Assembly (NCBI GenBank): GCA_919902655.1
Contig: CAKKRL010000162.1
Location: 251-64,250 of the forward strand
Length of the DNA stretch: 64,000 nucleotides
Origin: Thermodesulfovibrionia bacterium
Lineage (GTDB): Bacteria; Nitrospirota; Thermodesulfovibrionia; JACRGW01
Direction of reading: 5' to 3'
The notes under the pieces were generated by a model. It worked only from the letters and a program-made list of their open reading frames with translations, was not told the origin of the DNA and did no database searches. The translations under genes were made by a program, and so were the position numbers. Shown here one piece after another: positions 1 through 64,000 of the stretch. The first letter of the stretch is position 1. The number at the start of each line of letters is the position of its first letter.

Positions 1-2
1 AT

Positions 3-281
3 ATCGCTGTAGCAGTATTCTTTATTGCCGGTGTTTCTAAGGTCAGGGTGCAGCTCGGAAAGGGACTCATATGGAGGATATTAATGATACTCTATACAGC
101 CTTTTCATTATTCATCTACCATTATATAGAAATACCTTTAATTGTCCTTCTACCCTTACTGGATAACCTTATCTTTTCTATTATGCCTTACAGGATAAAA
201 TTAAAGGTGATTGGCTGGATAGAAGTTTTAAAAGGAATTATCTTCTTACTGCTAATGGTATTTTATTATAAGTTTGTATAG
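3..281 (+). CDS. C-terminal fragment of a hydrophobic membrane protein; the reading frame is open to the window edge. The listed ORF 48..281 begins at an internal GTG.
   Basis: No stop codon in frame from position 3. The translation is highly hydrophobic (LIWRILMILYTAFSLFIYHYIEIPLIVLLPLL). No recognisable family. Confidence 0.3.
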   Translation: MAVAVFFIAGVSKVRVQLGKGLIWRILMILYTAFSLFIYHYIEIPLIVLLPLLDNLIFSIMPYRIKLKVIGWIEVLKGIIFLLLMVFYYKFV

Positions 282-290
282 AAATAAAAA

Positions 291-330
291 AGGAGGGGGG
301 GGGGGGGGGAACCCCCCCCCCCCCCCTCCT
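291..330. terminator. Perfect homopolymer hairpin AGGAG-G14-AA-C14-CTCCT, a bidirectional intrinsic-terminator-like structure between convergent genes.
   Basis: Read directly: a run of 15 G, then AA, then 15 C, flanked by the complementary AGGAG/CTCCT. It lies between the stop of the plus-strand ORF (281) and the stop of minus-strand htpX (348). Confidence 0.55.
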
Positions 331-347
331 CGTCTCTTAATCCCTTT

Positions 348-1196
348 TTATCCCCTAACCATCGCCTCAAGCCTTGCGATCCTCTTCTCCATCGGAGGAT
401 GGGTGCTGAAGAGTTTAAGAAGCCCTCTTCCGGAAAGTGGACTAACAATGAACATATGAGCTGTGGCAGGGTTTGCCTCAAGTGGTATCCTCTGAGATGC
501 GATATGGAGCTTCTTCAGGGCGTTTGAAAGGAAAAAGGGGCTTCCTGCAATCCTTGCCCCTGCCTCATCTGCAGAATATTCCCTTGATCTCGAAATTGCC
601 ATCTGGATAAGGAGGGCGGCAATCGGCCCTACAATCATCATCGCAAGGGCAACAAGCGGATTCCCTCCTCTATCATCGTCATCACTGCTTCTTCCTCCAA
701 AAAGCATTGCCCAGTGTGCCATCTGTGCAAGGTAGCTTATCGCACCAGCTATGGTAGCAGCAATGGTCCCTATGAGGATATCCCTGTTTTTTACATGGGC
801 AAGCTCATGGCCTATTACGCCTGCGAGTTCATCCCTGCTGAGTATCCTCATTATACCTGTCGTCACAGCTACTGCAGCATGGCTTGGGTTCCTACCAGTT
901 GCAAAGGCATTTGGAGAATCGTTCTCCATGATATATACCTTCGGCGTCGGGATAGATGCCTTCTGGGCAAGTGTCCTTACTGTACTGAAAAGCTCGGGTG
1001 CATCCGCCTCTTTAACTTCCTTTGCCCCGTACATCCTGAGTACAATCTTGTCGCTGAACCAGTATGTGACCATATTCATTACGAGAGCAAATCCCAGGGC
1101 CATGGTCATCCCGGATTTTCCTCCCAGGGCAGCCCCTCCCCATATAAGAAGAAGGGTCAGTGCTACCATTAAAACCATCGTCTTTAAACCATTCAT
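348..1196 (-). CDS. htpX: Zinc metalloprotease HtpX (M48 family)
   Basis: HEXXH motif ([11 protein letters not shown]) and N-terminal TM helices. Length and layout fit HtpX, including the C-terminal ...[16 protein letters not shown]. Confidence 0.85.
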
Positions 1197-1483
1197 ACTT
1201 TAAAACCTCCTTTTAAATGAGCATCCCTTCCACAGGATCCTTCGGAGAATCAACCTTTTAAGATCCAGAAATACGATATATATTTACACATTATTTATTA
1301 TTTTGTCAAGATGTTCATAGGGATATGATTTATATCATTTCCTCTGTCCCCCTCTTAGATTTAGATTAACCATCATAATCATCTTTTAAACTCAAAAGAA
1401 GGAGAGCGCAGGTCAATGAAGAAAGTAGTATATATTAATGGTTCTGATGTTATTATGAGAATCTATTAAGGAGGTGATTCAGT

Positions 1484-1723
1484 ATGAGCGAAAAGGTAAT
1501 GGAGCTCAAAGACAGGGTACAGGAGGTAATCGAGATGATCAGGCCATCGCTTCAGGCAGATGGAGGAGATATAGAACTTGTGGATGTTGTAGATAATATC
1601 GCACAGGTAAAACTTCAGGGCGCGTGTGGCGTCTGCCCGAGTTCAATATATACTTTAAAGCTTGGTGTTGAAAGGATACTCACGGAACGGATACCTGAGA
1701 TAAAAGAGGTAGTTGCAGTATAA
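1484..1723 (+). CDS. NifU-like (Nfu-type) Fe-S cluster assembly domain protein
   Basis: 79 aa with the GACGVCPSS CxxC motif typical of the NifU C-terminal domain. Strong SD (aaggaggtg) upstream. Confidence 0.7.
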   Translation: MSEKVMELKDRVQEVIEMIRPSLQADGGDIELVDVVDNIAQVKLQGACGVCPSSIYTLKLGVERILTERIPEIKEVVAV

Positions 1724-1769
1724 AGGTTAGTCGAAGTCATTTCAGCAACACCCATTCTTGACGGAAGGC

Positions 1770-2912
1770 TCAGAGAGATCTGAGCCTTCCGTCTTTAAGG
1801 ATTACCGCTTCCTTCTTATTATGATATACCAATCTAAGGGTAGGACGGAAGAATATGAAGTCCTGATGGAATGGAGTCCTTATCTTTCCTCCGAAGGAAC
1901 TGTTATCACCGAGGGCAATATGTATCGTACCCAGAATCTTTTCTGACTCAAGTATATTATCCGGCCTTGTTGCCTTATCGTTCGTGCCTATTCCGAGTTC
2001 CGCTATATTCCTGAAATTATCGTTCTCTGAAAGTTTCTTTTCAAGCACAGACCTATAGCTATCCCTTCCTTCTACCTCTACTACTTTCCCCTTTCTGACC
2101 GTAAGGTCTACTGTATATTTAAGCCTATGCGTCGGCGCCCATTCAACAATAAGCTTTCCCTCTGATGTCCCTTCAAGAGGTGCGAGATATACTTCTCCTG
2201 CAGGGAGATTGCCAAAAGAACCAGGTTTTCTAAGTATTCCTGTGTCAGAACCTGTCTTTCTCCCTTCTTTACTAAAAGAGAGTTCTGTCCCATTGGGTGT
2301 AGAGACTTCTATCCGCAAGGCCTTATTCACCTTCCCCGCTAAATCCTTCGTTCTCCTCTCAAGATCCCTCCAGTCCACAGTCATAGCCCCGAATAACATA
2401 TCGGGATCAAAGAGTGGCATACTCGCATAACGGGCCCCTGCAGCTCTTGTAATAAAATCCCTGAACCTTGTATGGCTTGTGGAATAGTTAGAAAGACCGA
2501 CCACAACATCTATGGTATTCTTCCTGTATTTAGAAATAATATCCTCTGCCTTTCTGATCTGCTCATCCCCTGCCTTCTTATCAATAAGCGCCTTCATTAC
2601 CTTCAGTTCTTTCAGTGCTTTTACTGTTTTTTCCCCAAAGGCCCTCCTCCAGACCTTTTCAGGAGGTTCAGCACCATGGGACATTAGGGCCTTATACTCT
2701 GTATATACAACCTCCTTACATAAACCCTTTCCTACCTCCGCCACAAGCCTTGCAAGGTCCTTAAGCCTCCCCCTCCTATTTCTGTCTTCAGGGGTTATTC
2801 TCTCCTCCGGCATTATCTCATCTGTGAAGACGAGCACCCTCTCCTCTTTCCTGACTCCGAGATTTATCCTGAACAGATCCTTTATTGCCTCAATGAACCT
2901 GTCATTCGACAT
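1770..2912 (-). CDS. Aminopeptidase, probably M29 (thermophilic metalloprotease / AmpS-like) family
   Basis: 380 aa cytoplasmic protein. Overall resemblance to aminopeptidase T-like proteins (…ELGIGTN…IHIALGDN…), judged from memory of the family. Confidence 0.45.
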   Translation of the reverse strand: MSNDRFIEAIKDLFRINLGVRKEERVLVFTDEIMPEERITPEDRNRRGRLKDLARLVAEVGKGLCKEVVYTEYKALMSHGAEPPEKVWRRAFGEKTVKALKELKVMKALIDKKAGDEQIRKAEDIISKYRKNTIDVVVGLSNYSTSHTRFRDFITRAAGARYASMPLFDPDMLFGAMTVDWRDLERRTKDLAGKVNKALRIEVSTPNGTELSFSKEGRKTGSDTGILRKPGSFGNLPAGEVYLAPLEGTSEGKLIVEWAPTHRLKYTVDLTVRKGKVVEVEGRDSYRSVLEKKLSENDNFRNIAELGIGTNDKATRPDNILESEKILGTIHIALGDNSSFGGKIRTPFHQDFIFFRPTLRLVYHNKKEAVILKDGRLRSL

Positions 2913-4032
2913 TTTTTATTCTTTTATTCCCTTCTCTTTCAAGTATCGTTACAACACCAAGGATAACAACCGCCTGAAGAATCAGTATAATAGCCATCTC
3001 GGTCGTCACCCTTCTTATCAGAAGGGCCGTAAGCCCGAGTGAAATTGCAAGGAAATAGATAAGTATCACTGCCTTCTTTTTTCCTTGAAGAAGTGCGTCC
3101 ATCCTGTGATGCAGATGGTCTTTACCTACATAGTCTATCCACTCCTTAACGCTCTTAACCTTCCCCTCTATGACCCGTGCAACTGTTATATATATGGTAT
3201 CGTATATGAAAATAGAAAAGATAAGGAGGGGTGCTGTTAAAGATACAAGGGGGTTATTCTCTGACCATTCGCCTTTTATAGCCAGTGCAGAAAGGATAAA
3301 ACCAAGGAATGTGCTTCCTGATTCTCCGAGAAAAATGGTTGCAGGGCCTTTAATCCTGAAATTATAGGGGAGAAACCCTAAGGAAGCACCCAGTATTGCA
3401 ATCGCCATCCATCCGAGGATAGGCTGAGCTCCCATGAAGGCAATTATTCCTATAAAAAACGCAGTGATGATCGAAAGCCCTGAAGCAAGGCCGTCCATGC
3501 CATCAAAGAAGTTCATTGAGTTAGTAATCCCCACAACCCAGAGGATTGTGAGGAAGATATTTACTGATGCGCCAAAGACCGATTCGCTTGGGAAGAGCGT
3601 AAGGAGGACCCCGGATTTTATTATAAAGAACGTGATTGCTATCTGGATCAAAAGTCTTATGCTCGCAGGTATCTCCCGTTTGTCATTTATAACTCCGACC
3701 AAAACGAGTATAGCACCGCTTGAAAGAATGGACAAAGATTGATCATCAACGATCTGATTGGACAGAAATGCACTAACCGTACCCAAATAAACTGCCAGTC
3801 CTCCGAGTAGCGGTGTTGGTTCTGCATGTACCTTCCTTTCTGCAGGGATATCGATCATTTTGAATCTTATGGCAATAAGCCTTACAGCCGGAACAATAAA
3901 GAATGAAAGTGAGGCAGAGAAAAGAAGAACATATAACCAGCGGAATCCTCCTCTGAAGAAGAAGTCTTTCCCGTAGGGAGTAAAGAGGATAACCGAAGCT
4001 ATCCCTGATAGAACAAATAGTGCCTTCACCAA
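2902..4032 (-). CDS. Polyprenyl-phosphate N-acetylhexosamine-1-phosphate transferase (WecA/MraY family, GT4 superfamily), the initiating transferase
   Basis: Multi-TM protein with the NSMNFFDGMDGLA motif diagnostic of the MraY/WecA family. Last gene of the long minus-strand polysaccharide operon. Confidence 0.85.
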   Translation of the reverse strand: MVKALFVLSGIASVILFTPYGKDFFFRGGFRWLYVLLFSASLSFFIVPAVRLIAIRFKMIDIPAERKVHAEPTPLLGGLAVYLGTVSAFLSNQIVDDQSLSILSSGAILVLVGVINDKREIPASIRLLIQIAITFFIIKSGVLLTLFPSESVFGASVNIFLTILWVVGITNSMNFFDGMDGLASGLSIITAFFIGIIAFMGAQPILGWMAIAILGASLGFLPYNFRIKGPATIFLGESGSTFLGFILSALAIKGEWSENNPLVSLTAPLLIFSIFIYDTIYITVARVIEGKVKSVKEWIDYVGKDHLHHRMDALLQGKKKAVILIYFLAISLGLTALLIRRVTTEMAIILILQAVVILGVVTILEREGNKRIKNVE

Positions 4033-5078
4033 GTAATCAGTTCCTTATACCTTTTAAGGGAATCAGAAATCTTACGGATTTCTTTACCGGTAAGACCCGG
4101 ATAGATCGGAATTGATATCGATCTTTTCCATGAAAGTTGTGTGTTGTGATATCCCTTTTCACCTGTATAGTAGTGGAGAGGTTTGAATACAGGCCTCCTG
4201 CAGGAGATTCCATCCTTTTCCATAAGCCTTATAAATCGTTCTAAATGACTTGTTTCTAATATATATCTGTAATAGATGCCCTTCCCTCGTCTCTCGTCCC
4301 TCTTTAAGGTGGTATCATAGATCCTTGCGATCTCTTCCCTCCTTTTAATAAAAGAAGGCAATCTCTTAAGCTGGCTAAGTCCAAGGGCTGCAGCCATGTC
4401 AGTCATCTTGTAGTTATATCGGAGTTTAAAACTCTCCTTCTCATCATACTCTCTTATATCCTTTGCCTTTTTTATAATATCAGACGAATCTGAAATAATC
4501 ATACCACCCTCACCCGTAGTAATTACCTTTGTGGCATAGAAAGAGAGTATGGAGACAAGGCCGTAGCTACCGACCATCCTGCCTTTATATGTAGCCCCAA
4601 GTGCCTGTGCAGAGTCTTCTATGACAGGGATATTGTATTTATCGGAAATATAAAGAAATGCATCTATATCCGCAGGCTGGCCAAAACTATGGACAACTAT
4701 TATAGCCCTTACCCTTGACTTTCTCCTTTTACGAAGATAATCTTCGACTATATAAGGGTCTATATTATAGGTTTCCCGCTCTATGTCAGCAAATCTCGGA
4801 ACTGCTCCTGTGGCCATTACCGAATTAAGGAGTGCAGAGCAGGTATAGCTCGGAATTATTACTTCATCTCCCTCTTTGATACCGAGGCATAGAAGTGACA
4901 GGTGCAGGGCGGAGGTGCCAGAGCTCAGTGCAACAGCGCCTTTAACCCTTATATACGACGCCAGGGTTTTCTCGAACTTTTCGACCTCAGGCCCCTGTGC
5001 TATTTGACCTGTTCTGATAACTCCTGATACAGCTTCTATATCCTTTTTGTCAACGCTTGGCCTTGAATGAGGGATCAT
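4026..5078 (-). CDS. DegT/DnrJ/EryC1/StrS-family PLP-dependent sugar aminotransferase
   Basis: Typical DegT architecture (…ALSSGTSALHLSL…, DSAQALG…, SFYATKVITTGEGGM). Overlaps its neighbours by 4-7 nt. Confidence 0.8.
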   Translation of the reverse strand: MIPHSRPSVDKKDIEAVSGVIRTGQIAQGPEVEKFEKTLASYIRVKGAVALSSGTSALHLSLLCLGIKEGDEVIIPSYTCSALLNSVMATGAVPRFADIERETYNIDPYIVEDYLRKRRKSRVRAIIVVHSFGQPADIDAFLYISDKYNIPVIEDSAQALGATYKGRMVGSYGLVSILSFYATKVITTGEGGMIISDSSDIIKKAKDIREYDEKESFKLRYNYKMTDMAAALGLSQLKRLPSFIKRREEIARIYDTTLKRDERRGKGIYYRYILETSHLERFIRLMEKDGISCRRPVFKPLHYYTGEKGYHNTQLSWKRSISIPIYPGLTGKEIRKISDSLKRYKELITW

Positions 5079-5704
5079 CGCTTTTTTTCTTTTACATTGA
5101 TGAACAATCTCAGGGGGCTAAAGCCCTCGGCGTTCTTCACCCTTCCCTGAATACCCCTGAAATGGGCTGAGGACCGGGCAATGTCTATGATAGAAAGCCC
5201 CTCAATATTTGTCTTCATTACCTGAGAGGAATGTGCCTTCAGGAGCTTGAGCTTCTTTTCCAGTTCTGCGTCAATATTTACGAATACTGTTGGGCTGAAG
5301 TTCTGGGTTGTTGGCCCTTCATAGAACATGACATTCCTCGTGTATCTTGTTGCCGTTATTGTGCAGGTTGATATATGACGGTGGTCCTGGTGAGTATCAT
5401 CGAAGTAATGCACAAAGATAAAGGCAGGTTTGATCTTTTTTACAATATTCTCTATCCTCTGGATAAGCTCCTGATTAATGGGTATTTCCGTATCCCTGTA
5501 ATTTCCCCAGAAGAGCTTATTAACACCTATTATCCTTGCCGATTTCTCCTGCTCTCTTCTCCTCATACCTTCAACTGCTCCGCTCTCTCCCTCTGTAAGG
5601 ACGAGCAGATATATATTATGCCCCTTATCTGCATATTTTATTAATGCCCCCCCACAACCAAATTCTATATCATCCGGATGTGAACCAATTGCAAGAATAT
5701 TCAT
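5075..5704 (-). CDS. PIG-L/LmbE-family N-acetylglucosaminyl deacetylase
   Basis: N-terminal HPDDIEFGCGG motif and the HQDH motif. Confidence 0.8.
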   Translation of the reverse strand: MNILAIGSHPDDIEFGCGGALIKYADKGHNIYLLVLTEGESGAVEGMRRREQEKSARIIGVNKLFWGNYRDTEIPINQELIQRIENIVKKIKPAFIFVHYFDDTHQDHRHISTCTITATRYTRNVMFYEGPTTQNFSPTVFVNIDAELEKKLKLLKAHSSQVMKTNIEGLSIIDIARSSAHFRGIQGRVKNAEGFSPLRLFINVKEKKR

Positions 5705-6390
5705 GAAGAAATCCTCCCTTTTCTTATCATCTCCATACCATTTTCTCCGCAGTTAAAAAGGATATCTATGCAGGATAGGTTTGGTTCAAACCCTTCATAG
5801 AGCTGTTGATATACAGGGTGTTTAAAATCCTGGATAACCACCTCTATCCCTGCCCTCTCGAAGGCATCCATGCCCATATATTTCGGTCCGTCCTTGCCGG
5901 AAAGATAGGTATCAGCCCCTACCGACCCGCAGAGGTCTATCAGCCGGCCATCAGGTTCATCCCTCGTTTCAAATTCTGATGCGATAAAAATCTTTTTCTT
6001 TATTCCAAAGAGGTCTGTAAGCATCTTTATCAGAGTGATATTAATATCTACAAGTCTCTCCCAGTTCTTTCTGTATATATCTTCGAAATAAGGAAAATAT
6101 TTTATGAAATATGGCGTCCTTCTGTAATTTGTCTCTATCGCAGTTAAATGTTTCCTCCTCCAGTCTACTCCGTTATTTATCCTCACCTCATTAATCTTCT
6201 CAGGAAATCTGTAAAGAACAGGGACTGTTAACCACTGCCATCCCTGGGATGTTTTTATCCTGTTACGGTTCTGCCATTCATTCTTTTTATACTGGACATT
6301 GTCAAGAAGTATAAATACATCAGACCTGTCTATCTTATCTATATATCCGATCCATGGCATATACTGGGGCTGATGTATAGAGGCCATCAT
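5701..6390 (-). CDS. WbqC-family protein of unknown function, as found in O-antigen clusters
   Basis: The N-terminus MMASIHQPQYMPWIGY is the hallmark of WbqC-like proteins. Confidence 0.65.
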   Translation of the reverse strand: MMASIHQPQYMPWIGYIDKIDRSDVFILLDNVQYKKNEWQNRNRIKTSQGWQWLTVPVLYRFPEKINEVRINNGVDWRRKHLTAIETNYRRTPYFIKYFPYFEDIYRKNWERLVDINITLIKMLTDLFGIKKKIFIASEFETRDEPDGRLIDLCGSVGADTYLSGKDGPKYMGMDAFERAGIEVVIQDFKHPVYQQLYEGFEPNLSCIDILFNCGENGMEMIRKGRISS

Positions 6391-7955
6391 CCATCGAACC
6401 TCACAAAAATCGGATTGGTAATAAGTTGTTCACCAACAGCCAGTCGATAATATATCTTCTTTCCGGGTAGAAAATAATCGTCTTTGTATTTTATCATAAA
6501 ATCTTTCCTGGCAGAAAACGTTTCTTTGACCTCTCCATTCCGTATCAGGAAAATCTTTATTTCTTCTTTGGGCGGCTTTGGAAATTTTATATTTATCGTA
6601 ACCTCTATTCCTTCTCTGCTCTGCAACTCCTCTCCCATTGTCGCCTCTCCATCAGAGCTTCTTAGAGTAAAATCCTCAAGAATCGGTTTATCTATACCCC
6701 TTACCGCATAGGCCCTCCCCTTCTTTAATGCATCTAAAACCTCTTCTTCTTTAAAAACCTTAAGAAAAAATACGGTCTGCGTCATACCCATCCAGTCACC
6801 TTCTTTGTAATCAAGCTCCCCTATAGCCCATACAGGGCTATCCCTCTTACCTTCACAGTAATCCTTCAGAATCTGATCCCACAGTCCACCGGGTTTTCCC
6901 ATGATCTTGTATCCCTCCTCAAAGACAGCAAAGCCAGTGTATCCTTTTGTCTCCATGAGATCGTTGTAATATGGCGACGTACTTACTTTTACCTTCCCGC
7001 CTTCAAAGGCACCACCGGCTTCGTATTTTCCCTCTGCCTCAGGATGTGCCCAGTAGGTCAGGGCATTCTTCTTATTTGCATAATCTATCAGAAACTGGTA
7101 CGGCCCTGTACCCTTATCCCCGTGGTACTGGTTATAGATAGGCTCGCAGAATGGGAAATTATTAATGAGGAAGATGATACCCGATGTCAGGATAATTATA
7201 CCTGTTACAGAATATATCCTCCTTTTCTTTTTAATCGTAAATCCTCTGAGACGATAGACCCTTTCTCCTTTTTTCCTTAAGAGGATAACACCGGGGATAA
7301 AGACTGCTATGGGCCAGAGATTTATTATACAGAAAGGGCCTAATCTTAAAGGAAATCCATATCCCACAGAAGGGATACCATTATAATCCTCAGGACTCTT
7401 CAGGCCCAGGATAAGTATATGCTTATGCCAGTTATTAAGGGTCAGTTCTCTTTTTATAGGATTTCCCTCCCAGTAGTAAAAAGGCACAGCCTCTGCGCCA
7501 TGGAGTATGAGCATATCCGTATATCTCTTCCTTAATTCTTCGATGGTGTCTATATATCTCCCTGAACCGTATTCTCTTATCCCTCCCTTATCAACCCTCT
7601 TTTTTATTATCTTCCTCAGAAGTGGTAGGCCGTATTCAACCCTCATATTGTCATGATCAGTAATAATTGCGATTTTGAGACCTTGATCCCTTACCTTTCT
7701 CACCATCTCCTCTGGAGAAAGCGTGCCGCCTCCTATATTGGTATCGAGATGAATTACCCCCTCAACCCTCAGATATTCCGCAGCAGAGGATTCTGAAATC
7801 GTAAAGAAAAATATGAGAAAAAGAATCCCGAACCAGCCGAATCGATTTTTCCGTTTAAATCCCCCCCTGTCCCTCTTTAACCCCTCTATCTCCCCCCTTA
7901 GTAAGGGGGGAATAAAAGGGGGGTGAGGGGGGATTTTACATCTTTTTAAGGACAT
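6387..7955 (-). CDS. PHP-like metal-dependent phosphoesterase domain protein with internal TM segments. The annotated N-terminus is encoded by a palindromic repeat, so the true start is probably downstream.
   Basis: IHLDTNIGGGTLSPEEMV…KIAIITDHDNM resembles a PHP-domain N-terminus. Hydrophobic stretches sit mid-protein. The first ~35 codons overlap repeat family B and the small ORF at 7936-8115. Confidence 0.4.
   Translation of the reverse strand: MSLKRCKIPPHPPFIPPLLRGEIEGLKRDRGGFKRKNRFGWFGILFLIFFFTISESSAAEYLRVEGVIHLDTNIGGGTLSPEEMVRKVRDQGLKIAIITDHDNMRVEYGLPLLRKIIKKRVDKGGIREYGSGRYIDTIEELRKRYTDMLILHGAEAVPFYYWEGNPIKRELTLNNWHKHILILGLKSPEDYNGIPSVGYGFPLRLGPFCIINLWPIAVFIPGVILLRKKGERVYRLRGFTIKKKRRIYSVTGIIILTSGIIFLINNFPFCEPIYNQYHGDKGTGPYQFLIDYANKKNALTYWAHPEAEGKYEAGGAFEGGKVKVSTSPYYNDLMETKGYTGFAVFEEGYKIMGKPGGLWDQILKDYCEGKRDSPVWAIGELDYKEGDWMGMTQTVFFLKVFKEEEVLDALKKGRAYAVRGIDKPILEDFTLRSSDGEATMGEELQSREGIEVTINIKFPKPPKEEIKIFLIRNGEVKETFSARKDFMIKYKDDYFLPGKKIYYRLAVGEQLITNPIFVRFDG
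7861..7935. repeat. GC-rich palindromic repeat family B, copy 1 (ccccccctgtccc…cccccctta g taagggggg aataaaagggggg tgagggggg atttt)
   Basis: Contains the perfect hairpin CCCCCCTTA/TAAGGGGGG. A related copy sits at 35726-35808. Lies within the annotated N-terminus of the PHP protein. Confidence 0.6.
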
Positions 7956-8115
7956 AAATCGTTATCGCAAAAAGGAGCAGTGTATTCGAGATCCTCATGT
8001 ATCCTCCAGGTGTAAGATGAGCAATCGAAAATGGTAGCAGAATAAATGCATCAAGAACCCCTATTCCCAGACTCACTACTGCTAAACCAAAAAATATCCA
8101 GCCCACGATTTTCAT
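7936..8115 (-). CDS. Small (59 aa) two-helix membrane protein, not in the ORF track
   Basis: Reverse complement reads ggaggtgaataagtATG then MKIVGWIFFGLAVVSLGIGVLDAFILLPFSIAHLTPGGYMRISNTLLLFAITIYVLKKM. Good SD. Confidence 0.45.
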   Translation of the reverse strand: MKIVGWIFFGLAVVSLGIGVLDAFILLPFSIAHLTPGGYMRISNTLLLFAITIYVLKKM

Positions 8116-8170
8116 ACTTATTCACCTCCTTTATAATGTTCAAGGATTCGAGGTTTGGAGTATTTATTTT

Positions 8171-9346
8171 TCACCTGGCACCTTGACTACCTGATCCCTC
8201 GAATCCTTTATAGAGAGATTCTAAATTATCTATTGCAATCTGTATATCGAAACCCTCTGACCGTATTCTTCCTTCTTCTCCCATAGCATCAGCCATTTCC
8301 GGGGCTGTAAGAATCTTCATAACGGCAGAAGCCATCTCTTCCGGATTTGATGGAGGGACAAGGATACCTGTTATACCATCTTTAACAACCTCTGGCACCC
8401 CTCCGACCTTTGTTGCGACTACCGGCTTACCCGCAGCCATAGCCTCGAGAAGGACACGTCCCAGACCTTCATTCAAGGAGGATAGAACCAGGATATCCAT
8501 CGAAGGTATTATATCACAAATATCCTTCCTTGTTCCTGTAAAAATCGCCTTAACCCCAAGTTTTTCTGCCATCTCTTCCATCTTCTTTCTCTCAGGGCCA
8601 TCACCGACAATTAAAAACTTCATATTTTTTAGCTCGGGAGACCTGCCTGTTTTATCTTTAAGCAGGAATGCGGCCTTCAGGAATGTTCCGCAATCTTTCA
8701 CTGGTACAAGCCTCCCTATCCATCCTATAACCTTATCTTCGGAAGAGAGGCCGAGGATCTGCCTGACCTCTTCTCTTGTTTTTTCCGACCCCTGAAATTT
8801 CTTAGTATCTATCCCGTAGGGAATGGTAATATATTTCTCCCTTCTTGCAAGTCTTAACCTCTGATAGTCTTCTATCTCAAGGTCTGTTAAGGTTGTAACT
8901 CTATCTGTAATCCCTGCTGTTATCCTTTCAGTCCAGAAGAAGAGTTTAGTCTTAATCCATCCAAAATATCCGTAAAAGATATGTCCATGGGTTGAATGGA
9001 TTATTACTTTCACCCCGTTTAACCATGCCGCCCATCTACCTAATATTCCGGCCTTTGATGTATGTGTGTGAACAACTTCCGGCCTTTCCTCTTTAACAAA
9101 CCTGTAAAGTTTGCAGAAGGAATAGAAGTCAAAGAGTGGACTTATCTCTCTTTTTATTTTCTGAACTACAGTTAAAGGTACGCCTGTCCTTTTAGAATAT
9201 TCCTCAAAGTCTTCCTGCGGTTCCTTTGTGAAACCTGTTATAATTCTCACATCATGGCCTTTTTTTGAAAGCCCCTCTCCTATCTGCATAACCGCCTCTG
9301 CCGAACCTCCCTGGTCAAGGCGGGTTATTATCTGGATAATTTTCAT
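8171..9346 (-). CDS. Glycosyltransferase family 4 (GT-B fold)
   Basis: EGLGRVLLEAMAAGKPVVATKVGGVPEVV, the classic GT4 E-X7-E region. Confidence 0.85.
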   Translation of the reverse strand: MKIIQIITRLDQGGSAEAVMQIGEGLSKKGHDVRIITGFTKEPQEDFEEYSKRTGVPLTVVQKIKREISPLFDFYSFCKLYRFVKEERPEVVHTHTSKAGILGRWAAWLNGVKVIIHSTHGHIFYGYFGWIKTKLFFWTERITAGITDRVTTLTDLEIEDYQRLRLARREKYITIPYGIDTKKFQGSEKTREEVRQILGLSSEDKVIGWIGRLVPVKDCGTFLKAAFLLKDKTGRSPELKNMKFLIVGDGPERKKMEEMAEKLGVKAIFTGTRKDICDIIPSMDILVLSSLNEGLGRVLLEAMAAGKPVVATKVGGVPEVVKDGITGILVPPSNPEEMASAVMKILTAPEMADAMGEEGRIRSEGFDIQIAIDNLESLYKGFEGSGSQGAR

Positions 9347-9364
9347 AGAATGACAGAAATAACT

Positions 9365-9769
9365 CTAACTCAACCAATTTTCAACTTTCAAATCTGGTAT
9401 TCTCACAAAATGTCTTTCATTGGATGTTATCAAAGTCAAATCATTCTTTACTGCTGTTGCTGCAATAAGGAGATCCTCTGGCGATATAACTTGTCCCCTG
9501 CTTGCTAATATTGCTGCTAAATCACCTGCGATAATTGCAATCTCTTCAGTAATAGGAAGGATAACTACTTTATCTAACACTTCTGTCTCAATCCTCTTCC
9601 ATAATATCTTATTGTCTGGCCGTCTCTGGCTACCATACCTGAGTTCCATCACGCATATACAAGATGTAAATTGGACTTCAGCAGAAATACTGGAAAGATG
9701 CTCCATAAGGGGTATATTGGGTTTCTTCTTCATGACCTCACTCAGGATATTTGTATCAAAAAGATACAT
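9365..9769 (-). CDS. vapC: PIN-domain toxin VapC
   Basis: MYLFDTNILSE… N-terminus, conserved acidic residues and the TSNERHF C-terminus. Immediately downstream of the antitoxin with a 1-nt gap. Confidence 0.8.
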   Translation of the reverse strand: MYLFDTNILSEVMKKKPNIPLMEHLSSISAEVQFTSCICVMELRYGSQRRPDNKILWKRIETEVLDKVVILPITEEIAIIAGDLAAILASRGQVISPEDLLIAATAVKNDLTLITSNERHFVRIPDLKVENWLS

Positions 9770-10039
9770 TTAACCCTTCCTCTCCTTAACAATCCTGAGT
9801 TTATGCTTATGTCGTTCTTTTAAAATCCTATCAATATCCTTGAAGAATGGGTCTCTAATACCAAGCCAACCTTTTATAGAGCCTAATCCCCTTTCAGATG
9901 GAGCAGATAGGACAGCCACTGGTTTCCCCCTTTTAGTTACAACAACCTCAGCATGGCCGTAAGCCACTCTATTTAAAAGTTCTGAGAAATGTTTTTTAGC
10001 ATCAGCTACGCTCACAGCGATCCTTGGCATAAATATCAC
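9770..10039 (-). CDS. Phd/YefM-type antitoxin paired with VapC
   Basis: About 85 aa with …VSVADAKKHFSELLNRVAYGHAEVVVTKRGKPVAVL…, a Phd/YefM signature. The true start is probably the Met at 10030. Confidence 0.75.
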   Translation of the reverse strand: MIFMPRIAVSVADAKKHFSELLNRVAYGHAEVVVTKRGKPVAVLSAPSERGLGSIKGWLGIRDPFFKDIDRILKERHKHKLRIVKERKG

Positions 10040-10094
10040 CCCCTTTAGGGCATTATAGTCATTTTGGGCAATTTAGTCAATATGACTATAACGG

Positions 10095-11258
10095 TCAGAA
10101 CCTGTAATACTCCGTGCATCTTGAACATACAGGAAAGGCCTTCCTCTCTTTCACCACACGCCTGAAGTTCCTGTATCTTTCTGAATTCCATATATCCCTG
10201 AAGGACGATTCTCGGAGGCTGCCTGCAGAGAAATTGAGGGACTGGCAGGGCCTCACAGACCCATCAGGGAAGATATACGCAACCATCCAGGGACTTATAC
10301 ACCGGTTTCTGTAACTTGCGGGCCAGAATTCGAAGTTACTGTAGTATCTTCTTATCTCCTCGTTCGTGTAGTTTGGATAGAATGAAACATCAATGCTTGT
10401 TTTCATCGACTTAATCTCTACCATCTTTTTTAAAAGCTTCTCTGGTTCTATCCTCGGGAGATCATCCCTCACGAACCCTGCCCAGTCAGGGGAGATACAT
10501 GAAAAACATTCCTTAAAAACCCTGTTATGCTCAGTATATGTATCTTTGCCAGTAAAGATTAGATGGTGGAAAGTGATGGATGTGGCACCCATCTCCTCTG
10601 CAATCCTTACTACCTCACCGAGTCTGTGATAGTTCATCTCAAATACTGTGCTCGATATGTTCACAATCGGCTTTTTTGCTCCGCTCCTGTCCTTTGTCTC
10701 CTTTAACCTTTGAAAACCAGAATAGGCTTTATCAAAGGTCCCCTCACTGCTCCTCATTTCGTCGTGTATGTCCTTTGGACCGTCAAGAGAAAAGATTATC
10801 TCATCAACCCCCAGCTCAACAATCTTCTCTGCATTATCACCGAGGAGGACGCCGTTAGTAATTATATTACATCTCATCTCTCTCTCTTTCACCATCCTTA
10901 TGATATCCGGCCATTCCCAGTATATGAAAGGCTCACCACCGAAGAGGGTGATATTCGGCCTGAATGCCCTTACATCGTTCAGCAGGGATTCTATCTCCTT
11001 CAATGATAATTGTTCCCTTAACATCTCCTGCGGATAGTCCTTCGATGAACCTACCATACCCCACTGCCCGCACATCTTGCACCTCAGGTTACAGCGGTAT
11101 GTGAGGAATAGGGAAATCGTTTCAGGATAGGCACTGTAGCCGTTAAAGAGCTTGTAAGTGAGGTAAGACAGAAACCTTCTCCTGAATGCCTGCCATCCAT
11201 AGGCAGGCTGGGATATCGCCTTGCCGATCGCCCGTTTTATATTTCTAAGAGGGATCAT
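10095..11258 (-). CDS. Radical SAM protein with a C-terminal SPASM/twitch-like Cys cluster, located inside the polysaccharide locus
   Basis: CNLRCKMCGQW (CxxxCxxC). C-terminal cysteines CISPW…RPCQ…CSRC. Overlaps the downstream DegT gene by 4 nt. Confidence 0.8.
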   Translation of the reverse strand: MIPLRNIKRAIGKAISQPAYGWQAFRRRFLSYLTYKLFNGYSAYPETISLFLTYRCNLRCKMCGQWGMVGSSKDYPQEMLREQLSLKEIESLLNDVRAFRPNITLFGGEPFIYWEWPDIIRMVKEREMRCNIITNGVLLGDNAEKIVELGVDEIIFSLDGPKDIHDEMRSSEGTFDKAYSGFQRLKETKDRSGAKKPIVNISSTVFEMNYHRLGEVVRIAEEMGATSITFHHLIFTGKDTYTEHNRVFKECFSCISPDWAGFVRDDLPRIEPEKLLKKMVEIKSMKTSIDVSFYPNYTNEEIRRYYSNFEFWPASYRNRCISPWMVAYIFPDGSVRPCQSLNFSAGSLRESSFRDIWNSERYRNFRRVVKERKAFPVCSRCTEYYRF

Positions 11259-12448
11259 TCCATCTCCATGAGCACATTGATCATTTTATCTATTGCTCCA
11301 TCATGAACCAGCGGATGGGTCGGAAGGAGGAGTAGTTTCTCTGCTATCACTGTAGCATTAGGGAAGGGGTCTGGATTCTCTTTATAACCAAGATCAAAAA
11401 TCCTGTGCATGGGTCTGAGGTACATCCTTGTAGCCTCTATTCCTTCTTTCCATAGCCTGCCTATCAATAATTCTATCTTATCCTTATCTTTGACAAGCAA
11501 TGGAAACTGGCTGAAGGCTATAAAGGAATTTTCAGGAGGTTGTGGCAGTATATATCCCTTTAAACCAGTTAATCCTCTGAGGAGGTTCATTCCATTTCTG
11601 TTCCTCATAATACTGAACTCTTCAAGTGAGTGTAGGAGGCTCTGTCCGAGCCCTGCCTGGAATGGAGTATATGCCTTTACCTCAAAATCATGATGTAATT
11701 CTCTTGATTTTAAAGGTTCAACGACTGGATAAAGCACACCATAAACCTCTGGTTTTACAATTATAGAAACGAGAATTGCCTTTATCATAATTATTAATTT
11801 GTTCACTTTCTGTTCTTTTACGAAACGATCTAACTCCTTTCCGATCAGATCGGCAATAGATTCAGAGTTAGTCACCAATGCCCCGCCTGTATAGGTAGAG
11901 AGGTTCTTCCCCCTCTGGAAGCTGAGGATCCCGATATCCCCGTTACCGCCTGTTAACCTTCCATCGCTCCTTGTCCCCAATGACTGGGCGTTGTCCTCAA
12001 TGATAAAAACATTTTTTTCATCGGCTATCCTTTTTATCTGTTCCATTGGCGAAGGGATTCCAAATAGGTGTACAGGTACTATGCAGAGAGTATCTCCTGT
12101 AATTACCTCCTCAAGTTTTAACGGGTCGAGGTTGAATGTCTCGAGGGACACCTCGCAGAGCACTGTCTTAAGGCCTGCCCTTTCTACAGGAAGTTTCAGG
12201 ATAGGTGCAGTATAGGCAGGGAGGATAACCTCCTTCTTATCCGATAATTTCTTGAGAACCTCAAGGGCTATATAGAAGGCCGCAGTGCCCGATCCAACAG
12301 CAAATGCCTCTTTAACTCCGAGAACATCTCTGAGGTCATTCTCAAATGCCTTTACGGAATCCATACCTCTTAATTCTCCCCTTATTCCTCTCATGAGGTC
12401 CATAAGATTTATAGGAGTCCCTGCGCAGGGAAATTTCTTCAACATCAT
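11255..12448 (-). CDS. DegT/DnrJ/EryC1/StrS-family aminotransferase, second copy
   Basis: FAVGSGTAAFYIAL…, EDNAQSLG…, GILSFQRGKNL pattern. Confidence 0.75.
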   Translation of the reverse strand: MMLKKFPCAGTPINLMDLMRGIRGELRGMDSVKAFENDLRDVLGVKEAFAVGSGTAAFYIALEVLKKLSDKKEVILPAYTAPILKLPVERAGLKTVLCEVSLETFNLDPLKLEEVITGDTLCIVPVHLFGIPSPMEQIKRIADEKNVFIIEDNAQSLGTRSDGRLTGGNGDIGILSFQRGKNLSTYTGGALVTNSESIADLIGKELDRFVKEQKVNKLIIMIKAILVSIIVKPEVYGVLYPVVEPLKSRELHHDFEVKAYTPFQAGLGQSLLHSLEEFSIMRNRNGMNLLRGLTGLKGYILPQPPENSFIAFSQFPLLVKDKDKIELLIGRLWKEGIEATRMYLRPMHRIFDLGYKENPDPFPNATVIAEKLLLLPTHPLVHDGAIDKMINVLMEME

Positions 12449-13116
12449 CAGTCCTTTTTCCCCTGGACAACAATGGCCGGAGAAAATCTTCCAAGGGGCA
12501 TTCCTATACCGATATGCTCTATCTTCTTCATACCGAGTTCTTTAAGAATCCTCTTGATATCCTTCAGACTATTCATTCTTAAGGGCACTTTTATATAGGG
12601 GTCATGAAGCGGTGCGAGCTTGTAGCCAGCATAAATAAGAGGATTCAGGATATTCCTGAAGTCGAAATAAATAAAACCTCCCTTTTTACATACCCTCACC
12701 ATTTCCGATAATGTCTCCACCATATCCTTCCTTGCAGGCAGATTAAGGAAAAGGTTTATGCATACTACATGTTCAAAACTCTCATCCCTGAATGGAATAG
12801 ACTGGGAGATCCCCTTGACAATAGCAATTCTCTTTAGCCCTTTTTCAAGAAGCCTTTTCCTTGCCTTCAGGAGTATCTCATCCCATGGCTCCAGCCCGAT
12901 CACATCCATCACGGGACATTTGATGGATATCTCTGCAAGGAAAAGTCCTTCACCGCTGCCTATTTCAAGAAGCCTCCTATCAGGCCTGGCTGCAACAAGC
13001 TCTCCCACCTTCTTTCTTACAAGGAAAGGAAGATACCCTGCAGAATATTCTCCCATCTCCTCAGGCCTTGTAAATCCTTTTCTCAATCTATTGGCTATCC
13101 TTTCAATTACACCCAT
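12448..13116 (-). CDS. Class I SAM-dependent methyltransferase
   Basis: LLEIGSGEGLF motif I. About 220 aa. Confidence 0.75.
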   Translation of the reverse strand: MGVIERIANRLRKGFTRPEEMGEYSAGYLPFLVRKKVGELVAARPDRRLLEIGSGEGLFLAEISIKCPVMDVIGLEPWDEILLKARKRLLEKGLKRIAIVKGISQSIPFRDESFEHVVCINLFLNLPARKDMVETLSEMVRVCKKGGFIYFDFRNILNPLIYAGYKLAPLHDPYIKVPLRMNSLKDIKRILKELGMKKIEHIGIGMPLGRFSPAIVVQGKKD

Positions 13117-14186
13117 TATCTCCTCTTAAGAAGTCTTTCAGCAGCATGGAGAACCTCAAAAGGATATACCTCTCTGAGGCATTTCATGGAATCGCATTCC
13201 CTCCTTGTGCAGGGGGAGCAGTCAACATCTTTTCTAACAGTTATGATATCAGGGCTCTCAGGTATAAATCTCTTGAAATACCCTGGCCCAACAACAGCAA
13301 CAACAGGCGTCTTGACAGCGATCGCTATATGCATTGGACCTGTGTCGTTGGTGATAAATAGGTCCACTCTTTTAAGGATTGCGGCAAGTGTCTTGAGCGT
13401 AGTTTTCCCTGCAAGAACGCAGGACTCTACCTTAAGAAGTCCTGCCAGCTCTTTTGCAATCCCCTCATCATTACCTCCACCGGTGATAACCACATTAATA
13501 GGCATTCCCTCTGACAGGCCATTTATAACCTCTGCAAAATTACCTGCACCCCATCTCTTTGAAGGCCAGTCAGCCCCTGGATTTACCCCGACAAGAAGTC
13601 TGACATCAGAAAAACCGCATCCCTTCAGGATTCTCCCTGCGTTGCTTTCCTCCTCTTCCCCGAGATATATCTCGAGCTCCTTTTTTGTTTTCTTTCCTCC
13701 TATCTCCTCCAGGAGACTTGCCTGCAGATTTACATCATATAATCCAGGCATGTCTTTCTCATATATCTTTATTCCGTAAATAAATCCTCTGCCATTTGTG
13801 TCCCTTCCAGCCTTCTTGTTAGAACCTATTAAAAGAAAGACTATAGCCACTTTAAGTGCGCTCAAGATATTAACCAGAGGGAGGAGATTTATAGCCAGAG
13901 AGTATTTCTTCTTCCTCTGTGATAGAAGAAAGATTAAGGCATTCCACAATCTGCCCGGTCTAAATATAAAATCAGAGAACCTCAATTCCTGCAAGTCAAA
14001 GACAAGGAGTTCATCAAAATAGTTCAGTCCCTGCACAATCTCTTTTGCCCTGTTAACAACCCATAATGTTATGAAGGAATCCGGATATGATTGTCTCAGC
14101 CCTCTGAGAAAAGGAACAGACAGGAGGAGGTCACCGATGCCACCGAGATTCATCACAAGTATCTTATCTATTTTCTCTTTTCTCAT
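13116..14186 (-). CDS. Glycosyltransferase family 9 (heptosyltransferase-like)
   Basis: N-terminal KILVMNLGGIGDLLLSVP typical of RfaC/RfaF/RfaQ-like GT9 enzymes. Confidence 0.75.
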   Translation of the reverse strand: MRKEKIDKILVMNLGGIGDLLLSVPFLRGLRQSYPDSFITLWVVNRAKEIVQGLNYFDELLVFDLQELRFSDFIFRPGRLWNALIFLLSQRKKKYSLAINLLPLVNILSALKVAIVFLLIGSNKKAGRDTNGRGFIYGIKIYEKDMPGLYDVNLQASLLEEIGGKKTKKELEIYLGEEEESNAGRILKGCGFSDVRLLVGVNPGADWPSKRWGAGNFAEVINGLSEGMPINVVITGGGNDEGIAKELAGLLKVESCVLAGKTTLKTLAAILKRVDLFITNDTGPMHIAIAVKTPVVAVVGPGYFKRFIPESPDIITVRKDVDCSPCTRRECDSMKCLREVYPFEVLHAAERLLKRR

Positions 14187-15294
14187 ACCTCAATCCTGAA
14201 CCTGCTATCTTTTTTGTGACAGCATCCATCATATCATCTGGAGTAATAAGTTCCATACATTCCTTTCCCTTACAGACATCCTTATTGCAGGGACTGCATT
14301 TTATGCCTTTCCTTAAGACAATATTATTATCCCCTGCCGGCCACCAGAGATATGGGACAGTTGGTCCCATTGTAGATACAGTAGGAACCCTAAGGGCAGT
14401 AGCTATATGGAGGGGCCCGGAGTTATTACAAAGCAGAAGATTACAATAACTAAGAAGGGCGATAAAGTCTCTCAATCCTGCTCCTTGTATGATAACAGGA
14501 TTTCCACCCATCGCCTTCCTGATAACATCCAATTGCTCCCTGTCCTCCTCTCCTACGAAGATTATAACCTTTGCCCCATATTCCAAGATTATCCTGTCCC
14601 CAACAAGGCCAAACCTCTCTGCAGGCCATCTCTGGCTCTCATAGTATCCGCCCGGATGAATCCCGATCAAGATATCCCGCTTTTCTATCCCCTTTTCCCT
14701 GAGCATCTCCCCTGCTTTAGACCTCTCGCTCTCAGAAAGGTAGATAAAAGGCAGATGGTCTTTAATCTTTATATCGAGCGACCTCGCAAGGTCAAGCGTA
14801 TGATCGAGGACCGTCCTTTCCCCTTCACCCTTCGGTCCCTTTATATTGAAGAATATCTCCCTGCCGCTTATTTCAAAACCTATTCTGTACTTCGCCCCCA
14901 TAATGAAGGATAGAAAAGCTGTCCACAGTTCGTATGTCAGAAAGGGATCTATTATAAGATCGAATTGCCTCTGTCTGATATTTCCTATAATCCTTATCGC
15001 ATCCAATAATTTCCTCTCATATACTATAACTTCATCCACAAATGGATTCCCGAGAAGTATGTCCCTGTTGAGAAGACTGGAAAGGACTATCAGTCTTGCC
15101 CCAGGAAGACCTTGCTTTAAGGCCTCAAGGGTTGGGGTAGAGAGAACCATATCGCCTATCCTGTCATGCCTTAAAAATAATATATTCCTTATACTATCCC
15201 TCTCAGGAATAACCACCTTTCTGAAAGATAAAAATGGTATCAGAATTAACTTCCTTATCTTCAGATAGACCCTCTTGAGTAGTTCCCTTATCAT
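14164..15294 (-). CDS. Glycosyltransferase family 9 (heptosyltransferase-like), second copy
   Basis: NILFLRHDRIGDMVLSTPTLEAL N-terminus and the C-terminal GT9 pattern (…NNSGPLHIA…). Confidence 0.75.
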   Translation of the reverse strand: MIRELLKRVYLKIRKLILIPFLSFRKVVIPERDSIRNILFLRHDRIGDMVLSTPTLEALKQGLPGARLIVLSSLLNRDILLGNPFVDEVIVYERKLLDAIRIIGNIRQRQFDLIIDPFLTYELWTAFLSFIMGAKYRIGFEISGREIFFNIKGPKGEGERTVLDHTLDLARSLDIKIKDHLPFIYLSESERSKAGEMLREKGIEKRDILIGIHPGGYYESQRWPAERFGLVGDRIILEYGAKVIIFVGEEDREQLDVIRKAMGGNPVIIQGAGLRDFIALLSYCNLLLCNNSGPLHIATALRVPTVSTMGPTVPYLWWPAGDNNIVLRKGIKCSPCNKDVCKGKECMELITPDDMMDAVTKKIAGSGLRYEKRENR

Positions 15295-15308
15295 CCGGTA
15301 TCACTACA

Positions 15309-16262
15309 TTATTTTTGAATAAGCCAGAGAATCTCCAGAGCAAGAAGCTCATTTAATATCGGCATATCCGCTAAGTATGGCCTTACCACATCAACAAATC
15401 TCCTTCGGTATTTAAAGCCCCTCTTCCTCAATTTCTTCTCAAAAGCAAATCTTGTAGTAAGGCCGTAATGCAACCTTGTACCTTCTCCTCCCTTAAACCA
15501 CCCGATAGCAGACCCTATCAATTCCCTGACCTTATTCGGGGTAAAGATAACCATACTTCCTTTCTCCTTTAAGATTCTTGCCGATTCGTCAAGGAACCTT
15601 TCTTTCTGGCTATCATCAATATGCTCTATAAAATCTGCCGAAACAATAGTGTCAGCCGACAGGCCTTTAAAAGGCAGATTAGCTGCATCGGCAACAACAA
15701 ATCTTATCCATGTATCATTACCGAGCCTTTCTTCTGCAATTGTCTTTGCGACCTTTATAGATTCAAAAGAGTAATCTACGCCAACCGCCTTTGCACCTTT
15801 CATGGCCGCCCTGTATGTAAATGTCCCCACGCCGCATCCGATATCAATTATAACCTCTCCCTTTTCTGCACTTATGGAATTAGATACGACCACGATTCTT
15901 CTCTTATCAATACTATCCTCCGGTTCCCAGTATACCCTGACTGCATGATCGATACCGAGTGCCTCTATCCTCTCGTTATAATCCCTCGAGGTTATCTCCT
16001 GTGAGGAAAGAAAAGATAATAATCTCTGTGCCCTCTTTTTTATTATCCCTTTAAGTCCCTCATGCTTTAGGGCGTATCTTAAGAATTTCTCGCAGACAAA
16101 ACGATTTTTTTCATGGAAATATCCTTCTTTTTCTGCCAGTTCTGAAACATTATCTAATAATTTCAGGAGATCTTCCAGTTGGGGACGGTATCTTTTCTCA
16201 AAACCCTTCTGCCACTCCCCTTCCATCTCTATAAAATATTCATCTACCAATGACCCCTTCAT
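15309..16262 (-). CDS. Class I SAM-dependent methyltransferase
   Basis: VIIDIGCGVGTF motif I. Confidence 0.75.
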   Translation of the reverse strand: MKGSLVDEYFIEMEGEWQKGFEKRYRPQLEDLLKLLDNVSELAEKEGYFHEKNRFVCEKFLRYALKHEGLKGIIKKRAQRLLSFLSSQEITSRDYNERIEALGIDHAVRVYWEPEDSIDKRRIVVVSNSISAEKGEVIIDIGCGVGTFTYRAAMKGAKAVGVDYSFESIKVAKTIAEERLGNDTWIRFVVADAANLPFKGLSADTIVSADFIEHIDDSQKERFLDESARILKEKGSMVIFTPNKVRELIGSAIGWFKGGEGTRLHYGLTTRFAFEKKLRKRGFKYRRRFVDVVRPYLADMPILNELLALEILWLIQK

Positions 16263-18528
16263 AAATTCCCTCTATCTTCTTAATCCCTTTTTTCAGAGAA
16301 AACTTCTCATTAACCGTCCTTCTGCCGTTTTCGCCGAGTTGTCTCATCAAACCCGTGTCTCCCATAAGCCTCTCTATACCAGAGCGCAGGGAATAAGAGT
16401 CTTTTGGAGGTATGAGTATTCCATTCTCCCCGTCTGTTATTATCTCCCTTAAAGGGCCCAGGTCCGAAGCAATGACCGGTTTCCCTGCTGCCATCGCCTC
16501 GATAACTGCAATGCCGAAGCTCTCATACTCTGTGGGGAATATGAAGATATCCATTGCCTTCAACAGTGCAGCTACATCCTGTCTTAGACCTGTAAGAATA
16601 AAATATTGGTCCAGACCTTTTTTCCTAATCTCCACTTTAAATTCGTCCCTCGCTTCTCCGTCTCCTACAATAAGAAACTTGCCCCCCCGAATTTCATGGG
16701 CAGCATCGATTATTGTCTTCAAACCTTTTCTCCAGTCAAGCCTTCCTAAAAAACCTATAACAAAGCTATCTTTATTAATTCCGAGTTCCCTTCTTATTTC
16801 TGCTACATCTTCTTCGGATGGTACAATACCTGTATCCACAAAGTTATGGACAATAACTACCTTTTCCGGAGAGATCCCCTGCCTTTCTATATAGGAATCC
16901 CTCGCTTCCTTAGAGACAGCTATTACAAATCTTGCCATCCTGTTCGAAAACCTATGACCCATCAGATGTAACTTTCTTTTTAGGGGGTTCCTTATCCATG
17001 AATGGTCATGGGCAACAAGATGTTCAGTAATAATCACAGGCGTCCCTGTCATGGCCCCAACTAATTTTGCATAAAACCCTGCTCTTCCCATATGTGCATG
17101 GATGATGTCAAATCTCCCCTCTCTTGCTATCCTGTAAAGTGATAAGAGGGAACGGATGCTTAAGCTGTCCCTGAGTTCAACCTTATGGGTTATGACATCA
17201 TTCTTTTTGAGTTCCCTGTAAAGCCATCCATCCGGACAGGCAACTTCCAATCGGAAGTTATTTTTATCAATAGCTTTAGCTATATCAATTATATGCCTCT
17301 GCGGGCCTGATAATTCTGATGAATGGATTACCTGCAGTACCTTCACCTGTGGGTCAAGTAGTTTCAAATAAAGTTTCTCTGTTTGCTTTGAATTGCTTTT
17401 TATAGAGAAATGATTCTCTGCCCTTTCCCTCGCCTTTTTACCCATATCAGACATTCTTTCAGGATTCCTGAAAAGGGAGATTATTGCAGCGGCCATAGCC
17501 TTATGATTACCGGGGTCAACCAATATTGCTGTTACCCCATCAACCGCTATTTCAGGTGTCCCGCCACTTTTTGTAGCAATAATTGGTTTCCCCATTGCCA
17601 TCGCTTCCAGGTGGGACCTTCCTGAAGGCTCTGCATATGAGGGAAGAACAAAAATATTCATTGCTGCGAGTATCTGTGGCAGGTCTTTCCTGAAACCTGT
17701 GAATATAACCTTATCCGAGAGGCCTGTCTCAACTGCAAGTCTCTTTATATATCCCTCCCATTCACTGAATTCAGGAGATATATGACTTCCTGCAATAAGA
17801 AATCTCGCCTCAGGAAATTCCTCTGACACAATACCTGCAGCCTTCAAAAATATATCATGTCCCTTTTCAGGGACGATACGACTTGTGACACCAATCAGAA
17901 GGGTTTCTGCTGACATACCAAATTCCTTTCTTATCAGCTCCCCTGAGATTCCGTGGTTAAATTCCTCTGAATCAACACCGTTCTGAATAACAATGGATTT
18001 CCTGTGCGGCATTGCATCTTTATGGAATCTTCCCCTGATCGCCTCTGTAAGACAGATGAGCTTATGGGTCAGAAAGATAAAAAGTCTATCAGGGTCTATC
18101 TTTTCTGTAGTGATGAGATTCCTCGCATGCCAGACAATCTTTTTCCCTGTAATCCTTCCAGCAATTCCTCCGTATAGATTCGTCCTGAAACCGTTTGAGT
18201 GTATAAGGTCTATATTCTTTGACTTTACAATGCGAATAAGTTTAGTAATGGTTTTAATTTTTTTGAAGATATTAATGCCGAGTGGTCTTGGAAAGTCTGT
18301 GAAATGTATCTCAACTCCGAGACCCTTCAGGTCTTCCATAAAAGGCCCTTCGGATGGTAGGACTGCTACAGGTAAAAACCTTTCTCTGTCGAGATTTTTT
18401 ATAAGATAAAAAATACTCCTTTCAGCGCCACCTGTCTGAACAACATCGTGGAGATAGAGGATTTTGAATCTTCTAAACCTTTTTTGCATAAAATATAATC
18501 TCTGTCTGGAGGCTGAAAATTCTCGCAA
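16240..18528 (-). CDS. Tandem two-module glycosyltransferase (GT4 + GT4 fusion)
   Basis: Two separate GT4 E-X7-E regions: EPSGRSHLEAMAMGKPIIATKSGGTPE and ESFGIAVIEAMAAGKPVIASDLGPLRE. The true start is possibly the Met at about 18489. Confidence 0.8.
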   Translation of the reverse strand: MREFSASRQRLYFMQKRFRRFKILYLHDVVQTGGAERSIFYLIKNLDRERFLPVAVLPSEGPFMEDLKGLGVEIHFTDFPRPLGINIFKKIKTITKLIRIVKSKNIDLIHSNGFRTNLYGGIAGRITGKKIVWHARNLITTEKIDPDRLFIFLTHKLICLTEAIRGRFHKDAMPHRKSIVIQNGVDSEEFNHGISGELIRKEFGMSAETLLIGVTSRIVPEKGHDIFLKAAGIVSEEFPEARFLIAGSHISPEFSEWEGYIKRLAVETGLSDKVIFTGFRKDLPQILAAMNIFVLPSYAEPSGRSHLEAMAMGKPIIATKSGGTPEIAVDGVTAILVDPGNHKAMAAAIISLFRNPERMSDMGKKARERAENHFSIKSNSKQTEKLYLKLLDPQVKVLQVIHSSELSGPQRHIIDIAKAIDKNNFRLEVACPDGWLYRELKKNDVITHKVELRDSLSIRSLLSLYRIAREGRFDIIHAHMGRAGFYAKLVGAMTGTPVIITEHLVAHDHSWIRNPLKRKLHLMGHRFSNRMARFVIAVSKEARDSYIERQGISPEKVVIVHNFVDTGIVPSEEDVAEIRRELGINKDSFVIGFLGRLDWRKGLKTIIDAAHEIRGGKFLIVGDGEARDEFKVEIRKKGLDQYFILTGLRQDVAALLKAMDIFIFPTEYESFGIAVIEAMAAGKPVIASDLGPLREIITDGENGILIPPKDSYSLRSGIERLMGDTGLMRQLGENGRRTVNEKFSLKKGIKKIEGIYEGVIGR

Positions 18529-19447
18529 TCAGATTGACAGCCCAGTTGCTGAAGAGTCTTCTTATCCCCGTTGCCCCGTAATCGTATCCACCTGCCGGAT
18601 ATGAAACGATAGAAAAATTACATCTTGAAAGCAGTCCTTTCAATGCCTTTGGGTCGAAAAAATATAGATGGTACAGGTTATGGAGGAGATAAAGCCTGTA
18701 ACCCTCCTCATCCGACCTCCTCGGGTAAAGATGACAGTAACCATTCTTAAATTTTCTAATCGCGTATGGGTCCTCAAGGGGTTTTACCGGATTACCGAGC
18801 ATTCTGTTCAGTCGGGATAGAAAAGTCGTAACCGTTCTCCGGTTAGGGGTAACGACCAGTAATAACCCCTTGTCTCTTAATATCCTGTTGATTTCCATAA
18901 GTGTAACATCCGGATATGGCATGTGTTCAATAACATGGCAGAGGGCTACCACATCAAAACTATTATCTTCAAACCCTGCCTCCTCTATCTTACCGACATT
19001 TAAGACCGGAATATCGTAATTCTCCCTGGCGAACTCGGCTGCCCTTTCTGAAACCTCAATACCCAGGACAGCAAAACCTTTGTCCTTCGCAAGTTTCAGA
19101 AAATATCCAGCACCTGTCCCGATATCCAGAATTTTTTTATACCCATAACTATTCCGCATTTTCATAATCGGTATTAATCGATTGAGATGAACCTTCTCTC
19201 TCTTGCTTTCAAGTTCAAGTGTCTTTTCTGTCCATGTATTTCTGTCTTCTATGACCGAGGTATAATATCCTTCCCGATACATCCAATCGAGAAACTCCTT
19301 ATCAGGCCTCGGACTTATATACTGAAGCCCGCAGTTTTTACATTGAACTATCCTTGCCTCTTTCTCTGCCATGAAATGGATGACGGTAACTGTATCAGCA
19401 TTATTATATCCGCAGAGACATTTAACCTCCTCAAGTCTGAATTCCAT
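18473..19447 (-). CDS. Class I SAM-dependent methyltransferase with an N-terminal zinc-ribbon
   Basis: CLCGYNNAD…CKNCGLQY zinc ribbon, then ILDIGTGAGYF motif I. Confidence 0.75.
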   Translation of the reverse strand: MEFRLEEVKCLCGYNNADTVTVIHFMAEKEARIVQCKNCGLQYISPRPDKEFLDWMYREGYYTSVIEDRNTWTEKTLELESKREKVHLNRLIPIMKMRNSYGYKKILDIGTGAGYFLKLAKDKGFAVLGIEVSERAAEFARENYDIPVLNVGKIEEAGFEDNSFDVVALCHVIEHMPYPDVTLMEINRILRDKGLLLVVTPNRRTVTTFLSRLNRMLGNPVKPLEDPYAIRKFKNGYCHLYPRRSDEEGYRLYLLHNLYHLYFFDPKALKGLLSRCNFSIVSYPAGGYDYGATGIRRLFSNWAVNLIARIFSLQTEIIFYAKKV

Positions 19448-20239
19448 CTAACCCGTAACCTTTTCCGCCAATATCTTGAACTGTGATTCTGACTTTAATA
19501 GTCTTGAATCAATCCAGTTAGATATACCGAGCCTCATTGTTGAAGAATATTTTTTAAAGGAAACCTTAAAGCCCGCTTCTTCAAGAAGTTCTTTCACTCT
19601 ATCATGATCAAATCCTTGATAAAGGTGGTAATCGGATAACCTCCAGTCAACGCCTTCTATTTCCTTATTCTTTCCTCTTGTTTTTATGAGGTAGCCGATA
19701 TGGTCTGACTGCCAGAGTATCTTCCTTAAAAGGTTATCTTTTTTTGAGAGGACATCCTTCAGTGGTTCATGGGTTATATACATGAACCCTCTATATTTTA
19801 TGATTCCTATAATCCTTTTCAGGGTCTCCTGATAATCGGGAAGATGATGAAGGACTGAAGAGATAGTCACGAGATCATATGTAGATGATGTTCTTGATAG
19901 AAATGTATCAACGTCCGATTGCACTATGTTAAGATTTTGAGCCATTTCTTCTTTTAGTTCTTTCCCCATCCCCTCAATCATCGTGGTAGAAATATCGAGG
20001 GCAGTAACCCTGAAACCTAAGGAAAGGAGTTTTAAGGCGATATTACCCATAGCGCATCCTATATCAAGGGCTTCCCTGCTAATCAGCCTCTTACTTATAT
20101 AAGCAAGGTCTTTCCTGATCTGCCCCTGTTCAAACCAGTTATATATCTCAGGGTGCAGGGATATATAACCCTCTGCCTCAAGTCTGTAGAGCTTGAGGTT
20201 TTCCTCTATTATTCTCTCTCTTTCTGTTCCAGCTCCCAT
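19448..20239 (-). CDS. Class I SAM-dependent methyltransferase
   Basis: ALDIGCAMGNIALKL motif I. Confidence 0.7.
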   Translation of the reverse strand: MGAGTERERIIEENLKLYRLEAEGYISLHPEIYNWFEQGQIRKDLAYISKRLISREALDIGCAMGNIALKLLSLGFRVTALDISTTMIEGMGKELKEEMAQNLNIVQSDVDTFLSRTSSTYDLVTISSVLHHLPDYQETLKRIIGIIKYRGFMYITHEPLKDVLSKKDNLLRKILWQSDHIGYLIKTRGKNKEIEGVDWRLSDYHLYQGFDHDRVKELLEEAGFKVSFKKYSSTMRLGISNWIDSRLLKSESQFKILAEKVTG

Positions 20240-20973
20240 AATTTTACTGAAGCGACAAATACGGTTAGTGCTGATGACAGAGAAATAAATAATCCCCTGA
20301 ATCCATCCATGAATCCCTTGTATAATATATACTTTAGGAAGAAATTATAAAGGGGTCTTAGAAATAAACTGCTTGCGGCATTTAAGGCTGTTATCCTTTT
20401 TCCAATCCTGAATTCTTCTTTCGCAAGCTGTGTCGTATATCTGTTAAACTTCTCGAAGTATTCTTCGAGAGTGTTGTATGAATAATGAATCAGGTCGCTT
20501 TTGAGATAACCGTATTCTTTTTTATGTAGAGGGACCTGATGGATCTCGTTAGGAAACAGAACTTCACCCTTTTTAAAGAGCCTTAATACAGGAGATGGGT
20601 ACCAGCCGCAGGTCTTTATCCATTTACCGAGAAAATAGTTCCTTCTTTTTACATAATAGGCTTGCCTGGGATCATTAGATTTTACAACCGAAAGGATTTC
20701 ATCCCTTAACTCAGGAGGCACCCTCTCATCAGCATCAATATAGAATATCCACTTCCCGGATGCCTTTTCTATTGCAGTGTTCCTGTCTGGTTCGCAATAT
20801 CCCTTTGGTTCGGTTATAAAGACCCTGTCGGTAAATTCTCTTGCTATTTTCTCAGTCGAATCGGCGCTTGACTGGTCCATGATTACAATCTCATCCGCCC
20901 AAGAGACAGTTTCAAGGCATTCCCTGAGCTGCCCCTCCTCGTTTCTTACAACCATAATTACTGAAACATCCAC
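20209..20973 (-). CDS. Glycosyltransferase family 2
   Basis: VSVIMVVRNEE…YIDADERV (GT2 DXD region). Confidence 0.8.
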   Translation of the reverse strand: MDVSVIMVVRNEEGQLRECLETVSWADEIVIMDQSSADSTEKIAREFTDRVFITEPKGYCEPDRNTAIEKASGKWIFYIDADERVPPELRDEILSVVKSNDPRQAYYVKRRNYFLGKWIKTCGWYPSPVLRLFKKGEVLFPNEIHQVPLHKKEYGYLKSDLIHYSYNTLEEYFEKFNRYTTQLAKEEFRIGKRITALNAASSLFLRPLYNFFLKYILYKGFMDGFRGLFISLSSALTVFVASVKLWELEQKERE

Positions 20974-21864
20974 CTACAGCGCCCTCTCTGCCTTTATAAC
21001 CACCTGACTCGCCATGGAAGGGAACGTTTCCCCTATAAGACACAGGAACATGAATATCCTTCTGTAAATTGTCTTATTCCTGGAATATAGATTGTTCAGG
21101 AAGTGATTCGATACAAGGTTCAACTCAACTGAAACAGGGCTGACAAACCCCCTCTTCGGTCTTTTCCTTTTGATTACTGCATAAAAGACCCTCGGTATAA
21201 CAGCTATTGATTTTGGTATTCTCACCCTTAATTTAAATCCTATCCCTTTTATCCCTGCCGTTTTAAAACCTGTTTTTCTCAGAAGGGATTTCAGCCTCCT
21301 CGGTGAGAATGTATGGAGGTGTTGATCCTTCAATATCTCACCTATATTATTTTCATAAAATAAGGGCGACGGCGTAGAGATGATCAGTGTACCACCTCTT
21401 TTTAGAACATGGTTGGAAGATGAGAGAAATCTCTCAGGTTCTATAAGGTGTTCTATAATCTCTGACGCTACGACATAATCAAAACACTCTCCCCTGAAAG
21501 GTAATTCCTCTGCATTTCCTACAACAAAATGTCCATTTTTATATGTTTCAGCACACCTCTTTATCCTCTCCAAGGAGATATCGAGAGCAGTCATCGCTTT
21601 TGCATCTTTCAGTAATAACCCGGCAAGTACTCCGTCGCCAGTACCGGCATCAAGAATATCCTTACCCGGAGAAATCATCAATTTTATCTCTCTCATCTGA
21701 CCTTCATACATTACCATAAATCTTGTAGGGTCTTTCACCTCATGCCCATCGGTTCCGTACTGCTCCAAGAGTATTGAGGTTGCTGCTCCATAGCGGCTAC
21801 TGTATTCGTAGAACTCTCTCAAGCGTTTTCTGATATTATCTTCTCCGAAGGATCCTGTGGACAA
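20974..21864 (-). CDS. Class I SAM-dependent methyltransferase
   Basis: ILDAGTGDGVLAGLL motif I. Confidence 0.7.
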   Translation of the reverse strand: MSTGSFGEDNIRKRLREFYEYSSRYGAATSILLEQYGTDGHEVKDPTRFMVMYEGQMREIKLMISPGKDILDAGTGDGVLAGLLLKDAKAMTALDISLERIKRCAETYKNGHFVVGNAEELPFRGECFDYVVASEIIEHLIEPERFLSSSNHVLKRGGTLIISTPSPLFYENNIGEILKDQHLHTFSPRRLKSLLRKTGFKTAGIKGIGFKLRVRIPKSIAVIPRVFYAVIKRKRPKRGFVSPVSVELNLVSNHFLNNLYSRNKTIYRRIFMFLCLIGETFPSMASQVVIKAERAL

Positions 21865-21869
21865 GATAT

Positions 21870-23456
21870 TTACCTCATATCCTTTCTGCGATTTAATTCC
21901 CTGATAATATGCCTGAGTATGGGTATCCTCTCCCGAAGGAGGTTCCTGTCATAGTCATCAAAATATCCTATGCTCAGGATGATCCCTGAATAAACAATAA
22001 GAAATATTATTCCCTTTATGCCGAGGGAGACTATTGTATCAATCCTGTTCTTCAGAATGGTTTCTGTAAAGAACCTTTCAAAAACAAAGATAAGCCCTCC
22101 TGCCAGGAACCCTGCTATTCCGGGTTTTATAAACGGTGACAACACTTCTCTGCCTGATTTTTCAAAAGAGGCCTTAAATATTTTCAGGAAATATATTGAA
22201 CCAATAATCAGAGAGATTGTTGTCCCAAAGACTGCCCCGAGGAAACCGTATCTCAGGATCAGCATCAGGCTGAGAGCCAGATTTAATGCTATTGTAAGGA
22301 GTCCCCTCTTAAGTTCGAGTTCTACCTTCCCTATACCCCAGACCACAGAAGAAGCCATACTGCATATAAAATTCATAAAAAAACCAAAGGATAGAATCCT
22401 GACTACATTTGCTGAAAGCGGATAATCATTTCCTATCCATACAAATATAATATCCCTTGCCTCGAGAGTAATGAAAAGGAAGAGAGGTATTCCTGCAATG
22501 GTAAGATATTTAGACCCCCTTATATAGAGTTCCCATACCCTCTCCCTTCCCTGCCTGACTTCCATCTCTGAAGCTGCCGGTGTTACAGCAGAGGTCATGA
22601 AGGCAGGGAGGGACCTCATCATCTGTGTAAGCCGTGAGCCCAGTTCATAATATGTCACCTGTGCTACTCCGAGAAAATGGGATATCAGCATCTTGTCGTA
22701 ATGGGAGCTCACCATCTGGGAAAGTTGACCGAGCTGGAGGGCAAAGCCGAAGCGGAACAATTTCTTAAGCATTGACCTCTTGATATATGAAAAACCGATT
22801 CCCCAGGAATCTCCAAGAATCTTATAAGCCATGATTCCCCCTGAAGTTAAAAGAACAAGGGATGCAAAGATATAGTTATACATCAGGCCTGCCAATCCAT
22901 AGCCTTTCTCGAGCACGAAGATTGTTCCAATAATAAGGGGCAGAGAAGAGAGGGCCGCAATTTTGAAAGATATGTCCAGCCTCTGTAATCCATAAAGGAC
23001 AGAGTTAAATACATTGAAGAGATTGCTGATTCCAAGACTTATCACACCCAGGATTATGGCAGTGGTAGCCTCCCCCCGCAGTGCAGGACGGAGATTAAAG
23101 AAATTCAAAAGCGGCCCTGTGAAAACAACAATTGCAACAAGGATTAAAGCCCCCATGACCGCATAAAAGAATAGACCCGAGCTTATCATTTCCCTCAGGC
23201 CTTCCCTGTCTCCCTTTGCATAATAAAGGGATGTATGCCTGACAAAGGATGTGCTTAATCCCATATCGAGAAGGCCCATATAACCTGTCAGTATCCATAC
23301 TACAGACCAGATACCAAAATACTCTACACCCAAACGGCTCAGGATATAAGGAGTGAGGAAAAAGCTCACAAGCATCCCCCATATCCTCGCAAGTGCATTG
23401 TAAAAGGTATTTCTGGCTATCCGGCTGATGTATCCCTGTTCAGGATAAGAGTTCAA
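21870..23456 (-). CDS. Wzx-type oligosaccharide flippase (polysaccharide biosynthesis protein, MOP superfamily)
   Basis: 528 aa, about 14 predicted TM helices, and a typical Wzx-family N-terminus. Confidence 0.7.
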   Translation of the reverse strand: MNSYPEQGYISRIARNTFYNALARIWGMLVSFFLTPYILSRLGVEYFGIWSVVWILTGYMGLLDMGLSTSFVRHTSLYYAKGDREGLREMISSGLFFYAVMGALILVAIVVFTGPLLNFFNLRPALRGEATTAIILGVISLGISNLFNVFNSVLYGLQRLDISFKIAALSSLPLIIGTIFVLEKGYGLAGLMYNYIFASLVLLTSGGIMAYKILGDSWGIGFSYIKRSMLKKLFRFGFALQLGQLSQMVSSHYDKMLISHFLGVAQVTYYELGSRLTQMMRSLPAFMTSAVTPAASEMEVRQGRERVWELYIRGSKYLTIAGIPLFLFITLEARDIIFVWIGNDYPLSANVVRILSFGFFMNFICSMASSVVWGIGKVELELKRGLLTIALNLALSLMLILRYGFLGAVFGTTISLIIGSIYFLKIFKASFEKSGREVLSPFIKPGIAGFLAGGLIFVFERFFTETILKNRIDTIVSLGIKGIIFLIVYSGIILSIGYFDDYDRNLLRERIPILRHIIRELNRRKDMR

Positions 23457-23465
23457 GGATAACCC

Positions 23466-24812
23466 CTATACACTAATACTCTGCTTGTATTTATTCAGAC
23501 GATAGGCAGAAAATACGAGACCGACCAAAAGCCAGTAGGGCTCCATGATTCTAACAATGATGAAACTATTTGCACCGATAGAATGCACTAAAATACCTGC
23601 TGTCCCTGCTATCAGACCGAGAGATAATCCTCTGAGGTAAGGGTCAGAAGAGGCGCTGAAGGAAAGCCATAAATTTTTTAGAATTGTATAGACTAACCAT
23701 AAAAAAACAGCCAGACCAACAAGACCCACCTCTACCAGAATCCTGAAATACTGGCCATCAATAAATCCCTTTCCTGTAACACCATATCCCAGGACAGGTT
23801 TTTTCTTCCATGCCTTTATCGCATCCTTAAAACCTGTAATCCTCTCAGAGGCCGAGGGATCGAAGGTCAGTCTTCCAATTCTGACAGTCCTTTCAAAGCC
23901 CGGAGACTCCTGAAAGGTTGAAGAATATCGTTCCGATACAACCGCCGGAGAAAGTACAACTAACAGTAGTAAGGCTATTATACCGCCGAATAGAAGGTCC
24001 CTCTTTCTTTCGCTCAGGACGAAGAGAATTCCATACATTGGTATCAATCCAAGCCATGAGGAACGGGATAATGAATAAAGAAGCGATACAGATTGAAGGA
24101 GTAACAGACCAACCAGTAGAAGCCTCTTCAATCCCTCTTTCAGGGTCAAGGCAAGGCCCAGGGTTATAGAAATCATTAAGACCAGATAACCCCCAAGGGT
24201 ATTCGGTTCTCCGCCATACCTCCCTTCAAAAGGGGCTGTCACCCTCTCTCCTGAGGGTATCTGGTAAATTGCATAAACTGATATCAGGAAAGATGTAATG
24301 AGTATAGCTGTGCCGAGCCTCTTTATCTCTTCTTCATCCTTTACATAATTAGCCACAATGAAGAAGATCATGAAATATTCTATGTATTTTAAGATGAAGA
24401 GTGAGCCGGATAATATACTGACCCTTCCCGAGATATAACCCAGACCCGTAGCAAAAATGGATAGAAATATGTAAACGATGATCGGTTTATTATAGGGCGT
24501 TTTGGAAAACAGCTGTACATCCTTATACACAGCGATTCTTGCAAACCAGCCAAGTATCAACAGCGGAAGGAGAAAATCCTCAAGCCTGAGACTAATTTCC
24601 CTTGCAGGTGTCGAGGCTACAATAATCTCTGGAGAGAGAAGCATGGAGAATATCAGGAAATAGAGTGTAATCTCGGTAGACATAAAGGAGACGATAAAGA
24701 TTATTATCCCCGCTAATAAAGCAAGTGTTGTTTTGAATGGGAAAAGGCCTGTACCGAGAATCAGGAGAAGAAGTACAAAGAGGATAAGAATAAACCTGGG
24801 GATATTACCCAC
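23466..24812 (-). CDS. O-antigen ligase / Wzy-like polymerase family membrane protein
   Basis: Polytopic membrane protein with a large periplasmic loop. Sits between wzx and wzc. Confidence 0.55.
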   Translation of the reverse strand: MGNIPRFILILFVLLLLILGTGLFPFKTTLALLAGIIIFIVSFMSTEITLYFLIFSMLLSPEIIVASTPAREISLRLEDFLLPLLILGWFARIAVYKDVQLFSKTPYNKPIIVYIFLSIFATGLGYISGRVSILSGSLFILKYIEYFMIFFIVANYVKDEEEIKRLGTAILITSFLISVYAIYQIPSGERVTAPFEGRYGGEPNTLGGYLVLMISITLGLALTLKEGLKRLLLVGLLLLQSVSLLYSLSRSSWLGLIPMYGILFVLSERKRDLLFGGIIALLLLVVLSPAVVSERYSSTFQESPGFERTVRIGRLTFDPSASERITGFKDAIKAWKKKPVLGYGVTGKGFIDGQYFRILVEVGLVGLAVFLWLVYTILKNLWLSFSASSDPYLRGLSLGLIAGTAGILVHSIGANSFIIVRIMEPYWLLVGLVFSAYRLNKYKQSISV

Positions 24813-24813
24813 A

Positions 24814-27057
24814 TTATTCCTCTTTCATCTGCTTTCTTTTAGGCGGCTTCTCAGAATATCGGTAATAATGATGGTAGTAATCAGGGCTTATCTCTGCCTT
24901 AACACCCGTAAGTACTATGCCGAGAATCTTCGCCTGTGCGTTATCGAGGAGTATCTTTGTCCTTTTAAGTGCAGACCTTGCCATCCTTCCTACCTGATAG
25001 ATGAGGATGGTTCCCTCTATCATAGGCGCCAGGATCAGGGTGTCGGTAAGGGGGAGAACCGGTGGCGCATCAACGATAACCACATCATAACTACTCTTCA
25101 CCGTTTCTATAAGCCCCTTCATTTTCACCGATGCAAGAATCTCAGAGGGATTGAAAGGGATGCTTCCTGATGTAATGATATTAAGATTGTCAAGTCCGGG
25201 AGCTGTAAGGAACTCTTCCAGCCCAAAGCCTCCGAGGACAATATCGGAGAATGTCCTCGTTGCCTCCTCAAGGGTAGTGTTCTGCACGATTATCTCAGAA
25301 AGCCCCGGTTCTTTTTTCAGTCCGAATATCTGGTGAATTGCAGGTCTTCTCATATCTGCCTCGATAATAAGTACCTTTTTGCCCATCTGTCCGAAGGCAA
25401 CAGCAAGGTTGATAACCGTCGAGGTCTTTCTTTCAGATAGGGAGGCACTTGTGATAAGAATAGTTTTAAGTTCCTTATCCGGGCTTGCAAATTGAATATT
25501 CGTCCTGAGCGACCTGTAGCTCTCTGCGAGTACGGACTTAGGTGAAAAATGTGTAATGAACCGATAATAGAAATCAAGGCTAACCTTATCCGCTATCGGC
25601 TCGTATGCCTTTTCTATCTCCTTCTTTGCCTCCCTCTCGGAAACATCGGGGATGATCCCGAGTACAGGAAGGCCAAGGAATGACTCAACATCCTCGATCG
25701 TCCCTATTGATGTATCAAACGCCTCTGTAACAAACGCAAGGATAAGACCGAAAATAAGACCGAAGAGTATCCCTATGAGTACATTAGTACCAATATCAAC
25801 TCTGTTTATGGGTTCTTTAGGAAGGGTGGCAGGCTTTATAACAGTTACTTCCTGTATCTGTTCTGCCCCTTTAATCAATACCTCCTGGTATTTGTTCTTC
25901 AGGAGATTGAAAAGGTCGCTATTAATTTTGGTCTCCCTTTCCAGTCTTGAAAGCCTTACCGCAACATCAGGAAATTCTTTAAGCTGAGACTCCAGGATTC
26001 CCAACCTCTCTCTGTAACTTCTGAGCCTTTTAGAGAGTTCCTTACCCATCTCTGTCTTGAGATTCGATATCTTTGCATCCAGCTCCTTCACGAGCGGATG
26101 GTCTTTTGTATAATTTATGAGAAGCGACTTCCTGGCTAACTCCTGCTCTATAAACTGGGTATAGAGTTTATGCATGGGAGAAGCCGGGTCTTCAGAAACA
26201 ATCATCTTCTCCGAATCAAGTATCGTCTTTCCCTTCAGGCTGTCCACCTGTTGCTGGGTCTCCTCCAGCGCCATCTTAACCTTCACATACTCGTCCATGG
26301 TATTTGCTAACGGAGACTGAATAAAACTGCTTGTCTCTGTTGGCACAGGCAGAATCCCTTCTTTTTTCCTGAAGTCCTTAAGTGCCTCTTCAGAGACTTT
26401 AAGTCTTTCCTCTATTATCTTAAGCTGGTTTTCGATAAACCTCTTTGCCTCTATAACCTGGCGGTTTCTGCTTCTAATATTATCGTCTCTGTAAACATTA
26501 GCTACGGTATTTGCCAGAAGCTGTGCCTTTTTCGGGTCCTTATCCTTCGCAGAGATCTCGATAAGGCTTGTATTTCCGATCTGCTTTGTTATTATCCTCG
26601 ATTGAATATCTGATACAATCTTAAGGTATTCTTCAGATTTCTTTGCATACTCATCACTCTTTTCTTTAATTATTGCCTCTAAATCCTTAGCTATATCCCC
26701 TCCTGCTTCCATTAATTTCTGGTAATCCTCAAAGGGGATATCCTCTCCCACATCCTTGGGAATCATCCCCATCTCTTTTGCCACACCCTCTATTACTGGA
26801 TAACTTCGTATCACCTCTGCCTGGGTAGCTATGCTGTCACCAGGGCTCCAGCTTATAACCTCCATAAACAGGCCTGTTACCGTGCTTGCCCTTTCAAATT
26901 TAACCGTCGCAGTAGCCATATAGTTCAGTACAGGTCTCCGTATTTCGGTAACGACAAACGACCCGAGTCCAAGGGCTAATACTATAAACAGGATAATACC
27001 CCTTCTCTTCCTTATTATCCTCCAGTAATCCCTTAGATTTAACTCGTACTGTGGCAT
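24814..27057 (-). CDS. Wzc-like polysaccharide co-polymerase fused to a BY-family tyrosine kinase
   Basis: N-terminal TM plus coiled-coil chain-length-determinant region. Walker A (ITSASLSERKTSTVINLAVAFGQMGKKVLIIEADMRRP). Tyr-rich C-terminal tail (DYYHHYYRY). Confidence 0.8.
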   Translation of the reverse strand: MPQYELNLRDYWRIIRKRRGIILFIVLALGLGSFVVTEIRRPVLNYMATATVKFERASTVTGLFMEVISWSPGDSIATQAEVIRSYPVIEGVAKEMGMIPKDVGEDIPFEDYQKLMEAGGDIAKDLEAIIKEKSDEYAKKSEEYLKIVSDIQSRIITKQIGNTSLIEISAKDKDPKKAQLLANTVANVYRDDNIRSRNRQVIEAKRFIENQLKIIEERLKVSEEALKDFRKKEGILPVPTETSSFIQSPLANTMDEYVKVKMALEETQQQVDSLKGKTILDSEKMIVSEDPASPMHKLYTQFIEQELARKSLLINYTKDHPLVKELDAKISNLKTEMGKELSKRLRSYRERLGILESQLKEFPDVAVRLSRLERETKINSDLFNLLKNKYQEVLIKGAEQIQEVTVIKPATLPKEPINRVDIGTNVLIGILFGLIFGLILAFVTEAFDTSIGTIEDVESFLGLPVLGIIPDVSEREAKKEIEKAYEPIADKVSLDFYYRFITHFSPKSVLAESYRSLRTNIQFASPDKELKTILITSASLSERKTSTVINLAVAFGQMGKKVLIIEADMRRPAIHQIFGLKKEPGLSEIIVQNTTLEEATRTFSDIVLGGFGLEEFLTAPGLDNLNIITSGSIPFNPSEILASVKMKGLIETVKSSYDVVIVDAPPVLPLTDTLILAPMIEGTILIYQVGRMARSALKRTKILLDNAQAKILGIVLTGVKAEISPDYYHHYYRYSEKPPKRKQMKEE

Positions 27058-27058
27058 A

Positions 27059-28180
27059 CTACTCCTTTAAAAGTTTTATTGTCCACGCAGCAGAAATTGG
27101 GATTGTAATGAGTTCGACTGTTGGTCTTATCTTTTCTATGAAAACATTCCAATTCCCAATCAGGCTCCTTGGCACATAAATAATATCATTGTTGGCAAGG
27201 GAAATGTTTTGGGAGATATCTCCTTCTTTTATAAGGCTATTGAGATCTGAAACGATAATCTCAGACTTCTTATCGGCAGTCCGGATTACGGCAGTATTTT
27301 GAAGTACTGCATATATGGTATATCCGTCCGCCATTCCGATAGCATCCATTAGTGTGGCACCCGGTTTTCTCGGATATAGCCCCGGTTTCTTTACTTCCCC
27401 GAATATCAGTATTTTATTTTCTCCAACTTCAATTGAGGGAACATAAATCTCGTCCCCTGCATCAAGAATTACATTTTCCTTAAAATCACCTTCTAAAATA
27501 ATCTTAAGCAGATTTATTGACAGTATAGTACCATCTGCCCTTCTCACATGGACCTTATCCATAGAGGCATTTGGTGTAGGCCCGCCCGCCTGGGTGACCA
27601 TTTCGGTAATCGTTATCTTCCCTTTGAGGACATATTCCCCGGGCCCCGATGCCCTTACAGGAACCATATTAATCGCACCCAGCAATGATATCTTTTTACT
27701 CCTGTATTCCTTTATCCTTACCTCTACCCTCGGCACCCTGATATACTTTGACAGTTCCTCCTTAATCTTTTCCTCTGACTGAGCCGCAGTAAGACCAGCA
27801 ATCTTGACATCAATGAAAGGAAGGAGTATAAAACCATTCGGCCTAACCTCCGGGGTATACTTTTCGACTGTTGGCACTAAGAGGATATCCACCTCCAGGA
27901 TATCGCCTATGCCAATCTTATACTGCGGCACTCCATTAATTTCGACAAAGGTATTGTTTTCTGTTACCTTCCATAACTCAGGTTTATCGGGCTTTGCCTC
28001 CTGGCTGTGCGATTCGACAGCGAATCCGATGTTTGTTAAAATAATAAATGACAGAACAGGCAATAAAAAATTCTTGAATCCTAAGTATCCATTCTTTGCC
28101 CTCATAATCTTTCTCCCCGTAGACCTTTTACCGCAGATCGCCCCCGGGTCATTGAACGGCCTCCGGCTATATAATTCCAT
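27059..28180 (-). CDS. Wza-like polysaccharide export protein
   Basis: Signal peptide and repeated SLBB-like segments (…GDEIYVPS…, …NDIIYVPRS…). Confidence 0.65.
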   Translation of the reverse strand: MELYSRRPFNDPGAICGKRSTGRKIMRAKNGYLGFKNFLLPVLSFIILTNIGFAVESHSQEAKPDKPELWKVTENNTFVEINGVPQYKIGIGDILEVDILLVPTVEKYTPEVRPNGFILLPFIDVKIAGLTAAQSEEKIKEELSKYIRVPRVEVRIKEYRSKKISLLGAINMVPVRASGPGEYVLKGKITITEMVTQAGGPTPNASMDKVHVRRADGTILSINLLKIILEGDFKENVILDAGDEIYVPSIEVGENKILIFGEVKKPGLYPRKPGATLMDAIGMADGYTIYAVLQNTAVIRTADKKSEIIVSDLNSLIKEGDISQNISLANNDIIYVPRSLIGNWNVFIEKIRPTVELITIPISAAWTIKLLKE

Positions 28181-29271
28181 AAATACCTTGCCCCTATTTT
28201 AAAAAGTTCTAAAACCCTTTTCAGATAATAGATAAAAGGATACCTTGATCCTGACATCTCATTGATCTTTTCCTGTGCAGGGAAAAGTATCCTTGAGGCA
28301 AAAAGTATTCTCCTGAAAGTCCCCTTTATCGTATAAAAATATAATATATCTCCGTATCCGTCCCTTCTCTGGTTCTTTATTATCCTGTCCATTATCTTCT
28401 TCTCTATCAGCCCTGACCTTTCGGGTCTTATTTCCAACAGTAAATCCTCAGGGATAACCCTTGAGATCTTATTTATATATGATAGTACATAATAGATAAT
28501 CTTCTCAAAACCTGATTCCCTCGCCCTGTGTCCTATCTTCTTCCAGTCGATATTCGGATTTCCTTTTATCACCTCTATTATATCAACAAGCCAGAGCAGA
28601 CGTAAGAAGGAATGTTTCACAAGATGTATTGCGAGGGTAAGCACCGTATCCTCAGGGGAAAGTATGCGCACAGAATTGAACCTCGCCCCAAAGGGAGAAC
28701 CACTATCCCAGAGGGAATTGTTATCTAATTCAGGGGTATGTGGTATGTGGCCCAGTCTTGTAAAACTGTCTATATCTGCATGAATATCAATGATGGTTCT
28801 TCCGTTATTATAAATCCTCGGACATGTTGAAGTAAGGCGGTATCCTATGGCTTCCATTATCCCGTTTACTTTATCATTATCTCTCTCATCACAGATCAGG
28901 AGGTCTATATCCATTACAGGCCTCGCCCCCATGTCTTTATAGACCCTTTCAAGCAAGGCGGAGCCTTTAAGCACTATTATCCTGACCCCCTTCTCTTCAA
29001 GGGACAGAAGTACCCTGCTCAGGTCATTTATCAAAACAATATTGTTTGTGAGGCTTAGGAGATAACTTTCTCTGAGGGACTTCTGGACAGGGGCGGGGAA
29101 TTTCTGAATCTGACCGTTTTCTTTTAGTATTTTAAATAGAATACCGGACAGGCCTTCTTCTCTGGCAAGGTCGGTAAACCTGTCGAGTTCGACCTCTTCA
29201 AGGCTAAAATTAGCCCCATCTTTTTGGTTTAAGATTGAAAGGATAAGCTTATCTTCTTCAGACCAAGCCAA
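28102..29271 (-). CDS. Uncharacterised nucleotidyltransferase family protein (NTP_transf_5-like)
   Basis: RIIVLKGSALLERVYKDMGARPVMDIDLLI matches the conserved core of this family as I recall it. First gene of the polysaccharide string after the surface-protein gene. Confidence 0.45.
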   Translation of the reverse strand: MAWSEEDKLILSILNQKDGANFSLEEVELDRFTDLAREEGLSGILFKILKENGQIQKFPAPVQKSLRESYLLSLTNNIVLINDLSRVLLSLEEKGVRIIVLKGSALLERVYKDMGARPVMDIDLLICDERDNDKVNGIMEAIGYRLTSTCPRIYNNGRTIIDIHADIDSFTRLGHIPHTPELDNNSLWDSGSPFGARFNSVRILSPEDTVLTLAIHLVKHSFLRLLWLVDIIEVIKGNPNIDWKKIGHRARESGFEKIIYYVLSYINKISRVIPEDLLLEIRPERSGLIEKKIMDRIIKNQRRDGYGDILYFYTIKGTFRRILFASRILFPAQEKINEMSGSRYPFIYYLKRVLELFKIGARYLWNYIAGGRSMTRGRSAVKGLRGERL

Positions 29272-29411
29272 TTTTTTCCTTAATAATCAAAGAGGTTAAG
29301 ATTAATCTTTTAAGTATTCTTTTACCTCTTTGAGGGAGTATAACTGATTTTAAAAAGGATTTCAAGTAAAAAATGAATGGGGCAAAAAAATAATTTTTTA
29401 CTAAAAAAGTG

Positions 29412-31343
29412 TTACTGGAGGGTGAAAGTTACAACTATAGAATTCTTTGACCTCTTTGATTCGTATGTAACATTCTCTGGAAGGATTTCGAACATTATGC
29501 TGATGGTACTTCCTTCTTCTTCTATAATCACGTCACCTACAAATGATGATTTTAGCCTCTGGATCTTCTCCATCTTTCTCACAGCAGGTGTTACCTTGAG
29601 ATTGAGCCACTTTTTCCCTTCCTTTGTGACAAGGGAAGACTTATGGTCGACAGGGCCGTTAGAGGTGACCATGAGGATCGCCCTTTTCTTGCTCTCGATA
29701 ATCCCTATATCACTTACCTCGTAAGGCCCATGAACTGCCTCCTTCTTAGCTATCTCCTTCTTGGGTTCTGCCTTTTTAGCCTCTGCCGTCTCAATCTTTT
29801 TTGCTACTTTTGTTTCAGGCTTTTTTGATTCCTTGGGCTCAGGTTTTTTTTCAACATCCTTCTTGACCTCAGTTTTAGGTTTTACTTCAGGCTTTGGTTT
29901 TTTCTTTACCTCTGGCTGTGCTGGTTTTGGCTTCTCCTCTACCTTTTTGGCAGGTGCAGGTTCAACCTTTTTCTCTGCCGGTGGTTTGGCCGCTTCAACC
30001 TTTTTTTCTTTCTTAACTTCTTCCCTCGCCCCTTCTGTTTTTGGTCCCATCTTTGCATTTATGGAAAATGACTCTGCCTTGTCATATGTGGCATTTACGA
30101 CTGCTATCCCGTTTGCGAATTCAGATGGAGATACTGTTGACGGTGTAAAAGTCCCTGTACCGGTTATACTGATATAAACTTCTCCTCCAATTAGGTTGTA
30201 ATCACGGACAACGTTTTTAAATCTGTCATACGCCTCTATCCTCAGTTTGAAACCCTGGCCTGCTGAGGCTGTTTCAGGGGTAACGACGATAAAGTGGTCA
30301 GGGGTAGCTGGCCTGATCCTGACAGTTCCGCTTTTTCCGCTTTCCTTCTTATTGCTCTCTGTCGCAACTACCTCTATATTTTCAGCAACTTCGTAGGTGA
30401 CTTTTACTACAGCATTCCCCCCCTTGAATTCTGAAGGAGAGATACGGTCGGGGTAGACTTTTCCCTTCCCTGTGGATGTGAGTTGTACCCCATCACCAGT
30501 TGTATTGTAATTGGTAACAGGATTCCCTATTTTATCATGGGCCGTTATTATAATTTCAAAGGGGTTCCCTGCTATACCGTCCTTTGGGGCCTGTACATTT
30601 AACGCACTCATGGCTCCGGGCAAGATATTTATCGATGAACTCTTCCCCCTGATTCCTGAATATGGGTCATAAACATCTATAATTACCTCTCCTGCTTTCC
30701 CTGAAAGAAACCTTGCTGTTGCAACACCTGATTTGAAATTCAGGGCCCCGCTATCGAGGTATTTGAGTCCACCTGTTCCAGTCGTATTAATCCTGAAGTC
30801 CTTCCCTATCCCTGCATCATCCTTGATCATATTTTCGAAGGAGTCTCTTGCAACTATCCTCACATCAAATGTATCTCCTGCCTTTACCTGGTTAGGTGTC
30901 TGGAGCACAAAATTATCGAGCCTGTTAGGTTTTATTATTATTTCTTTTGAAAGTATCGGAACATTCCCGCCTGTCTCTAAAACAGAAAAGGTTATAGTCT
31001 CGGCCTTCTTATCTCTGATATTTATGGCGGCGCTTCCTCCAAGGAAATTTGACGGACTCAGGACCTTTGGTTCTGCCTTGGCACTGCCTGAAACCCTTAT
31101 CTCAAACTCCCTGCCTGTTTCGTTAAAATCGGTTATAAGGTTATTATACATATCATAGGACTGCAGTCTTACAACAATATTTTCCCCGGCAATCGGGGCA
31201 GGAGGAATTTGTACGGTAAAATGACTGAACTTTCCTGGTTTTACTGTTATGGTTGCAGCCTTAAGGTCATGGTAGCCTGATAAGAATAAGCAGAATAATG
31301 ACAAGATTAATAAAAAGAGAAACCTTTTATGGGTATTTACCAT
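29412..31343 (-). CDS. Secreted/surface protein with four tandem ~90-aa beta-sandwich (Ig-like) repeats, a Lys/Pro/Glu-rich linker and a C-terminal AMIN-like domain
   Basis: Signal peptide. Four internally similar repeats (…SPSNF.GG.A…, …AG..F.V.I.A.D.F.N…). About 100 aa of low-complexity KPEVKK linker. The C-terminal domain resembles the AMIN domain of the amidase at 47242. Confidence 0.5.
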   Translation of the reverse strand: MVNTHKRFLFLLILSLFCLFLSGYHDLKAATITVKPGKFSHFTVQIPPAPIAGENIVVRLQSYDMYNNLITDFNETGREFEIRVSGSAKAEPKVLSPSNFLGGSAAINIRDKKAETITFSVLETGGNVPILSKEIIIKPNRLDNFVLQTPNQVKAGDTFDVRIVARDSFENMIKDDAGIGKDFRINTTGTGGLKYLDSGALNFKSGVATARFLSGKAGEVIIDVYDPYSGIRGKSSSINILPGAMSALNVQAPKDGIAGNPFEIIITAHDKIGNPVTNYNTTGDGVQLTSTGKGKVYPDRISPSEFKGGNAVVKVTYEVAENIEVVATESNKKESGKSGTVRIRPATPDHFIVVTPETASAGQGFKLRIEAYDRFKNVVRDYNLIGGEVYISITGTGTFTPSTVSPSEFANGIAVVNATYDKAESFSINAKMGPKTEGAREEVKKEKKVEAAKPPAEKKVEPAPAKKVEEKPKPAQPEVKKKPKPEVKPKTEVKKDVEKKPEPKESKKPETKVAKKIETAEAKKAEPKKEIAKKEAVHGPYEVSDIGIIESKKRAILMVTSNGPVDHKSSLVTKEGKKWLNLKVTPAVRKMEKIQRLKSSFVGDVIIEEEGSTISIMFEILPENVTYESKRSKNSIVVTFTLQ

Positions 31344-31421
31344 ACACCCTCCTTTAAATAGTTTAACACGACAGCTTTTTCCCTGTTATTCCTACCACTT
31401 TTCTTTTAGAGTGTCAAGAAA

Positions 31422-31449
31422 AATCTCTTTATTGAAAACCCAATATAGC
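31422..31449 (+). promoter_or_regulatory. Candidate sigma70-type promoter (TTATTG-N16-TATAAT) for the ABC/PqqD/rSAM operon
   Basis: Read directly, 17 nt upstream of the ATG at 31466. Confidence 0.35.
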
Positions 31450-31465
31450 TTATAATCAATTATTA

Positions 31466-32197
31466 ATGAACACTAATAGTGCAATTAAGACCTTAAACCT
31501 CACTAAGTTTTTTACCTCTAAGGGTAACCCAATACTTGCCGTAGACGAAGTAACCATGGACATTTCTCAGGGAGAAATATTTGGTCTTATGGGGCCAAAC
31601 GGCGCAGGGAAGACAACCCTTTTAAAAATACTTACAACCCTTTTATTGCCGAGTTCAGGGGAGGCCTATGTTTCGGGTTACAGTATAAGGGAAGAGGATA
31701 AGGTCAAGGGTTCGATCGGTGTTATATCCTCAGAGGAAAGGAGCTTTTACTGGAGGCTTACAGGGAGAGAGAATCTCAGATTCTTTGCAACACTTCACAA
31801 CCTGAAGCCGTCAGAGATAAAAAGGAGAATCGAAAGCATAACCGGGACACTCGGATTGAAAGACTTTCTAGACAGAAGGTTTGATAGCTATTCCACAGGA
31901 ATGAAACAGAAACTCTTAATTGCAAGGAGTCTTATAGGTAACCCCATGGTTCTCTTTATTGACGAACTCACGAGGGGACTTGACCCTGTCGCAGCGTCAC
32001 AGATAAGAGAGAGCCTTAAAACCCTTTCTTCTAACGGCATAACGATCTTCCTTATTACCCATAGCATTGAAGAGGCGATAGAGGTCTGTGAAAGAGTTGC
32101 AATAATGTACCAGGGGAGTATAAAGGCCACTATAAGACCTGGGGAGGTAGAATTAAAAGATTTTATGATAGAGACTATTGGAGGCAGGATTGATTAA
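31466..32197 (+). CDS. ABC transporter ATP-binding protein (ABC-2 exporter type)
   Basis: Walker A GPNGAGKTT, the ABC signature and Walker B. Confidence 0.85.
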   Translation: MNTNSAIKTLNLTKFFTSKGNPILAVDEVTMDISQGEIFGLMGPNGAGKTTLLKILTTLLLPSSGEAYVSGYSIREEDKVKGSIGVISSEERSFYWRLTGRENLRFFATLHNLKPSEIKRRIESITGTLGLKDFLDRRFDSYSTGMKQKLLIARSLIGNPMVLFIDELTRGLDPVAASQIRESLKTLSSNGITIFLITHSIEEAIEVCERVAIMYQGSIKATIRPGEVELKDFMIETIGGRID

Positions 32198-33005
32198 TCA
32201 GATCTATAAAGTCATAGCCTTTCTCCGCAGGGATTTTAAGACAGAACTGAGTTACCGTTTTTCCTTCCTTTTAAACCTTGCAGGTATCTCCTTTTCTGTA
32301 ATAATGTTCTATTATATATCCAAACTATTCGGTAAGGCCGCATCCCCTTATCTGGAGGATTATGGAGGCGATTATTTCTCTTTTGTGATCATAGGTATAG
32401 CCTTTTCAGGCTATCTTTCTGTATCCCTCCACTCCTTCTCAGGGGCAATCAGGGAAGGGCAGATGCTCGGCACACTCGAGGCAATGATGGTAACACCAAC
32501 AGGGATACCTGCTATAATACTCTTTTCGGGCCTCTGGAGTTTTATATCAACAACTGTTGAGGTCATAATTTATTTATTGGCAGGTGTAATTATCTTTGGA
32601 CTTGACCTCGGAAAGGCAAATATCCTTTCTGCCATAACAGTAATGATCCTTACTATACTCTCCTTTTCTCCTCTCGGCGTTATATCTGCAAGCTTCATAA
32701 TGGCCTTCAAGAGGGGTGACCCGATAGCATTTTTATTCGGGTCAGCCTCTTCCCTTCTTGGAGGAGTCTATTATCCTATAACGATTCTTCCATCGTGGCT
32801 GCAGGACATCTCCCATCTTCTCCCCATCACATATTCACTAAGGGCAATGCGGTATTCCCTCATTAAAGGGTCTACACTATCAGAGATTTCATCTGACCTT
32901 TTTGCACTTGGTTTTTTTTCGGCATTTATGATACCTCTCAGCCTTATGGCATTTAGTTATGCTGTAAGGAAGGCAAAAGAAAAAGGTAGCCTGGGACAGT
33001 ATTAG
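32178..33005 (+). CDS. ABC-2 family transporter permease
   Basis: About six TM helices. Overlaps the ATPase gene by 20 nt. Confidence 0.75.
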   Translation: MEAGLINQIYKVIAFLRRDFKTELSYRFSFLLNLAGISFSVIMFYYISKLFGKAASPYLEDYGGDYFSFVIIGIAFSGYLSVSLHSFSGAIREGQMLGTLEAMMVTPTGIPAIILFSGLWSFISTTVEVIIYLLAGVIIFGLDLGKANILSAITVMILTILSFSPLGVISASFIMAFKRGDPIAFLFGSASSLLGGVYYPITILPSWLQDISHLLPITYSLRAMRYSLIKGSTLSEISSDLFALGFFSAFMIPLSLMAFSYAVRKAKEKGSLGQY

Positions 33006-33034
33006 AAAAATAATTTGTCTTGACACAACTTTTG

Positions 33035-33043
33035 TGGTATAAT
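33035..33043 (+). promoter_or_regulatory. Extended -10 promoter element (TGgTATAAT) immediately upstream of the PqqD gene
   Basis: tggtataat read directly. No properly spaced -35 (TTGACA is only 12 nt upstream). Confidence 0.35.
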
Positions 33044-33048
33044 TAATC

Positions 33049-33324
33049 ATGATTTACGAAAAAGACGAATCCATGGTCTTCAGGAAGATAGAGGATGAAA
33101 CAATCCTCGTCCCGATCAGAAACAAGGCAGGAGACCTCCAGAACATATTTGTCCTTAATGAGGTAGGGGCAAGGATCTGGGAGCTTATTGATGGTGAAAG
33201 TGATATAAATAAAATAAGCAGTACCATTTGTGCGGAATATGATATAACTTCTGAAGAAGCTGAAAGGGATTTAATGGATTTCATCGAAGACCTTAAGTCA
33301 ATAGAGGCATTGAAGGAAAAATAA
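33049..33324 (+). CDS. PqqD-family peptide-binding protein (stand-alone RiPP recognition element)
   Basis: About 85-90 aa: …VFRKIEDETILVPI…LNEVGARIWELIDG…S..I…E…DLMDFIEDL, the PqqD-like pattern. Start may be the ATG at 33073. Three nt upstream of the rSAM gene. Confidence 0.75.
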   Translation: MIYEKDESMVFRKIEDETILVPIRNKAGDLQNIFVLNEVGARIWELIDGESDINKISSTICAEYDITSEEAERDLMDFIEDLKSIEALKEK

Positions 33325-33326
33325 CT

Positions 33327-34412
33327 ATGGAATGTCAGAGAATCCATGAGATAAACTACAATGACTGGAGTAACGTCTTCCACAACAGGAATCTCGACAA
33401 AAGGGTGCCTATCTCAGGAAGCCTTGAACTCACCTTCAGATGCAACAATAACTGCATACACTGCTACTGTAACATACCTGCAAATGACAGAAATGAAATG
33501 TCTAAAGAGATGTCTACCTCTATGGCCACCAGAATCCTTAGTGAGATTGCAGATGAAGGGTGTCTCTGGCTCCTGCTTACAGGAGGCGAACCTCTTCTAA
33601 GGCCTGACTTTAAGGAGATATATCTCTATGCAAAGAAAAAAGGTATGCTCATAATATTATTTACAAACGGTACGCTTATTAATGAAGAAATAGCAGATCT
33701 CCTTTCAGAATGGATGCCCTACTCTGTAGAGATAACCCTTTATGGTGCCACAGAGAATACCTATGAGGATGTTACAAGGGTTCACGGCTCATACAGACAG
33801 TGTATGAAGGGTATTGAACTGCTTCTTGAGAGAAAAATCCCCCTCGAATTAAAGACGATGGCAATAAGGCAGAATGTCCATGAACTCCCTGTCATGAAGA
33901 AATATGCAGAAGACCTTGGCCTTAAATTCAGGTTCGACCCTATAATAAATGCCCGTTTAGATATGTGCAAGAACCCTCAATCAACAAGAATTGATATAGA
34001 GGATGTGATAAGGCTTGATCTCGAGGATGAAAAGAGATTAAAAGAATGGAAGGAATTCTGTGAAAAGTATATAGGTTCTCCTGATTCAGACAGGCTCTAT
34101 ACCTGCGGGGCTGGAATAAATACATTTCATATAGACCCATACGGTAACCTCAATATATGTATCATGGCAAGGAAGGATAGATATGATCTTAAGACAGGAA
34201 ACTTCAGAGATGGTTGGAATGATTTTTTAATTAAGCTAAGGGAAATGTCTATGAGCCCTTATAATAGATGTATGGGATGCGATCTCATGTCTCTCTGCGG
34301 TCAGTGCCCTGGATGGGCGCAAATGGAGCACGGGGATGATGAGACCCCTGTTGACTATTTATGTGATATTGCACACAAGAGGGCAGAGGCATTCGGGGTG
34401 AAAGGGCATTAG
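33327..34412 (+). CDS. Radical SAM/SPASM-domain peptide-modifying enzyme
   Basis: CNNNCIHC (CxxxCxxC). C-terminal SPASM cysteines (CGAGINTFHIDPYGNLNIC…CMGCDLMSLCGQCPG). Confidence 0.85.
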   Translation: MECQRIHEINYNDWSNVFHNRNLDKRVPISGSLELTFRCNNNCIHCYCNIPANDRNEMSKEMSTSMATRILSEIADEGCLWLLLTGGEPLLRPDFKEIYLYAKKKGMLIILFTNGTLINEEIADLLSEWMPYSVEITLYGATENTYEDVTRVHGSYRQCMKGIELLLERKIPLELKTMAIRQNVHELPVMKKYAEDLGLKFRFDPIINARLDMCKNPQSTRIDIEDVIRLDLEDEKRLKEWKEFCEKYIGSPDSDRLYTCGAGINTFHIDPYGNLNICIMARKDRYDLKTGNFRDGWNDFLIKLREMSMSPYNRCMGCDLMSLCGQCPGWAQMEHGDDETPVDYLCDIAHKRAEAFGVKGH

Positions 34413-34493
34413 GGGGATAAAAGCGATTGAGAATATAAAGGGGAAAGGGAGAAAGAGCAACTATAGACTACGGACTTAAAAACAGGAGGACAA

Positions 34494-34748
34494 ATGGATA
34501 AACTTTTAAAGTTAGATAAAACAGGCGATTCAATACTTCTTAAAGAGATAAAAAAATCATTAGGCTTGAAACTTGATGATGAACTTTTCTTGTTCAGCGG
34601 AAAGGATTATCTGGTAATTAAAAAGGTTCAGAGACCTTCCCTTTCTGAGCGTTTTAAGAGCCTTTCTGAGAAGACAGAGAAACGATTTAAAAAAGAGGGG
34701 TTAAAAGAGGATGTGGTAGTTGAGGCTATTAAATGGGCACGAAGATAG
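34494..34748 (+). CDS. AbrB/MazE/SpoVT-type swapped-hairpin antitoxin-like protein
   Basis: LKLDKTGDSILLKEIKKSLGLKLDDELFLF…YLVIKK resembles an AbrB-type DNA-binding fold. Overlaps the truncated PIN ORF by 16 nt. Confidence 0.5.
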   Translation: MDKLLKLDKTGDSILLKEIKKSLGLKLDDELFLFSGKDYLVIKKVQRPSLSERFKSLSEKTEKRFKKEGLKEDVVVEAIKWARR

Positions 34749-34807
34749 TGCTCGATACCAATGTATTTGTTTCAGCAATCGGTTTGAGGCAAGGCCTCAA
34801 AGAGTAG
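34733..34807 (+). pseudogene. Truncated PIN-domain (VapC) toxin remnant, 24 codons then a stop
   Basis: MGTKIVLDTNVFVSAIGLRQGLKE* is a typical VapC N-terminus (…VLDTNV…) ended prematurely by TAG. Confidence 0.55.
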
Positions 34808-34810
34808 CGA

Positions 34811-34845
34811 GCCTGTTTCCAGAAGCTGTTCGGGAAACAGCCTTA
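34811..34845 (+). terminator. Stem-loop (cctgtttcc…ggaaacagc) just upstream of the peptide promoter; possible terminator or insulator
   Basis: 8-9 bp stem with a 12-nt loop, read directly. No U-tract. Confidence 0.3.
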
Positions 34846-34851
34846 CGATTC

Positions 34852-34880
34852 TTGACAGGAATGAAGATGGATAGTAAAAT
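34852..34880 (+). promoter_or_regulatory. Near-consensus sigma70 promoter TTGACA-N17-TAAAAT dedicated to the small peptide gene
   Basis: TTGACA at 34852-34857, a 17-nt spacer, TAAAAT at 34875-34880, then AAGGAGG and an ATG 9 nt later. Confidence 0.6.
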
Positions 34881-34903
34881 CAAAACAAAGGAGGATTAGC
34901 ACT

Positions 34904-35071
34904 ATGACAAAAAAGGCATATGAAAAACCCAAGGTAAGTAAGGTACCTTTAAAGACATCAGAGGCAGTTCTGACTGCATGTAAAGGTCCAGGTTCAAGGG
35001 GCCCCGGTTCTCTCGTAGGAAATTGTAGAGGCACCGCAGGCCGTGACTGTTCCTCTTGGAGTAGGACATAA
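34904..35071 (+). CDS. 55-aa Cys/Gly/Ser-rich small peptide, a candidate RiPP precursor; not in the ORF track
   Basis: MTKKAYEKPKVSKVPLKTSEAVLTACKGPGSRGPGSLVGNCRGTAGRDCSSWSRT. SD AGGAGG 9 nt upstream and its own promoter. The listed antisense ORF 34843..35034 is probably spurious. Confidence 0.6.
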   Translation: MTKKAYEKPKVSKVPLKTSEAVLTACKGPGSRGPGSLVGNCRGTAGRDCSSWSRT

Positions 35072-35089
35072 ACCTATATCACCGTATCC

Positions 35090-36166
35090 TTGTTACTACT
35101 CAGAATCGCAGATATAAACCTTCTCTTTAAGTCTGATCTCAAAGGGCTAAAGATCGGCTATCCTCAAAAGAATTTTATTCATTCCACATTCCCTCAATCC
35201 TCTCCCCAAAAGGGAGTGGAGGCAAAAAAGAAAGTCCCCTCTCCCCAACGGGGAGAGGGTCAGGGTGAGGGGGAAATTATTGACTGCACCATATCTATAG
35301 AACACCACCCTCTACCCTTTAATATTAAAGATAAAGAGATCTTCAGCCATGCAGGACCCTGGAAACTTTTCAGGAACAGAAAAGGTTATAAGATTGCCTT
35401 CTTTTTCCCCGCTTTAAAGCCTGATTATTACATGCTTGCAGAATTTAAAAGGGATTTCTCAAGGGTAAGACTATATATAAAAGACGCGGATCTTCGCTAC
35501 GCTCAGAATGACAAGCGAAGGGCTCAGAATGACAACAAGAAGACCTTTATTATTTCCCATCCCCTTGACCAGCTTTTAGTCATCAACCTCCTCTCCCGTG
35601 GCAGAGGAGTAATGATACACTCCTGTTGTGTCAATGATAACGGAAGGGGTTTCCTTTATGCCGGGACATCTCGCTCTGGCAAGAGTACGACTGCGAAACT
35701 CTGGTTAAAGCAGACAAAACCCTCCGAATCCCCCCACACCCCACTTTGGAAAAGGGATAATCCCCCTTCCTCCCCCTTTATTAAAGGGGGAATAGAGGGG
35801 GATTTTAAAGATATGACAGGAGTGAAGGTTTTAAGCGATGACAGGATTATAATCAGAGAGTTTGATGATAAGATCTATGCCTATGGCACACCCTGGCATG
35901 GGGAGGTAAATGTCTGTGATCCTGGAAGGGTGGAGATAGAAAGGATATTCTTCCTTCAACACTCGACGAAAAACTATGTGAAGTCACTTCCTCCTGTGGA
36001 TGCAGCAACGAGGATGTTTGTCAGATGCTTCCCCACCTTCTGGGATAAGGAAGGTATGGCATTTACACTGAAATTCATAGATGAGGTGGTCAGGAAAGTC
36101 CCCTGCTATGAATTCGGATTCGTGCCGGATAAAAGTGCGGTCAATTTCGTTAGAGGGCTTCGCTGA
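35090..36166 (+). CDS. HPr kinase/phosphorylase-like P-loop kinase (HprK-related). Its N-terminal region carries three in-frame repeat-element insertions. The start is uncertain: the track lists TTG at 35090, and the first ATG is at about 35432.
   Basis: P-loop LYAGTSRSGKST (HprK Walker A pattern G-x-S-G-x-GKS) plus downstream DDRII…GTPWHGE. Repeat families A, C and B lie in frame. Confidence 0.5.
   Translation: MLLLRIADINLLFKSDLKGLKIGYPQKNFIHSTFPQSSPQKGVEAKKKVPSPQRGEGQGEGEIIDCTISIEHHPLPFNIKDKEIFSHAGPWKLFRNRKGYKIAFFFPALKPDYYMLAEFKRDFSRVRLYIKDADLRYAQNDKRRAQNDNKKTFIISHPLDQLLVINLLSRGRGVMIHSCCVNDNGRGFLYAGTSRSGKSTTAKLWLKQTKPSESPHTPLWKRDNPPSSPFIKGGIEGDFKDMTGVKVLSDDRIIIREFDDKIYAYGTPWHGEVNVCDPGRVEIERIFFLQHSTKNYVKSLPPVDAATRMFVRCFPTFWDKEGMAFTLKFIDEVVRKVPCYEFGFVPDKSAVNFVRGLR
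35190..35281. repeat. Palindromic repeat family A, copy 1 (tccctcaatcctctcccc … cccctctcccc aac ggggagaggg … gggtgaggggg), in frame in the HprK-like ORF
   Basis: Shares the core CCTCAATCCTCTCCCC…GGGGAGAGG with copies at 36449-36500 and 50519-50562. Confidence 0.6.
35501..35540. repeat. Repeat family C, copy 1: tandem gctcagaatgacaa(gcgaag)ggctcagaatgacaa, in frame in the HprK-like ORF (encoding AQNDKRRAQNDNK)
   Basis: A near-identical arrangement at 52165-52205 (ggactcggaatgacaagcaaaggactcagaatgacaa) is intergenic. Confidence 0.55.
35726..35808. repeat. Repeat family B, copy 2, in frame in the HprK-like ORF (encoding …SPHTPLWKRDNPPSSPFIKGGIEGDFK)
   Basis: aatccccccacacccc…atcccccttcctccccctttattaaagggggaatagagggggatttt aligns with the reverse complement of 7861-7935. 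Confidence 0.55.
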
Positions 36167-36188
36167 ATAAGTGAGGACAGGCGAGACG

Positions 36189-36261
36189 CCTGTCCTACCA
36201 ATACGGATGACGAAACAAGGAAAAAGTAGGTCAGGCGTCTCGCCTGACAAAGTGGAATCGC
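36189..36261 (+). terminator. Pair of near-identical inverted hairpins (ggacaggcgagacgcctgtcc … gtcaggcgtctcgcctgac); terminator/attenuator-like
   Basis: Stems of 9 bp and 8 bp with 3-nt loops, about 40 nt apart. They are reverse complements of one another. Confidence 0.4.
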
Positions 36262-36276
36262 TCAATTTAGGTTAAT

Positions 36277-36831
36277 ATGAAACCCGACCTCCAGACTATA
36301 ACATCCATAATCCTTGATGAAGGATACTATGCTGCTTTACCCACAATAGGCCCATCTATGTACCCTGTTATTAGAGCAGGCGACAAAATCTATGTTGAAT
36401 CCCTTATGGGAAGGACGCCTGAAACTGGAGATATTGTACTCTTTAAATCCCCCTCACCTCAATCCTCTCCTCTACGAGCCATGGCCCCAAGGGGAGAGGA
36501 AGTAAGTGTAGAGTCCTCTCTCTCTAATAGAGAAGAAGTAATTATGGTATGCCACAGGCTTCTGAAGATATTCAAGAAGGATGGTACTACTTATTATCAA
36601 ACAAGAGGAGATGCCTATTTCTATAAAGACATACCTATAACATATGACCAGATTATCGGAAGGGTTGTAAAGGTTGAACGGTCTGTAGTATCTTTGCCAA
36701 GGAAGATCCTTTTGACTTTAAACCCCTTCTTAGGAAAATTTACCATACTGAATGCAGCTATAATTACTGTATTGGTATGGATTAAAAAGGCTTTAGTAAA
36801 AAATAACCATTTGTTTATCGGTTATTTTTAG
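36277..36831 (+). CDS. S24/S26 (signal peptidase I / LexA-like) serine peptidase-fold protein with a C-terminal TM helix and a repeat-encoded insertion
   Basis: PTIGPSMYPVIRAGDKIYVE (the GxSMxP nucleophile region of S26/S24). Insertion …SPSPQSSPLRAMAPRGEEVSVESS… is encoded by repeat family A. Confidence 0.45.
   Translation: MKPDLQTITSIILDEGYYAALPTIGPSMYPVIRAGDKIYVESLMGRTPETGDIVLFKSPSPQSSPLRAMAPRGEEVSVESSLSNREEVIMVCHRLLKIFKKDGTTYYQTRGDAYFYKDIPITYDQIIGRVVKVERSVVSLPRKILLTLNPFLGKFTILNAAIITVLVWIKKALVKNNHLFIGYF
36449..36500. repeat. Repeat family A, copy 2, in frame in the S26-like ORF (encoding SPSPQSSPLRAMAPRGEE)
   Basis: ccctcacctcaatcctctcc…ggggagagga. Same reading frame (PQSSP) as copy 1. 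Confidence 0.55.
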
Positions 36832-37749
36832 TTACTGGGAATGTATATCTTCTTCTGATACAAGAGAGATTATATAGAGCAGAGGGTTCTCTTTAAGATT
36901 TATTTTTCTCCTTGTCGCAGGCTTACGGCCCTGTGGATCAAACAGGATCTCTACAGCCGGTCTGAATGGGGAAATGCTATCGGTGGATACAACAATCGCA
37001 ATCTCCTTAGAATTCAGTCTAACTATAGTGCCTACAGGGAAGACAGGAAGTTTGGACATAAGTGCCTTTATAACCTTCTCGGGAAAAGAGGCCCTCTCGG
37101 CTGAAAGGATCTCTTTCATGGAATCGAAGGGAGGAAGATTCTTTCTCTGGAACCTGTGATGGGTAAGCGCCTCATAGACATCGGCTATCCCTATAATGAG
37201 GGCAAACTCATGGATCTCATTGCCCTTGAGCCCTTTCGGATAACCTCTCCCGTTAAACCTCTCATGCTCCTGAAGGATGATCTCTGAAATCCAGAGATTA
37301 TCTTCGCTGAATTTATTCAGAATCTTTACTCCCTCTTCAGGGTGTCTCTTCACGGTATCAAACTCTTCATCATTTAACTTCCCCGGCTTTTTAATGATAT
37401 TTTCAGGAACACCAGCCATACCGATGTCGTGGATGATGGCAGCAAGGCCTAACCTCTCAAGGTCATCCCTGTTATAATTAAGCGCTATACCTATCTCGGT
37501 TGCGAATATACAGACATTCAAGAGATGTGATGGGAGATCAAAACCCTTTGTCTTTGAATACAGGGCCCTTCTGACAAGGTGATCCCCTGCAAAAAGACTA
37601 TCAACAATCCCGGATATAACCTCGGAGACAGGGTTTAGAGAAAAAGATTTACCTTTCTTAACATCCTGAAAAATCTTCTCTATCTGATCTCTGCCATTCT
37701 CATAAAGAGCCGTTTCGATATTCTCCTCCTCTTGGACCTTTATTATCAC
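36832..37749 (-). CDS. HD-GYP domain phosphohydrolase (putative c-di-GMP phosphodiesterase)
   Basis: HDIGM…, H-D pair, and HHERFNGRGYPKGL (GYP motif). Confidence 0.75.
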   Translation of the reverse strand: MIIKVQEEENIETALYENGRDQIEKIFQDVKKGKSFSLNPVSEVISGIVDSLFAGDHLVRRALYSKTKGFDLPSHLLNVCIFATEIGIALNYNRDDLERLGLAAIIHDIGMAGVPENIIKKPGKLNDEEFDTVKRHPEEGVKILNKFSEDNLWISEIILQEHERFNGRGYPKGLKGNEIHEFALIIGIADVYEALTHHRFQRKNLPPFDSMKEILSAERASFPEKVIKALMSKLPVFPVGTIVRLNSKEIAIVVSTDSISPFRPAVEILFDPQGRKPATRRKINLKENPLLYIISLVSEEDIHSQ

Positions 37750-37827
37750 TTCGGTACTAATTCCCTCCTGCTAAAATTAAGTATTTGTTAATAATAAATA
37801 TCATTTTGGTCATTTTGTCAAGTTTTT

Positions 37828-38790
37828 TTAGACCCTTACGGATTTTTTATCAATATTTATCTTTTTCATAAAATAGTCCAGCGTATTGGAAAGCCCCTCT
37901 CCGAGGCTGACCTGTGGCTCCCATCCCAGCAGGGATTTTGCCTTTGAAATGTCAGGTTGCCTTACCTTCGGATCGTCTTCAGGCAGGGGTTTAAAAACTA
38001 TTCGGCTCTTGCTTCCTGTAATGCTTATTATCTCCTCAGCCATTTTAAGAACTGACATCTCTTCGGGGTTTCCGATATTCACCGGTGTATCCACATCGGA
38101 GTGTAGGAGGCGATATATACCATCAACCATATCGTCTATGTAGCAGAAACTCCTTGTCTGGGAGCCGTCTCCAAAGACAGTTATATCTTCTCCTCTTAAT
38201 GCCTGAACCATAAATGTGGGAATTGCCCTTCCGTCATTCAGTCTCATCCTCGGGCCATAGGTATTAAATATCCTGACTATCCTTGTCTCAACACCATGGT
38301 AACGGTTGTATGCCATGGTAATTGCCTCTGCAAATCTCTTTGCCTCGTCATAGACACCCCTTGGGCCTATAGGATTTACATTTCCCCAGTAATCCTCCCG
38401 CTGGGGGTGGATCAGAGGGTCTCCATAGACCTCAGATGTAGATGCCAGGAGGATCCTCGAACCTTTTGCCTTTGCAAGACCCAGCGCTTTATGTGTTCCG
38501 AGAGAACCTACCTTAAGGGTCTGTATAGGTAGCGAATGATAATCTATCGGACTTGCCGGACTTGCAAAATGGAGTATATAATCCACATTCCCTTCAACAT
38601 AGATATAGTTTGTAACATCATAGTGGATAAATGAAAACCTCTTATCCCTGATATGCGAGATATTAGCCACATCCCCGGTGATAAGATTATCCATACAGAT
38701 AACCTCATAATCTTCTAAGAGGAATCTATCAGCAAGATGGGAGCCTATAAACCCTGCCCCTCCTGTTATTAGAACCCTTCCTTTAATCAT
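37828..38790 (-). CDS. UDP-glucuronate decarboxylase / UDP-xylose synthase-like NAD-dependent SDR
   Basis: [12 protein letters not shown] Rossmann motif and the YDEAKR catalytic motif. Overall similarity to UXS/ArnA-C. Directly downstream of ugd. Confidence 0.7.
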
Positions 38791-40091
38791 TTCCCCCTCC
38801 CTACCCCTGTATATCTTATACCCATCTCCTTCATTTTCTTTGGGTCGTAAATATTCTTGAGATCTATTACCACAGGCTTCTTCAGGAGACTCTTTATCTT
38901 ATTTATTTCAAGATTTCTGAACTGATTCCACTCAGTAATGATTACGAGTGCATCAGACCCATCTGCCACCCCGTAAGGGTCATTACAGTACTCTATATCA
39001 TCGAGGAACTTCTTTGCCTCCTCCATTGCTGCGGGGTCGTATGCCCTGATCTTTGCCCCCTCCTTCTGAAGACCCTTTATTATGGAGACCGATGGTGCGT
39101 CCCTCATATCATCCGTATTCGGTTTAAATGAGAGGCCCAGGATACCTATCCTTTTATCCTTCAATTCTCCGGTTTCCTTCTTTATCTTCTCTACCATAAG
39201 TGCCCTCTGTCTCTTATTCACCTTTATAACGGCCTTTACTATCTCAAAGTCATAACCATGTTCCTTGGCTATATTCACTATGGCAGATGTGTCCTTCGGG
39301 AAGCAGGAACCTCCGAATCCAGGGCCCGGATGAAGGAATTTTGTCCCGATCCTGTTATCATGGCCCATCCCCTTCGCTACCATATGGACATCTGCCCCGA
39401 CCCTCTCGCAGATATTTGCAATCTCGTTAATAAATGACACCTTTGTTGCCAGGAAGGCATTTGATGCATACTTTATCATCTCGGCCGTCTTGATGTCTGT
39501 AACTATAAAGGGGGTCTCTATAAGGTAAAGGGGAGCGTAGAGGTCTCTCATTATAGCAATCGCATGGTCGCTCTCGGCGCCGATTACTACCCTGTTCGGC
39601 CTCATGAAATCCTCTATGGCAGATCCTTCCCTCAGGAACTCGGGGTTGGATACTATATCAAAGTCTACCTTCTCCTTCTGTTTCTCCCCTATGATCTTTC
39701 TTATCTTCTCACCTGTTCCAACAGGCACTGTACTCTTTGTGACTATCACCTTATATCCATTCATGTTCTCTGCAATACTGTGTGCAACCGCCTCCACATA
39801 GGAAAGATCAGCAGAGCCATCCTCCATTGAAGGCGTACCTACAGCTATAAAAATACCGAGCGATCTTTTTACAGAACCGGCAAGGTCTGTGGTAAAGGAA
39901 AGTCTCCCGTCTTTAATGTTCCTCTTTACAAGTTCCTCAAGGCCCGGTTCGAATATAGGTATAATCCCATTAGAAAGGTCTTTTATCTTCTTTTCATCTT
40001 TATCAACACCGACGACCTTCAGTCCGAATTCTGCAAAGCAGGCCCCTGTTACCAGACCTACATAACCCGTTCCAACAACACAGATGTTCAT
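38787..40091 (-). CDS. ugd: UDP-glucose 6-dehydrogenase
   Basis: [24 protein letters not shown]-terminus and the catalytic GGSCFPKD. The track ORF extends 14 codons upstream to 40133; the true start is probably 40091. Confidence 0.85.
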
Positions 40092-40948
40092 AGTGAAACC
40101 CTTTCTCCATAATCCCTCAGCGTCTCTTCCCATTTCCTCATCCTGTATCCAGTCAGCTTAAAATATCTGTCATTGCTCAATACAGAATATGAAGGCCTCT
40201 TCGCAGGTCTTTTCAGCTCACCGGATTTTATCGGTATAACATTCACGCCCTTTATCCCCTTTATTCTTATTATCTCTTTCGCAAAATCATACCAGGAACA
40301 TTCCCCTGAATTACTGCAATGGACAATACCCGCTGCATCTGAATCAATCAACCTCTCTATTGATTCTGAGAGGTCTACAGTATAAGTGGGTGAGCCTGTC
40401 TGGTCATCCACAACCCTTATTTCATCTTTTTCATTCGATAACCTCAGGATCGTATCAACAAAATTCCTTCCGTTTTTACCGAAGAGCCATGAGGTCCGTA
40501 TAATAAGAGTCTGGAGTCTGGAGTCTGGAGTCTGAAGTCTGGAGATTTCCTGCTCTCCTTCAAGTTTGGACTGTCCGTATATATTTATTGGCCTTGGCTC
40601 ATCATCCTCTTTATATGGTTCCTTCTTCTCTCCGTTAAAGACATAATCTGTACTGATGTGTATGAACCTTGCATTCACTTCATAACATCCTGTTGCCACA
40701 TTTCTCGCCCCACCCCTGTTCACTTTAAATGCCACTTCCCTCTCTGTCTCGCAGGCATCAACATCTGTGAATGCAGCAGTATTTATAACAAGTTCGGGAA
40801 TTATTTTTTTTATTCCCCTTATAGTCTCTGCCTCGTCCGTAATATCGAAATCTTCAACATCAACACCTTTTACATCATTCTTTATAGAAAGCCTTTTTAC
40901 AAGATCAGTTCCAAGCATCCCCTTTGCACCTGTCACAAGAATCCTCAT
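40088..40948 (-). CDS. rfbD: dTDP-4-dehydrorhamnose reductase
   Basis: MRILVTGAKGMLG…, …RTSWLFG…, and a C-terminal pattern typical of RfbD. Contains an in-frame heptamer-repeat insertion (EISRLQTPDSRLQT). Confidence 0.8.
   Translation of the reverse strand: MRILVTGAKGMLGTDLVKRLSIKNDVKGVDVEDFDITDEAETIRGIKKIIPELVINTAAFTDVDACETEREVAFKVNRGGARNVATGCYEVNARFIHISTDYVFNGEKKEPYKEDDEPRPINIYGQSKLEGEQEISRLQTPDSRLQTLIIRTSWLFGKNGRNFVDTILRLSNEKDEIRVVDDQTGSPTYTVDLSESIERLIDSDAAGIVHCSNSGECSWYDFAKEIIRIKGIKGVNVIPIKSGELKRPAKRPSYSVLSNDRYFKLTGYRMRKWEETLRDYGERVSL
40508..40550. repeat. Tandem heptamer (GAGTCTG)x5 within rfbD, in frame
   Basis: gagtctggagtctggagtctggagtctgaagtctggag read directly. Translates on the minus strand to EISRLQTPDSRLQT. 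Confidence 0.7.
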
Positions 40949-40950
40949 AA

Positions 40951-41035
40951 TTTAGTCTATCAGTCAACAGTCTATAGTCGACCAGTAGATTGAAAGACTG
41001 CTGACTGCCGACTCAAGACTGATTTGCACCAGTCC
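40951..41035. repeat. Long hairpin built from tandem heptamers (cagtcta/cagtcaa …) and their complements (agactgc/tgactgc…) at the rfbD/rfbB junction
   Basis: tagtctatcagtcaacagtctatagtcgaccagtagattgaaagactgctgactgccgactcaagactgat. Overlaps the 3' end of rfbB. Confidence 0.6.
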
Positions 41036-41970
41036 TGATTTTCCTTATACCACCCGATTGTCTTCTCCATAGCCTCATCAAAATTATTAACCGGCCTCCA
41101 CCCCAATTCCCTTTCGGCCTTTGTTGAGTCAAGGGCATAGCGCCTATCATGGCCCGGTCTATCCTGGACATAAGTTATCAGGGATTCAGGCTTATCAAGC
41201 ATCCTCAGGATCATCTTCGCAATCCCAATGTTGTTCTTCTCGTTCACGCCACCAATATTATAGACCTCACCATCCCTTCCCTTGTGGAAGACTATATCTA
41301 TAGCCCTGCAGTTATCCTCTACATATATCCAGTCCCTTACATTCATACCATCACCGTAGAGGGGCACCTTCTCATCGGCTATAGCCTTCATAATAAAGAG
41401 TGGGATTAGTTTTTCTGGATACTGGTATGGACCGAAGTTATTCGAGGAACGGGTTATTAAAACAGGTAGTCCGTATGTCTTATGATAAGCCCTTGCAAGA
41501 TGATCGCCTGCCGCCTTCGATGCGGCATACGGGCTATTAGGCATAAGAAGGCTCTCTTCTTTGAATGTCCCTGACGGACCTAAAGAACCATAGACCTCAT
41601 CAGTTGAAACCTGAAGAAAGCGGGGTATTTTTCTCCTCCTTGCAACCTCAAGCAGTATCTGCGTCCCGAGTACATTTGTTTTAACAAATATGGAAGGGTC
41701 GAGGATAGATCTGTCCACATGGGTTTCGGCAGCGAAGTTTAATATCCCGTCACAATCTCCTGCTAAATCCGTTAAAAGGTCATAATCGAGGATATCACCC
41801 TTTACAAATGTATAACTGGAATTCTTCGATATATCCTCAAGATTTTTCAGGCTACCTGCGTATGTAAGTAGATCAAGGTTGATTATCTTGTAATCAGTGC
41901 GGGTAGAAAGGAGATACCTTACAAAGTTAGAACCTATAAAACCACACCCCCCTGTTATCAGTAACTTCAT
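40972..41970 (-). CDS. rfbB: dTDP-glucose 4,6-dehydratase
   Basis: MKLLITGGCGFIGSNFVRYLL…YAASKAAGDHL (YxxxK). Confidence 0.85.
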   Translation of the reverse strand: MKLLITGGCGFIGSNFVRYLLSTRTDYKIINLDLLTYAGSLKNLEDISKNSSYTFVKGDILDYDLLTDLAGDCDGILNFAAETHVDRSILDPSIFVKTNVLGTQILLEVARRRKIPRFLQVSTDEVYGSLGPSGTFKEESLLMPNSPYAASKAAGDHLARAYHKTYGLPVLITRSSNNFGPYQYPEKLIPLFIMKAIADEKVPLYGDGMNVRDWIYVEDNCRAIDIVFHKGRDGEVYNIGGVNEKNNIGIAKMILRMLDKPESLITYVQDRPGHDRRYALDSTKAERELGWRPVNNFDEAMEKTIGWYKENQDWCKSVLSRQSAVFQSTGRL

Positions 41971-42000
41971 TTTAATTATCGAAGACCCGACCTATAGGGC

Positions 42001-42065
42001 GGATTTTGGATTTTGGATTTTGGATTTTAAATCTCCAATCCGCAATCTGAAATCCAAAATTGATA
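42001..42065. repeat. (GGATTTT)x4 tandem heptamers followed by their complementary arm (aaatctc caatccg caatctg aaatcca aaat), at the rfbB/rfbC junction
   Basis: Read directly. Confidence 0.65.
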
Positions 42066-42521
42066 TTATCCATCCTTCCTTTCCCAGTTGTATGGAATAT
42101 CTTTTGTACGGGGGTCGATCCTGAACTCATCGGGTTCTCCGTAGTTATATGGCACTGTAGGACAGTTAATTACTATTGACTCAGTCTCACCTGTTCCCTT
42201 GAACCCATGAAGTACATAAGGTGGTATCTGGATAAGAAGCGGGTTATGTTCTCCGATAAAGAATTCGTTCAGCTCACCCTTTGTCGGGGATTCCTCCCTC
42301 GGATCATAGAGGACAAGTTTTATCACACCTTTCACACAAACAAAATTATCCACTTGTTTCTTATGATAATGCCAACCTTTTACAACTAAAGGATAGACTG
42401 TAGTCATATAGATCTGTCCGAACTTAATAAACAACTCGTCATCGGCCCTCAGCATCTCCATAAGCCTCCCCCTCTCATCAGGGATGACCTTTAGCTTTTT
42501 TATTTTAACTCCGTCTATCAT
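42066..42521 (-). CDS. rfbC: dTDP-4-dehydrorhamnose 3,5-epimerase (cupin)
   Basis: …IPDERGRLMEM…GWHYHKKQ… pattern of RmlC. Confidence 0.8.
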   Translation of the reverse strand: MIDGVKIKKLKVIPDERGRLMEMLRADDELFIKFGQIYMTTVYPLVVKGWHYHKKQVDNFVCVKGVIKLVLYDPREESPTKGELNEFFIGEHNPLLIQIPPYVLHGFKGTGETESIVINCPTVPYNYGEPDEFRIDPRTKDIPYNWERKDG

Positions 42522-42525
42522 ATTA

Positions 42526-42562
42526 GTTCACTGTTCACTGTGAACGGTTCACAGTGAATTAT
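42526..42562. repeat. Perfect 12-bp palindrome (ttcactgtgaac g gttcacagtgaa) preceded by an extra tcactgt heptamer, at the rfbC/rfbA junction
   Basis: Read directly. Confidence 0.6.
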
Positions 42563-42565
42563 TTT

Positions 42566-43630
42566 CTATAGCACCCCCACCTTGCTATAATCCCCTAACA
42601 TAAATCTATATGCCTTCGGCTTAAGAGGCGATTTAGAGACTTCAACATCCCTTCCTATTAGACTATCCCCTATCCTCCCTTTGATATTCATTATAGAGCT
42701 CCCCTCAAGGACGATGCTGTGTTCCACCTCACTCTCTTTTATTGTAACCCTGTCTGCAATTGAGGTAAAGGGACCGATAAAAGAATTTATTATCTTTGAT
42801 CCCTTCCCTATTATTGCCGGCCCCCTTATAGTGCTCTTTGTAACCTCTGCATCCTTTTCGATAACCACCTTGAAGTCTACCTTTGATTCATCATCTACCA
42901 AACCATCAATTCTGGTATCAAGGGTGTCAAGGACCATCTTATTCGCCTCAAGAAGGTCATCGAGCCTTCCTGTATCCTTCCACCATCCCTTCACCATATG
43001 AGGATGAACCACATACCCTTTGTCTATCAGATACTGAATTGCATCTGTTATCTCCAGTTCATTCCTCCATGAAGGTTTTATATTCTTAACAGCCTCAAAG
43101 ATATGTGAATCAAACATGTAAACCCCTACAAGTGCGAGATCACTTCTGGGGTCCCTTGGTTTCTCAACAAGCCTCACAACCCTTCCGTTCTGAAGCTCTG
43201 CCACTCCGAACTGGTTCGGGTTCTGTACCCTTGAGAGAAGGATATGACAGTTAGGTGATACCTCCTTAAACTCCTTCACCAGTTCCTTTATGCCTCCGAG
43301 GATAAGATTATCTCCAAGATACATAACAAAGGGTTCGTCCTTAAGGTATCCCTGGGATACGAGGACAGCATGTGCAAGCCCTGCAGGTTCTGCCTGCTCA
43401 ATATAGGTTATACTTACATTCCAGTCACTGCCATCCCCTACAGCCCTCCTGACCTCTTCCTTTGTATCGCCAACGACTATACCTATATCCTTTATCCCGG
43501 CATCCCTCAGCGCCTCAATACCATAAAAGAGTACAGGTTTATTCGCAATCGGTATAAGCTGTTTCGCACTCGTAAAGGTTATGGGTCTGAGTCTTGTACC
43601 TTTACCGCCGCTAAGGATTAATCCTTTCAT
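42566..43630 (-). CDS. rfbA: Glucose-1-phosphate thymidylyltransferase (long form with a C-terminal LbH domain)
   Basis: MKGLILSGGKGTRLRPITFTSAKQLIPIANKP… N-terminus. Confidence 0.8.
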   Translation of the reverse strand: MKGLILSGGKGTRLRPITFTSAKQLIPIANKPVLFYGIEALRDAGIKDIGIVVGDTKEEVRRAVGDGSDWNVSITYIEQAEPAGLAHAVLVSQGYLKDEPFVMYLGDNLILGGIKELVKEFKEVSPNCHILLSRVQNPNQFGVAELQNGRVVRLVEKPRDPRSDLALVGVYMFDSHIFEAVKNIKPSWRNELEITDAIQYLIDKGYVVHPHMVKGWWKDTGRLDDLLEANKMVLDTLDTRIDGLVDDESKVDFKVVIEKDAEVTKSTIRGPAIIGKGSKIINSFIGPFTSIADRVTIKESEVEHSIVLEGSSIMNIKGRIGDSLIGRDVEVSKSPLKPKAYRFMLGDYSKVGVL

Positions 43631-45776
43631 ATCCCCCCATGGAAAACGATGCCAGTTTCATCGACCCGAGCCCTTTAAGGTCAACACTCAAGAGTACCTG
43701 AGTTTCTTCCGGCCTGCCAATATATAAAAGTGTAACTGCCCAGCACTGAGAGGTATAAGTCCCTCTCAGGTCGACCTCAAGGAACTTTTTCTGTGTAGCA
43801 TCATACCACACCTTTCCGGAAAGGTCTAACGATTTAAATAACCTTACGCTTCCCTCGGCAGTAAGAAATAAGGCCTCAGGTATCTTCGTATATCTTTCGT
43901 CAATAGAAAAATACCAGGGTGTATCCCCCCTTAAGGTAAGGGTCGTATTGAATGAAGTCATATAACCACTGTAGGGGTTATAGGTTGCACCTGTATTGAA
44001 TTTTAAGAACTCTGTGGTCCTGAACATGGCCTCCATTGTTATATCGGAAAGAGGCTCATCTCCCTTATCAAAATCATAGTCCTGGCTAAGTTTCAATGTA
44101 ACGAACTCATAGATTCTCTTTCTCTTTTCGTCTTCTAATTTCCCGATAAGGCGGTTCGTCAAGGAGTAAGTCACTTTATTTGTCTGTTGTATGAAATCAA
44201 TACCATCGAACTGAGGAAGATTATACTGATTGACTTCCGGGATGTATGTATAACTGATAGAAGGCTCTATAGAGTGTTTTACCTTGCTCATCCCTCCTAA
44301 ACCATCGACTTCAAAGATCCTGAACATCTTGGTACCTATAGAAGCACCCAAATCATAAATCCCCTTATCAGTAATGTCTCCGTCTACCAGATATGCCCTT
44401 TCCCTGAACCCGGCCCTTGGAGATAAAACGAATCCGCTTCCAAGATTAAGTGCTGAGGAAAGCTGGGGATAGATATTCAACCTCTGACCTGTCATCCCTT
44501 CCTTCCTCCAGAAGTTTATCGCAGTAGTTTCATGGGTAAAATAAAGCGGTAGCTTTCCGACCTTGTAATTTGTAAGGACATAGCCAGCTTCAGGAAGTTT
44601 CTGGAGGGTACCCGCATTACTCTGGGTAAGGTCCTGCCTGTACTGATTAAGGATATAGAGCCTGCTTGTTTGCCAGTTCTGGCTTAAAAGGAAATTTGAT
44701 TCGAGTGCCCTCTGGACTCTTTCCTCTGTTACTGTACTGAATCTCTGATAGTATGCAGGCTCACTCAGATAGTATATATTCGCCTTTCCCTGCAGCCGTT
44801 TTGTTATCTGGTGATCATGGTTGTACCTCAGAACCCAGTAATCCTGCCCTACCTCCTTATCCTTCATGTAATAATTATAGAGTTCGCCCCTCGCATCCTT
44901 GTTCAGGATATACCTGTATTCAATTCCGCCACCAAAACCTATCTTTCCCCTGTAATCGAGGTAATATGTGGAATCCATATTATCTGCCATGACCCAGTAA
45001 AAGGCGTTCTGCAGGATGAAACCATTCTGGTTGCTGTAACCTATCCTCGGAAGAAGAAAGCCTGTCTGCCTATCCTTCTTTATCGGCACCTTTATGTATG
45101 GCGTATAGAGACATGGCACATCCTTAATATAGAAAACCACATCCCTGCCTACGATATTATCGTTAAGCTGGACCCTTACATCCTTACCCCTGAACCTCCA
45201 TGGTGGCACAAGGGCATCACATGTTGTGAAGGAACCACTTCTGATCTCGTAGACGTCCTCACCCACCTTCTCCATTTCATCCCCTTCGATATGGTAATTA
45301 TCAGGACGTTGAAAGATCCTTCCCTTGTAGATAACACCAAGCTTTGTATTTACATTCATTTCAACTTCATCTGCTATAAGTATGCTGTCCGCCTCTTCAT
45401 ACCATACATTCCCTGTGGCCAGGGCATCACCGCTACTGTTATCCAGAATTGCATAGTCGGATTCCATATGTGTCCCATCCTGTGTTATCTTCACCGAACC
45501 CCATGCCTCGTATGTATCTGTGTCTTTATAATATTCGATATGATCTGCCTCTATTGTTACGGGGGTATCGCTGTCCGCTTTTTTGGGGTCCTTACGTTTC
45601 TTCTCCTCTTTTAGTGCAGTATCTTCAACTTTCTTCTCCTGTTTAGCCTGAGGGGTTGGACCTTTATCTTCAACCTGAACTTCCTTAACCTTCTCCTCCC
45701 CATAGAGTGAACATGGAAATCCTGCAAGAACCACAACTGCAAAGCCTATTATAATCCATTTACATTTCTCCCCCAA
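43611..45776 (-). CDS. lptD: LPS-assembly protein LptD (OstA/Imp) outer-membrane beta-barrel
   Basis: Signal peptide, an N-terminal OstA-like beta-jellyroll region and a ~500-aa aromatic-rich beta-barrel region. Confidence 0.6.
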   Translation of the reverse strand: MGEKCKWIIIGFAVVVLAGFPCSLYGEEKVKEVQVEDKGPTPQAKQEKKVEDTALKEEKKRKDPKKADSDTPVTIEADHIEYYKDTDTYEAWGSVKITQDGTHMESDYAILDNSSGDALATGNVWYEEADSILIADEVEMNVNTKLGVIYKGRIFQRPDNYHIEGDEMEKVGEDVYEIRSGSFTTCDALVPPWRFRGKDVRVQLNDNIVGRDVVFYIKDVPCLYTPYIKVPIKKDRQTGFLLPRIGYSNQNGFILQNAFYWVMADNMDSTYYLDYRGKIGFGGGIEYRYILNKDARGELYNYYMKDKEVGQDYWVLRYNHDHQITKRLQGKANIYYLSEPAYYQRFSTVTEERVQRALESNFLLSQNWQTSRLYILNQYRQDLTQSNAGTLQKLPEAGYVLTNYKVGKLPLYFTHETTAINFWRKEGMTGQRLNIYPQLSSALNLGSGFVLSPRAGFRERAYLVDGDITDKGIYDLGASIGTKMFRIFEVDGLGGMSKVKHSIEPSISYTYIPEVNQYNLPQFDGIDFIQQTNKVTYSLTNRLIGKLEDEKRKRIYEFVTLKLSQDYDFDKGDEPLSDITMEAMFRTTEFLKFNTGATYNPYSGYMTSFNTTLTLRGDTPWYFSIDERYTKIPEALFLTAEGSVRLFKSLDLSGKVWYDATQKKFLEVDLRGTYTSQCWAVTLLYIGRPEETQVLLSVDLKGLGSMKLASFSMGGYERINP

Positions 45777-45777
45777 A

Positions 45778-47148
45778 TCACACCCTCAGCCTCTCCACAT
45801 CCATACCGAATCCTTTAACCTCTCCCACAGTATATAGGGAGCCTGTAATACATATAAGATCCCGACTGCCTGCTTTACCCATTGCATACTCAATGGCCTC
45901 GTTTACTCCCTTTATAGCCATTACATTCGGATTAAACGCCTCTGCCTCAACCGCAAGAGATTCAGGTGAAGCAGCCCTCTCATAGTCCACTGTTGTCACT
46001 ATCACCTCAGATGCAATGGGTGCAAGGACCCTGAGGAATCCCCTTACATCCTTATCCTTCATCATACCTACTATCAAAAATAACCTACCGTGCCCGGGGA
46101 GAAATATCTCTTCAAGTGATTTCTTAAGAGAACGTGCGGCTCCTTCATTATGTGCACCATCGAGGATAACTGTTGGGTTTCTGGATATTATTTCGAGCCT
46201 CCCGTCCCACCTGGCCTCTTTAAGTCCCTTCCTTACCATCTTCTCTTCTATTTTAATTTCATTACCGATTACCTCTGTAGTAGCAACTGCCAGTGAGGCA
46301 TTCGTTATCTGATGTGCACCTAACAGAGGAATTTCAAGACCTTGGTATATCTTTTTTATTCCATAATAATCAAAGACTTGAGTCTGGAGTCTGGAGTCTG
46401 GCCCGCCTTGCTTCTCCGTAGGATCCTGTGGAGCGGAGCGAGGCCGGGGAGCCTGGAGTCTTGAACCCTCTGTCCTAAAATCCCTTCCTGATATATATAG
46501 TTTAGACCCCATATCTTTACATTTATCTTCTATCAACTGCCTGACCTCAGGCAGATTATCTGCCATAACAACAGGGATTCCCTCCTTTATGGTTCCTGCT
46601 TTCTCTATCGCTATCTCGGGAAGGGTTACACCGAGGAATTCCTGATGGTCATAACCGATATTTGTTATAACAGAAACCAAAGGGGTTATCACATTCGTAG
46701 CATCGAGCCTTCCACCCATACCTACCTCTATTACTGCTATGTCAACATCTTCTTCTGCAAAGTATTTAAAGGCAATTGCTGTGGTAAATTCGAAAAAAGT
46801 GGGTGTAATACATTTGATATTTGAGATTTGAGATTCGAGATTCAAAGTCATCTCTGACACCCTTTCTTCCTCAATCGGCATACCGTTTACCCTTATCCTT
46901 TCTGTAAAGCTTACAAGGTGTGGTGAGGTATAAAGGCCAACCTTCATTCCTGAACCCTTAAGTATAGATGCAATCATTACTGCGGTTGATCCTTTACCAT
47001 TTGTCCCGGCAATATGGATTGATTTAAATCGCCTATGGGGATTCCAGAGGATACCCATCAAAGAGAGTGTATTATCCAGTCCTAACTTTATCCCGTATTT
47101 CTGCAGACTGTAAAGGTAATCAACCGCCTCTTTATAACCCATACACAC
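45778..47148 (-). CDS. folC: Bifunctional folylpolyglutamate synthase / dihydrofolate synthase
   Basis: HIAGTNGKGSTAVMIASILKGSG P-loop and Mur-ligase-like layout. Carries two in-frame tandem-repeat insertions. Confidence 0.8.
   Translation of the reverse strand: MCMGYKEAVDYLYSLQKYGIKLGLDNTLSLMGILWNPHRRFKSIHIAGTNGKGSTAVMIASILKGSGMKVGLYTSPHLVSFTERIRVNGMPIEEERVSEMTLNLESQISNIKCITPTFFEFTTAIAFKYFAEEDVDIAVIEVGMGGRLDATNVITPLVSVITNIGYDHQEFLGVTLPEIAIEKAGTIKEGIPVVMADNLPEVRQLIEDKCKDMGSKLYISGRDFRTEGSRLQAPRPRSAPQDPTEKQGGPDSRLQTQVFDYYGIKKIYQGLEIPLLGAHQITNASLAVATTEVIGNEIKIEEKMVRKGLKEARWDGRLEIISRNPTVILDGAHNEGAARSLKKSLEEIFLPGHGRLFLIVGMMKDKDVRGFLRVLAPIASEVIVTTVDYERAASPESLAVEAEAFNPNVMAIKGVNEAIEYAMGKAGSRDLICITGSLYTVGEVKGFGMDVERLRV
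46374..46475. repeat. Composite element in folC: (GAGTCTG)x3, then a GC-rich palindromic core, then ctggagtct; in frame (encodes SRLQAPRPRSAPQDPTEKQGGPDSRLQT)
   Basis: Read directly. Same heptamer and the same reading frame as the rfbD copy. Confidence 0.6.
46806..46850. repeat. Tandem heptamers (atttgag/attcgag) in frame in folC (encodes LNLESQISNIK)
   Basis: tttgatatttgagatttgagattcgagattcaaagtc read directly. Confidence 0.5.
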
Positions 47149-47241
47149 CCCCGAAAAGCTGAAGTTTTTTTATCACATTCAGGTTATTATGTCAAGGATA
47201 TTGACAAAAAACCTCATTTATGGTTAACCTTCTTTTTAACG

Positions 47242-48864
47242 ATGGAGTTTCTTTCTAAAAAAACTTTAATACTGCTGGTTACTTTCTTCATAATTGTTGT
47301 CTGTACACCTGCCTCCTACGCCTCTCCGAAGGAGGAATTGAAGAAGGCAGAACAGTGTGTTTCAGCCACCAAGAAATCAAAAAAAGAAAAGAGAGATCGT
47401 GCAAGCTGGCTGAAGTGTGCAGAAGAATTCAAAAAGTTTATCAAAAATAATCCCAAAAGCAACTATGAAGCCAGAGCACTCTTCAATCTGGGAAACCTCT
47501 ATATCGACATCTATCATCTATTCAATGGCAGGGAAGATGTAGGGAATGCCCTAAGCAATTATTCATCCCTTATTGAAAAGTATCCTAAGAGCCACCATAC
47601 ACCCGAAGCCTATTACAGAAAGGGCGAAATTTACTTCATTGACCTTAAGGAAACAAACAGGGCATTGCAGGAATTCGAAAAGGTAACCACAAGATATCCG
47701 GGGACGGATTTTGCGAGAAAATCTGCTGAGAGGATTTCAGCTATAGAGACTGAAAGGAAAAAGGACAGGACGGTTACTGTCAGGGATTTAAAACATAATT
47801 CTACAAAAAAATACACAAGGATAGTTGTAGAATTTGATGGTCCCTTTGAATACGAATATAATCGTATTAAGGAGCCTGACCGCATATTTTTCGATTTCAA
47901 AAAAAGCAGGATCGGGGAAGACCTGCAGAAAAAGACTATCCCTATTGGTGATGGAATTCTGAAGTCGGTGAGGATAGGACAGTTCTCCCCTGAAGTCGTA
48001 AGGGTCGTTCTCGACCTCGACAGCATTGAGAACTTCAGGGCTTTCTCTATGGAAAATCCTGAAAGACTTGTGATCGATATATCCGGTATCTCTAAACCAG
48101 ACATACAACCACAGATAACAAAAGAAACTCCCCTTTACGGTATAAGGAGGATAGTAATAGACCCTGGGCACGGAGGTCATGACCCGGGTGCAATAGGAAA
48201 GAGGGGACTGGAGGAAAAAGAGATTGTCCTTGATATAGCAAAGAAACTAAATGGTTTAATCAAAAAGGATATGGATGTTGAAGTAATTCTCACAAGGGAT
48301 AGTGATATTTTTATCCCGCTCGATGAAAGAACTGCCATAGCGAATACAAAAGAGGCCGATTTGTTCCTCTCCATTCATGCAAATGCAAGCCCAAACCCGA
48401 ATGCAAAGGGCATTGAGACCTATTTCCTTAATTACACAACAGACGACGAGGCAAACAGGGTTGCTGCACGGGAGAACCAGATTTCATTAAAAAGACAGAA
48501 AGAGATTCAGAGGGCATTTCAGACAGACCTCGAAAAAACCTTTGGAGACCTTGAAAGGGACGTCAAGAGGGACGAATCCCTCAGATTTGCCCACATGGTT
48601 CAGAACTCTATGATAGATAATCTGCATTCAAGTTATAATGTTACAAACCACGGGGTAAAGCATGCCCTGTTCTATGTTCTTGTTGGTGCAAAAATGCCGA
48701 GCATCCTTGCCGAGATTTCATTCATAAGTAACCATGAGGAAGAAAGACGTCTTGCCAGTAGTCTCTACCGTCAGAAAATTGCTGAGTCCCTTCTTGCAGG
48801 AATAAAGAACTACCTCTCATACAAGTCTACGGCAATCACAAAATCTAAAACAGACGGAAATTAG
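47242..48864 (+). CDS. N-acetylmuramoyl-L-alanine amidase (Amidase_3, AmiC-like) with an N-terminal TPR/YbgF-like region and an AMIN domain
   Basis: IVIDPGHGGHDPGA…SIHANA… amidase_3 motifs. AMIN-like …RIGQFSPEVVRVVLDL…. Confidence 0.8.
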   Translation: MEFLSKKTLILLVTFFIIVVCTPASYASPKEELKKAEQCVSATKKSKKEKRDRASWLKCAEEFKKFIKNNPKSNYEARALFNLGNLYIDIYHLFNGREDVGNALSNYSSLIEKYPKSHHTPEAYYRKGEIYFIDLKETNRALQEFEKVTTRYPGTDFARKSAERISAIETERKKDRTVTVRDLKHNSTKKYTRIVVEFDGPFEYEYNRIKEPDRIFFDFKKSRIGEDLQKKTIPIGDGILKSVRIGQFSPEVVRVVLDLDSIENFRAFSMENPERLVIDISGISKPDIQPQITKETPLYGIRRIVIDPGHGGHDPGAIGKRGLEEKEIVLDIAKKLNGLIKKDMDVEVILTRDSDIFIPLDERTAIANTKEADLFLSIHANASPNPNAKGIETYFLNYTTDDEANRVAARENQISLKRQKEIQRAFQTDLEKTFGDLERDVKRDESLRFAHMVQNSMIDNLHSSYNVTNHGVKHALFYVLVGAKMPSILAEISFISNHEEERRLASSLYRQKIAESLLAGIKNYLSYKSTAITKSKTDGN

Positions 48865-48875
48865 GAGGCTCATAA

Positions 48876-49565
48876 TTGAACCTGAGATCCAATCTTCTTC
48901 TCGGAAACTACATTCCGGGCAACTCTATAATCCATCGTATTGATCCGAGGATAAAACTTTTATTACTTCTTTCTTTATTACTCTCCCTCTATTCTGTGAA
49001 AACACCTGAAATTGCCATGATACCTCTCGGGTTTATTCTTCTATGTCTTCTGATAGCACACCTTCCCTTTTCTTATATAATTAAATCCCTTTTTCCTTTT
49101 CTATGGCTCTTCTTTCTCACGGGGTTGATTAACATCTTCTTTACCCCCGGCGAATCGATTACAATAATCGGCCCTTTTGCAATAACCCTTGAAGGCATAA
49201 AGTCAGGCATTCTCCTTGTCCTGAGACTTACTGTCATGATATTTTCTGCCTCACTCTTTACCATCACAACATCTCAGAGTGGAATAATTAAAGCACTTGA
49301 ATGGCTCTTTAAACCTCTCAAGAAATTAGGTCTACCCGTCTCAGAATTTACACTAATGGTCTCACTTTCATTGAGATTCATACCCATCCTCCTTGAAGAA
49401 GCTGATAGAATTCTCAGGGCACAGACATTAAAAGGGGCAAATCTCGGAGGCTTCTTCAAAATGATTAGGTTCCTGCCACTTTTCCTCTCTCCTCTGTTCA
49501 TAAACACCTTCCGCAGGGCAGAAGAGCTAACAATTGCTATGATCGCAAGGGGATATAGGCCTTAA
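48876..49565 (+). CDS. ecfT: ECF transporter transmembrane T component (EcfT/CbiQ family)
   Basis: About 5 TM helices and the conserved …RFIPILLEEADRILRAQTLKGAN… coupling region. Confidence 0.65.
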   Translation: MNLRSNLLLGNYIPGNSIIHRIDPRIKLLLLLSLLLSLYSVKTPEIAMIPLGFILLCLLIAHLPFSYIIKSLFPFLWLFFLTGLINIFFTPGESITIIGPFAITLEGIKSGILLVLRLTVMIFSASLFTITTSQSGIIKALEWLFKPLKKLGLPVSEFTLMVSLSLRFIPILLEEADRILRAQTLKGANLGGFFKMIRFLPLFLSPLFINTFRRAEELTIAMIARGYRP

Positions 49566-49572
49566 CTCTAAA

Positions 49573-50373
49573 ATGCAAAATGTTAAATGTGAAATTACTA
49601 AAAATATCAAACTCATACTCGAATACGACGGTACAAATTATTCTGGATGGCAGATGCAGAAAGGCGCAGAGAGGTCGATCCAGAAGATTCTTCAGGATTG
49701 CATAAAAAAGGTTTCGAAGGAAAAAATAAAGCTCGTTTCCTCCGGGAGAACCGATGCAGGTGTCCATGCCTTAGGGCAGGTCGCTAACTTCAAAACAGAA
49801 AGCAGAATCGGCGGGGATATATGGAGAAATGCCCTTAATGCCTGTTTACCGAGAGATATAAGGATCATTGATTCAGAAGAGGTGAACATCTCTTTTCATT
49901 CACGCTATAATGCAAAGAAAAAGATATATTCGTATATAATCCTTAATCAGGAATCTCCGTCAGTCTTCCTCAGGAATTATGTCTGTCATATCCCTGTCCC
50001 TCTCGATTTAGAAAAGATGAAAAAGGCATCAAATAAACTTCTGGGAGAGCATGATTTCTCCTCTTTCCGCGCATCCTCCTGTGGTGCCAAAAGGCCTGTG
50101 AGAGAAATTATAGATATTAGTATCGATGAAAGAAGAACAGCGCTGATTCCTTGGTTACCCTTTTCACCTGAGGGGAATTTTATAACTATAACAATAGAGG
50201 CAAATGCCTTCCTTCATCACATGGTGAGGAATATTGTGGGGACACTGATAGAGATAGGCAGGGGCAGATTCAGACTTGAAAGAATGGAAGAGATTCTTAA
50301 GGCGAGGGATAGGACTAAGGCAGGCCCCACAGCCCCGCCACAGGGCCTTTTCCTTGTTAAGGTCAAATACTAA
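49573..50373 (+). CDS. truA: tRNA pseudouridine(38-40) synthase
   Basis: LEYDGTNYSGWQMQ…SGRTDAGVHALGQVANF catalytic Asp motif. Confidence 0.85.
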   Translation: MQNVKCEITKNIKLILEYDGTNYSGWQMQKGAERSIQKILQDCIKKVSKEKIKLVSSGRTDAGVHALGQVANFKTESRIGGDIWRNALNACLPRDIRIIDSEEVNISFHSRYNAKKKIYSYIILNQESPSVFLRNYVCHIPVPLDLEKMKKASNKLLGEHDFSSFRASSCGAKRPVREIIDISIDERRTALIPWLPFSPEGNFITITIEANAFLHHMVRNIVGTLIEIGRGRFRLERMEEILKARDRTKAGPTAPPQGLFLVKVKY

Positions 50374-50568
50374 CTACTCACGGCATGGCAGTTCGCCGCG
50401 AGGCCTTCCTTGTTTTATCAGACGACACAAGCACCTTAAATTACTTCCCCTCCGATTTCGAATCAATCAACCTGTTGAAATAGTCCTCTTTTGTCACCCA
50501 AATTCATTTCATGGTCTTATCCCCTCACCTTCATCCTCTCCCCTTAGGGGAGAGGGGTGGGTATGAGC

Positions 50569-50594
50569 GCCGTTAGAGGAAATCCTCTAACGGG
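50569..50594. terminator. Perfect 11-bp stem hairpin (ccgttagagga aat tcctctaacgg), a bidirectional terminator between truA and the convergent minus-strand gene
   Basis: Read directly. Immediately follows the family A palindromic repeat at 50519-50562. Confidence 0.55.
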
Positions 50595-50604
50595 GTAAAC
50601 CAAA

Positions 50605-51045
50605 CTATTTCTTACAGGCTCCAAGTCTGCGGCCGGTAAGTTTCGATGTTGAGTCTGTGGTCTGTCCTGTGCTGTCTGTGGTCTTGGTCTTCATAATTCC
50701 ATTGTAACTGATTCCGCCATAGGTGATTTCACCTTCTCCTATAGTTGTGACACCCTCTGTTACACATTTTACCTTCCAAACCACCTTGTTTCCAGTAATC
50801 TTCTGATCTAACACCTTACAATTTTTATCCTTTTTTGCAGTCTTCGGAACAAAATCTTCTTTTGTAAGGCACTGTTTGTCTTTAAAAGTCATCGGCGGCA
50901 TCTGGAATGGAGATTCAGGCATCTCCACCTTTATCTCCATAGTGGTCTCCCACTCCCCTTCCTGCATATTCACAGCAGCGTATACGAATGTCAATGAAGC
51001 AAAGGCCAGAAATAAACCTAAAAACAATTTACCTGCTCTCTTCAT
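50605..51045 (-). CDS. Secreted small protein of unknown function (possibly DUF3617-like)
   Basis: Signal peptide MKRAGKLFLGLFLAFASLTFVYA. Thr/Gly-rich. No catalytic motifs. Confidence 0.35.
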   Translation of the reverse strand: MKRAGKLFLGLFLAFASLTFVYAAVNMQEGEWETTMEIKVEMPESPFQMPPMTFKDKQCLTKEDFVPKTAKKDKNCKVLDQKITGNKVVWKVKCVTEGVTTIGEGEITYGGISYNGIMKTKTTDSTGQTTDSTSKLTGRRLGACKK

Positions 51046-51072
51046 AAGTCACCTCCTCCCTGATTCTAAATC

Positions 51073-52179
51073 TTACACCTTCTTTCCGACAATAACAGCC
51101 TCGTTTCCATTTGCAAAAAGATAAACCTCTGTCTTCATCCCTACACGATGAAACTCGGCCTCTATCTCTTCAGGCATGAGGAAATGATTTCCCTGAATAT
51201 GTTCTGCAAGGTTCTGGAATACCATCCCTTTCTTCATCGGGTCACGCAGTTCAGAACGGTCCTTTGGCCAGTTAGGTTCCCATATTACTGCTGAACCGCC
51301 AGCCTTGAGGTGTTCCTTTAAAATACGAAACACATCCTCTTTCTTATCCCATACATGGTGCAAGGCACGGTTCATAGCGATTAAATTAGCAGGTTCGCTA
51401 GCAGAAAAATGGTAGATATCACCATTCATAAATTTCAATCTATCACTCAGGCCATTGTCCTGTGCAATCTTTGTGGCCTGATTAATATTCTCTTCAAAAC
51501 CATCAAGCCCTATCCCCCTGAGATGAGGAAATCGTGTTACAATCCTTCTCAGATACCACCCGTTTCCACAACCAAGATCGATAATTAGACCTCCTTTCTC
51601 ATCTGTCTCTCTGTACACCGGCACATTCGGAAGTATCTGTTGTTCAAATACTCCACTGAACATGGCTTCAAGCATCGGTCCGAACAGGGGCAGGATACTC
51701 GTTCTCTCTGCCAGTACCATTTCACCCGGACGTTCACCGCTTCTCATTAAAGATGCCGCCCTTTCACACATATGTGCAGAAAGCACAGACTGAACTGAAA
51801 AAGGCATCGCAGTTCCGGGTGTCTCAGCAATGAAGGAACTTCCAATATCTGTAAGACTGAATTTCCCATCACTCTCGTCCAGAAGACCGAACGCATAAGC
51901 AGCATCACACCAGCGATTCAGATAATCTCTATCCAGTCCTGTTTTCCCTGCCAGTTCGTCAGGTGTAGCCTTTCTATCCCTATTTAATACAGAAAAAAGA
52001 TTATTCGATATTCCGATAAATGCTATATTAAGCATCATCGCCCCCTGCATTTGTGAAATTATCTGTTTACGCAATTCCTCTGAAACACTCATAGATTTTT
52101 CCTCCTGTTGAGATTTTTCATGCCGAGCAAAAAAAATGAGATTCCTCCTCCCCATTCCTATCTGGACTCGGAATGACAA
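51073..52179 (-). CDS. Class I SAM-dependent methyltransferase with an N-terminal winged-helix/dimerisation domain (O-methyltransferase-like). The likely true start is MSVSEEL at about 52092.
   Basis: LIIDLGCGNGWYL motif I. The N-terminal ~90 aa look like the dimerisation domain of plant/bacterial O-MTases. Confidence 0.65.
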   Translation of the reverse strand: MSFRVQIGMGRRNLIFFARHEKSQQEEKSMSVSEELRKQIISQMQGAMMLNIAFIGISNNLFSVLNRDRKATPDELAGKTGLDRDYLNRWCDAAYAFGLLDESDGKFSLTDIGSSFIAETPGTAMPFSVQSVLSAHMCERAASLMRSGERPGEMVLAERTSILPLFGPMLEAMFSGVFEQQILPNVPVYRETDEKGGLIIDLGCGNGWYLRRIVTRFPHLRGIGLDGFEENINQATKIAQDNGLSDRLKFMNGDIYHFSASEPANLIAMNRALHHVWDKKEDVFRILKEHLKAGGSAVIWEPNWPKDRSELRDPMKKGMVFQNLAEHIQGNHFLMPEEIEAEFHRVGMKTEVYLFANGNEAVIVGKKV

Positions 52180-52205
52180 GCAAAGGACTCAGAATGACAA
52201 TCAAG
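52165..52205. repeat. Repeat family C, copy 2 (intergenic)
   Basis: ggactcggaatgacaagcaaaggactcagaatgacaatcaagg. Confidence 0.5.
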
Positions 52206-52206
52206 G

Positions 52207-52650
52207 CTATTGTTCCAGTTTCTGTGCCTTGACAGAAAGATAGTATGATACCATCAGGATTATAATTAAAATACCCATCAATCCTAATTCATATAGTCTT
52301 TCAACAGACATATGCTCCATTTGAAATGTTTGCGCCTCTATTATCAGTATCTTCCTTACAGCAACTATTATGCCAATGGCAAGAAAGGGGGCAAGCAAGA
52401 ATTTCTGTTTCTTTAAAAACCTGATAACAGTCCAGAGAAGCTCAAGGATAATCAGTGCAAGGAGTACATCATTCACGAGATGTATCATCGAGTCACGGGA
52501 CGGATGCAGGATATTAAGAAGCGCATAATAGAGGACAACGCTACACGCAAAGAGCAATAGCAAGGCAGCTACGACATGGAAAATTAAATCAATCTTTATG
52601 AGACCTTTCCTGAATATCTCTATAAAATCTTCCTTTTTCTCTTCTTCCAT
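52207..52650 (-). CDS. Small four-TM membrane protein (PsiE-like?)
   Basis: 147 aa with four hydrophobic helices. Family assignment is weak. Confidence 0.35.
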   Translation of the reverse strand: MEEEKKEDFIEIFRKGLIKIDLIFHVVAALLLLFACSVVLYYALLNILHPSRDSMIHLVNDVLLALIILELLWTVIRFLKKQKFLLAPFLAIGIIVAVRKILIIEAQTFQMEHMSVERLYELGLMGILIIILMVSYYLSVKAQKLEQ

Positions 52651-52660
52651 AAAATATCCC

Positions 52661-52795
52661 TCAATCCTCTCTTGTATGTTCAGGTCTACATACAGGGCAG
52701 TACAACTCCCCTAAATCCATAAGGCATACATGCCCGCATTCAGGGCAACACATACATTCTTTTGTTGGCATTTCACAAACAGGGCAGATATTCAT
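52661..52795 (-). CDS. 44-aa zinc-ribbon mini-protein with 8 Cys, not in the ORF track
   Basis: Reverse complement reads MNICPVCEMPTKECMCCPECGHVCLMDLGELYCPVCRPEHTRED. Its stop is 11 nt before the start of the downstream membrane-protein gene. Confidence 0.4.
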   Translation of the reverse strand: MNICPVCEMPTKECMCCPECGHVCLMDLGELYCPVCRPEHTRED

Positions 52796-52866
52796 AATTT
52801 TATTATAGCACATATTGTAATAAATAGTAACACCTCATCCTTGTCGGTCATGCAACTCCGAAACCC

Positions 52867-52895
52867 TTGACAATCCTTCAGAGAATTTGTATAAT
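52867..52895 (+). promoter_or_regulatory. Perfect consensus sigma70 promoter TTGACA-N17-TATAAT upstream of yceD-rpmF-plsX-fabH
   Basis: TTGACA 52867-52872, 17-nt spacer, TATAAT 52890-52895. Read directly. Confidence 0.65.
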
Positions 52896-52924
52896 CACCA
52901 TGCTCTTAAGGAAGTTCTATTTGA

Positions 52925-53431
52925 GTGCATATAAATATCAGCGATATCCCTGAAGAGGGATTAACCTTAGACTACAATGAAGAACCCCTGACCTTATCTG
53001 AAGGAACCAGGGTTGAAGGTAAAATAGGGGTCTCCCTCAGGGTTTTGAAGGCAGAGACAATTGTCACTGTATCCGGCGATGTGAATGTAACCCTGGGTCT
53101 TGAGTGTAGCAGGTGCATCAAGGAATTTTTCTACCCTTTGAGTTCTTCCTTCAGGGTTGATTATATGCCCCTGAAGGAAATAGGAAAGGATAAGGAATAC
53201 GAACTAAAAGGTGCCGATCTCGACATAAGTTTTTACAAGGAAGACAGGATAGACCTTACCGAGCTTATTAAGGAACAGATCCTGCTTTCCTTGCCGATGC
53301 AACCTCTGTGTTCCCCTGACTGTAAGGGGTTGTGTCCTAAATGTGGCAAGGACCTCAAGGTGGGGCCCTGCAAGTGTGAGATAAAGGAGATAGATCCAAG
53401 ATTTGAAATATTAAAAAAATTGAAAGGATAA
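52925..53431 (+). CDS. yceD: YceD/DUF177 family protein (23S rRNA accumulation protein), upstream of rpmF
   Basis: C-terminal CSPDCKGLCPKCGKDLKVGPCKCE four-Cys motif. Conserved synteny with rpmF-plsX. Confidence 0.75.
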   Translation: MHINISDIPEEGLTLDYNEEPLTLSEGTRVEGKIGVSLRVLKAETIVTVSGDVNVTLGLECSRCIKEFFYPLSSSFRVDYMPLKEIGKDKEYELKGADLDISFYKEDRIDLTELIKEQILLSLPMQPLCSPDCKGLCPKCGKDLKVGPCKCEIKEIDPRFEILKKLKG

Positions 53432-53439
53432 TTTAAGAA

Positions 53440-53622
53440 ATGGGAAATCCTAAACATAAGATTTCAAAATCAAGAAGGGATAAAAGAAGAACCCATAAGA
53501 TACTCTCCGCACCATTTCTCTCGATATGCCCCCAATGCAGGGAGCACAAGTTACCGCACTATGCCTGTCCTAGCTGCGGTACATACAAGGGCCTCGAGGT
53601 ACTTACCGTAAAAGAGATTTAA
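53440..53622 (+). CDS. rpmF: 50S ribosomal protein L32
   Basis: [19 protein letters not shown]… with CPQC…CPSCG zinc ribbon. Confidence 0.9.
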
Positions 53623-53623
53623 G

Positions 53624-54646
53624 GTGAAGATTGCCATTGATGCCATGGGGGGAGACCACGCCCCTGTTGCAATCGTAGAAGGGGCTGTCGAGGCTGCAAG
53701 GGAACATGGCATAGAGATTATCCTTGTTGGAGACAAGGATAGTCTATCCCGCGAGCTTTCAAAATACAATATAACCGGCCTATCCCTGAGCCTCAGACAT
53801 GCCTCACAGATCATAGAGATGGAAGACCCCCCTTTAGCCCCCTTAAGAAAGAAAAAGGACTCTTCCATAAGGGTTGCAGCAGAAATGGTCAAAAGAAAAG
53901 AGGCTGCAGCATTTATTAGTGCGGGTCATACAGGGGCAACGATGGCAACTGCCTTCTACACCTTCGGCCCCCTCCCCGGCGTGGAAAGGCCTGCAATAGC
54001 CACGTTCCTCCCGACCCTCAAAGGTGTTTCGATAATGCTCGATGTGGGAGCAACAGTTGACTGCAAACCTGTTCACCTCCTCCAGTTTGCACTCATGGGA
54101 GATATCTACTGCAAGGAGATTCTGAACAAAGAGGAGCCAAAAGTCGGGTTACTCAGTATAGGCGAGGAAGATATTAAGGGAAACGAACTGACAAGGGAAT
54201 CCTTTAAACTTTTAAAAAGTACCGATATCAATTTTATAGGAAATGTTGACGGAAAAGATGTATTCAGTGGCAAGGCAGACGTTATTGTCTGCGATGGTTT
54301 CATAGGTAATATCGCCCTGAAAATAAGTGAAGGGCTTGCTGATGCAATAACCAAGATGCTTAAGAGAGAGATAGCAGACGCCCCCTCAGGGAGATTTGGG
54401 TATTTCTTACTCAAGTCTGCCTTTAAGAATTTCAGAAAGAGGACAGACTATTCGGAATACGGTGGGGCGCCGCTTCTTGGAGTAAACGGTATCTGTATTA
54501 TTGGACATGGAAGATCTTCTTCAAAGGCAATAACGAATGCCGTACAGGTGGCTGTGAATTTTTCTAAAAGCGGGATAAACGAAAAGATAAGTAAAAAGAT
54601 GTCCTCCCTCTTCCAGACCAGAAAAATAAGGAGGGCAACGAAATAG
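53624..54646 (+). CDS. plsX: Phosphate acyltransferase PlsX
   Basis: MKIAIDAMGGDHAP N-terminus. GTG start. Confidence 0.9.
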   Translation: MKIAIDAMGGDHAPVAIVEGAVEAAREHGIEIILVGDKDSLSRELSKYNITGLSLSLRHASQIIEMEDPPLAPLRKKKDSSIRVAAEMVKRKEAAAFISAGHTGATMATAFYTFGPLPGVERPAIATFLPTLKGVSIMLDVGATVDCKPVHLLQFALMGDIYCKEILNKEEPKVGLLSIGEEDIKGNELTRESFKLLKSTDINFIGNVDGKDVFSGKADVIVCDGFIGNIALKISEGLADAITKMLKREIADAPSGRFGYFLLKSAFKNFRKRTDYSEYGGAPLLGVNGICIIGHGRSSSKAITNAVQVAVNFSKSGINEKISKKMSSLFQTRKIRRATK

Positions 54647-55626
54647 TGAAGAGATCAAGGATAGTCGGCTCCGGTTCCTATGTCCCGAAGATGGTACTCA
54701 CGAACTTCGATCTCGAGAGTATGGTCAATACCTCTGATGAATGGATTATCGAGAGGACAGGTATAAGGGAAAGACGTATAGCCGGAAAGGATGAGGCTGC
54801 ATCTGACCTTGCCTATGAGGCATCTCAGAGGGCACTTAAGTCATCAGGCATTAAGGCAAAGGATATAGACCTCATTATACTTGCAACCACAACCCCTGAT
54901 ATGGTCTTCCCTTCCACTGCCTGTTTACTTCAGGACAGGCTTAATGCTAAAAAGGCAGTCGCCTTCGATGTCTCTGCAGCCTGTTCAGGCTTTATCTATT
55001 CTCTCTCTGTTGCAGATCAGTTCATTAAAGAGGGGATATACAAAACTGCCCTTGTGGTCGGATCAGAGGTGCTCTCGAGGATAACTGACTGGAATGACAG
55101 GGCTACGTGCATCCTCTTCGGCGATGGTGCAGGTGCGGTGGTACTTCAGGCATCGTCGGACAGAAGAGGAATCATATCAGTCCATCTCCATTCTGACGGG
55201 GCACTGAAAGACCTCCTCTATATACCAGGAGGGGGATCAAGAAACCCCGCATCAAAGAAAACAATTGAAAAAGGACTCCATTACATAAAGATGAGAGGTA
55301 ATGAGACCTTCAAGGTCGCTGTAAGGAAACTTGAGGAAGTTGCCCTCGAGGCGATCAATTCTAATAACCTCAAGCCTTCTGATATAGACCTCTTCATTCC
55401 ACATCAGGCAAATTTGAGAATCATACAGGCAATAGCAAAGAGGCTCAATCTTTCTATGGATAAGGTCCTCGTAAATATAGACAGATACGGTAACACCTCT
55501 GCTGCCTCAATCCCGATAGCCCTTGATGAGGCAGTAAGCGAAGGAAGGCTCAAAGAGGGAGATTTAATACTTATGGAGGCATTCGGAGGCGGTCTTACCT
55601 GGGCCTCAGCACTCTTGAGATGGTAA
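54646..55626 (+). CDS. fabH: 3-oxoacyl-ACP synthase III
   Basis: …AACSGFIYSL… (active-site Cys), HQAN and …N.DRYGNTSAASIP… motifs. Confidence 0.9.
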   Translation: MKRSRIVGSGSYVPKMVLTNFDLESMVNTSDEWIIERTGIRERRIAGKDEAASDLAYEASQRALKSSGIKAKDIDLIILATTTPDMVFPSTACLLQDRLNAKKAVAFDVSAACSGFIYSLSVADQFIKEGIYKTALVVGSEVLSRITDWNDRATCILFGDGAGAVVLQASSDRRGIISVHLHSDGALKDLLYIPGGGSRNPASKKTIEKGLHYIKMRGNETFKVAVRKLEEVALEAINSNNLKPSDIDLFIPHQANLRIIQAIAKRLNLSMDKVLVNIDRYGNTSAASIPIALDEAVSEGRLKEGDLILMEAFGGGLTWASALLRW

Positions 55627-55712
55627 AGAGTAAGGGATCAAGGATTCAAGGGGTCAAGGGGTTAAGTATCTCACTTGAACCCTCGATTCCTCGAACCCTT
55701 GAATTCTTTTCC
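55625..55712. repeat. Long imperfect hairpin built from four tandem octamers (GGATCAAG GATTCAAG GGGTCAAG GGGTTAAG), a loop, then the complementary octamers
   Basis: Read directly, immediately after the fabH stop. Period-8 direct repeats on each arm. Confidence 0.6.
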
Positions 55713-55751
55713 CAATCTTTGTGGAAAACAACAACTTTATAGGAGTCAATC

Positions 55752-56909
55752 ATGGATTATTTTTTAACAGATGCACAGAAGACAATTCGCGACATTGCAA
55801 GAAAGATAGCAATTGAGAAGGTAGTTCCTTCAAGGGCTGAACTTGATGAGAAAGAGGAATTCCCCCATGAAATAATGAAGGCCCTTGCCCAGGCAGATCT
55901 GTTCGGACTTTATATACCCGAGAAGTATGGTGGTTTCGGCGGAGGAAGCATCGATCTTGCCCTTGCTGTGGAAGAATTGAGCTCTGCCTGTCTCGGCGTT
56001 TCAACCACTTTTGCTGCAAATGCACTTGCTGCATATCCCGTCCTCCTCTTTGGCAGCGAAGAACAGAAAAAGAGCTTTCTTCCGGATATAGCATCAGGAA
56101 AGAAACTTGCTGCATTCGGTCTTACAGAGGCTGGTGCAGGCAGCGACGCAGCGGCCATCCAGACTACAGCAAAAAAAGAAGGCGATGAATATATCCTTAA
56201 TGGCACTAAACAATGGATTACAAATGGTGGAGAGGCAGAAATCTATACCATAATAGCAATGACAGATAAATCCAAAGGGACTCGCGGTGCCTCAGCATTT
56301 ATCGTGGAAAAAGGGACTCCAGGATTTAGTTTCGGTAAGAAGGAGAAGAAGATGGGAATAAGGGCCTCAGCAACAAGGGAATTGGTCTTTGAAAACTGCC
56401 CTGTTCCGAAGGAGAACCTCCTCTCCAAAGAGGGGATGGGTTTTATCGTAGCAATGAGAACACTCGATATCTCAAGAGTAGGTATAGGCGCACAGGGGGT
56501 TGGCCTTGCACATGGGGCCCTCGATGAAGCAGTAAAATATGCAAGAGAAAGACATCAGTTCGGCAAGCCCATTATATCTTTCCAGGCCATACAGCACATG
56601 CTTGCAGATATGGCCATATTGACAGAATCAGCAAGGGCGCTAGTCTATTCTACTGCACGTGTCATTGACAGCGGTTCTAAGGAGTATTCTAAGGAGTCCG
56701 CTATGGTTAAAGTATTTGCTTCGGATGTAGCGATGAAGGTAGCAACAGACGCAGTCCAGATCTTCGGGGGTTATGGCTATATGAGGGAATACCCTGTTGA
56801 GAAGATGATGAGAGACGCAAAGATCCTTCAGATATATGAGGGAACAAACCAAATACAGAGAAATATTATCGGTCAGGCACTGATAAAGGAAGCAGCGAGC
56901 AAAAAATAG
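55752..56909 (+). CDS. Acyl-CoA dehydrogenase family protein (FAD-dependent), inserted between fabH and fabD
   Basis: 385 aa. Typical ACAD layout: …GLTEAGAGSDAAA…, …YEGTNQIQR… C-terminus. Confidence 0.85.
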   Translation: MDYFLTDAQKTIRDIARKIAIEKVVPSRAELDEKEEFPHEIMKALAQADLFGLYIPEKYGGFGGGSIDLALAVEELSSACLGVSTTFAANALAAYPVLLFGSEEQKKSFLPDIASGKKLAAFGLTEAGAGSDAAAIQTTAKKEGDEYILNGTKQWITNGGEAEIYTIIAMTDKSKGTRGASAFIVEKGTPGFSFGKKEKKMGIRASATRELVFENCPVPKENLLSKEGMGFIVAMRTLDISRVGIGAQGVGLAHGALDEAVKYARERHQFGKPIISFQAIQHMLADMAILTESARALVYSTARVIDSGSKEYSKESAMVKVFASDVAMKVATDAVQIFGGYGYMREYPVEKMMRDAKILQIYEGTNQIQRNIIGQALIKEAASKK

Positions 56910-56960
56910 TCTTTAGTCAGCAGTCGGCAGTCAGTAGCAAAGAAAAATAAAAAATAAAAA
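56909..56960. repeat. Tandem heptamers (agtcttt agtcagc agtcggc agtcagt), then (aaaaat/aaaaaat)x3 between the ACAD and etfB genes
   Basis: Read directly. Confidence 0.45.
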
Positions 56961-57746
56961 ATGAATATAATCGTCTGCATAAAACAGGTACCTGATACCT
57001 CTGAGGTAAGGATAAACCCTGAGACAAACACCCTTATCAGGGAAGGCGTCCCCTCTATTGTTAACCCCTTTGATATGTATGCCATAGAGGAGGGATTAAG
57101 GATAAAGGAAATGATAGGTGGGAAGGTAACTGCCATTTCAATGGGCCCCCCTCAGGCATTGGAGGCACTTAAAGAGGCATTCTCCCTCGGTGTGGATGAG
57201 GTAATTCTTATCTCTGATCGTGCCTTTGCAGGTTCGGACACACTGGCAACATCCTATACACTATCAAAGGCTATAGAGAAGATCGGCCTCTTCGACATTA
57301 TCCTCTGCGGGAAACAGGCTATTGACGGCGATACAGCACAGGTAGGTCCTGAACTTGCTGAACATCTCGGAATCCCTTTTGTTACCTCTGTGAAAAAGAT
57401 AGATGAGATACGAGAGGGCTACCTCAGGGTCCACAGGATGATGGAAGATGGATATGATGTGATAGAGACCAGACCTCCGGCGCTTCTCACCGTCGTGAAA
57501 GAGATCAATGAACCAAGACCTCCTTCACTTAAAAGAAAAATACAGGCAAAAAACCTCCAGGTACCTGTCTGGAGAAAGGAAGATCTGGATGTAGATGAAA
57601 AGAGGCTCGGCCTTAAAGGGTCTCCTACACAGGTATTAAGGATCTTTCCTCCTGAGATAAAGGGTGAGAGGAAAATCCTTGAGGGTAATCTGGAAGAACA
57701 GATATATAAACTTGTATCAGAACTGAAGGGTCTGGGCATACTTTGA
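56961..57746 (+). CDS. etfB: Electron transfer flavoprotein beta subunit
   Basis: MNIIVCIKQVPDTSEVRINPETNTL N-terminus. Confidence 0.85.
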   Translation: MNIIVCIKQVPDTSEVRINPETNTLIREGVPSIVNPFDMYAIEEGLRIKEMIGGKVTAISMGPPQALEALKEAFSLGVDEVILISDRAFAGSDTLATSYTLSKAIEKIGLFDIILCGKQAIDGDTAQVGPELAEHLGIPFVTSVKKIDEIREGYLRVHRMMEDGYDVIETRPPALLTVVKEINEPRPPSLKRKIQAKNLQVPVWRKEDLDVDEKRLGLKGSPTQVLRIFPPEIKGERKILEGNLEEQIYKLVSELKGLGIL

Positions 57747-58930
57747 TCAGGATCAAAAGAGAAATCTGTACAGGCTGTGAGATATGTATCAGCAGTTGTC
57801 CTTACGGTGCCATAGAGATGGTGGAGGACAGGGCATTCATCACAGAGATGTGTAATCTCTGCAGGGCCTGCCTCTCTGCATGTCCTGTCGGCGCTATAAT
57901 TGAAACAGAGGAATCCCGACTCCCGACCACTGACTCCCGACTTATGGACTTTTCAGGTGTCTGGGTATTTGCAGAACAAAGGAGAGGAAAACTCCACGAT
58001 GTCTCATTAGAACTCCTGGGAGAAGGGAGACGGCTCGCCAATATACTCTCAACAGAACTCTCTGCTGTTCTTATAGGAAGTAATATCGAGAAAGAGGCAA
58101 AGACCCTTATAGCCTATGGTGCAGATAAGGTCTTCGTTGCTGACGACCCTTCTCTCTCTGATTTCCATGACGATTCCTACGGACATATCCTCGCCGGGCT
58201 CATCGAGAAAGAGAAACCTGAAATAATACTCTCAGGTGCCACATCCATAGGAAGGTCATTTATTCCGAAGGTAGCGGCAAGGCTGAGAACAGGTCTAACA
58301 GCCGACTGCACAAGACTTGGCCTTGACGGGAAAATACTCCATCAGATAAGGCCTGCCTTTGGAGGGAATATCATGGCAGTTGTTATCTGTCCAAATCGGA
58401 GACCCCAGATAGCTACAGTAAGACCCAGGGTCTTCAAAAAGCCGATCCCTGAAAAAGGCAGGAAAGGAAAGGTCATTAAAGTTCATGTTCCTGAAGATAT
58501 CTCTTTGAGGACAAAGACACTCGAATTTGTAAAAGACCTCACAAGCACAGTAAATATCTCTGAGGCAGATGTAATAATCGCAGGAGGAAGGGGTCTCGGG
58601 GATGCAAAGAATTTCAGATTACTCGAAGAACTTGCAGAGGCCCTGGGAGGAGCGATAGGTGCATCAAGGGCAGCAGTGGATGCAGGATGGATCTCCTATC
58701 CCCATCAGATTGGACAGACAGGCATGACTGTATCACCGAGACTCTATATTGCCTGCGGCATCTCAGGCGCTGTCCAGCATCTTGTCGGGATGCAATCCTC
58801 TGATATAATAGTTGCCATAAACAAGGACCCCGACGCACCTATATTCAAGGTAGCAACATACAGTATCGTAGGTGATGCGCTGGAGGTTATTCCGCTTCTT
58901 GTGAAAAAAATTAAGGAGGTCAGGGGTTGA
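57743..58930 (+). CDS. etfA: Electron transfer flavoprotein alpha subunit with an N-terminal 2x[4Fe-4S] ferredoxin domain
   Basis: Two CxxCxxCxxxCP motifs (CTGCEICISSCP, CNLCRACLSACP), then the EtfA FAD-binding C-terminus (…GISGAVQHLVGM…). Confidence 0.8.
   Translation: MIRIKREICTGCEICISSCPYGAIEMVEDRAFITEMCNLCRACLSACPVGAIIETEESRLPTTDSRLMDFSGVWVFAEQRRGKLHDVSLELLGEGRRLANILSTELSAVLIGSNIEKEAKTLIAYGADKVFVADDPSLSDFHDDSYGHILAGLIEKEKPEIILSGATSIGRSFIPKVAARLRTGLTADCTRLGLDGKILHQIRPAFGGNIMAVVICPNRRPQIATVRPRVFKKPIPEKGRKGKVIKVHVPEDISLRTKTLEFVKDLTSTVNISEADVIIAGGRGLGDAKNFRLLEELAEALGGAIGASRAAVDAGWISYPHQIGQTGMTVSPRLYIACGISGAVQHLVGMQSSDIIVAINKDPDAPIFKVATYSIVGDALEVIPLLVKKIKEVRG
57915..57955. repeat. Tandem heptamers (cccgact cccgacc actgact cccgact) in frame in etfA-Fd (encodes SRLPTTDSRL)
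   Basis: Read directly. Related to the GAGTCTG family by reverse complement plus one substitution. Confidence 0.5.
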
Positions 58931-59859
58931 AGATAGCCTTTATCTTTCCGGGCCAGGGTTCGCAGTATGTCGGTATGGGAAAGGACTTGTATGAGAACTT
59001 CCCTGCTGTCAGATTTATTTATGAACAGGCAGAAGAGGTCCTGGGCTATGACCTCAGAGGGCTATGTTTTAATGGCCCTCAGGATAAACTCAATCTCACA
59101 GAATATACACAGCCTGCTGTATTCACAACAGACATTGTTATCCTGAAGGCAGTTGAGGATGCCGGCATTAAATCGTCTTTTGTTGCAGGTCATAGTCTTG
59201 GCGAATATTCCGCTCTCGTTGCTGCTAAAGGTATGGATTTTTCTGATGCACTCAGGGTAGTTCTGAAGAGAGGACTTTTTATGCAGGAGGCAGTTCCTGA
59301 GGGAAAAGGCATGATGGCTGCCATCCTCGGCCTTGAACCTTCTGTTGTTGAAAATATATGTAAAAAGGCATCATCCTTTGGAACTGTTACACCTGCCAAT
59401 TACAACTGCCCCGGGCAGATCGTCATCGCAGGTGAGAAGACTGCGGTTCAGGAGGCATCAAGGCTTGCCACAGAGAACGGGGCAAAGAAGGTCATACCAC
59501 TGAAGGTCAGCGTCCCTTCCCATTCTCCTCTGATGGTCTCAGCAGGTAAAAGACTTGAGATAGAGATGAATGATCTGGTGATGAAGGATCTCAGTATCCC
59601 CCTTGTGAATAATGCTGATGCAAGATTCCTGACCTCTGCCAAGGAGATAAGGTCTTCCCTGATAAGACAGGTAAGCGAACCTGTCCTCTGGGAGAGGTCT
59701 ATAAGAGGAATCATTAAATCAGGTGGAGATACCTTTATCGAAATAGGACCAGGTAAGGTTCTCTCAGGTCTTTTAAGAAGGATAGATGATAGTGTAAAGA
59801 TATTTAATGTCGAAGACATAAAAAGCCTTGAATCCTTAAAGGAGGCATTATGGAATTAG
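58927..59859 (+). CDS. fabD: Malonyl-CoA:ACP transacylase
   Basis: FPGQGSQYVGMG and GHSLGEYSAL active-site motifs. Confidence 0.9.
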   Translation: MKIAFIFPGQGSQYVGMGKDLYENFPAVRFIYEQAEEVLGYDLRGLCFNGPQDKLNLTEYTQPAVFTTDIVILKAVEDAGIKSSFVAGHSLGEYSALVAAKGMDFSDALRVVLKRGLFMQEAVPEGKGMMAAILGLEPSVVENICKKASSFGTVTPANYNCPGQIVIAGEKTAVQEASRLATENGAKKVIPLKVSVPSHSPLMVSAGKRLEIEMNDLVMKDLSIPLVNNADARFLTSAKEIRSSLIRQVSEPVLWERSIRGIIKSGGDTFIEIGPGKVLSGLLRRIDDSVKIFNVEDIKSLESLKEALWN

Positions 59860-60590
59860 ATGGTCAGGTAGCCCTTGTAACAGGCGGGGGGCAGGGTATC
59901 GGAAAGGCAATATCTTTAGCCCTTGCAAAAGACGGGGCAGATATGATAATCTTTGAACTTAATTTAGATAAGGCAGAGGAGGTTTCAAAAAAGATCGGGG
60001 ATATGGGAAGAAAATGTATCACTGTAAAGGTCAATGTGGCTAATCCCGAGGATGTTGAGAATGGTTTTCACAAGGCAATCGAGACCTTCGGCAAAATAGA
60101 CATCCTTGTCAATAATGCAGGTATAACTAAGGATGCCCTGATCGTCAGGATGAAGGATGAGGACTGGGATAATGTCCTCAACGTAAATCTTAAAGGTGCC
60201 TTCTTATGCACAAGGGCCGCTGTTAAGACAATGTCCAAACAGAGATACGGGAGGATAATAAGCATATCCTCTGTGGTAGCCTTTATGGGAAATTCAGGAC
60301 AGGCAAATTATGTTGCATCCAAGGCAGGCATAGTTGGCTTTACAAAAACTGTGGCAAGGGAATATGCATCGAGAGGCATCACTGTCAATGCAATAGCGCC
60401 TGGTTTTATACAGACTTCAATGACCGACGCCCTTCCTGAACAGGTTAAGGAGGCGATGCTCAAGGAAATACCTCTCGGGGAATTCGGCGACCCGGAAGAT
60501 ATCGCAAATGCAGTAAGATTTCTTGCATCAAAGGATTCAGGATATATAACAGGACAGGTCATTCATGTAAATGGTGGGATGTATATGTAA
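59850..60590 (+). CDS. fabG: 3-oxoacyl-ACP reductase
   Basis: TGGGQGIGKAI Rossmann motif, NNAG, and the YVASKAG catalytic motif. Confidence 0.9.
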   Translation: MELDGQVALVTGGGQGIGKAISLALAKDGADMIIFELNLDKAEEVSKKIGDMGRKCITVKVNVANPEDVENGFHKAIETFGKIDILVNNAGITKDALIVRMKDEDWDNVLNVNLKGAFLCTRAAVKTMSKQRYGRIISISSVVAFMGNSGQANYVASKAGIVGFTKTVAREYASRGITVNAIAPGFIQTSMTDALPEQVKEAMLKEIPLGEFGDPEDIANAVRFLASKDSGYITGQVIHVNGGMYM

Positions 60591-60665
60591 TATAAGTTTA
60601 AGGTTTAGAGTTTAGAGTTAGTAGTTTGATTTTTTAACTTTCGACTTTGAACTTTTAACTTTTAC
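60590..60665. repeat. Two blocks of tandem heptamers (gtttaga gtttaga gttagta gtttgat / aactttc gactttg aactttt aactttt) in the fabG-acpP intergenic region
   Basis: Read directly. Confidence 0.5.
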
Positions 60666-60685
60666 CATGGGAGGTGATTGAAGAT

Positions 60686-60931
60686 ATGGCAGCAGAAGAA
60701 AAATCGATTGAGGAAAAGGTAAGGAAGATAATTTCAGATCAGTTAGGAGTTGACGCTGAAGAGGTCACTCCGGATGCCTCATTTGTAGATGATTTGGGGG
60801 CTGACTCTCTGGACACGGTTGAACTCGTCATGGCCTTCGAGGAAGAGTTTCATATCGAGATCCCTGACGAAGATGCAGAGAAGATAGCTAAGGTTCAGGA
60901 CGCTATCAATTATATTAAGGATAAAATGTGA
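60686..60931 (+). CDS. acpP: Acyl carrier protein
   Basis: [20 protein letters not shown] (phosphopantetheine Ser). SD gggaggtg upstream. The track ORF starts 12 nt earlier, at 60674. Confidence 0.9.
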
Positions 60932-60954
60932 CTTAGGATTTAAATCTTATTTAT

Positions 60955-61040
60955 CGAACAACTAATAAAATCCCCCTCAATTCCCCTTCCTGCCTGTCGG
61001 CAGACAGGTTTCAAAGGGGGGTGGAGGGGTTTTTTTAAAA
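60955..61040 (+). terminator. Nested GC-rich palindrome after acpP (cccctcaattcccc…cctgcctgtcggcagacagg…aaggggggtggagggg TTTTTTT), intrinsic-terminator-like
   Basis: Inner 8-bp stem cctgcctg/cagacagg, outer C-rich/G-rich arms, then a T7 tract. Read directly. Confidence 0.55.
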
Positions 61041-61042
61041 GA

Positions 61043-62296
61043 ATGGAGAGAGGTATTCTAAAAAAAAGGGTGGTCGTTACAGGCATCGGCCTTATTACAC
61101 CTCTTGGTTTAGACTTTGAAAAAAGCTGGCAGGCCCTGTGTAAAGGTTACTCCGGCGTTGATAAAATAACCCTTTTCGACCCTAAAGACCTGACAACACA
61201 GATAGCGGCTGAGGTAAAGGATTTTAATCCCTCAGACTGGATCGAGCAGAAAGAGATAAAAAAAATGGACCGTTTCATCCATTTTGCCGTCTCCGCGAGT
61301 CAGATGGCAATGGATGATTCAGGGTTAAAGATCAACGGCGGAAATGCAGACAGCACTGGAGTAATTGTCGGCTCAGGTATGGGGGGAATGGCTGCCGTGG
61401 AGCATTACCATTCCGTTCTCATGGAAAAAGGTCCAAAAAGGATCTCTCCATTTTTCATTCCGATGACCATTATAAACCTTGCCTCTGGTCAGATATCCAT
61501 AAGATTTGGTGCAAAGGGGCCAAACTCTGCGCCTGTTACTGCCTGCGCAGCAGGAACCCACGCAATAGGTGAGGCCTTCAGGTTAATACAGAGAGGCGAT
61601 GCCGATGCCATGATAACAGGAGGGACAGAAGCTGTTATTACACCACTCGCTATCGGAGGTTTCTGTTCGATGAAGGCACTTTCAACTCGAAATCATGAAC
61701 CACATAAAGCAAGCCGTCCATTTGAGAGGGACAGGGACGGATTTGTGATGGGAGAAGGTGCAGGGATCCTTATCCTCGAATCCCTCGAATCCGCACTCAT
61801 CAGAGATGCAAGGATATACGCAGAGATTATCGGATTCGGCATGAGCGGAGATGCTTACCATATATCATCCCCTTCCCCTGATGGTGAAGGTGCTGCAAGG
61901 TGTATGGCCATGGCATTGAGGGACAGCGGCATAGGCCCTTCAGATGTTGATTATATAAATGCCCACGGCACATCAACTAAATACGGAGATGAACTTGAGA
62001 CAAAGGCGATAAAGACCGTCTTCGGAGGTCATGCCTATAGATTGAAGGTCAGTTCTACCAAATCAATGACAGGTCATCTCCTTGGTGCTGCTGGCGGTGT
62101 TGAGGCAGTTATTTCCATACTTGCAATCCATAGGGGTATCATCCCTCCAACAATCAATCTTGAGAACCCTGACCCCGAATGTGATCTCGATTATGTACCG
62201 AATAAGGCTATTGAGGCCAGGATAGATACCGCTATGTCCAATTCCTTCGGCTTCGGCGGAACAAATGCCTGTGTTATCTTCAAACGTTATGAATAA
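61043..62296 (+). CDS. fabF: 3-oxoacyl-ACP synthase II
   Basis: Active-site …ACAAGTHAIG…, HGTST and GHLLGAAG motifs. Confidence 0.9.
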   Translation: MERGILKKRVVVTGIGLITPLGLDFEKSWQALCKGYSGVDKITLFDPKDLTTQIAAEVKDFNPSDWIEQKEIKKMDRFIHFAVSASQMAMDDSGLKINGGNADSTGVIVGSGMGGMAAVEHYHSVLMEKGPKRISPFFIPMTIINLASGQISIRFGAKGPNSAPVTACAAGTHAIGEAFRLIQRGDADAMITGGTEAVITPLAIGGFCSMKALSTRNHEPHKASRPFERDRDGFVMGEGAGILILESLESALIRDARIYAEIIGFGMSGDAYHISSPSPDGEGAARCMAMALRDSGIGPSDVDYINAHGTSTKYGDELETKAIKTVFGGHAYRLKVSSTKSMTGHLLGAAGGVEAVISILAIHRGIIPPTINLENPDPECDLDYVPNKAIEARIDTAMSNSFGFGGTNACVIFKRYE

Positions 62297-63005
62297 AATA
62301 TCCAGCGCTGAAGTGACTAACATCGAAGAAAAGATTAATTATACCTTCCGAAATAAAGATGTCCTCCGTGAGTCCCTGACTCATAAGTCCTATTCAAACG
62401 AGAACAGACTCCTCTATAATAACGAGCGTCTGGAATTTCTCGGCGATGCAGTCCTGAACCTGATCATCAGCGACTACCTGCTCAGGAGACTTCCTGATTC
62501 TCCCGAGGGAGACCTTAGCAAGCTCAGGGCAATGGTAGTCAATGAAAATACACTATCAAAGGTTGCAGAAAGGATAGAGCTCGGAAATGAACTCTTTCTG
62601 GGAAAAGGAGAGGACATGACAGGCGGAAGAGAGAAACCTTCTCTCCTCTCAGACGCCCTCGAGGCATTAATCGCTGCCATTTATCTCGATGGTGGTATTG
62701 ATGAGGTATCTTCTTTTGTAAATAGATTCTTTGACGAAGAAATAAGGATCGCCGTCTCGAAAGGAATCTCTTACGATTTCAAGACAGACCTCCAGGAATG
62801 CTGTCAGGGCAGGTTCGGCATATTGCCAAGATACCATGTCTCGAGGGAATCAGGCCCTGACCACAAAAAGGTCTTTGAGGTGAGTCTATTCATAAAGGAT
62901 GAGCACTATGGAACAGGAATAGGTAAAACAAAGAAAGAGGCTGAGCAGAGAGCAGCACGGGAGGCCCTCGAAAAGCTCAAATTCGAAATTTTAAATTCTA
63001 AATAA
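62289..63005 (+). CDS. rnc: Ribonuclease III (the track ORF starts at 62265; ATGAATAA overlaps the fabF stop)
   Basis: ERLEFLGDAVL catalytic signature and a C-terminal dsRBD. Confidence 0.85.
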   Translation: MNKISSAEVTNIEEKINYTFRNKDVLRESLTHKSYSNENRLLYNNERLEFLGDAVLNLIISDYLLRRLPDSPEGDLSKLRAMVVNENTLSKVAERIELGNELFLGKGEDMTGGREKPSLLSDALEALIAAIYLDGGIDEVSSFVNRFFDEEIRIAVSKGISYDFKTDLQECCQGRFGILPRYHVSRESGPDHKKVFEVSLFIKDEHYGTGIGKTKKEAEQRAAREALEKLKFEILNSK

Positions 63006-63007
63006 AC

Positions 63008-64000
63008 ATGAAAAGCATAACTTATAAAGAGGCAGGAGTCGATATTTCATGGGGAAATGAATTTGTTAGAAAGATAAAACCCCTGATAAAGAAAACTTTT
63101 AGGCCTGGAGTGATTGGAGGCATCGGTGGGTTTAGCGGTCTTTTCAGAATAGAACCTAAAAATTATAAAGATCCGGTCCTTGTATCAAGCACTGATGGTG
63201 TCGGTACAAAACTGAAGATCGCCTTTATGATGAATAGACATGATACTGTAGGCATTGACCTTGTTGCCATGGGTGTGAACGATATCCTTGTCCATGGTGC
63301 AGAGCCACTCTTCTTCCTTGATTACATGGCGACTGGAAAACTCAGGACAGATCAGGCCATAGATATCGTAAAGGGTATTATAAAGGGATGCAGAGAGGCT
63401 GAATGCGCCCTCTTGGGAGGCGAGACCGCTGAAATGCCTTCCCTGTATAAAGAAGGCGAATATGACCTTGCAGGATTTGTAGTAGGGATCGTTGAAAAGA
63501 AAAGAATCCTTGATGGATCGAAGATAAAGCCCGGAGATGTTTTAATTGGCCTTGCATCAAGCGGACTCCATAGCAATGGCTTTTCTCTTGCAAGAAAATT
63601 ATTCTTTGAGAAGATGAGGTATAAGGTTAACGGCCTGATAAAGGGTTTGAAGAGACCATTAGGAAAGGAACTCCTTTGCCCCACAAGTATCTATGTAAAG
63701 CCGGTTCTCAAACTTTTGAAAGAATACAATATCAAAGGTATGTCCCATATAACAGGTGGAGGAATAACAGAGAACCTTCCGAGGATACTGCCAGATGGTG
63801 CATCAGCAGTAATAAAAAAAGGGTCATGGAAGATCTATCCTATATTTAAAATAATTCAAGAAATGGGAAATGTCTCTGAAAAAGAGATGTACAGGACATT
63901 CAATATGGGAATAGGGTTTATACTTGTAGTATCGAAAAAAGATGCAGATTCTATCCTTCGAAGACTCAAAAGACTCGGCGAAAAAGCTTATGTTATAGGA
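63008..64000 (+). CDS. purM: Phosphoribosylformylglycinamidine cyclo-ligase (AIR synthetase), 3'-truncated by the window edge
   Basis: MKSITYKEAGVDI…GGFSGLF…DGVGTKL… PurM N-domain motifs. Runs off the end of the window. Confidence 0.85.
   Translation, partial: MKSITYKEAGVDISWGNEFVRKIKPLIKKTFRPGVIGGIGGFSGLFRIEPKNYKDPVLVSSTDGVGTKLKIAFMMNRHDTVGIDLVAMGVNDILVHGAEPLFFLDYMATGKLRTDQAIDIVKGIIKGCREAECALLGGETAEMPSLYKEGEYDLAGFVVGIVEKKRILDGSKIKPGDVLIGLASSGLHSNGFSLARKLFFEKMRYKVNGLIKGLKRPLGKELLCPTSIYVKPVLKLLKEYNIKGMSHITGGGITENLPRILPDGASAVIKKGSWKIYPIFKIIQEMGNVSEKEMYRTFNMGIGFILVVSKKDADSILRRLKRLGEKAYVIG

Follow-up and report, generated by a model that had tools for sequence, protein, structure and literature searches.

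What does a radical SAM enzyme do in the middle of a cell-surface glycan operon, and is its target a sugar or a protein? The question is raised by one gene in a 64,000-nucleotide stretch of DNA (the window) that comes from a groundwater Nitrospirota MAG. A preliminary description had located a radical SAM gene with a CxxxCxxC motif at 10095-11258, and an open reading frame with exactly these limits is indeed present on the minus strand (Table 1). The Pfam Radical_SAM model covers residues 52-188 of its product (E = 3.7e-22, above the gathering threshold and far beyond chance). The motif CNLRCKMC (C56, C60, C63) and G107-G108-E109 are invariant in homologues down to 29% identity, and the three cysteines are unchanged in both of our alignments (23 and 64 aligned homologues). 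In its CxxxCxxC motif, its SAM-binding GGE motif and its partial TIM barrel the protein conforms to the radical SAM superfamily (PF04055). It is a genuine, uncharacterised radical SAM enzyme, with 2415 homologues in the set of 5.8 billion proteins that was searched. It consists of a basic N-terminal two-helix extension (residues 1-37), the partial TIM-barrel core and a C-terminal Twitch domain, and its AF2 model has a pLDDT of 92.3 and a pTM of 0.91.

The C-terminal cysteines had been taken for a SPASM auxiliary set; a predicted auxiliary Fe-S domain is there, with the four cysteines of a Twitch domain in place of the full SPASM complement. They run C320-x12-G333-x4-C338 ... C378-x2-C381, the protein ends six residues later, and the CX5CX3C element and final Cys of the seven-Cys motif CX9-15GX4C-gap-CX2CX5CX3C-gap-C are absent. 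Pfam SPASM nevertheless matches residues 320-382 far beyond chance (E = 8.9e-16), because this model also covers Twitch sequences. Among 23 aligned sequences C320, C378 and C381 are invariant and C338 is replaced by F or Y in three (P0095, P0121, P0127), each time with His at the next position. When the domain alone was compared with PDB sequences, the sole significant match was the Twitch domain of BtrN, the butirosin 2-deoxy-scyllo-inosamine dehydrogenase (4M7S/4M7T), with the four Cys in register, so that a single auxiliary cluster, and not a pair, is to be expected. [quoted passage not shown] We thus assign the domain to the Twitch type, with a single predicted auxiliary cluster, rather than to full SPASM.

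Which family of enzymes the protein belongs to is less readily answered. The preliminary description had called for an HMM check against well-known housekeeping radical SAM families, and none emerged: 0 of 70 NCBIfam matches reach their own cut-off, the best, TIGR04317, scoring 122 bits where 380 are required, and no equivalog, AhbD, NirJ, the W-cofactor maturase, MftC, SkfB, MoaA, HpnH and viperin included, claims the protein. The nearest solved structures by fold are the sugar-modifying BlsE and DesII. The best PDB sequence match of the full protein is the sactisynthase SkfB (E = 1.8e-14), and the fold scores of the peptide-modifying SkfB, SuiB and ChlB are nearly equal to that of BlsE, with anSME also a high match. 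The preliminary description held SPASM-type enzymes to be more typical of peptide or protein modification. That expectation is not sustained here: the Twitch domain aligns only with BtrN, an enzyme acting on a small-molecule aminocyclitol, and the marks of a RiPP-maturase SPASM enzyme are missing, for the Pfam scan shows no RRE (PqqD-like) or other extra domain in the protein, and no precursor-peptide gene adjoins it. Literature searches on WbqC, on BshC with radical SAM, and on radical SAM enzymes in O-antigen or capsule loci brought up no account of the family or of its gene cassette.

Table 1. Coordinates of the radical SAM (rSAM) gene and its neighbours in the window
Feature	Position	Strand	Remark
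Two GT9 (heptosyltransferase-family) glycosyltransferases	13116..15294	minus	Frequent upstream part of the cassette
MT1, class I SAM methyltransferase, 222 aa	12448..13116	minus	Upstream of DegT1
DegT1, DegT/DnrJ/EryC1-family PLP aminotransferase	11255..12448	minus	Directly upstream of rSAM
rSAM, Radical SAM / Twitch enzyme	10095..11258	minus	387 aa, ATG start; ORF call and translation
CxxxCxxC codons (C56-N-L-R-C60-K-M-C63)	11070..11093	minus	Motif predicted to bind the SAM-cleaving [4Fe-4S] cluster
Twitch-type auxiliary-cluster domain (residues 318-387; C320, C338, C378, C381)	10098..10307	minus	PDB sequence match to BtrN; alignment
Phd-family antitoxin	9770-10039	minus	phd_fam, E = 2.2e-13; inserted between rSAM and GT4b
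VapC/PIN toxin	9365-9769	minus	With Phd, 9365..10039; between rSAM and GT4b
GT4b, GT4 glycosyltransferase	8171..9346	minus	Best family matches stp2, BshA, MshA
PHP / CehA-McbA-type metallo-phosphoesterase-like protein, 522 aa	6387..7955	minus	Family matches
WbqC-family protein	5701..6390	minus	Predicted fold resembles BshC and class I aminoacyl-tRNA-synthetase catalytic domains
PIG-L/LmbE-family de-N-acetylase	5075..5704	minus	Best family match BshB1
DegT2, second DegT aminotransferase, PseC-like	4026..5078	minus	In a minority of loci only
WecA/MraY-family polyprenyl-phosphate HexNAc-1-phosphate transferase	2902..4032	minus	ECA_wecA, 128.6 bits, below cut-off

The gene lies, as the preliminary description had it, within a glycan operon, which is long, co-directional and of the Wzx/Wzy type (Wza, Wzc, Wzy_C and Wzx are all present), with six glycosyltransferase genes (GT2, a double GT4, two GT9, GT4b and the WecA-like GT4-family transferase) and five methyltransferases. 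Its placing between a methyltransferase and an aminotransferase has to be revised: the transcription order is methyltransferase, DegT, radical SAM, so the gene comes after the pair. The reported overlap with DegT is real, the TGA of DegT1 and the ATG of the radical SAM gene being shared as ATGA, only the DegT gene is upstream and not downstream. DegT1 keeps its catalytic (Schiff-base) Lys, SFQRGKNL aligning with SFYPTKNL of 7b0d. Farther along the operon, the PHP protein has no PDB match by sequence and WbqC has chance-level ones (E about 0.8-1), and permissive Pfam scans gave no further informative family match.

Conservation of this neighbourhood, the other check that had been proposed, is extensive. 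Orthologues of 40% identity or more occur in Planctomycetota, Omnitrophota, Elusimicrobiota, Latescibacterota, Thermodesulfobacteriota and other phyla, and the cassette, in the order [GT9]-methyltransferase-DegT-rSAM-GT4-PHP-WbqC-PIG-L-[DegT]-WecA-like with the WecA-like gene as its last member, is common to at least 10 mostly uncultured bacterial phyla. Paralogues (28-37% identity) were considered as cassette evidence and set aside: their contexts (30 loci, 107 neighbour proteins, Pfam) are heterogeneous, with B12-radical SAM proteins at 6, MgtE at 5 and GT2 at 4, and since no common theme surrounds them, the cassette is defined from orthologues alone (about 40% identity or more). Of the neighbours of the radical SAM gene, GT4b is the most constant (39 of 43 loci). 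DegT1 is directly upstream in 32 of the 39 orthologous loci with enough flank, eight loci, the window included, having a 4-nt stop/start overlap of the two genes. MT1 is found upstream of DegT1 in 28 of 39 radical SAM-centred loci and in 5 of 5 DegT1-centred loci (directly so in 4 of 5). PHP is present in 27 of 39 loci, WbqC in 32 of 38 and the WecA-like gene in 22 of 35. Intergenic gaps on either side of the radical SAM gene are mostly between -50 and +50 nt, leaving in most loci no room for a precursor-peptide gene, and no conserved small ORF adjoins the gene across the orthologous loci. Conserved dehydrogenases of the SDR or GFO type are absent from the cassette. In some relatives (32% identity) the enzyme is fused to a GT2 glycosyltransferase domain.

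The pairing with an aminotransferase is thus common, not obligatory. The radical SAM gene occurs without DegT1 and MT1 in at least six loci (L005, L010, L028, L031, L045, L046), and the MT1-DegT1 pair occurs without it in the same cassette in 2 of 5 DegT1-centred loci (L086, L088), so the cassette is modular. The idea that DegT1 needs the radical SAM enzyme was rejected, the latter being present in just 3 of 5 DegT1-centred contexts, as was the idea that it is an obligate part of a WbqC/PIG-L module, 3 of 3 WbqC-centred contexts being without it. It is an optional tailoring gene of a cell-surface sugar cassette.

Most likely, then, the target of the enzyme is a sugar and not a protein. A sugar substrate is favoured by the conservation of a glycan cassette across phyla, by the GT2 fusions, by BlsE and DesII being the nearest solved structures and by the lack of space for a precursor-peptide gene in most loci. 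To this extent the sugar modification anticipated by the preliminary description stands, while its being an unusual one is still conjecture. As the best explanation, with a rough probability of 0.4, we tentatively propose that the Twitch-type enzyme generates a keto sugar, which is aminated by DegT and methylated by the methyltransferase. The domain make-up, Cys ligand pattern, fold neighbours and conserved but modular gene context are observed; which sugar is attacked and at which carbon, the formation of a keto product and its hand-over to DegT are inferred. The steps may be as follows. The CxxxCxxC-bound [4Fe-4S] cluster would cleave SAM reductively, and the 5'-deoxyadenosyl radical would take a hydrogen from a carbinol carbon of a nucleotide-linked or lipid-linked sugar destined for the cell-surface glycan. 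The resulting alpha-hydroxyalkyl radical might then be oxidised via the four-Cys auxiliary cluster, in a BtrN-like dehydrogenation, or might lose the neighbouring OH or NH3, in a BlsE/DesII-like 1,2-elimination, either fate yielding a sugar of the keto or keto-deoxy kind. The next step would fall, in most genomes, to the translationally coupled DegT, which would turn the keto group into an amine for the adjacent methyltransferase to methylate. Together these steps would make up a route to an (N-methyl)amino sugar that depends on neither NAD nor O2.

Several observations support such a scenario. The cluster motif and the GGE motif are invariant. BtrN, with which the Twitch domain aligns, catalyses a two-electron sugar/cyclitol dehydrogenation, and its auxiliary cluster, ligated entirely by Cys, has been proposed to accept the electrons (PMC9012708). 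The retained Schiff-base Lys of DegT1 and its position directly upstream, together with the methyltransferase upstream of it in turn, would supply the subsequent steps, the cassette has no conserved SDR or GFO as an alternative source of the keto group, and the GT2 fusions of relatives link the enzyme to glycosyl transfer. There is also a precedent for a keto product followed by PLP amination in BlsE and its homologue MilG: BlsE is now reported to act as a radical 1,2-diol dehydratase, and for MilG the proposed product is a 4'-oxo-3'-deoxy sugar, to be aminated by a PLP aminotransferase. Against the keto-sugar scenario count the non-obligate coupling described above, the generic character of fold likeness inside the SPASM/Twitch group and an identity of at most 22% to any characterised enzyme. 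The partner enzymes count against it as well, the nearest PDB relatives of DegT1 not discriminating between substrate classes and MT1, compared with solved sugar N-methyltransferases, giving generic class I methyltransferase matches only.

BtrN acts together with an aminotransferase of the DegT family (BtrS/BtrR), itself one of the PDB matches of DegT1 (2c7t). Only the C-terminal 65 residues of our protein align with BtrN (E = 7e-4), however, which places it outside the BtrN (DOIA dehydrogenase) family, and 2-deoxy-scyllo-inosose (DOI) synthase is absent from the window and from the conserved cassette. BlsE, of the blasticidin S pathway (PDB 7VOB), and MilG are only 18-22% identical to our protein. 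BlsE belongs to an antibiotic pathway, where its substrate is a cytosyl-glucuronic acid nucleoside; CGA synthase is absent here. BlsE has the C-terminal Cys pattern CxCxxC, unlike the C...C...CxxC of our protein, and lacks the basic N-terminal two-helix extension. Identity and Cys pattern thus argue against membership of the BlsE/MilG family, and no nucleoside-antibiotic genes are nearby. DesII, the radical SAM deaminase/dehydrogenase of the desosamine pathway (PDB 8HZV/8HZY), has about 480 residues, 12% identity and, to our knowledge, no auxiliary cluster, and DegT2 is present in just a minority of the cassettes. The products of BlsE and DesII are keto-deoxysugars, and PLP (DegT-type) enzymes take part in the pathways of both.

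In occurring without DegT1 and MT1 the gene behaves as an independent optional module. The sugar epimerases HygY and NeoN are Twitch-type radical SAM enzymes, and a stand-alone epimerase of this kind, removing a hydrogen from a sugar carbon and returning one on the opposite face, would be redox-neutral and partner-free; such a self-contained reaction fits the DegT1/MT1-free pattern best. We consider an epimerase unlikely.

Another scenario starts from the likeness of the downstream genes to bacillithiol (BshA-BshB-BshC) and mycothiol (MshA-MshA2-MshB-MshC) biosynthesis. WbqC, a domain of unknown function, is known from O-antigen loci. Its model has BshC as the best fold match, with MshC also matched and an overall class I aminoacyl-tRNA-synthetase-like fold; the best matches of GT4b after stp2 are BshA and MshA, and that of PIG-L is BshB1, so GT4, PIG-L and WbqC together resemble a route of the bacillithiol/mycothiol type. 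In the mycothiol route, moreover, MshA is followed by the MshA2 phosphatase, and here the GT4 gene is likewise followed by a phosphoesterase (PHP), the two being fused in one locus (L001). Such a route might have been recruited for a surface glycan by at least 10 phyla of mostly anaerobic, uncultured bacteria, proceeding through GlcNAc transfer, dephosphorylation, de-N-acetylation and BshC-like amino-acid ligation. The Twitch enzyme would then catalyse a reaction new to its class, perhaps contracting the glucosamine ring so that an aminocyclitol results, or cross-linking the aminoacyl group to the sugar, both different from simple keto formation. Every family score in the cassette is below the curated cut-offs, and the WecA-like lipid-carrier transferase at its end and the Wzx/Wzy and GT9 glycan loci in which it sits make a glycan residue a more likely product than a soluble thiol. 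We know of no radical SAM enzyme in the known thiol pathways. Recruitment of this kind, with a new radical SAM reaction, we find improbable. The modelled WbqC fold suggests how amino acids are joined to amino sugars in O-antigens and would link that attachment to the biosynthesis of low-molecular-weight thiols.

A ring contraction, or another C-C rearrangement, has also a model in hopanoid cyclitol-ether synthesis, in which GlcNAc is attached by the glycosyltransferase HpnI and deacetylated by HpnK, and HpnJ, an optional radical SAM enzyme, contracts the ring, calditol synthase Cds acting similarly (PMC13459092). By the same logic, the residue added by the GT4 enzyme would be deacetylated by PIG-L, and the resulting glucosamine would be converted by the radical SAM enzyme to a carbocyclic, aminocyclitol-like unit. 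The constancy of GT4b, the presence of PIG-L in the cassette and the existence of cassettes without the radical SAM gene suit this notion; the likeness to HpnJ is confined to pathway logic, our protein having no B12-binding domain and the window no hpn genes, and we hold the notion to be quite improbable. Least probable is modification of an aminoacyl or peptidyl group, be it the amino acid that the BshC-like WbqC is predicted to attach to glucosamine or, as the preliminary description suggested, a protein of the glycan machinery: it draws on the SkfB sequence match, the high SkfB, SuiB, ChlB and anSME fold matches, the frequent co-occurrence of WbqC and the aminoacyl-sugar that the modelled fold of WbqC makes plausible, but is opposed by the missing RRE/PqqD-like domain, the single predicted auxiliary cluster, the lack of a conserved small ORF, the WbqC-centred loci without the gene and the anSME model, which lies outside the 25 best of the 70 NCBIfam matches, none of which passes its cut-off.

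Sugar-acting radical SAM enzymes are few, and almost all are from antibiotic pathways (BtrN, DesII, BlsE, AprD4, HygY, NeoN). The subfamily considered here, which covers a wide spread of uncultured and for the most part anaerobic phyla (Nitrospirota, Brocadiales, Omnitrophota, Elusimicrobiota, Latescibacterota, KSB1 and Thermodesulfobacteriota), would extend such radical chemistry to primary cell-envelope glycans, and offers a testable handle on a widely conserved, unannotated cassette. Should the enzyme do no more than supply a keto sugar for transamination, it would be a useful and unsurprising anaerobic alternative to NAD-dependent enzymes.

Lastly, two smaller matters may be noted. A link to the anammox S-layer glycan, prompted by early named homologues (Scalindua, Brocadiaceae), was dropped, the source being a Nitrospirota MAG; the paper on the Kuenenia S-layer O-glycan describes no gene cluster (PMC5088730). 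The Phd/VapC pair is an insertion and does not belong to the cassette in other genomes: at its position no PIN match was found in L001-L080, and no gene family is shared with the window in 46 orthologous loci. A promoter-like site is seen near this insertion, at 10052-10080.

The radical SAM gene (rSAM) encodes MEK6693339.1, a protein whose same sequence also lies on a Hainich groundwater contig, with Pfam matches to Radical_SAM (residues 52-188, E 3.7e-22) and SPASM (residues 320-382, E 8.9e-16). The C56-N-L-R-C60-K-M-C63 motif and the SAM-binding G107-G108-E109 are invariant in alignments down to 29% identity, and the AlphaFold model, built from 64 homologues, has a pLDDT of 92.3 and a pTM of 0.91. 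Given this open reading frame, its domains and motifs and the confident model, the protein is real, and the CxxxCxxC motif recognized in the preliminary description is borne out. The family is large: a word-indexed search gave 2415 matches, and at E<1e-30 there are 740 representative clusters.

The same description reported a C-terminal auxiliary-cluster Cys set of SPASM type, more typical of peptide or protein modification. Four such Cys are indeed present: among the ten Cys of the protein, C320, C378 and C381 are invariant besides the motif Cys in 23 aligned sequences, and C338 is kept in 20 of them. However, the pattern, C320-x12-G-x4-C338 ... C378-x2-C381 with the chain ending six residues on, does not contain the CX2CX5CX3C...C stretch that supplies the second SPASM cluster ligands. 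When the last 89 residues were searched against all PDB sequences, the BtrN Twitch domain was the only significant match (E 7e-4), with all four C-terminal Cys in register. Twitch is by definition a truncated SPASM with one auxiliary cluster; that of BtrN is held by four Cys and has been proposed to accept the electrons when the substrate undergoes a two-electron oxidation (PMC9012708). By these alignments the C-terminus is of Twitch type, not full SPASM; with a single auxiliary cluster expected and the BtrN match, the SPASM argument for peptide or protein modification is therefore without basis. At C338, the second Twitch Cys, three relatives 49-59% identical to rSAM (P0095, from KSB1, P0121 and P0127) carry F or Y, each followed by a His that is also present in some Cys-containing sequences; the cluster may have a different ligand there, or an iron site left open.

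HMM classification assigned no housekeeping radical SAM family that would detach the gene from glycans. No NCBIfam model reached its cut-off, the best being the tungsten-cofactor maturase (122 bits, cut-off 380); the models for AhbD, NirJ, HpnH, SkfB, MftC, MoaA and viperin fell far under threshold. Public orthologue annotations read merely 'radical SAM protein', once 'Heme biosynthesis protein', and literature searches yielded no account of the subfamily or of its cassette. Twitch radical SAM enzymes are known as a class, and within it we regard rSAM as a new, uncharacterised variant.

The glycan operon begins with genes for an NTP_transf_5 protein, Wza, Wzc, a Wzy_C protein and Wzx, followed by a methyltransferase, GT2, two methyltransferases, a double GT4, a methyltransferase and two GT9; then come the methyltransferase MT1, the aminotransferase DegT1, rSAM and a Phd/VapC toxin-antitoxin pair, and finally the glycosyltransferase GT4b, PHP-like, WbqC, PIG-L, the PseC-like aminotransferase DegT2, a WecA-like transferase and an M29-like protein. 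The radical SAM gene thus follows the methyltransferase/aminotransferase pair rather than sitting between its members as first described, and the reported overlap with DegT is real (the DegT1 stop and rSAM start share ATGA, with GGAG just before) but lies on its upstream side. The toxin-antitoxin pair is peculiar to the window, no PIN match being found at the toxin position in 80 related loci. The five methyltransferases and the two-module GT4 predict a heavily methylated glycan.

Features of the window, with positions in nucleotides unless marked kb
Feature	Position	Strand	Remark
Glycan operon	about 29.3 kb to 1.8 kb	minus
VapC/PIN toxin	9365-9769	minus	between rSAM and GT4b
Phd-family antitoxin	9770-10039	minus	splits otherwise conserved cassette between rSAM and GT4b
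Sigma-70-like promoter match	10080..10052		11/12, TTGACT-17-TATAAT, just past rSAM stop
rSAM	10095..11258	minus	387 codons
Codon of C338	about 10245-10247
rSAM residues 1-37	11148-11258		conserved basic extension
DegT1 aminotransferase	11255-12448	minus	between MT1 and rSAM
MT1, class I SAM methyltransferase	12448-13116	minus	first of trio in transcription order
Four further class I SAM methyltransferases	15309-16262, 18473-19447, 19448-20239, 20974-21864	minus
Two-module GT4 protein	16240-18528	minus	762 aa
ORF	29412-31343	minus	643 aa; no Pfam or NCBIfam match; directly upstream of glycan operon
ABC transporter pair	31466-33005		opposite strand to adjoining second radical SAM gene
Second radical SAM protein	33327-34412	plus	361 aa; best sub-threshold matches AhbD, MftC, NirJ-type SPASM
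ORF	35090-36166	plus	358 aa; no Pfam match
rmlABD, SDR, UDP-glucose dehydrogenase	37.8-43.6 kb		SDR at 37828-38790

Conservation of the neighbourhood, which the preliminary description had proposed to check, held across phyla. With each GTDB species represented by a single genome, the scan gave 80 loci, the best match only 64% identical. Orthologues at 40-64% identity occur in Planctomycetota (Scalindua, Brocadiaceae, Anammoxibacter), Omnitrophota, Elusimicrobiota, Latescibacterota, Thermodesulfobacteriota, Zhuqueibacterota, Poribacteria, one Cytophagia MAG and one Clostridia MAG, and a protein search adds a KSB1 orthologue (59%). Both tblastn with the window proteins and independent ORF clustering (46 loci plus the window) recovered one and the same cassette, with gene order and strand unchanged: [GT9 GT9] MT1 DegT1 rSAM GT4b PHP WbqC [AAA] PIG-L [DegT2] WecA-like. 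Where the flanks were long enough for a count, GT4b is present in 39/43 loci, WbqC in 32/38, DegT1 in 32/39, MT1 in 28/39, PHP in 27/39, PIG-L in 24/37 and WecA-like in 22/35. Most gaps on either side of rSAM, to DegT1 and to GT4b, fall between -50 and +50 nt, with a -4 overlap in eight loci. The neighbours of paralogues at 28-37% identity are heterogeneous and unrelated.

The cassette is modular. MT1-DegT1 is absent from at least six rSAM-containing loci, namely L005 (Scalindua sp.), L010 (a Brocadiaceae MAG) and four of Omnitrophota (L028, L031, L045, L046) with type II secretion or pilin-like genes upstream of rSAM. Conversely, among contigs centred on five DegT1 homologues (40-47% identity), rSAM adjoins in three (L087, L089, L090), while in L086 and L088 MT1-DegT1 leads directly to GT4b-PHP-WbqC-PIG-L or to PHP without rSAM. 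All three WbqC-centred contexts likewise do without rSAM, having WbqC and PIG-L, with DegT and WecA-like in two and GT4 in one. The cassette is therefore a GT4b-PHP-WbqC-PIG-L-WecA core with two separable options, MT1-DegT1 and rSAM; since each option occurs alone, neither rSAM nor DegT1 needs the other in cis. In loci of the Scalindua type (L002, L003, L004, L006, L008, L040 and L082, from Scalindua and a Brocadiaceae MAG), DegT1 is separated from rSAM by an inserted NodB-type polysaccharide deacetylase and NodU/CmcH-type carbamoyltransferase. Most such loci have an extra GT2 (MGS_GT-like) after WbqC; GT4b is missing in L003, L008, L040 and L082, and L002 and L006 have both.

As chemical context for rSAM, the core resembles, by inference, the mycothiol/bacillithiol route: GlcNAc would be transferred onto a phosphorylated acceptor, dephosphorylation and de-N-acetylation would follow, and an amino acid would then be joined to the freed amine in an ATP-dependent step. 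Here the core goes together with a WecA-like lipid-carrier transferase and glycan assembly genes. In the closest GTDB orthologous locus (L001, 11164-13791, plus strand), GT4 and the PHP-like phosphoesterase are fused in one 875-aa ORF, which by analogy with the synthase/phosphatase pairs MshA/MshA2 or SPS/SPP implies consecutive steps.

Fold comparison of the rSAM model ranked BlsE first (27.2; 288 residues aligned, 22% identity), followed by SkfB (23.8), SuiB (22.0), ChlB (21.9), DesII (21.4), anSME (21.3), PqqE (21.1), MoaA (21.0) and BtrN (16.8; 191 residues aligned, 214-residue chain). Foldseek was concordant (BlsE, E 7e-15, TM 0.65/0.76, then SkfB and DesII). The fold evidence is generic within the SPASM/Twitch group. 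DesII acts between the DegT enzymes DesI and DesV, ahead of the N-methyltransferase DesVI; BtrN and BtrS, a DegT enzyme, act in alternation. BlsE was initially described as a decarboxylase (PMC3715490); it was later reported as a radical 1,2-diol dehydratase, and its homologue MilG is reported to perform 4'-oxidation and 3'-dehydration before a PLP aminotransferase turns the 4'-oxo group into an amine. Therefore, three sugar-active relatives make a carbonyl where DegT-type PLP enzymes are also used. A direct link to glycosyl transfer is provided by P0191 and P0222 (32% identical), in which an N-terminal GT2 glycosyltransferase domain is fused to the rSAM/Twitch module.

We tentatively propose that rSAM forms a keto-sugar, with a probability of roughly 0.4. 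The enzyme would abstract a hydrogen from a sugar carbinol carbon, and the radical would be either oxidized through the four-Cys auxiliary cluster, as in BtrN, or resolved by 1,2-elimination, as in BlsE and DesII; where DegT1 and MT1 are present, the product would be aminated and then methylated. DegT1 retains its catalytic Lys, and the cassette has no conserved NAD-dependent dehydrogenase. The main weakness of keto-sugar formation is the modularity of the cassette; the generic nature of the fold evidence is another. An independent module would suit a stand-alone epimerase better, but the alignments reveal no conserved non-ligand Cys to serve as hydrogen donor, and we consider epimerization unlikely. 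Ring contraction of the installed glucosamine, by analogy with HpnI/HpnK/HpnJ or calditol synthase, strikes us as quite improbable. That the target is the aminoacyl group or a protein is slightly less probable still, the flanking gaps across orthologous loci leaving no room for a precursor-peptide gene beside rSAM. The rest of the probability is given to no particular reading.

The cassette context is without precedent for the Twitch class. rSAM is a good biochemical target, with the WbqC-BshC link as a useful by-product, but its chemistry is most likely an anaerobic version of a known transformation. At the N-terminus, the conserved extension is strongly basic (net charge +8, with acidic residues absent) and predicted to form two helices, the first strongly amphipathic (hydrophobic moment 0.8). 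It could serve to bind (pyro)phosphate or a membrane surface, which hints that the substrate is lipid-linked. Among relatives, P0196, P0239 and P0244 are giants of 1324-1444 aa with three or four radical SAM modules per polypeptide and up to three SPASM/Twitch modules, and in P0185, P0197 and P0252 the N-terminal stretch of about 450 residues is without a Pfam match. The second radical SAM protein of the window may be part of a peptide-maturation or cofactor system that has no connection with the glycan operon.

Follow-up and report, generated by a model that had tools for sequence, protein, structure and literature searches.

Three in-frame repeat insertions in an ScmC-family gene of a groundwater Nitrospirota bacterium

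Can a gene take up three different genomic repeats and still encode an intact protein? The question is raised by an open reading frame in a 64-kb stretch of DNA from a free-living groundwater Nitrospirota (the window, i.e. the whole of the sequence analysed), for which an earlier note described three repeat segments within an HPr-kinase-like gene of uncertain start and offered three readings: a protein that tolerates several loop insertions, an N-terminal third that is not translated, or a gene in decay. The ORF at 35090-36166 and its TTG start are real, every peptide string quoted for it (including GTSRSGKST) is present, and its first ATG lies, as described, at 35432 (M115, MLAEF). We consider it probable that the gene encodes an intact ScmC-family protein, initiated at the TTG, in which in-frame insertions of short MITE/REP-like repeats are tolerated and the resulting loops are carried as passengers.

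Family assignment and gene neighbourhood

Orthology to proteins with a clear PF27840 match places the predicted product in the ScmC family (Pfam PF27840). The precomputed PF27840 match of P0001, a protein identical to that of the window, is marked 'faint'; the syntenic orthologue at locus L002 (P0004) matches clearly, and nearly all of the 120 homologues listed carry PF27840. The label HPr-kinase-like was borne out by structure search and profiles at the level of fold and superfamily, the specific family being ScmC/PF27840. The best Foldseek matches, and the top structural matches in the PDB, were the HprK/P structures 2qmh, 1knx, 1kkl and 3tqf (probability 0.98-1.00, E about 4e-4 to 1e-3); PEPCK came next, and TM-scores were modest (0.42-0.52, normalised to the target). 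A profile of the window family aligned with HprK/P 1ko7 over both the P-loop and the following ADD/SDD strand. The Walker A P-loop and the sequence LSDDR (residues 248-252) occupy alignment columns that are invariant or nearly so, and all family-invariant residues are kept in the window protein. Unlike HprK/P, which serves in carbon catabolite control, the window protein has a gene context of peptide maturation, lacks the HprK N-terminal domain in a Pfam scan and shows marginal sequence similarity (E 0.011); against HPr(Ser) kinase/phosphatase proper (TIGR00679, cut-off 240) it scored only 22-25 bits.

ScmC (TIGR04249/PF27840) and the HprK-related kinases A and B (TIGR04352, TIGR04355) likewise have a P-loop GxSxxGKST followed by an SDD strand in an HPr-kinase/PEPCK-like fold. 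The window protein reached only 18-31 bits against these curated families, far under their cut-offs of 125-200, which places it in the broad Pfam family and not as an equivalog of any named NCBIfam family. For TIGR04249, the SynChlorMet ScmC equivalog (cut-off 125), the score was 18.3 bits with the inserts and 23.4 bits after their removal in silico. The inserts thus have a consequence for annotation in that they depress HMM scores, with one weak family match in their presence and four after removal.

The gene lies in a peptide-maturation (RiPP) cluster of an ABC transporter, a PqqD protein, a radical SAM/SPASM protein, a precursor peptide, ScmC and an S26-like peptidase (Table 1). ScmC of the SynChlorMet cassette also has a PqqD-like protein and a radical SAM/SPASM enzyme as neighbours, and the cluster architecture is analogous to that cassette, yet by profile score the neighbours are not the named ScmD/ScmE/ScmF equivalogs (PqqD protein, 32 bits against TIGR04248, cut-off 100; radical SAM/SPASM protein, 92 bits against TIGR04250, cut-off 400). 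A Shine-Dalgarno sequence, AAGGAGG, lies between the promoter-like site and the precursor gene, whose product has the leader M.KK.YEKPKVSKV.LKTSE.VL.ACKGP and a Cys-containing core ending in ..SRT before the stop codon. In L002 the spacer that follows the ScmC gene in the window is missing, and the ScmC and peptidase genes overlap at ATGA. The peptidase gene carries an element of its own; a shorter version occupies the corresponding site in L002, and the window peptidase is 12 aa longer. The ScmC-family protein is probably an accessory enzyme of the radical-SAM/PqqD cluster.

Table 1. Features of the ScmC locus and repeat copies elsewhere in the window
Feature	Position	Strand	Details
Promoter-like site	34852-34880	+	TTGACA, 17 nt, TAAAAT; 11/12 consensus positions, consensus match only; upstream of precursor gene
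Candidate RiPP precursor gene	34904-35071	+	55 aa; homologous small genes at the same position in L001, L002, L005 and L207
ScmC-family gene	35090-36166	+	358 aa, predicted start TTG 35090; PF27840, HPr-kinase/PEPCK-like P-loop fold
ScmC-family protein motifs	residues 192-200; 249-251		P-loop GTSRSGKST; SDD motif
Site A	35180-35281	+	residues 31-64; nested G+C-rich palindrome, composite (core about 35190-35274); 102 nt vs 36-nt linker in orthologues, net +66 nt
Site C	35483-35536	+	residues 132-149; 21-nt unit GCTCAGAATGACAA twice in direct orientation (35501, 35522); 54 nt vs 9 nt in orthologues, net +45 nt
Site B	35708-35818	+	residues 207-243; palindrome, inverted ends AATCCCCC../..GGGGGATTT, core 35726-35808; 111 nt vs 9 nt in orthologues, net +102 nt
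Spacer ScmC-peptidase	36167-36276	.	110 nt; fourth repeat type, CAGGCGAGACGCCTG, in two inverted copies
S24/S26 signal-peptidase-like gene	36277-36831	+	184 aa; aligned with orthologue
A-like palindromic element in peptidase gene	36443-36503	+	SPSPQSSPLRAMAPRGEEV, read in frame
A-family copy	50499-50566	.	intergenic
B-family copy	7852-7934	.	first ~38 codons of minus-strand ORF 6387-7955
B-like copy	60966-61030	.	intergenic; hairpin then T run; z -5.2
C-family copy	52166-52205	.	upstream of likely ATG (52092) of minus-strand gene

The insertions, their copies and their age

The three segments are in frame and free of stop codons, as had been described, and they are insertions by comparison: each has copies elsewhere in the window, the syntenic orthologue at L002/L003 (288 aa in L002) is without all three, and L001 and L005 are without A and C. 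The repeat cores matched the coordinates given in the earlier note, and the site borders were refined against orthologues. A and B are nested, G+C-rich palindromes of the MITE/REP-like type, and C consists of a 2x21-nt direct repeat. Sites A and B fold at -47.1 kcal/mol (z -3.4 vs shuffles) and -37.2 kcal/mol (z -2.5), and the ends AAATCCCCCTC are common to both elements; site C has no palindrome and a folding energy no better than shuffles (z -0.3). The intein and the group I/II intron were rejected as candidates, the segments being too small.

The AlphaFold model (pLDDT 83 and pTM 0.82 overall) has three low-confidence stretches, which are the inserts, and all three fall between confidently predicted secondary-structure elements; these loop calls are predictions, and alignment gaps in the homologues by themselves force low confidence at the inserts. 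Site A is modelled as coil (pLDDT 52-64) flanked by strands 30-33 and 66-72. Site C, also of low pLDDT, follows strand 125-130 and precedes strand 153-155; the model has a low-confidence helix there, at 132-145. Site B (pLDDT 42-47) lies in the turn from the P-loop helix (198-207) to the SDD strand (245-249). Together with the orthologue that has none of the segments, insert lengths that are multiples of three and the retention of invariant residues, this supports the first of the three readings, a protein that tolerates several loop insertions. Of the three forward frames, two are open in A, two in C and one in B, so that three in-frame, stop-free inserts are unlikely to have arisen without selection. 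Translational bypassing of the inserts was also considered and discarded, since without a stop in the segments no bypass is needed.

Each family recurs at least once elsewhere in the 64-kb window and numbers 2-3 copies there in all (Table 1). Pattern searches of the window gave 3, 1 and 4 matches for A, B and C against 0.00, 0.00 and 0.54 expected from shuffles, above every shuffle. Five repeat copies lie within about 1.3 kb at the locus; a clustering statistic whose queries come from the locus itself carries a bias from their choice, and we relied on a window-wide hairpin scan instead. The G+C-rich nested palindrome core of A, CCTCTCCCC-N3-GGGGAGAGG-N5-GGTGAGGGG, was found on at least 120 metagenome contigs of 35 to 74% G+C. 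Exact A, A-arm and C motifs, searched in 85 and then 207 loci around ScmC homologues, matched only in L005 and L206, and these elements are thus uncommon around the ScmC genes of other phyla. The pattern of filled and empty sites in the orthologues and the distribution of copies suggest that the repeats have been mobile, by transposition or recombination.

The orthologues also bear on the age of the insertions. At site A, L207 carries a homologous element with a nested 12-nt tandem repeat and its left arm in another frame (VLSPKGRG, against SSPQKG in the window), and a homologous B, likewise read in shifted frames, is common to the window, L207 and L006. Across about 30% nucleotide divergence A and B have been kept in frame via compensating indels. 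Among the 120 homologues listed, the spacing is 8 residues in 87 at site B and in 89 at site A, and 23 have extra residues at site B. The earlier note would have taken segments native to orthologues as evidence against insertion; some orthologues do carry A and B at the corresponding sites, but the two elements are repeat-derived, variable, read in differing frames and missing from most of the family, which identifies them as old insertions and not native sequence. A and B thus appear to be old and reshaped by indels and nested repeats, and C, found at its site only in the window strain, appears recent. A recombination breakpoint between L001 and the window at insert C was ruled out, because mismatches run on to 35626.

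Long persistence raises the alternative that the inserts have been co-opted, as a protein docking surface or as mRNA hairpins by which the translation or stability of the transcript spanning precursor, ScmC and peptidase is tuned. Several diverged orthologues have kept B-type inserts in the turn at site B, A is also present in L207, the RNA hairpins of A and B are very stable (-47 and -37 kcal/mol), and the homologues with extra residues at site B could be read in the same way. However, homologous elements vary greatly in length and sequence and differ in frame, most family members, and L002 as a close orthologue, are without inserts, and pLDDT below 50 suggests no defined structure. Rfam gave nothing credible (whole window at gathering thresholds; locus at E<=1), and a terminator scan found no plus-strand terminator-like site within the elements. 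We therefore regard co-option as unlikely, and tolerated passenger loops as the probable reading.

Start codon and integrity of the gene

Translation most likely starts at TTG 35090, judging from conservation in sequence. The TTG is kept in L001, L002 and L005, just past the precursor stop codon; the precursor gene is in the ScmC frame and ends 18 nt ahead of the TTG, and ScmC translation is possibly coupled to it. In L207 the frame is open with no canonical start at the equivalent position, so that start usage in the clade is not fully settled.

With a start downstream, at ATG 35432 or GTG 35216, the N-terminal part and insert A would be an untranslated leader. The first ATG does come late, no recognisable Shine-Dalgarno sequence lies within 15 nt of the TTG, the L207 homologue P0005 was called by a gene caller from the equivalent Met, and the NCBI annotation gives a 316-aa product from GTG 35216. 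That GTG, however, lies inside insert A and is absent from orthologues; spurious and insert-borne, it cuts 42 conserved N-terminal residues from the public annotation. The L207 frame is open for about 130 codons upstream of its Met, across a repeat. Family homology begins at residue 2: the alignment to family members covers residues 2-33 and 66-130, with F29, F85 and W91 nearly invariant, and the AlphaFold model has strands 2-6 and 9-15 at a pLDDT of about 94. Against L002 and L005, dN/dS is 0.13-0.20 over residues 1-155 and 0.12-0.16 in the C-terminal part, ratios that are approximate because dS values are above 1. This evidence, with the conserved TTG, speaks against an untranslated N-terminal third, and a downstream start is quite unlikely. 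Elsewhere, gene callers over-extend the gene into the precursor gene or truncate ScmC; P0002 and P0003, extended to a GTG, overlap the precursor gene in another frame.

The suggestion that the gene is decaying fared no better. If the repeats marked relaxed constraint and the open frame were a remnant, the crowding of repeat copies at the locus, the missing canonical start in L207, the low HMM scores against curated families and the divergence of the RiPP core (70-87% nucleotide identity to a sister genome, against 92-93% in the flanks) would be accounted for. Yet the 358 codons are free of stops, every insert is a multiple of three nt in length, each invariant family residue is kept, dN/dS is low in both halves, confident strands and a conserved start mark the N-terminus, and A and B have kept the frame despite their divergence. 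A pseudogene is therefore very unlikely; the gene is under purifying selection and appears intact.

Because the source is a MAG, the inserts might also be metagenome mis-joins at repeats, and the contig L001 has low coverage and a mosaic pattern. All three inserts recur, however, in L206, an assembly made independently from a single sample, which has 3 mismatches to the window over 7,077 nt (99.96% identity). L001 independently contains B as well as the insert of the peptidase gene, and the inserts hold frame, unlike random mis-joins; an assembly artefact is extremely improbable.

In the preferred reading, three short interspersed genomic repeats would have landed in the ScmC gene and persisted by virtue of their positions in loops that connect secondary-structure elements, their lengths in multiples of three bases and the lack of stops in the frame used. 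With this position and frame they would be translated as disordered loops that leave fold and catalytic motifs untouched; selection would act on the keeping of the frame and not on the inserted peptide, and the loops would be functionally neutral.

Comparison with known repeat systems

Literature searches for ScmC/SynChlorMet, HPr kinase with RiPP and MITE with Nitrospirota returned nothing specific. Bacterial MITEs and REP/BIME-type repeats (ERIC, BOX, Correia, Nezha; reviewed in PMC10969869) and the window repeats are alike in being small, with an inverted-repeat or hairpin build and no transposase coding capacity, and in having copies that are mostly intergenic and now and then intragenic in frame. 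The window elements are 45-111 nt long, too short for a transposase, with filled and empty orthologous sites, and have terminal or nested inverted repeats in A and B, but not in C, which is a direct repeat. They differ from MITEs in that only 2-3 copies per family occur in the 64-kb window; no target-site duplication was recognised, the insert flanks being too diverged from the empty sites, and no partner transposase was identified among the window ORFs scanned; against the typical lineage-restricted MITE, the A core motif is broader and lies on contigs of very different G+C.

In-frame insertion of repeats into genes is best documented in Rickettsia. Its palindromic elements (RPEs) are 'protein-coding palindromes' that lie in frame in unrelated genes (Ogata et al. 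2000, 2002, as summarised in PMC10969869). RPEs and the window repeats are alike as short dispersed palindromes of several families that lie in ORFs with the frame intact, at fold-compatible positions, and are kept across related genomes. The RPE host is an obligate intracellular alphaproteobacterium, whereas that of the window is free-living; RPEs are about 150 nt long, against about 45-100 nt for the window elements, which are G+C-rich in a 43% G+C genome; and insert C, unlike RPEs, is not palindromic. A conserved peptide for each element family would be expected of RPE-type palindromes; A and B of the window encode none, since the reading frame changes from one homologous copy to another.

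Short palindromic repeats thus colonise genes densely and in frame beyond Rickettsia, in an environmental Nitrospirota for which natural filled and empty alleles exist in the same aquifer. A broader proposal has, in our view, a small but real chance of being correct: that very widespread G+C-rich palindromes act in free-living bacteria as protein-coding palindromes do in Rickettsia, colonising coding loops, and that the turn after the ScmC P-loop is a long-lived, reshaped module, maybe with a role at the protein surface or as an mRNA hairpin that sets the ratio of precursor to downstream enzyme. The type of event is already known and is unusually dense here for a free-living bacterium, and the window inserts may best be regarded as analogous to RPEs.

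The ScmC gene and its neighbourhood

The open reading frame under study opens with a TTG, the earliest start codon past an in-frame stop at 35069-71, and its first ATG lies at 35432 (M115). A protein search returned 354 homologues, nearly all of which carry Pfam PF27840 (ScmC) and have a typical length of 280-300 aa, and a genome scan identified at least 591 loci across many phyla, the closest of them in Nitrospirae/Nitrospiraceae MAGs. All NCBIfam matches of the protein (ScmC, HprK-related kinases A and B, and HPr(Ser) kinase) were below threshold. The best structural matches of its AlphaFold model (pLDDT 83.1, pTM 0.82) were to HPr kinase/phosphorylase (HprK/P), with PEPCK next, and an alignment of the family profile to HprK/P paired both the P-loop and the SDD strand that follows it. 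The product is therefore a P-loop protein of the HPr kinase superfamily, in the ScmC family.

The gene is part of a peptide-maturation (RiPP-type) cluster. Precursor peptides encoded in the window and at three orthologous loci (L001 1-240, L002 5635-6000 and L207 2430-2869) have the common leader M.KK.YEKPKVSKV.LKTSE.VL.ACKGP and a conserved C-terminal Thr (..RT* or ..KT*); the precursor gene is single-copy in the window, compared with a tandem pair in the orthologues. Should the ScmC-like protein prove to be a kinase, it might act on this Thr, a modification for which phosphorylated lasso peptides offer a parallel. The interval between the radical SAM (rSAM) and precursor genes varies in content (L002 4623-5494, L207 361-2387), with an AbrB/antitoxin-like ORF in the window and HEPN/nucleotidyltransferase pairs and Uma2 in other genomes, and looks like an insertion hotspot.

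Genes, insert sites and spacer of the ScmC locus
Feature	Coordinates	Strand	Description
ABC-2 permease	32178-33005		
PqqD-like protein	33049-33324		
Radical SAM/SPASM enzyme	33327-34412		
Small AbrB/antitoxin-like ORF	34494-34748		Between rSAM gene and precursor gene
Candidate precursor	34904-35071		55 aa, Cys-containing; preceded by promoter-like site and strong Shine-Dalgarno sequence
ScmC-family ORF	35090-36166	+	358 codons
Site A	35180-35281		In place of 36-nt linker, +66 nt, against L002/L003, L001 and L005 orthologues
Site C	35483-35536		In place of 9 nt, +45 nt, against L002/L003, L001 and L005 orthologues
Site B	35708-35818		In place of 9 nt, +102 nt, against orthologues
ScmC-peptidase spacer	36167-36276		110 nt; two inverted copies of CAGGCGAGACGCCTG; 21-nt arms, 95% complementary
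S24/S26 signal-peptidase-like gene	36277-36831		

Repeat inserts and their empty sites

An earlier note had described segments of three repeat families (A, C and B) read within this one ORF, and all of the peptide strings it quoted are present there. Each segment has relatives elsewhere in the window: A at 50499-50566 (intergenic) and 36443-36503 (within the next gene), B at 7852-7934 and 60966-61030, and C at 52166-52205. Repeat pattern searches gave 3, 1 and 4 matches, against 0.00, 0.00 and 0.54 from shuffles. The window has 43% G+C; A and B are G+C-rich palindromes with a nested structure, and their RNA folding energies are -47.1 kcal/mol (z -3.4) for A and -37.2 kcal/mol (z -2.5) for B. 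C is a direct pair of 21-nt units and, folded as RNA, had no structure beyond expectation. The A core motif, CCTCTCCCC-N3-GGGGAGAGG-N5-GGTGAGGGG, is a very widespread repeat type, present on at least 120 metagenome contigs (L086-L205) of 35 to 74% G+C, frequently as complete nested palindromes or tandem arrays. Rfam has no family matching this motif, and we know of no name for the repeat type.

Some repeats elsewhere in the window have settings of their own. The B-family element at 7852-7934 codes for the first ~38 residues (MSLKRCKIPPHPPFIPPLLRGEIEGLKRDRGGFKRKNR) of a minus-strand ORF (6387-7955) and is followed by a hydrophobic, signal-like segment; because no other start codon lies ahead of this segment, the N-terminus appears to come from the element. 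At 52166-52205, TTGTCATTC[TC]GAGTCC occurs in two direct copies spaced 21 nt, upstream of the likely ATG of a minus-strand gene (52092, AGGAGG Shine-Dalgarno), and the pair could be a regulatory direct repeat, not a mobile element. Another intergenic feature, at 290-331, is a perfect hairpin of the G15/C15 type, 40 nt long and 95% self-complementary.

The syntenic locus L002/L003, which has the same gene order and flanks of 92-93% nucleotide identity, encodes an orthologue of 288 aa without any of the three segments, while L001 and L005 are without A and C. A spacing of 8 residues was found at site A in 89 of 120 homologues and at site B in 87 of 120. Assembly artefacts were ruled out, since the inserts recur in L206, assembled independently from a single sample, which has three mismatches to the window across 7,077 nt.

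All three inserts occupy low-confidence parts of the protein model: A at approximately residues 34-65, between strands 30-33 and 66-72; C at approximately 131-150, between strands 125-130 and 153-155; and B at 208-244, between the P-loop helix (198-207) and the SDD-bearing strand (245-249). In the profile alignment site B falls at the HprK/P turn KRGH, a short link between the P-loop helix and the ADD strand; judging from general P-loop topology, this turn would be at the helix end remote from the phosphate-binding loop. These positions support the tolerance of loop insertions that the earlier note had offered as one of three readings, alongside an untranslated N-terminal third and gene decay.

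Reading frame and start codon

The state of the gene does not support decay. Every family residue that is invariant or nearly so is kept, and the net gain at each site is a multiple of three. Only two of three forward frames are stop-free in A, two in C and one in B, so three clean read-throughs imply that selection filtered the inserts. Relative to L002 and L005, dN/dS was 0.13-0.17 over residues 1-155 and 0.12-0.16 over the remainder of the protein, ratios that are only approximate because dS exceeds 1.

The low N-terminal ratio also argues against an untranslated N-terminal third, as do family homology from residue 2 onward, confident model strands within residues 2-15, and conservation of the TTG in L001, L002 and L005, 7-18 nt past the stop of the precursor gene. 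TTG 35090 is thus most likely the start, with initiation perhaps coupled to the precursor gene; two caveats are that no Shine-Dalgarno sequence lies close by and that L207 has an open frame but no canonical start at this position. Longer, GTG-started calls for the homologues P0002 and P0003 were rejected as gene-calling artefacts that overlap the precursor gene out of frame.

The effects of the inserts on gene annotation are clear. The public NCBI protein MEK6693361.1, of 316 aa, begins at GTG 35216, a codon created within insert A and absent in orthologues, and so leaves out 42 conserved N-terminal residues. In L207 (2611-3705) the orthologous frame is open for 365 codons with TTC TTA in place of the TTG and no canonical start, and the called gene covers just the 234 C-terminal aa. 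This state of the gene suggests early decay, a sequencing error or initiation at a non-canonical codon.

Insert history, local turnover and known systems

The diverged L207 orthologue (~70% nucleotide identity) carries a homologous A element at the identical site and in the same orientation, and contains a nested 12-nt tandem repeat. The frame used differs from that of the window in the left arm (VLSPKGRG in L207, SSPQKG in the window) and agrees with it in the right arm, so compensating indels have occurred. At site B, L207 and L006 have mutually homologous B-type elements whose left part is common with B of the window, L005 has a different, compound element, and L002, P0007, P0008, P0009 and P0010 are empty. 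With homologous elements at the same sites in shifted frames, A and B are thus old insertions that have since been reshaped, with no constraint on the encoded peptide. Insert C was found only in this strain among the orthologues compared. The history of the inserts may have been one old gain followed by losses or transfers, or a series of repeated gains.

Exchange between loci bears on this history. The contig L001, recovered from the same aquifer well, matches the window exactly over 1,284 nt (35627-36910) and is strongly diverged upstream (dS ~1.4) across the precursor gene and ScmC N-domain. Recent recombination is indicated by the identical tract, unless this low-coverage contig is chimeric, and the pattern suggests that the precursor and N-domain were exchanged together as a unit. 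In P0006 an N-domain of another type accompanies a B insert that resembles the one in L207. Because the ScmC family is mosaic, inserts could be passed on or lost by recombination.

Inserts are also crowded locally. A scan of the whole window for C/G-rich hairpins gave six strong sites, three of them in the ScmC and peptidase genes, which make up ~2% of the window (rough binomial P ~2e-4, our own calculation). The spacer between these genes is a further insert and the fourth repeat type at the locus; in L002 it is missing and the genes overlap at ATGA. Within the peptidase gene an A-like palindrome (36443-36503) is read in frame (SPSPQSSPLRAMAPRGEEV); L002 carries a shorter form of it at the corresponding position, so the insertion is an older one that was later reshaped. 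Compared with L002 (a sister MAG) over 29928-42251, flanking genes have 92-93% nucleotide identity and the RiPP core 70-87%; the core is thus a hypervariable island. Given this divergence and the differing toxin-antitoxin-like genes between the rSAM and precursor genes, the locus looks like a turnover hotspot.

The segments in the ScmC gene are tolerated in-frame insertions of MITE/REP-like repeats. In-frame MITE insertions inside genes are already known, and Rickettsia palindromic elements insert within unrelated genes exceptionally frequently, in frame and at fold-compatible positions (PMC10969869). Notable here are the presence of three repeat families within one 1-kb gene, the reuse of the same loops by orthologues, and the reading of homologous elements in shifted frames. 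The present inserts work in the same way as the Rickettsia elements, being in frame and compatible with the fold, but they differ in host, element size and composition, carry no conserved encoded peptide, and include a non-palindromic repeat.

Follow-up and report, generated by a model that had tools for sequence, protein, structure and literature searches.

The window analysed here is the whole 64,000-nt stretch from an uncultured groundwater Nitrospirota, and its BoxC-type repeat is referred to as family A. The source organism carries four BoxC units at three loci in these 64 kb. Two of the three loci lie inside open reading frames, where homologues can be aligned both before and after the insert, and small repeats of other families are found in and between the same two genes. 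The features are as follows.

35090-36166, plus strand: host gene 1, ScmC-family (PF27840), an HprK/P-like P-loop protein of a SynChlorMet-like radical-SAM cassette
35190-35281, plus strand: copy 1, a composite insert (unit A1, about 12 nt, unit A2), in frame
35192-35224, plus strand: unit A1, degenerate BoxC-type (C-rich arm, AAAA loop, G-rich arm; weak nhmmer match at 35192-35216)
35235-35272, plus strand: unit A2, a perfect BoxC/TMECO three-block motif, CCCTCTCCC-CAACG-GGGAGAGGG-TCA-GGGTGAGGG
35480-35540, plus strand: second insert in the ScmC-like gene, two GCTCAGAATGAC units in frame, read ..LRYAQNDKRRAQNDN..; a different family
35715-35815, plus strand: third insert in the ScmC-like gene, a C-block/G-block palindrome, ATCCCCC..TCCCCCTTT-ATT-AAAGGGGGA..GGGGGAT; a different family
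36172-36248, no strand assigned: REPIN-like doublet of GTAG-headed palindromes GTAGGNCAGGCGTCTCGCCTGNC, inverted; a different family
36277-36831, plus strand: host gene 2, an S24/S26-type peptidase, archaeal-type signal peptidase I-like, Ser/His
36449-36540, plus strand: copy 2, a degenerate BoxC unit, CCCCTCACC-TCAA-TCCTCTCC, 20-nt loop, GGGGAGAGGA, then a 36-nt extension; nhmmer match at 36450-36511
49573-50373: truA, flanking copy 3
50519-50567, plus strand: copy 3, an intergenic, nearly symmetric BoxC unit
51073-52179: methyltransferase-like gene, convergent with truA, on the other side of copy 3

The preliminary description had reported a palindromic repeat at three loci, with both coding copies read as P-Q-S-S-P and free of stop codons. 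This observation is confirmed: the family A motif is located at 35190-35281, 36449-36511 and 50519-50567, the ends of copies 2 and 3 being refined to 36511 and 50567, and both coding copies are read without stops in the frame CCT CAA TCC TCT CC. The motif is absent from shuffled sequence. The pattern CCTCTCCCC-N3-8-GGGGAGAGG gives two matches in the window versus none in 100 dinucleotide shuffles, and the full published TMECO pattern gives one (35237-35271), again with none in 100 shuffles. An nhmmer profile built from 146 cross-phylum BoxC copies finds four units, at 35192-35216 (weak), 35235-35272, 36450-36511 and 50521-50567, and no family A unit in the 64 kb outside the three loci; window copies match this profile with E = 3e-10 to 3e-5. 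The elements have a GC content of 54-71% in a window of 43%, and the predicted hairpin energies are -46, -22 and -28 kcal/mol (z = -2 to -3.7). The shuffles and the GC contrast, together with the empty sites in orthologues described below, rule out chance similarity or a native low-complexity origin, and an assembly artefact is ruled out by the presence of insert-bearing alleles in two independent ENA assemblies (L131 and L004). At gathering thresholds, Rfam recognizes no RNA family in the whole window. A search of the literature with the raw repeat letters returned eukaryotic G-quadruplex/i-motif papers only.

Family A corresponds to a known motif, BoxC/PIT/TMECO, which has been described in E. 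coli and in 262 proteobacterial genomes (Holder et al. 2015, PMC4666352). The segment 35237-35271 fits the published TMECO consensus CCCTCNCCC-N3-6-GGGNGAGGG-N3-GGGNGAGGG exactly, membership being defined by the three-block motif with one mismatch allowed. Copy 3 fits the pattern with a 4-nt second spacer or one mismatch, and copy 2 and unit A1 are degenerate forms recognized by the 146-copy profile. A BoxC query taken from a cross-phylum copy has a match in all 5426 of 5426 complete E. coli genomes, at a median of 17 places each. The BoxC core occurs in at least 120 genome stretches of many phyla (Proteobacteria, Planctomycetota, Acidobacteriota, Rokubacteria, Nitrospirota, Omnitrophota, Chloroflexota and Atribacterota) and also in viral contigs. 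The preliminary description had taken the repeat for a notable lineage-specific family, a claim that does not survive the exact TMECO match and the spread across phyla and viral contigs. At seven of the 120 sampled loci (~6%), BoxC lies in frame inside bona fide proteins, where it is flanked by Pfam domains or splits them; the proteins concerned are Mfd, LigA, an Fe-S/CCG protein, VgrG, an AMP-ligase, an ABC-F ATPase and a metallophosphoesterase.

Host gene 1 encodes a protein of 358 aa, compared with about 285-300 aa in its homologues, with a predicted fold resembling HprK/P and PEPCK and with all family-invariant residues kept, including the Walker A GKS and the LSDD motif. Copy 1 is made of two units in opposite orientation, one degenerate (A1, translated F-P-Q-S-S-P-Q-K-G-V-E) and one perfect (A2, translated P-S-P-Q-R-G-E-G-Q-G-E-G-E). 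A2 is the top nhmmer match of the window (E = 3e-10) and has a GC content of 71%, versus 43% for the window. The composite hairpin folds at -46 kcal/mol (z = -3.65), and the ScmC-like protein gains 22 residues net from the insert, which separates strand 30-33 from strand 66-72. The AlphaFold model has a mean pLDDT of 83, with low confidence confined to the three inserts of the protein; copy 1 has values of 52-64, compared with >90 in its flanks. All three inserts are modelled as coil between confident elements (the AQND insert as a low-confidence helix).

In the DNA alignment, the site of copy 1 is empty in L001, L130 and the 5' part of L004, whereas L127, a locus ~75% identical in DNA with a partly called gene, shares the composite and has a perfect orthologue of A1 at the same site. 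Losses or recombination are needed to account for this patchy distribution. For a recombined N-terminal segment shared by the window and L127, sliding identity gives no decisive contrast (87% vs 83% over the first 54 nt). The A1 unit of L127 is read in another frame (PLTSVLSPKGRG, versus FPQSSPQKG in the window) while its flanks stay in frame. The encoded peptide is thus not conserved, since orthologous units use different frames.

The protein encoded by host gene 2 is 184 aa long, versus about 147-159 aa in insert-free homologues, and keeps the family-invariant residues including Ser/His. Copy 2 encodes SPSPQSSPLRAMAPRGEEVSVESSLSNREEVI, and its 36-nt extension (to about 36540) is flanked by a 7-nt GAAGTAA direct repeat. 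The insert site is occupied in L001, L127 and L004; in L128 and L129 it is empty, with SGEN or SNGQ where others have 17-39 inserted residues. Orthologues of 62-78% protein identity have the insert in common in rearranged forms, its structure differing in every lineage and its arms being decayed in older copies. In the model of the protein, residues 62-86 are precisely the part with pLDDT <50, and they lie between strand 53-59 and strand 88-101. Neighbour-joining of the S24-like proteins gives a tree of low support that fits one ancestral insertion with loss as well as two gains.

At the level of sequence comparison, orthologues with empty sites prove that copies 1 and 2 are true in-frame insertions into real genes. 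The preliminary description had proposed palindromic repeats inserted in frame in genes, with a comparison of orthologues as the check, and this comparison bears the proposal out: the columns of the copy 1 insert are filled in none of 119 aligned ScmC/HprK-like homologues, and the site of copy 2 is empty in eight of 12 aligned S24/S26-like sequences. Two further suggestions fare less well. The coding insertions had been thought possibly recent, but they are not demonstrably so, since both are common to lineages ~25-35% divergent. The same P-Q-S-S-P frame in both copies had been pointed out. It carries little weight, with few frames stop-free (two of the three sense frames in copy 1, one of six frames in copy 2) and with the A1 unit of L127 in another frame; the shared frame is largely the effect of a stop-codon filter. 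At the ScmC and S24 junctions no target-site duplication is visible; the ~25% divergence of the flanks blurs the junctions, so that base-precise positions are unattainable. Neither a terminal inverted repeat nor a mobilising gene (transposase) was identified for family A. The E. coli ytfQ-ytfR occupied/empty pair was rejected as an example of clean insertion, being a complex 170-bp indel that includes a REP.

Copy 3 is 86% complementary to unit A2. It had been described as adjoining a terminator hairpin, but the neighbouring palindrome (50571-50596) does not score as an intrinsic terminator. Copy 3 itself was likewise rejected as a terminator, as it is uncalled by the terminator scan and lacks a T-run. 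Among the repeats of other families, the insert at 35480-35540 is missing in all 119 homologues and has low pLDDT at residues 131-150. The one at 35715-35815 is in frame directly after the Walker A helix (pLDDT 42-47), at a site where only five of 120 family members have long inserts; in the protein P0003, the insert at this post-Walker A site includes the BoxC-type SPLPLWERVGVRG. The REPIN-like doublet occupies the 110-nt spacer between the two host genes (-39.8 kcal/mol, z = -6.85; no matches in shuffles). As a side observation, the ScmC/S24 locus accumulates small repeats, with five insertions in 1.4 kb. The link drawn earlier to a candidate RiPP cluster appears incidental, though this accumulation is real.

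We consider it likely that the two coding copies are tolerated passenger insertions of a known selfish or structure-prone BoxC repeat, much like Rickettsia palindromic elements (RPEs). Family A is a G/C-rich BoxC element of roughly 35-50 bp, built of three blocks: one C-rich, its G-rich complement, and a mirror-related third that is G-rich (or C-rich). Elements of this type fold into a hairpin, and their isolated strand forms an intrastrand triplex in vitro; the energies given here are Watson-Crick energies only. Copies have become embedded in two neighbouring genes of a 43% GC Nitrospirota genome, at what is predicted to be the connection between strands of the N-terminal domain in the ScmC/HprK-like protein and the turn right before the catalytic His strand in the S24/S26-like one. 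They would persist there because the insert length keeps the frame, the frame used is stop-free and the sites are surface loops. The propagated and conserved unit would be the DNA palindrome, and the Pro/Ser-rich then Gly/Glu-rich peptide probably a by-product with no sequence-specific role. After insertion, the copies may have decayed and rearranged locally as loops expanded, arms were deleted and other small repeats inserted within them. Instability is also seen between strains, as a contig 99.3% identical to the window has an extra BoxC copy in a spacer where the window has none. With the copies in predicted floppy loops, the repeat is a known one and its location, though unusual, has precedents, and from the structure predictions and the conserved residues we infer that the inserts are probably neutral for protein function.

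A wider version of this account is tentative. BoxC could be a pan-bacterial and phage-borne selfish element that is still inserting or being copied by some trans-acting mechanism. It would recurrently seed disordered loops (in Mfd, LigA, VgrG, ABC-F, ScmC and signal-peptidase-like proteins) because two of its three sense frames are stop-free, and the Nitrospirota SynChlorMet-like cassette would be a hot spot of nested repeat families and allele mosaicism.

Relaxed selection is an unlikely explanation. The SynChlorMet-like cassette would be dispensable, its two genes gathering junk on their way to pseudogenes, and the in-frame state would be transient survivorship. The crowding of three unrelated repeat inserts in one 1-kb gene, the REPIN-like doublet in the spacer and another insert in the next gene are consistent with this, as is the structural plasticity of the locus, since relatives have HEPN/NT, Uma2 and DUF559 genes inserted there. 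The L127 gene has no obvious start codon, nor a canonical one near its conserved N-terminus, so some insert-bearing alleles may be decaying. However, both frames of the window are intact with every family-invariant residue kept (Walker A GKS, LSDD, peptidase Ser/His), and insert-bearing alleles are open across lineages ~25-35% diverged, which requires continued selection for the open frame.

It is very unlikely that the repeats have been recruited at the RNA or DNA level, with hairpins or triplex-prone motifs regulating the polycistronic cassette (through mRNA stability or processing, or translational pausing with SD-like GGAGAGG/GGTGAGG arms) or acting as recombination hot spots that would diversify it. 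The predicted structures are strong, but published tests found neither promoter or terminator activity nor an in vivo triplex footprint (PMC4666352), copy 3 is not a canonical terminator and older copies have decayed arms. In E. coli, TMECO sites have been tied to elevated local rearrangement (PMC4666352), and a BoxC copy adjoins a strain-level difference. L004 is mosaic: on the 3' side of about 35640 it is 100% identical to the window, on the 5' side only ~75%. Its junction, however, lies ~100 nt away from the nearest repeat, and the contig has low coverage and may be a chimera. That the peptides are adaptive, as flexible Pro/Ser-Gly/Glu linkers or interaction loops of a RiPP-like pathway, is hardly credible: inserts do stay in frame in several lineages and the same two or three sites are occupied repeatedly, but the window and L127 translate homologous DNA in different frames, insert sequence and length (17-39 aa) vary widely among orthologues, the great majority of family members have no inserts, the same DNA element is intergenic and in unrelated proteins of other phyla, and the insert regions are predicted to be disordered.

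With the coding copies read as tolerated passengers, an anonymous Nitrospirota repeat is now tied to a named and biophysically characterised element, BoxC/PIT/TMECO, whose function and spread have been in question since the 1990s. Its published description, always intergenic in E. coli K-12 and counted in proteobacteria only, is too narrow, given at least eight phyla, viral contigs and in-frame copies. The presence/absence alleles in a natural groundwater population offer material for working out how BoxC moves. For annotation, BoxC accounts for the PSPQ...GEG low-complexity segments that recur in metagenome-assembled genomes and for spurious small ORFs found there.

Among known systems, BoxC/PIT/TMECO itself (Bergler 1992; Hoyne et al. 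2000; Holder et al. 2015, PMC4666352) has the same nucleotide motif as family A. With four units at three loci of 64 kb, family A may be dispersed and multi-copy as BoxC is in E. coli. Single units and inverted 'palindromic' pairs are found in both, and both are tied to local sequence variability without a linked transposase. The copies in E. coli K-12 are reported as always intergenic (PMC4666352), whereas two of the three family A loci are intragenic and in frame. The hosts also differ, a proteobacterium in one case and a 43% GC Nitrospirota in the other, and family A has spacers of higher AT content between its blocks (TCAA, TCA) and often takes a symmetric four-block form.

REP/REPIN sequences, mobilised by RAYT (IS200/IS605-like) transposases (PMC3733652), are like family A short, dispersed, G/C-rich imperfect palindromes, often in inverted doublets. 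REPs are extragenic by definition whereas family A is partly intragenic, its copies lack a GTAG or CGTC head, and a RAYT was not found; the GTAG-headed doublet at 36172-36248 is of another family. MITEs are typically >100 bp, with IS-derived terminal inverted repeats and target-site duplications. The diverged junctions of family A show neither a clear target-site duplication nor an identifiable IS-type terminal inverted repeat. The intragenic MITEs (ERIC, Delihas 2007; Coxiella QMITEs, PMC5896051; Anabaena) resemble family A as small non-coding repeats with occasional in-frame ORF fusions.

The analogy with RPEs, already drawn in the preliminary description, proves apt, with in-frame palindromic inserts found here at fold-compatible sites of open reading frames. 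By comparison with RPEs as described below, family A has units of 35-50 bp that are G/C-rich, occurs in many phyla and has no conserved peptide frame. RPEs are AT-rich and longer, at about 100-150 bp; they are known only from Rickettsia, and the peptide that they encode is conserved. Like family A, RPEs are palindromes found in frame in unrelated genes and also in intergenic copies (Ogata et al. 2000, 2002; PMC10969869), and both are interpreted as selfish DNA tolerated in proteins.

Family A is present at three loci of the window, as the preliminary description had it, and in each of the two coding copies CCT CAA TCC TCT CC is translated as P-Q-S-S-P with zero stops:

35190-35281, copy 1, in the ScmC/HprK-like gene (35090-36166, + strand)
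36449-36540, copy 2, in the S24/S26-like peptidase gene (36277-36831, + strand)
50519-50567, copy 3, intergenic, between truA and a convergent gene

A pattern search of the window finds CCTCTCCCC-N3-8-GGGGAGAGG at 35238-35258 and 50535-50555, with 0 occurrences in 100 dinucleotide-preserving shuffles. A repeat search pairs 35236-35272 with 50521-50557 as 37-nt arms (86% complementary), and 35192, 36457, and 50528 as direct copies. Positions 35237-35271 fit exactly the published consensus 5′-CCCTCNCCC-N3-6-GGGNGAGGG-N3-GGGNGAGGG of the sequence treated as BoxC, alias PIT elements or “TMECO,” by Holder et al. 2015 (PMC4666352), so family A is an element already described and is not specific to the lineage. 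A BoxC profile made from 146 copies out of other genomes and then run on the 64 kb recovers exactly four units:

35192-35216, weak match
35235-35272, E = 3e-10
36450-36511
50521-50567

From these units, copy 1 is a composite of two units in opposite orientation, and it folds as a single long hairpin (−46 kcal/mol, z = −3.65). Copy 2, a degenerate copy, has a loop of 20 nt and is extended by a further 36 nt. The GC content of the elements is 54-71% vs 43% for the window. Insert-bearing alleles occur in two independent ENA assemblies from Hainich groundwater well H51, of which L131 contains both host genes and L004 only the S24/S26-like gene copy.

The lineage novelty proposed earlier is also contradicted by copies across phyla. 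When one genome of each bacterial species is scanned with CCTCACC-N2-8-CCTCTCCCC-N3-6-GGGGAGAGG, the core appears in at least 120 genome stretches, the hosts among the matches listed being alpha-, beta-, gamma-, and deltaproteobacteria, Planctomycetota, Acidobacteriota, Rokubacteria, Nitrospirota, Omnitrophota, Anaerolineae, and Atribacterota. The window itself belongs to uncultured Nitrospirota by its FabF homologs, the named matches being Nitrospirota or Thermodesulfovibrionales only (best 83% identity). With one copy from the cross-species scan as query, all 5426 of 5426 complete E. coli genomes are matched, at a median of 17 places per genome (377 of the 88,773 places are on plasmids), and 3610 copies were published for 262 proteobacterial genomes (PMC4666352). 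The isolated BoxC strand forms an intrastrand triplex in vitro, the in vivo footprint of which was not found, and BoxC has no promoter or terminator activity (PMC4666352). The core pattern is also present in at least 120 stretches of IMG/VR viral contigs, and among the matches listed (loci L132-L211) viral and proviral contigs often carry it. The 2015 paper found no linkage to transposons, phages, or plasmids (PMC4666352).

Upstream of the host genes lie an ABC-2 permease, a PqqD-like protein, and a radical-SAM/SPASM enzyme, matching the SynChlorMet-cassette models ScmD and ScmE/F with scores under the family cut-offs. The “HprK-like” ORF is Pfam ScmC (PF27840), its profile and AlphaFold model both matching HPr kinase/phosphorylase and PEPCK; the “S26-like” ORF encodes a peptidase of the S24/S26 type, with archaeal-type signal peptidase I as its closest counterpart, and its match is broken in two at the insert. 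Both proteins keep every invariant residue of their family. Directly upstream of the ScmC-like gene, a 55-aa ORF (MTKKAYEKPKVSKVPLKTSEAVLTACKGPGSRGPGSLVGNCRGTAGRDCSSWSRT; 34904-35071, + strand) is likely the precursor peptide of the radical-SAM cassette; compared with L004 (…TACKGPGNRGPQIGSCKAIQGICYTRTRT), its leader is conserved and its Cys-containing C-terminus variable. Between the radical-SAM and ScmC genes, the related loci L001, L127, and L129 have variable extra genes (HEPN/nucleotidyltransferase pairs, Uma2; in L127 also DUF559 after ScmC), a position taken in the window by an ORF of 84 aa (34494-34748). Small insertions of both repeats and genes make this cassette a hot spot.

In-frame insertion into both host genes is borne out by orthologs with empty sites. 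ScmC homologs measure about 285-300 aa vs 358 aa in the window, and in a 120-sequence alignment no homolog fills the family A or “AQND” (35480-35540) columns, while only four sequences besides the window have a long insert following the Walker A helix. At the DNA level, L004, L001, and L130 have clean gaps opposite the ScmC insert. At the S24-like site, where the window has 32 extra residues, 8 of the 12 aligned sequences show a short native turn, such as SGEN (L128) or SNGQ (L129). L004 is identical to the window there. The element also occupies this site in L001, L127, and the JGI sequence P0123, with a differing structure: at one extreme L001 has a simple half unit of 17 aa, at the other L127 has 39 aa, a full symmetric unit plus a second hairpin. 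In the predicted ScmC-like model (AlphaFold, mean pLDDT 83, pTM 0.82), only residues 31-60, 131-150, and 208-243 have low confidence; these correspond to the three inserts, each flanked by strands or helices modeled with confidence. The S24-like model is weaker (mean pLDDT 62); its pLDDT drops under 50 exactly over residues 62-86, a segment flanked by strands 53-59 and 88-101.

We also noticed other small repeats. The spacer between the host genes (36172-36248) holds a REPIN-like doublet of two inverted GTAG-headed palindromes (GTAGGNCAGGCGTCTCGCCTGNC; −39.8 kcal/mol, z = −6.85), identical in L004. Units of GCTCAGAATGAC (reverse complement GTCATTCTGAGC) form repeats at 35480-35540, in frame within the ScmC-like gene (…AQNDKRRAQNDN…), and at 52160-52200, at or just past the 5′ end of ORF 51073-52179 (minus strand). 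A second palindrome family with C- and G-blocks (…TCCCCCTT-loop-AAGGGGGA…) occurs at 35715-35815, in frame within the ScmC-like gene, following the Walker A helix, a site at which orthologs P0003, P0005, and P0006 have different inserts; at 7860-7940, the 5′ end of ORF 6387-7955 (minus strand); and at 60970-61036, a copy that contains a nested palindrome and a T-run and looks like a terminator, downstream of ORF 60687-60931, which from its sequence and position before fabF looks like acpP. Further repeats are an unusual hairpin at 285-339 with a G15 and a C12 run 5 nt apart (TAAAAAAGGAGGGGGGGGGGGGGGG/CCCCCCCCCCCCTCCTC), (GGAGTCT)n heptamer runs at 40500-40548 and 46366-46400, and three copies of the 21-30-nt palindromic unit TCCACAGGATCCTTCGGAGAA (1229-1249, 21841-21861, 46408-46437).

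The suggestion that the coding insertions are recent did not survive comparison with relatives. In a first alignment the N-terminal ScmC insert appeared unique to the window, an artifact, since the L127 gene had been called in truncated form: its reading frame extends upstream of the called start and holds the same composite at the same position, with a perfect A1 unit (35192-35224 in the window) and an A2 unit (35235-35272) without its left arm, broken up by a 66-nt repeat from a different family that is nested in it. A CCTGAGC-type repeat nested within the L127 BoxC element is related to the GCTCAGAATGAC-unit repeat. Since the flanks of the composite are only about 75-87% identical between window and L127, the ScmC insertion is not recent, and the S24 insert is common to orthologs at 62-78% identity. 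The homologous A1 DNA is translated as PLTSVLSPKGRG in L127 vs FPQSSPQKG in the window, with the downstream frame restored; the peptide is thus not the conserved entity. The shared reading frame, to which significance had been attached, is largely a filter effect, because not every frame is open (two of three sense frames in copy 1, the used frame only in copy 2).

The best-supported explanation of the family A copies is that a DNA element, selfish or prone to form structure, was inserted as a passenger. Such insertions would persist where length, frame, and loop position allow, and the copies would afterwards decay and rearrange. For family A we found neither a clear target-site duplication or IS-type terminal inverted repeat nor a mobilizing gene. 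The 99.3% identical strain contig L131 diverges completely from the window in an intergenic spacer (41972-42065 vs L131:12030-12144, at a contig end), which holds a BoxC copy and another C/G-block palindrome in L131 and a (GGATTTT)n-type palindromic repeat in the window. L004 (Hainich H51, coverage 4) matches the window at 100% identity between about 35640 and about 36900. Upstream of about 35640 the identity is only about 75% (about 70-80% over L004:1-650 vs 34900-35640), and the family A and AQND inserts are missing; either L004 is a recombinant that arose naturally, or two strains living together were assembled into a chimera. Both cases, from low-coverage contigs or contig ends, are hints of local instability or recombination that fit the published association of BoxC with local rearrangement between strains (PMC4666352).

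A search for long ORFs flanking the 146 BoxC copies in 120 listed genome loci, followed by a Pfam check, gives seven loci with in-frame intragenic copies that are flanked by or split real domains:

Mfd
LigA, adenylation domain split by the element
Fe-S/CCG protein of a Nitrospirota MAG
VgrG
AMP-dependent ligase
ABC-F ATPase, two copies, one read as PSPQSSPRRGEE
metallophosphoesterase

An eighth candidate outside the seven, L095, is a long ORF with only weak Pfam matches in a 42% GC genome. We found no report in the literature of BoxC inserted in frame. In-frame insertion of small palindromic repeats is known for Rickettsia RPEs (PMC10969869), to which the analogy drawn earlier holds, and for intragenic ERIC and Coxiella QMITEs (PMC5896051). 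The window case is a known repeat family in a new context: all 23 BoxC copies of E. coli K-12 are intergenic without exception (PMC4666352), whereas two of those in the window are coding.
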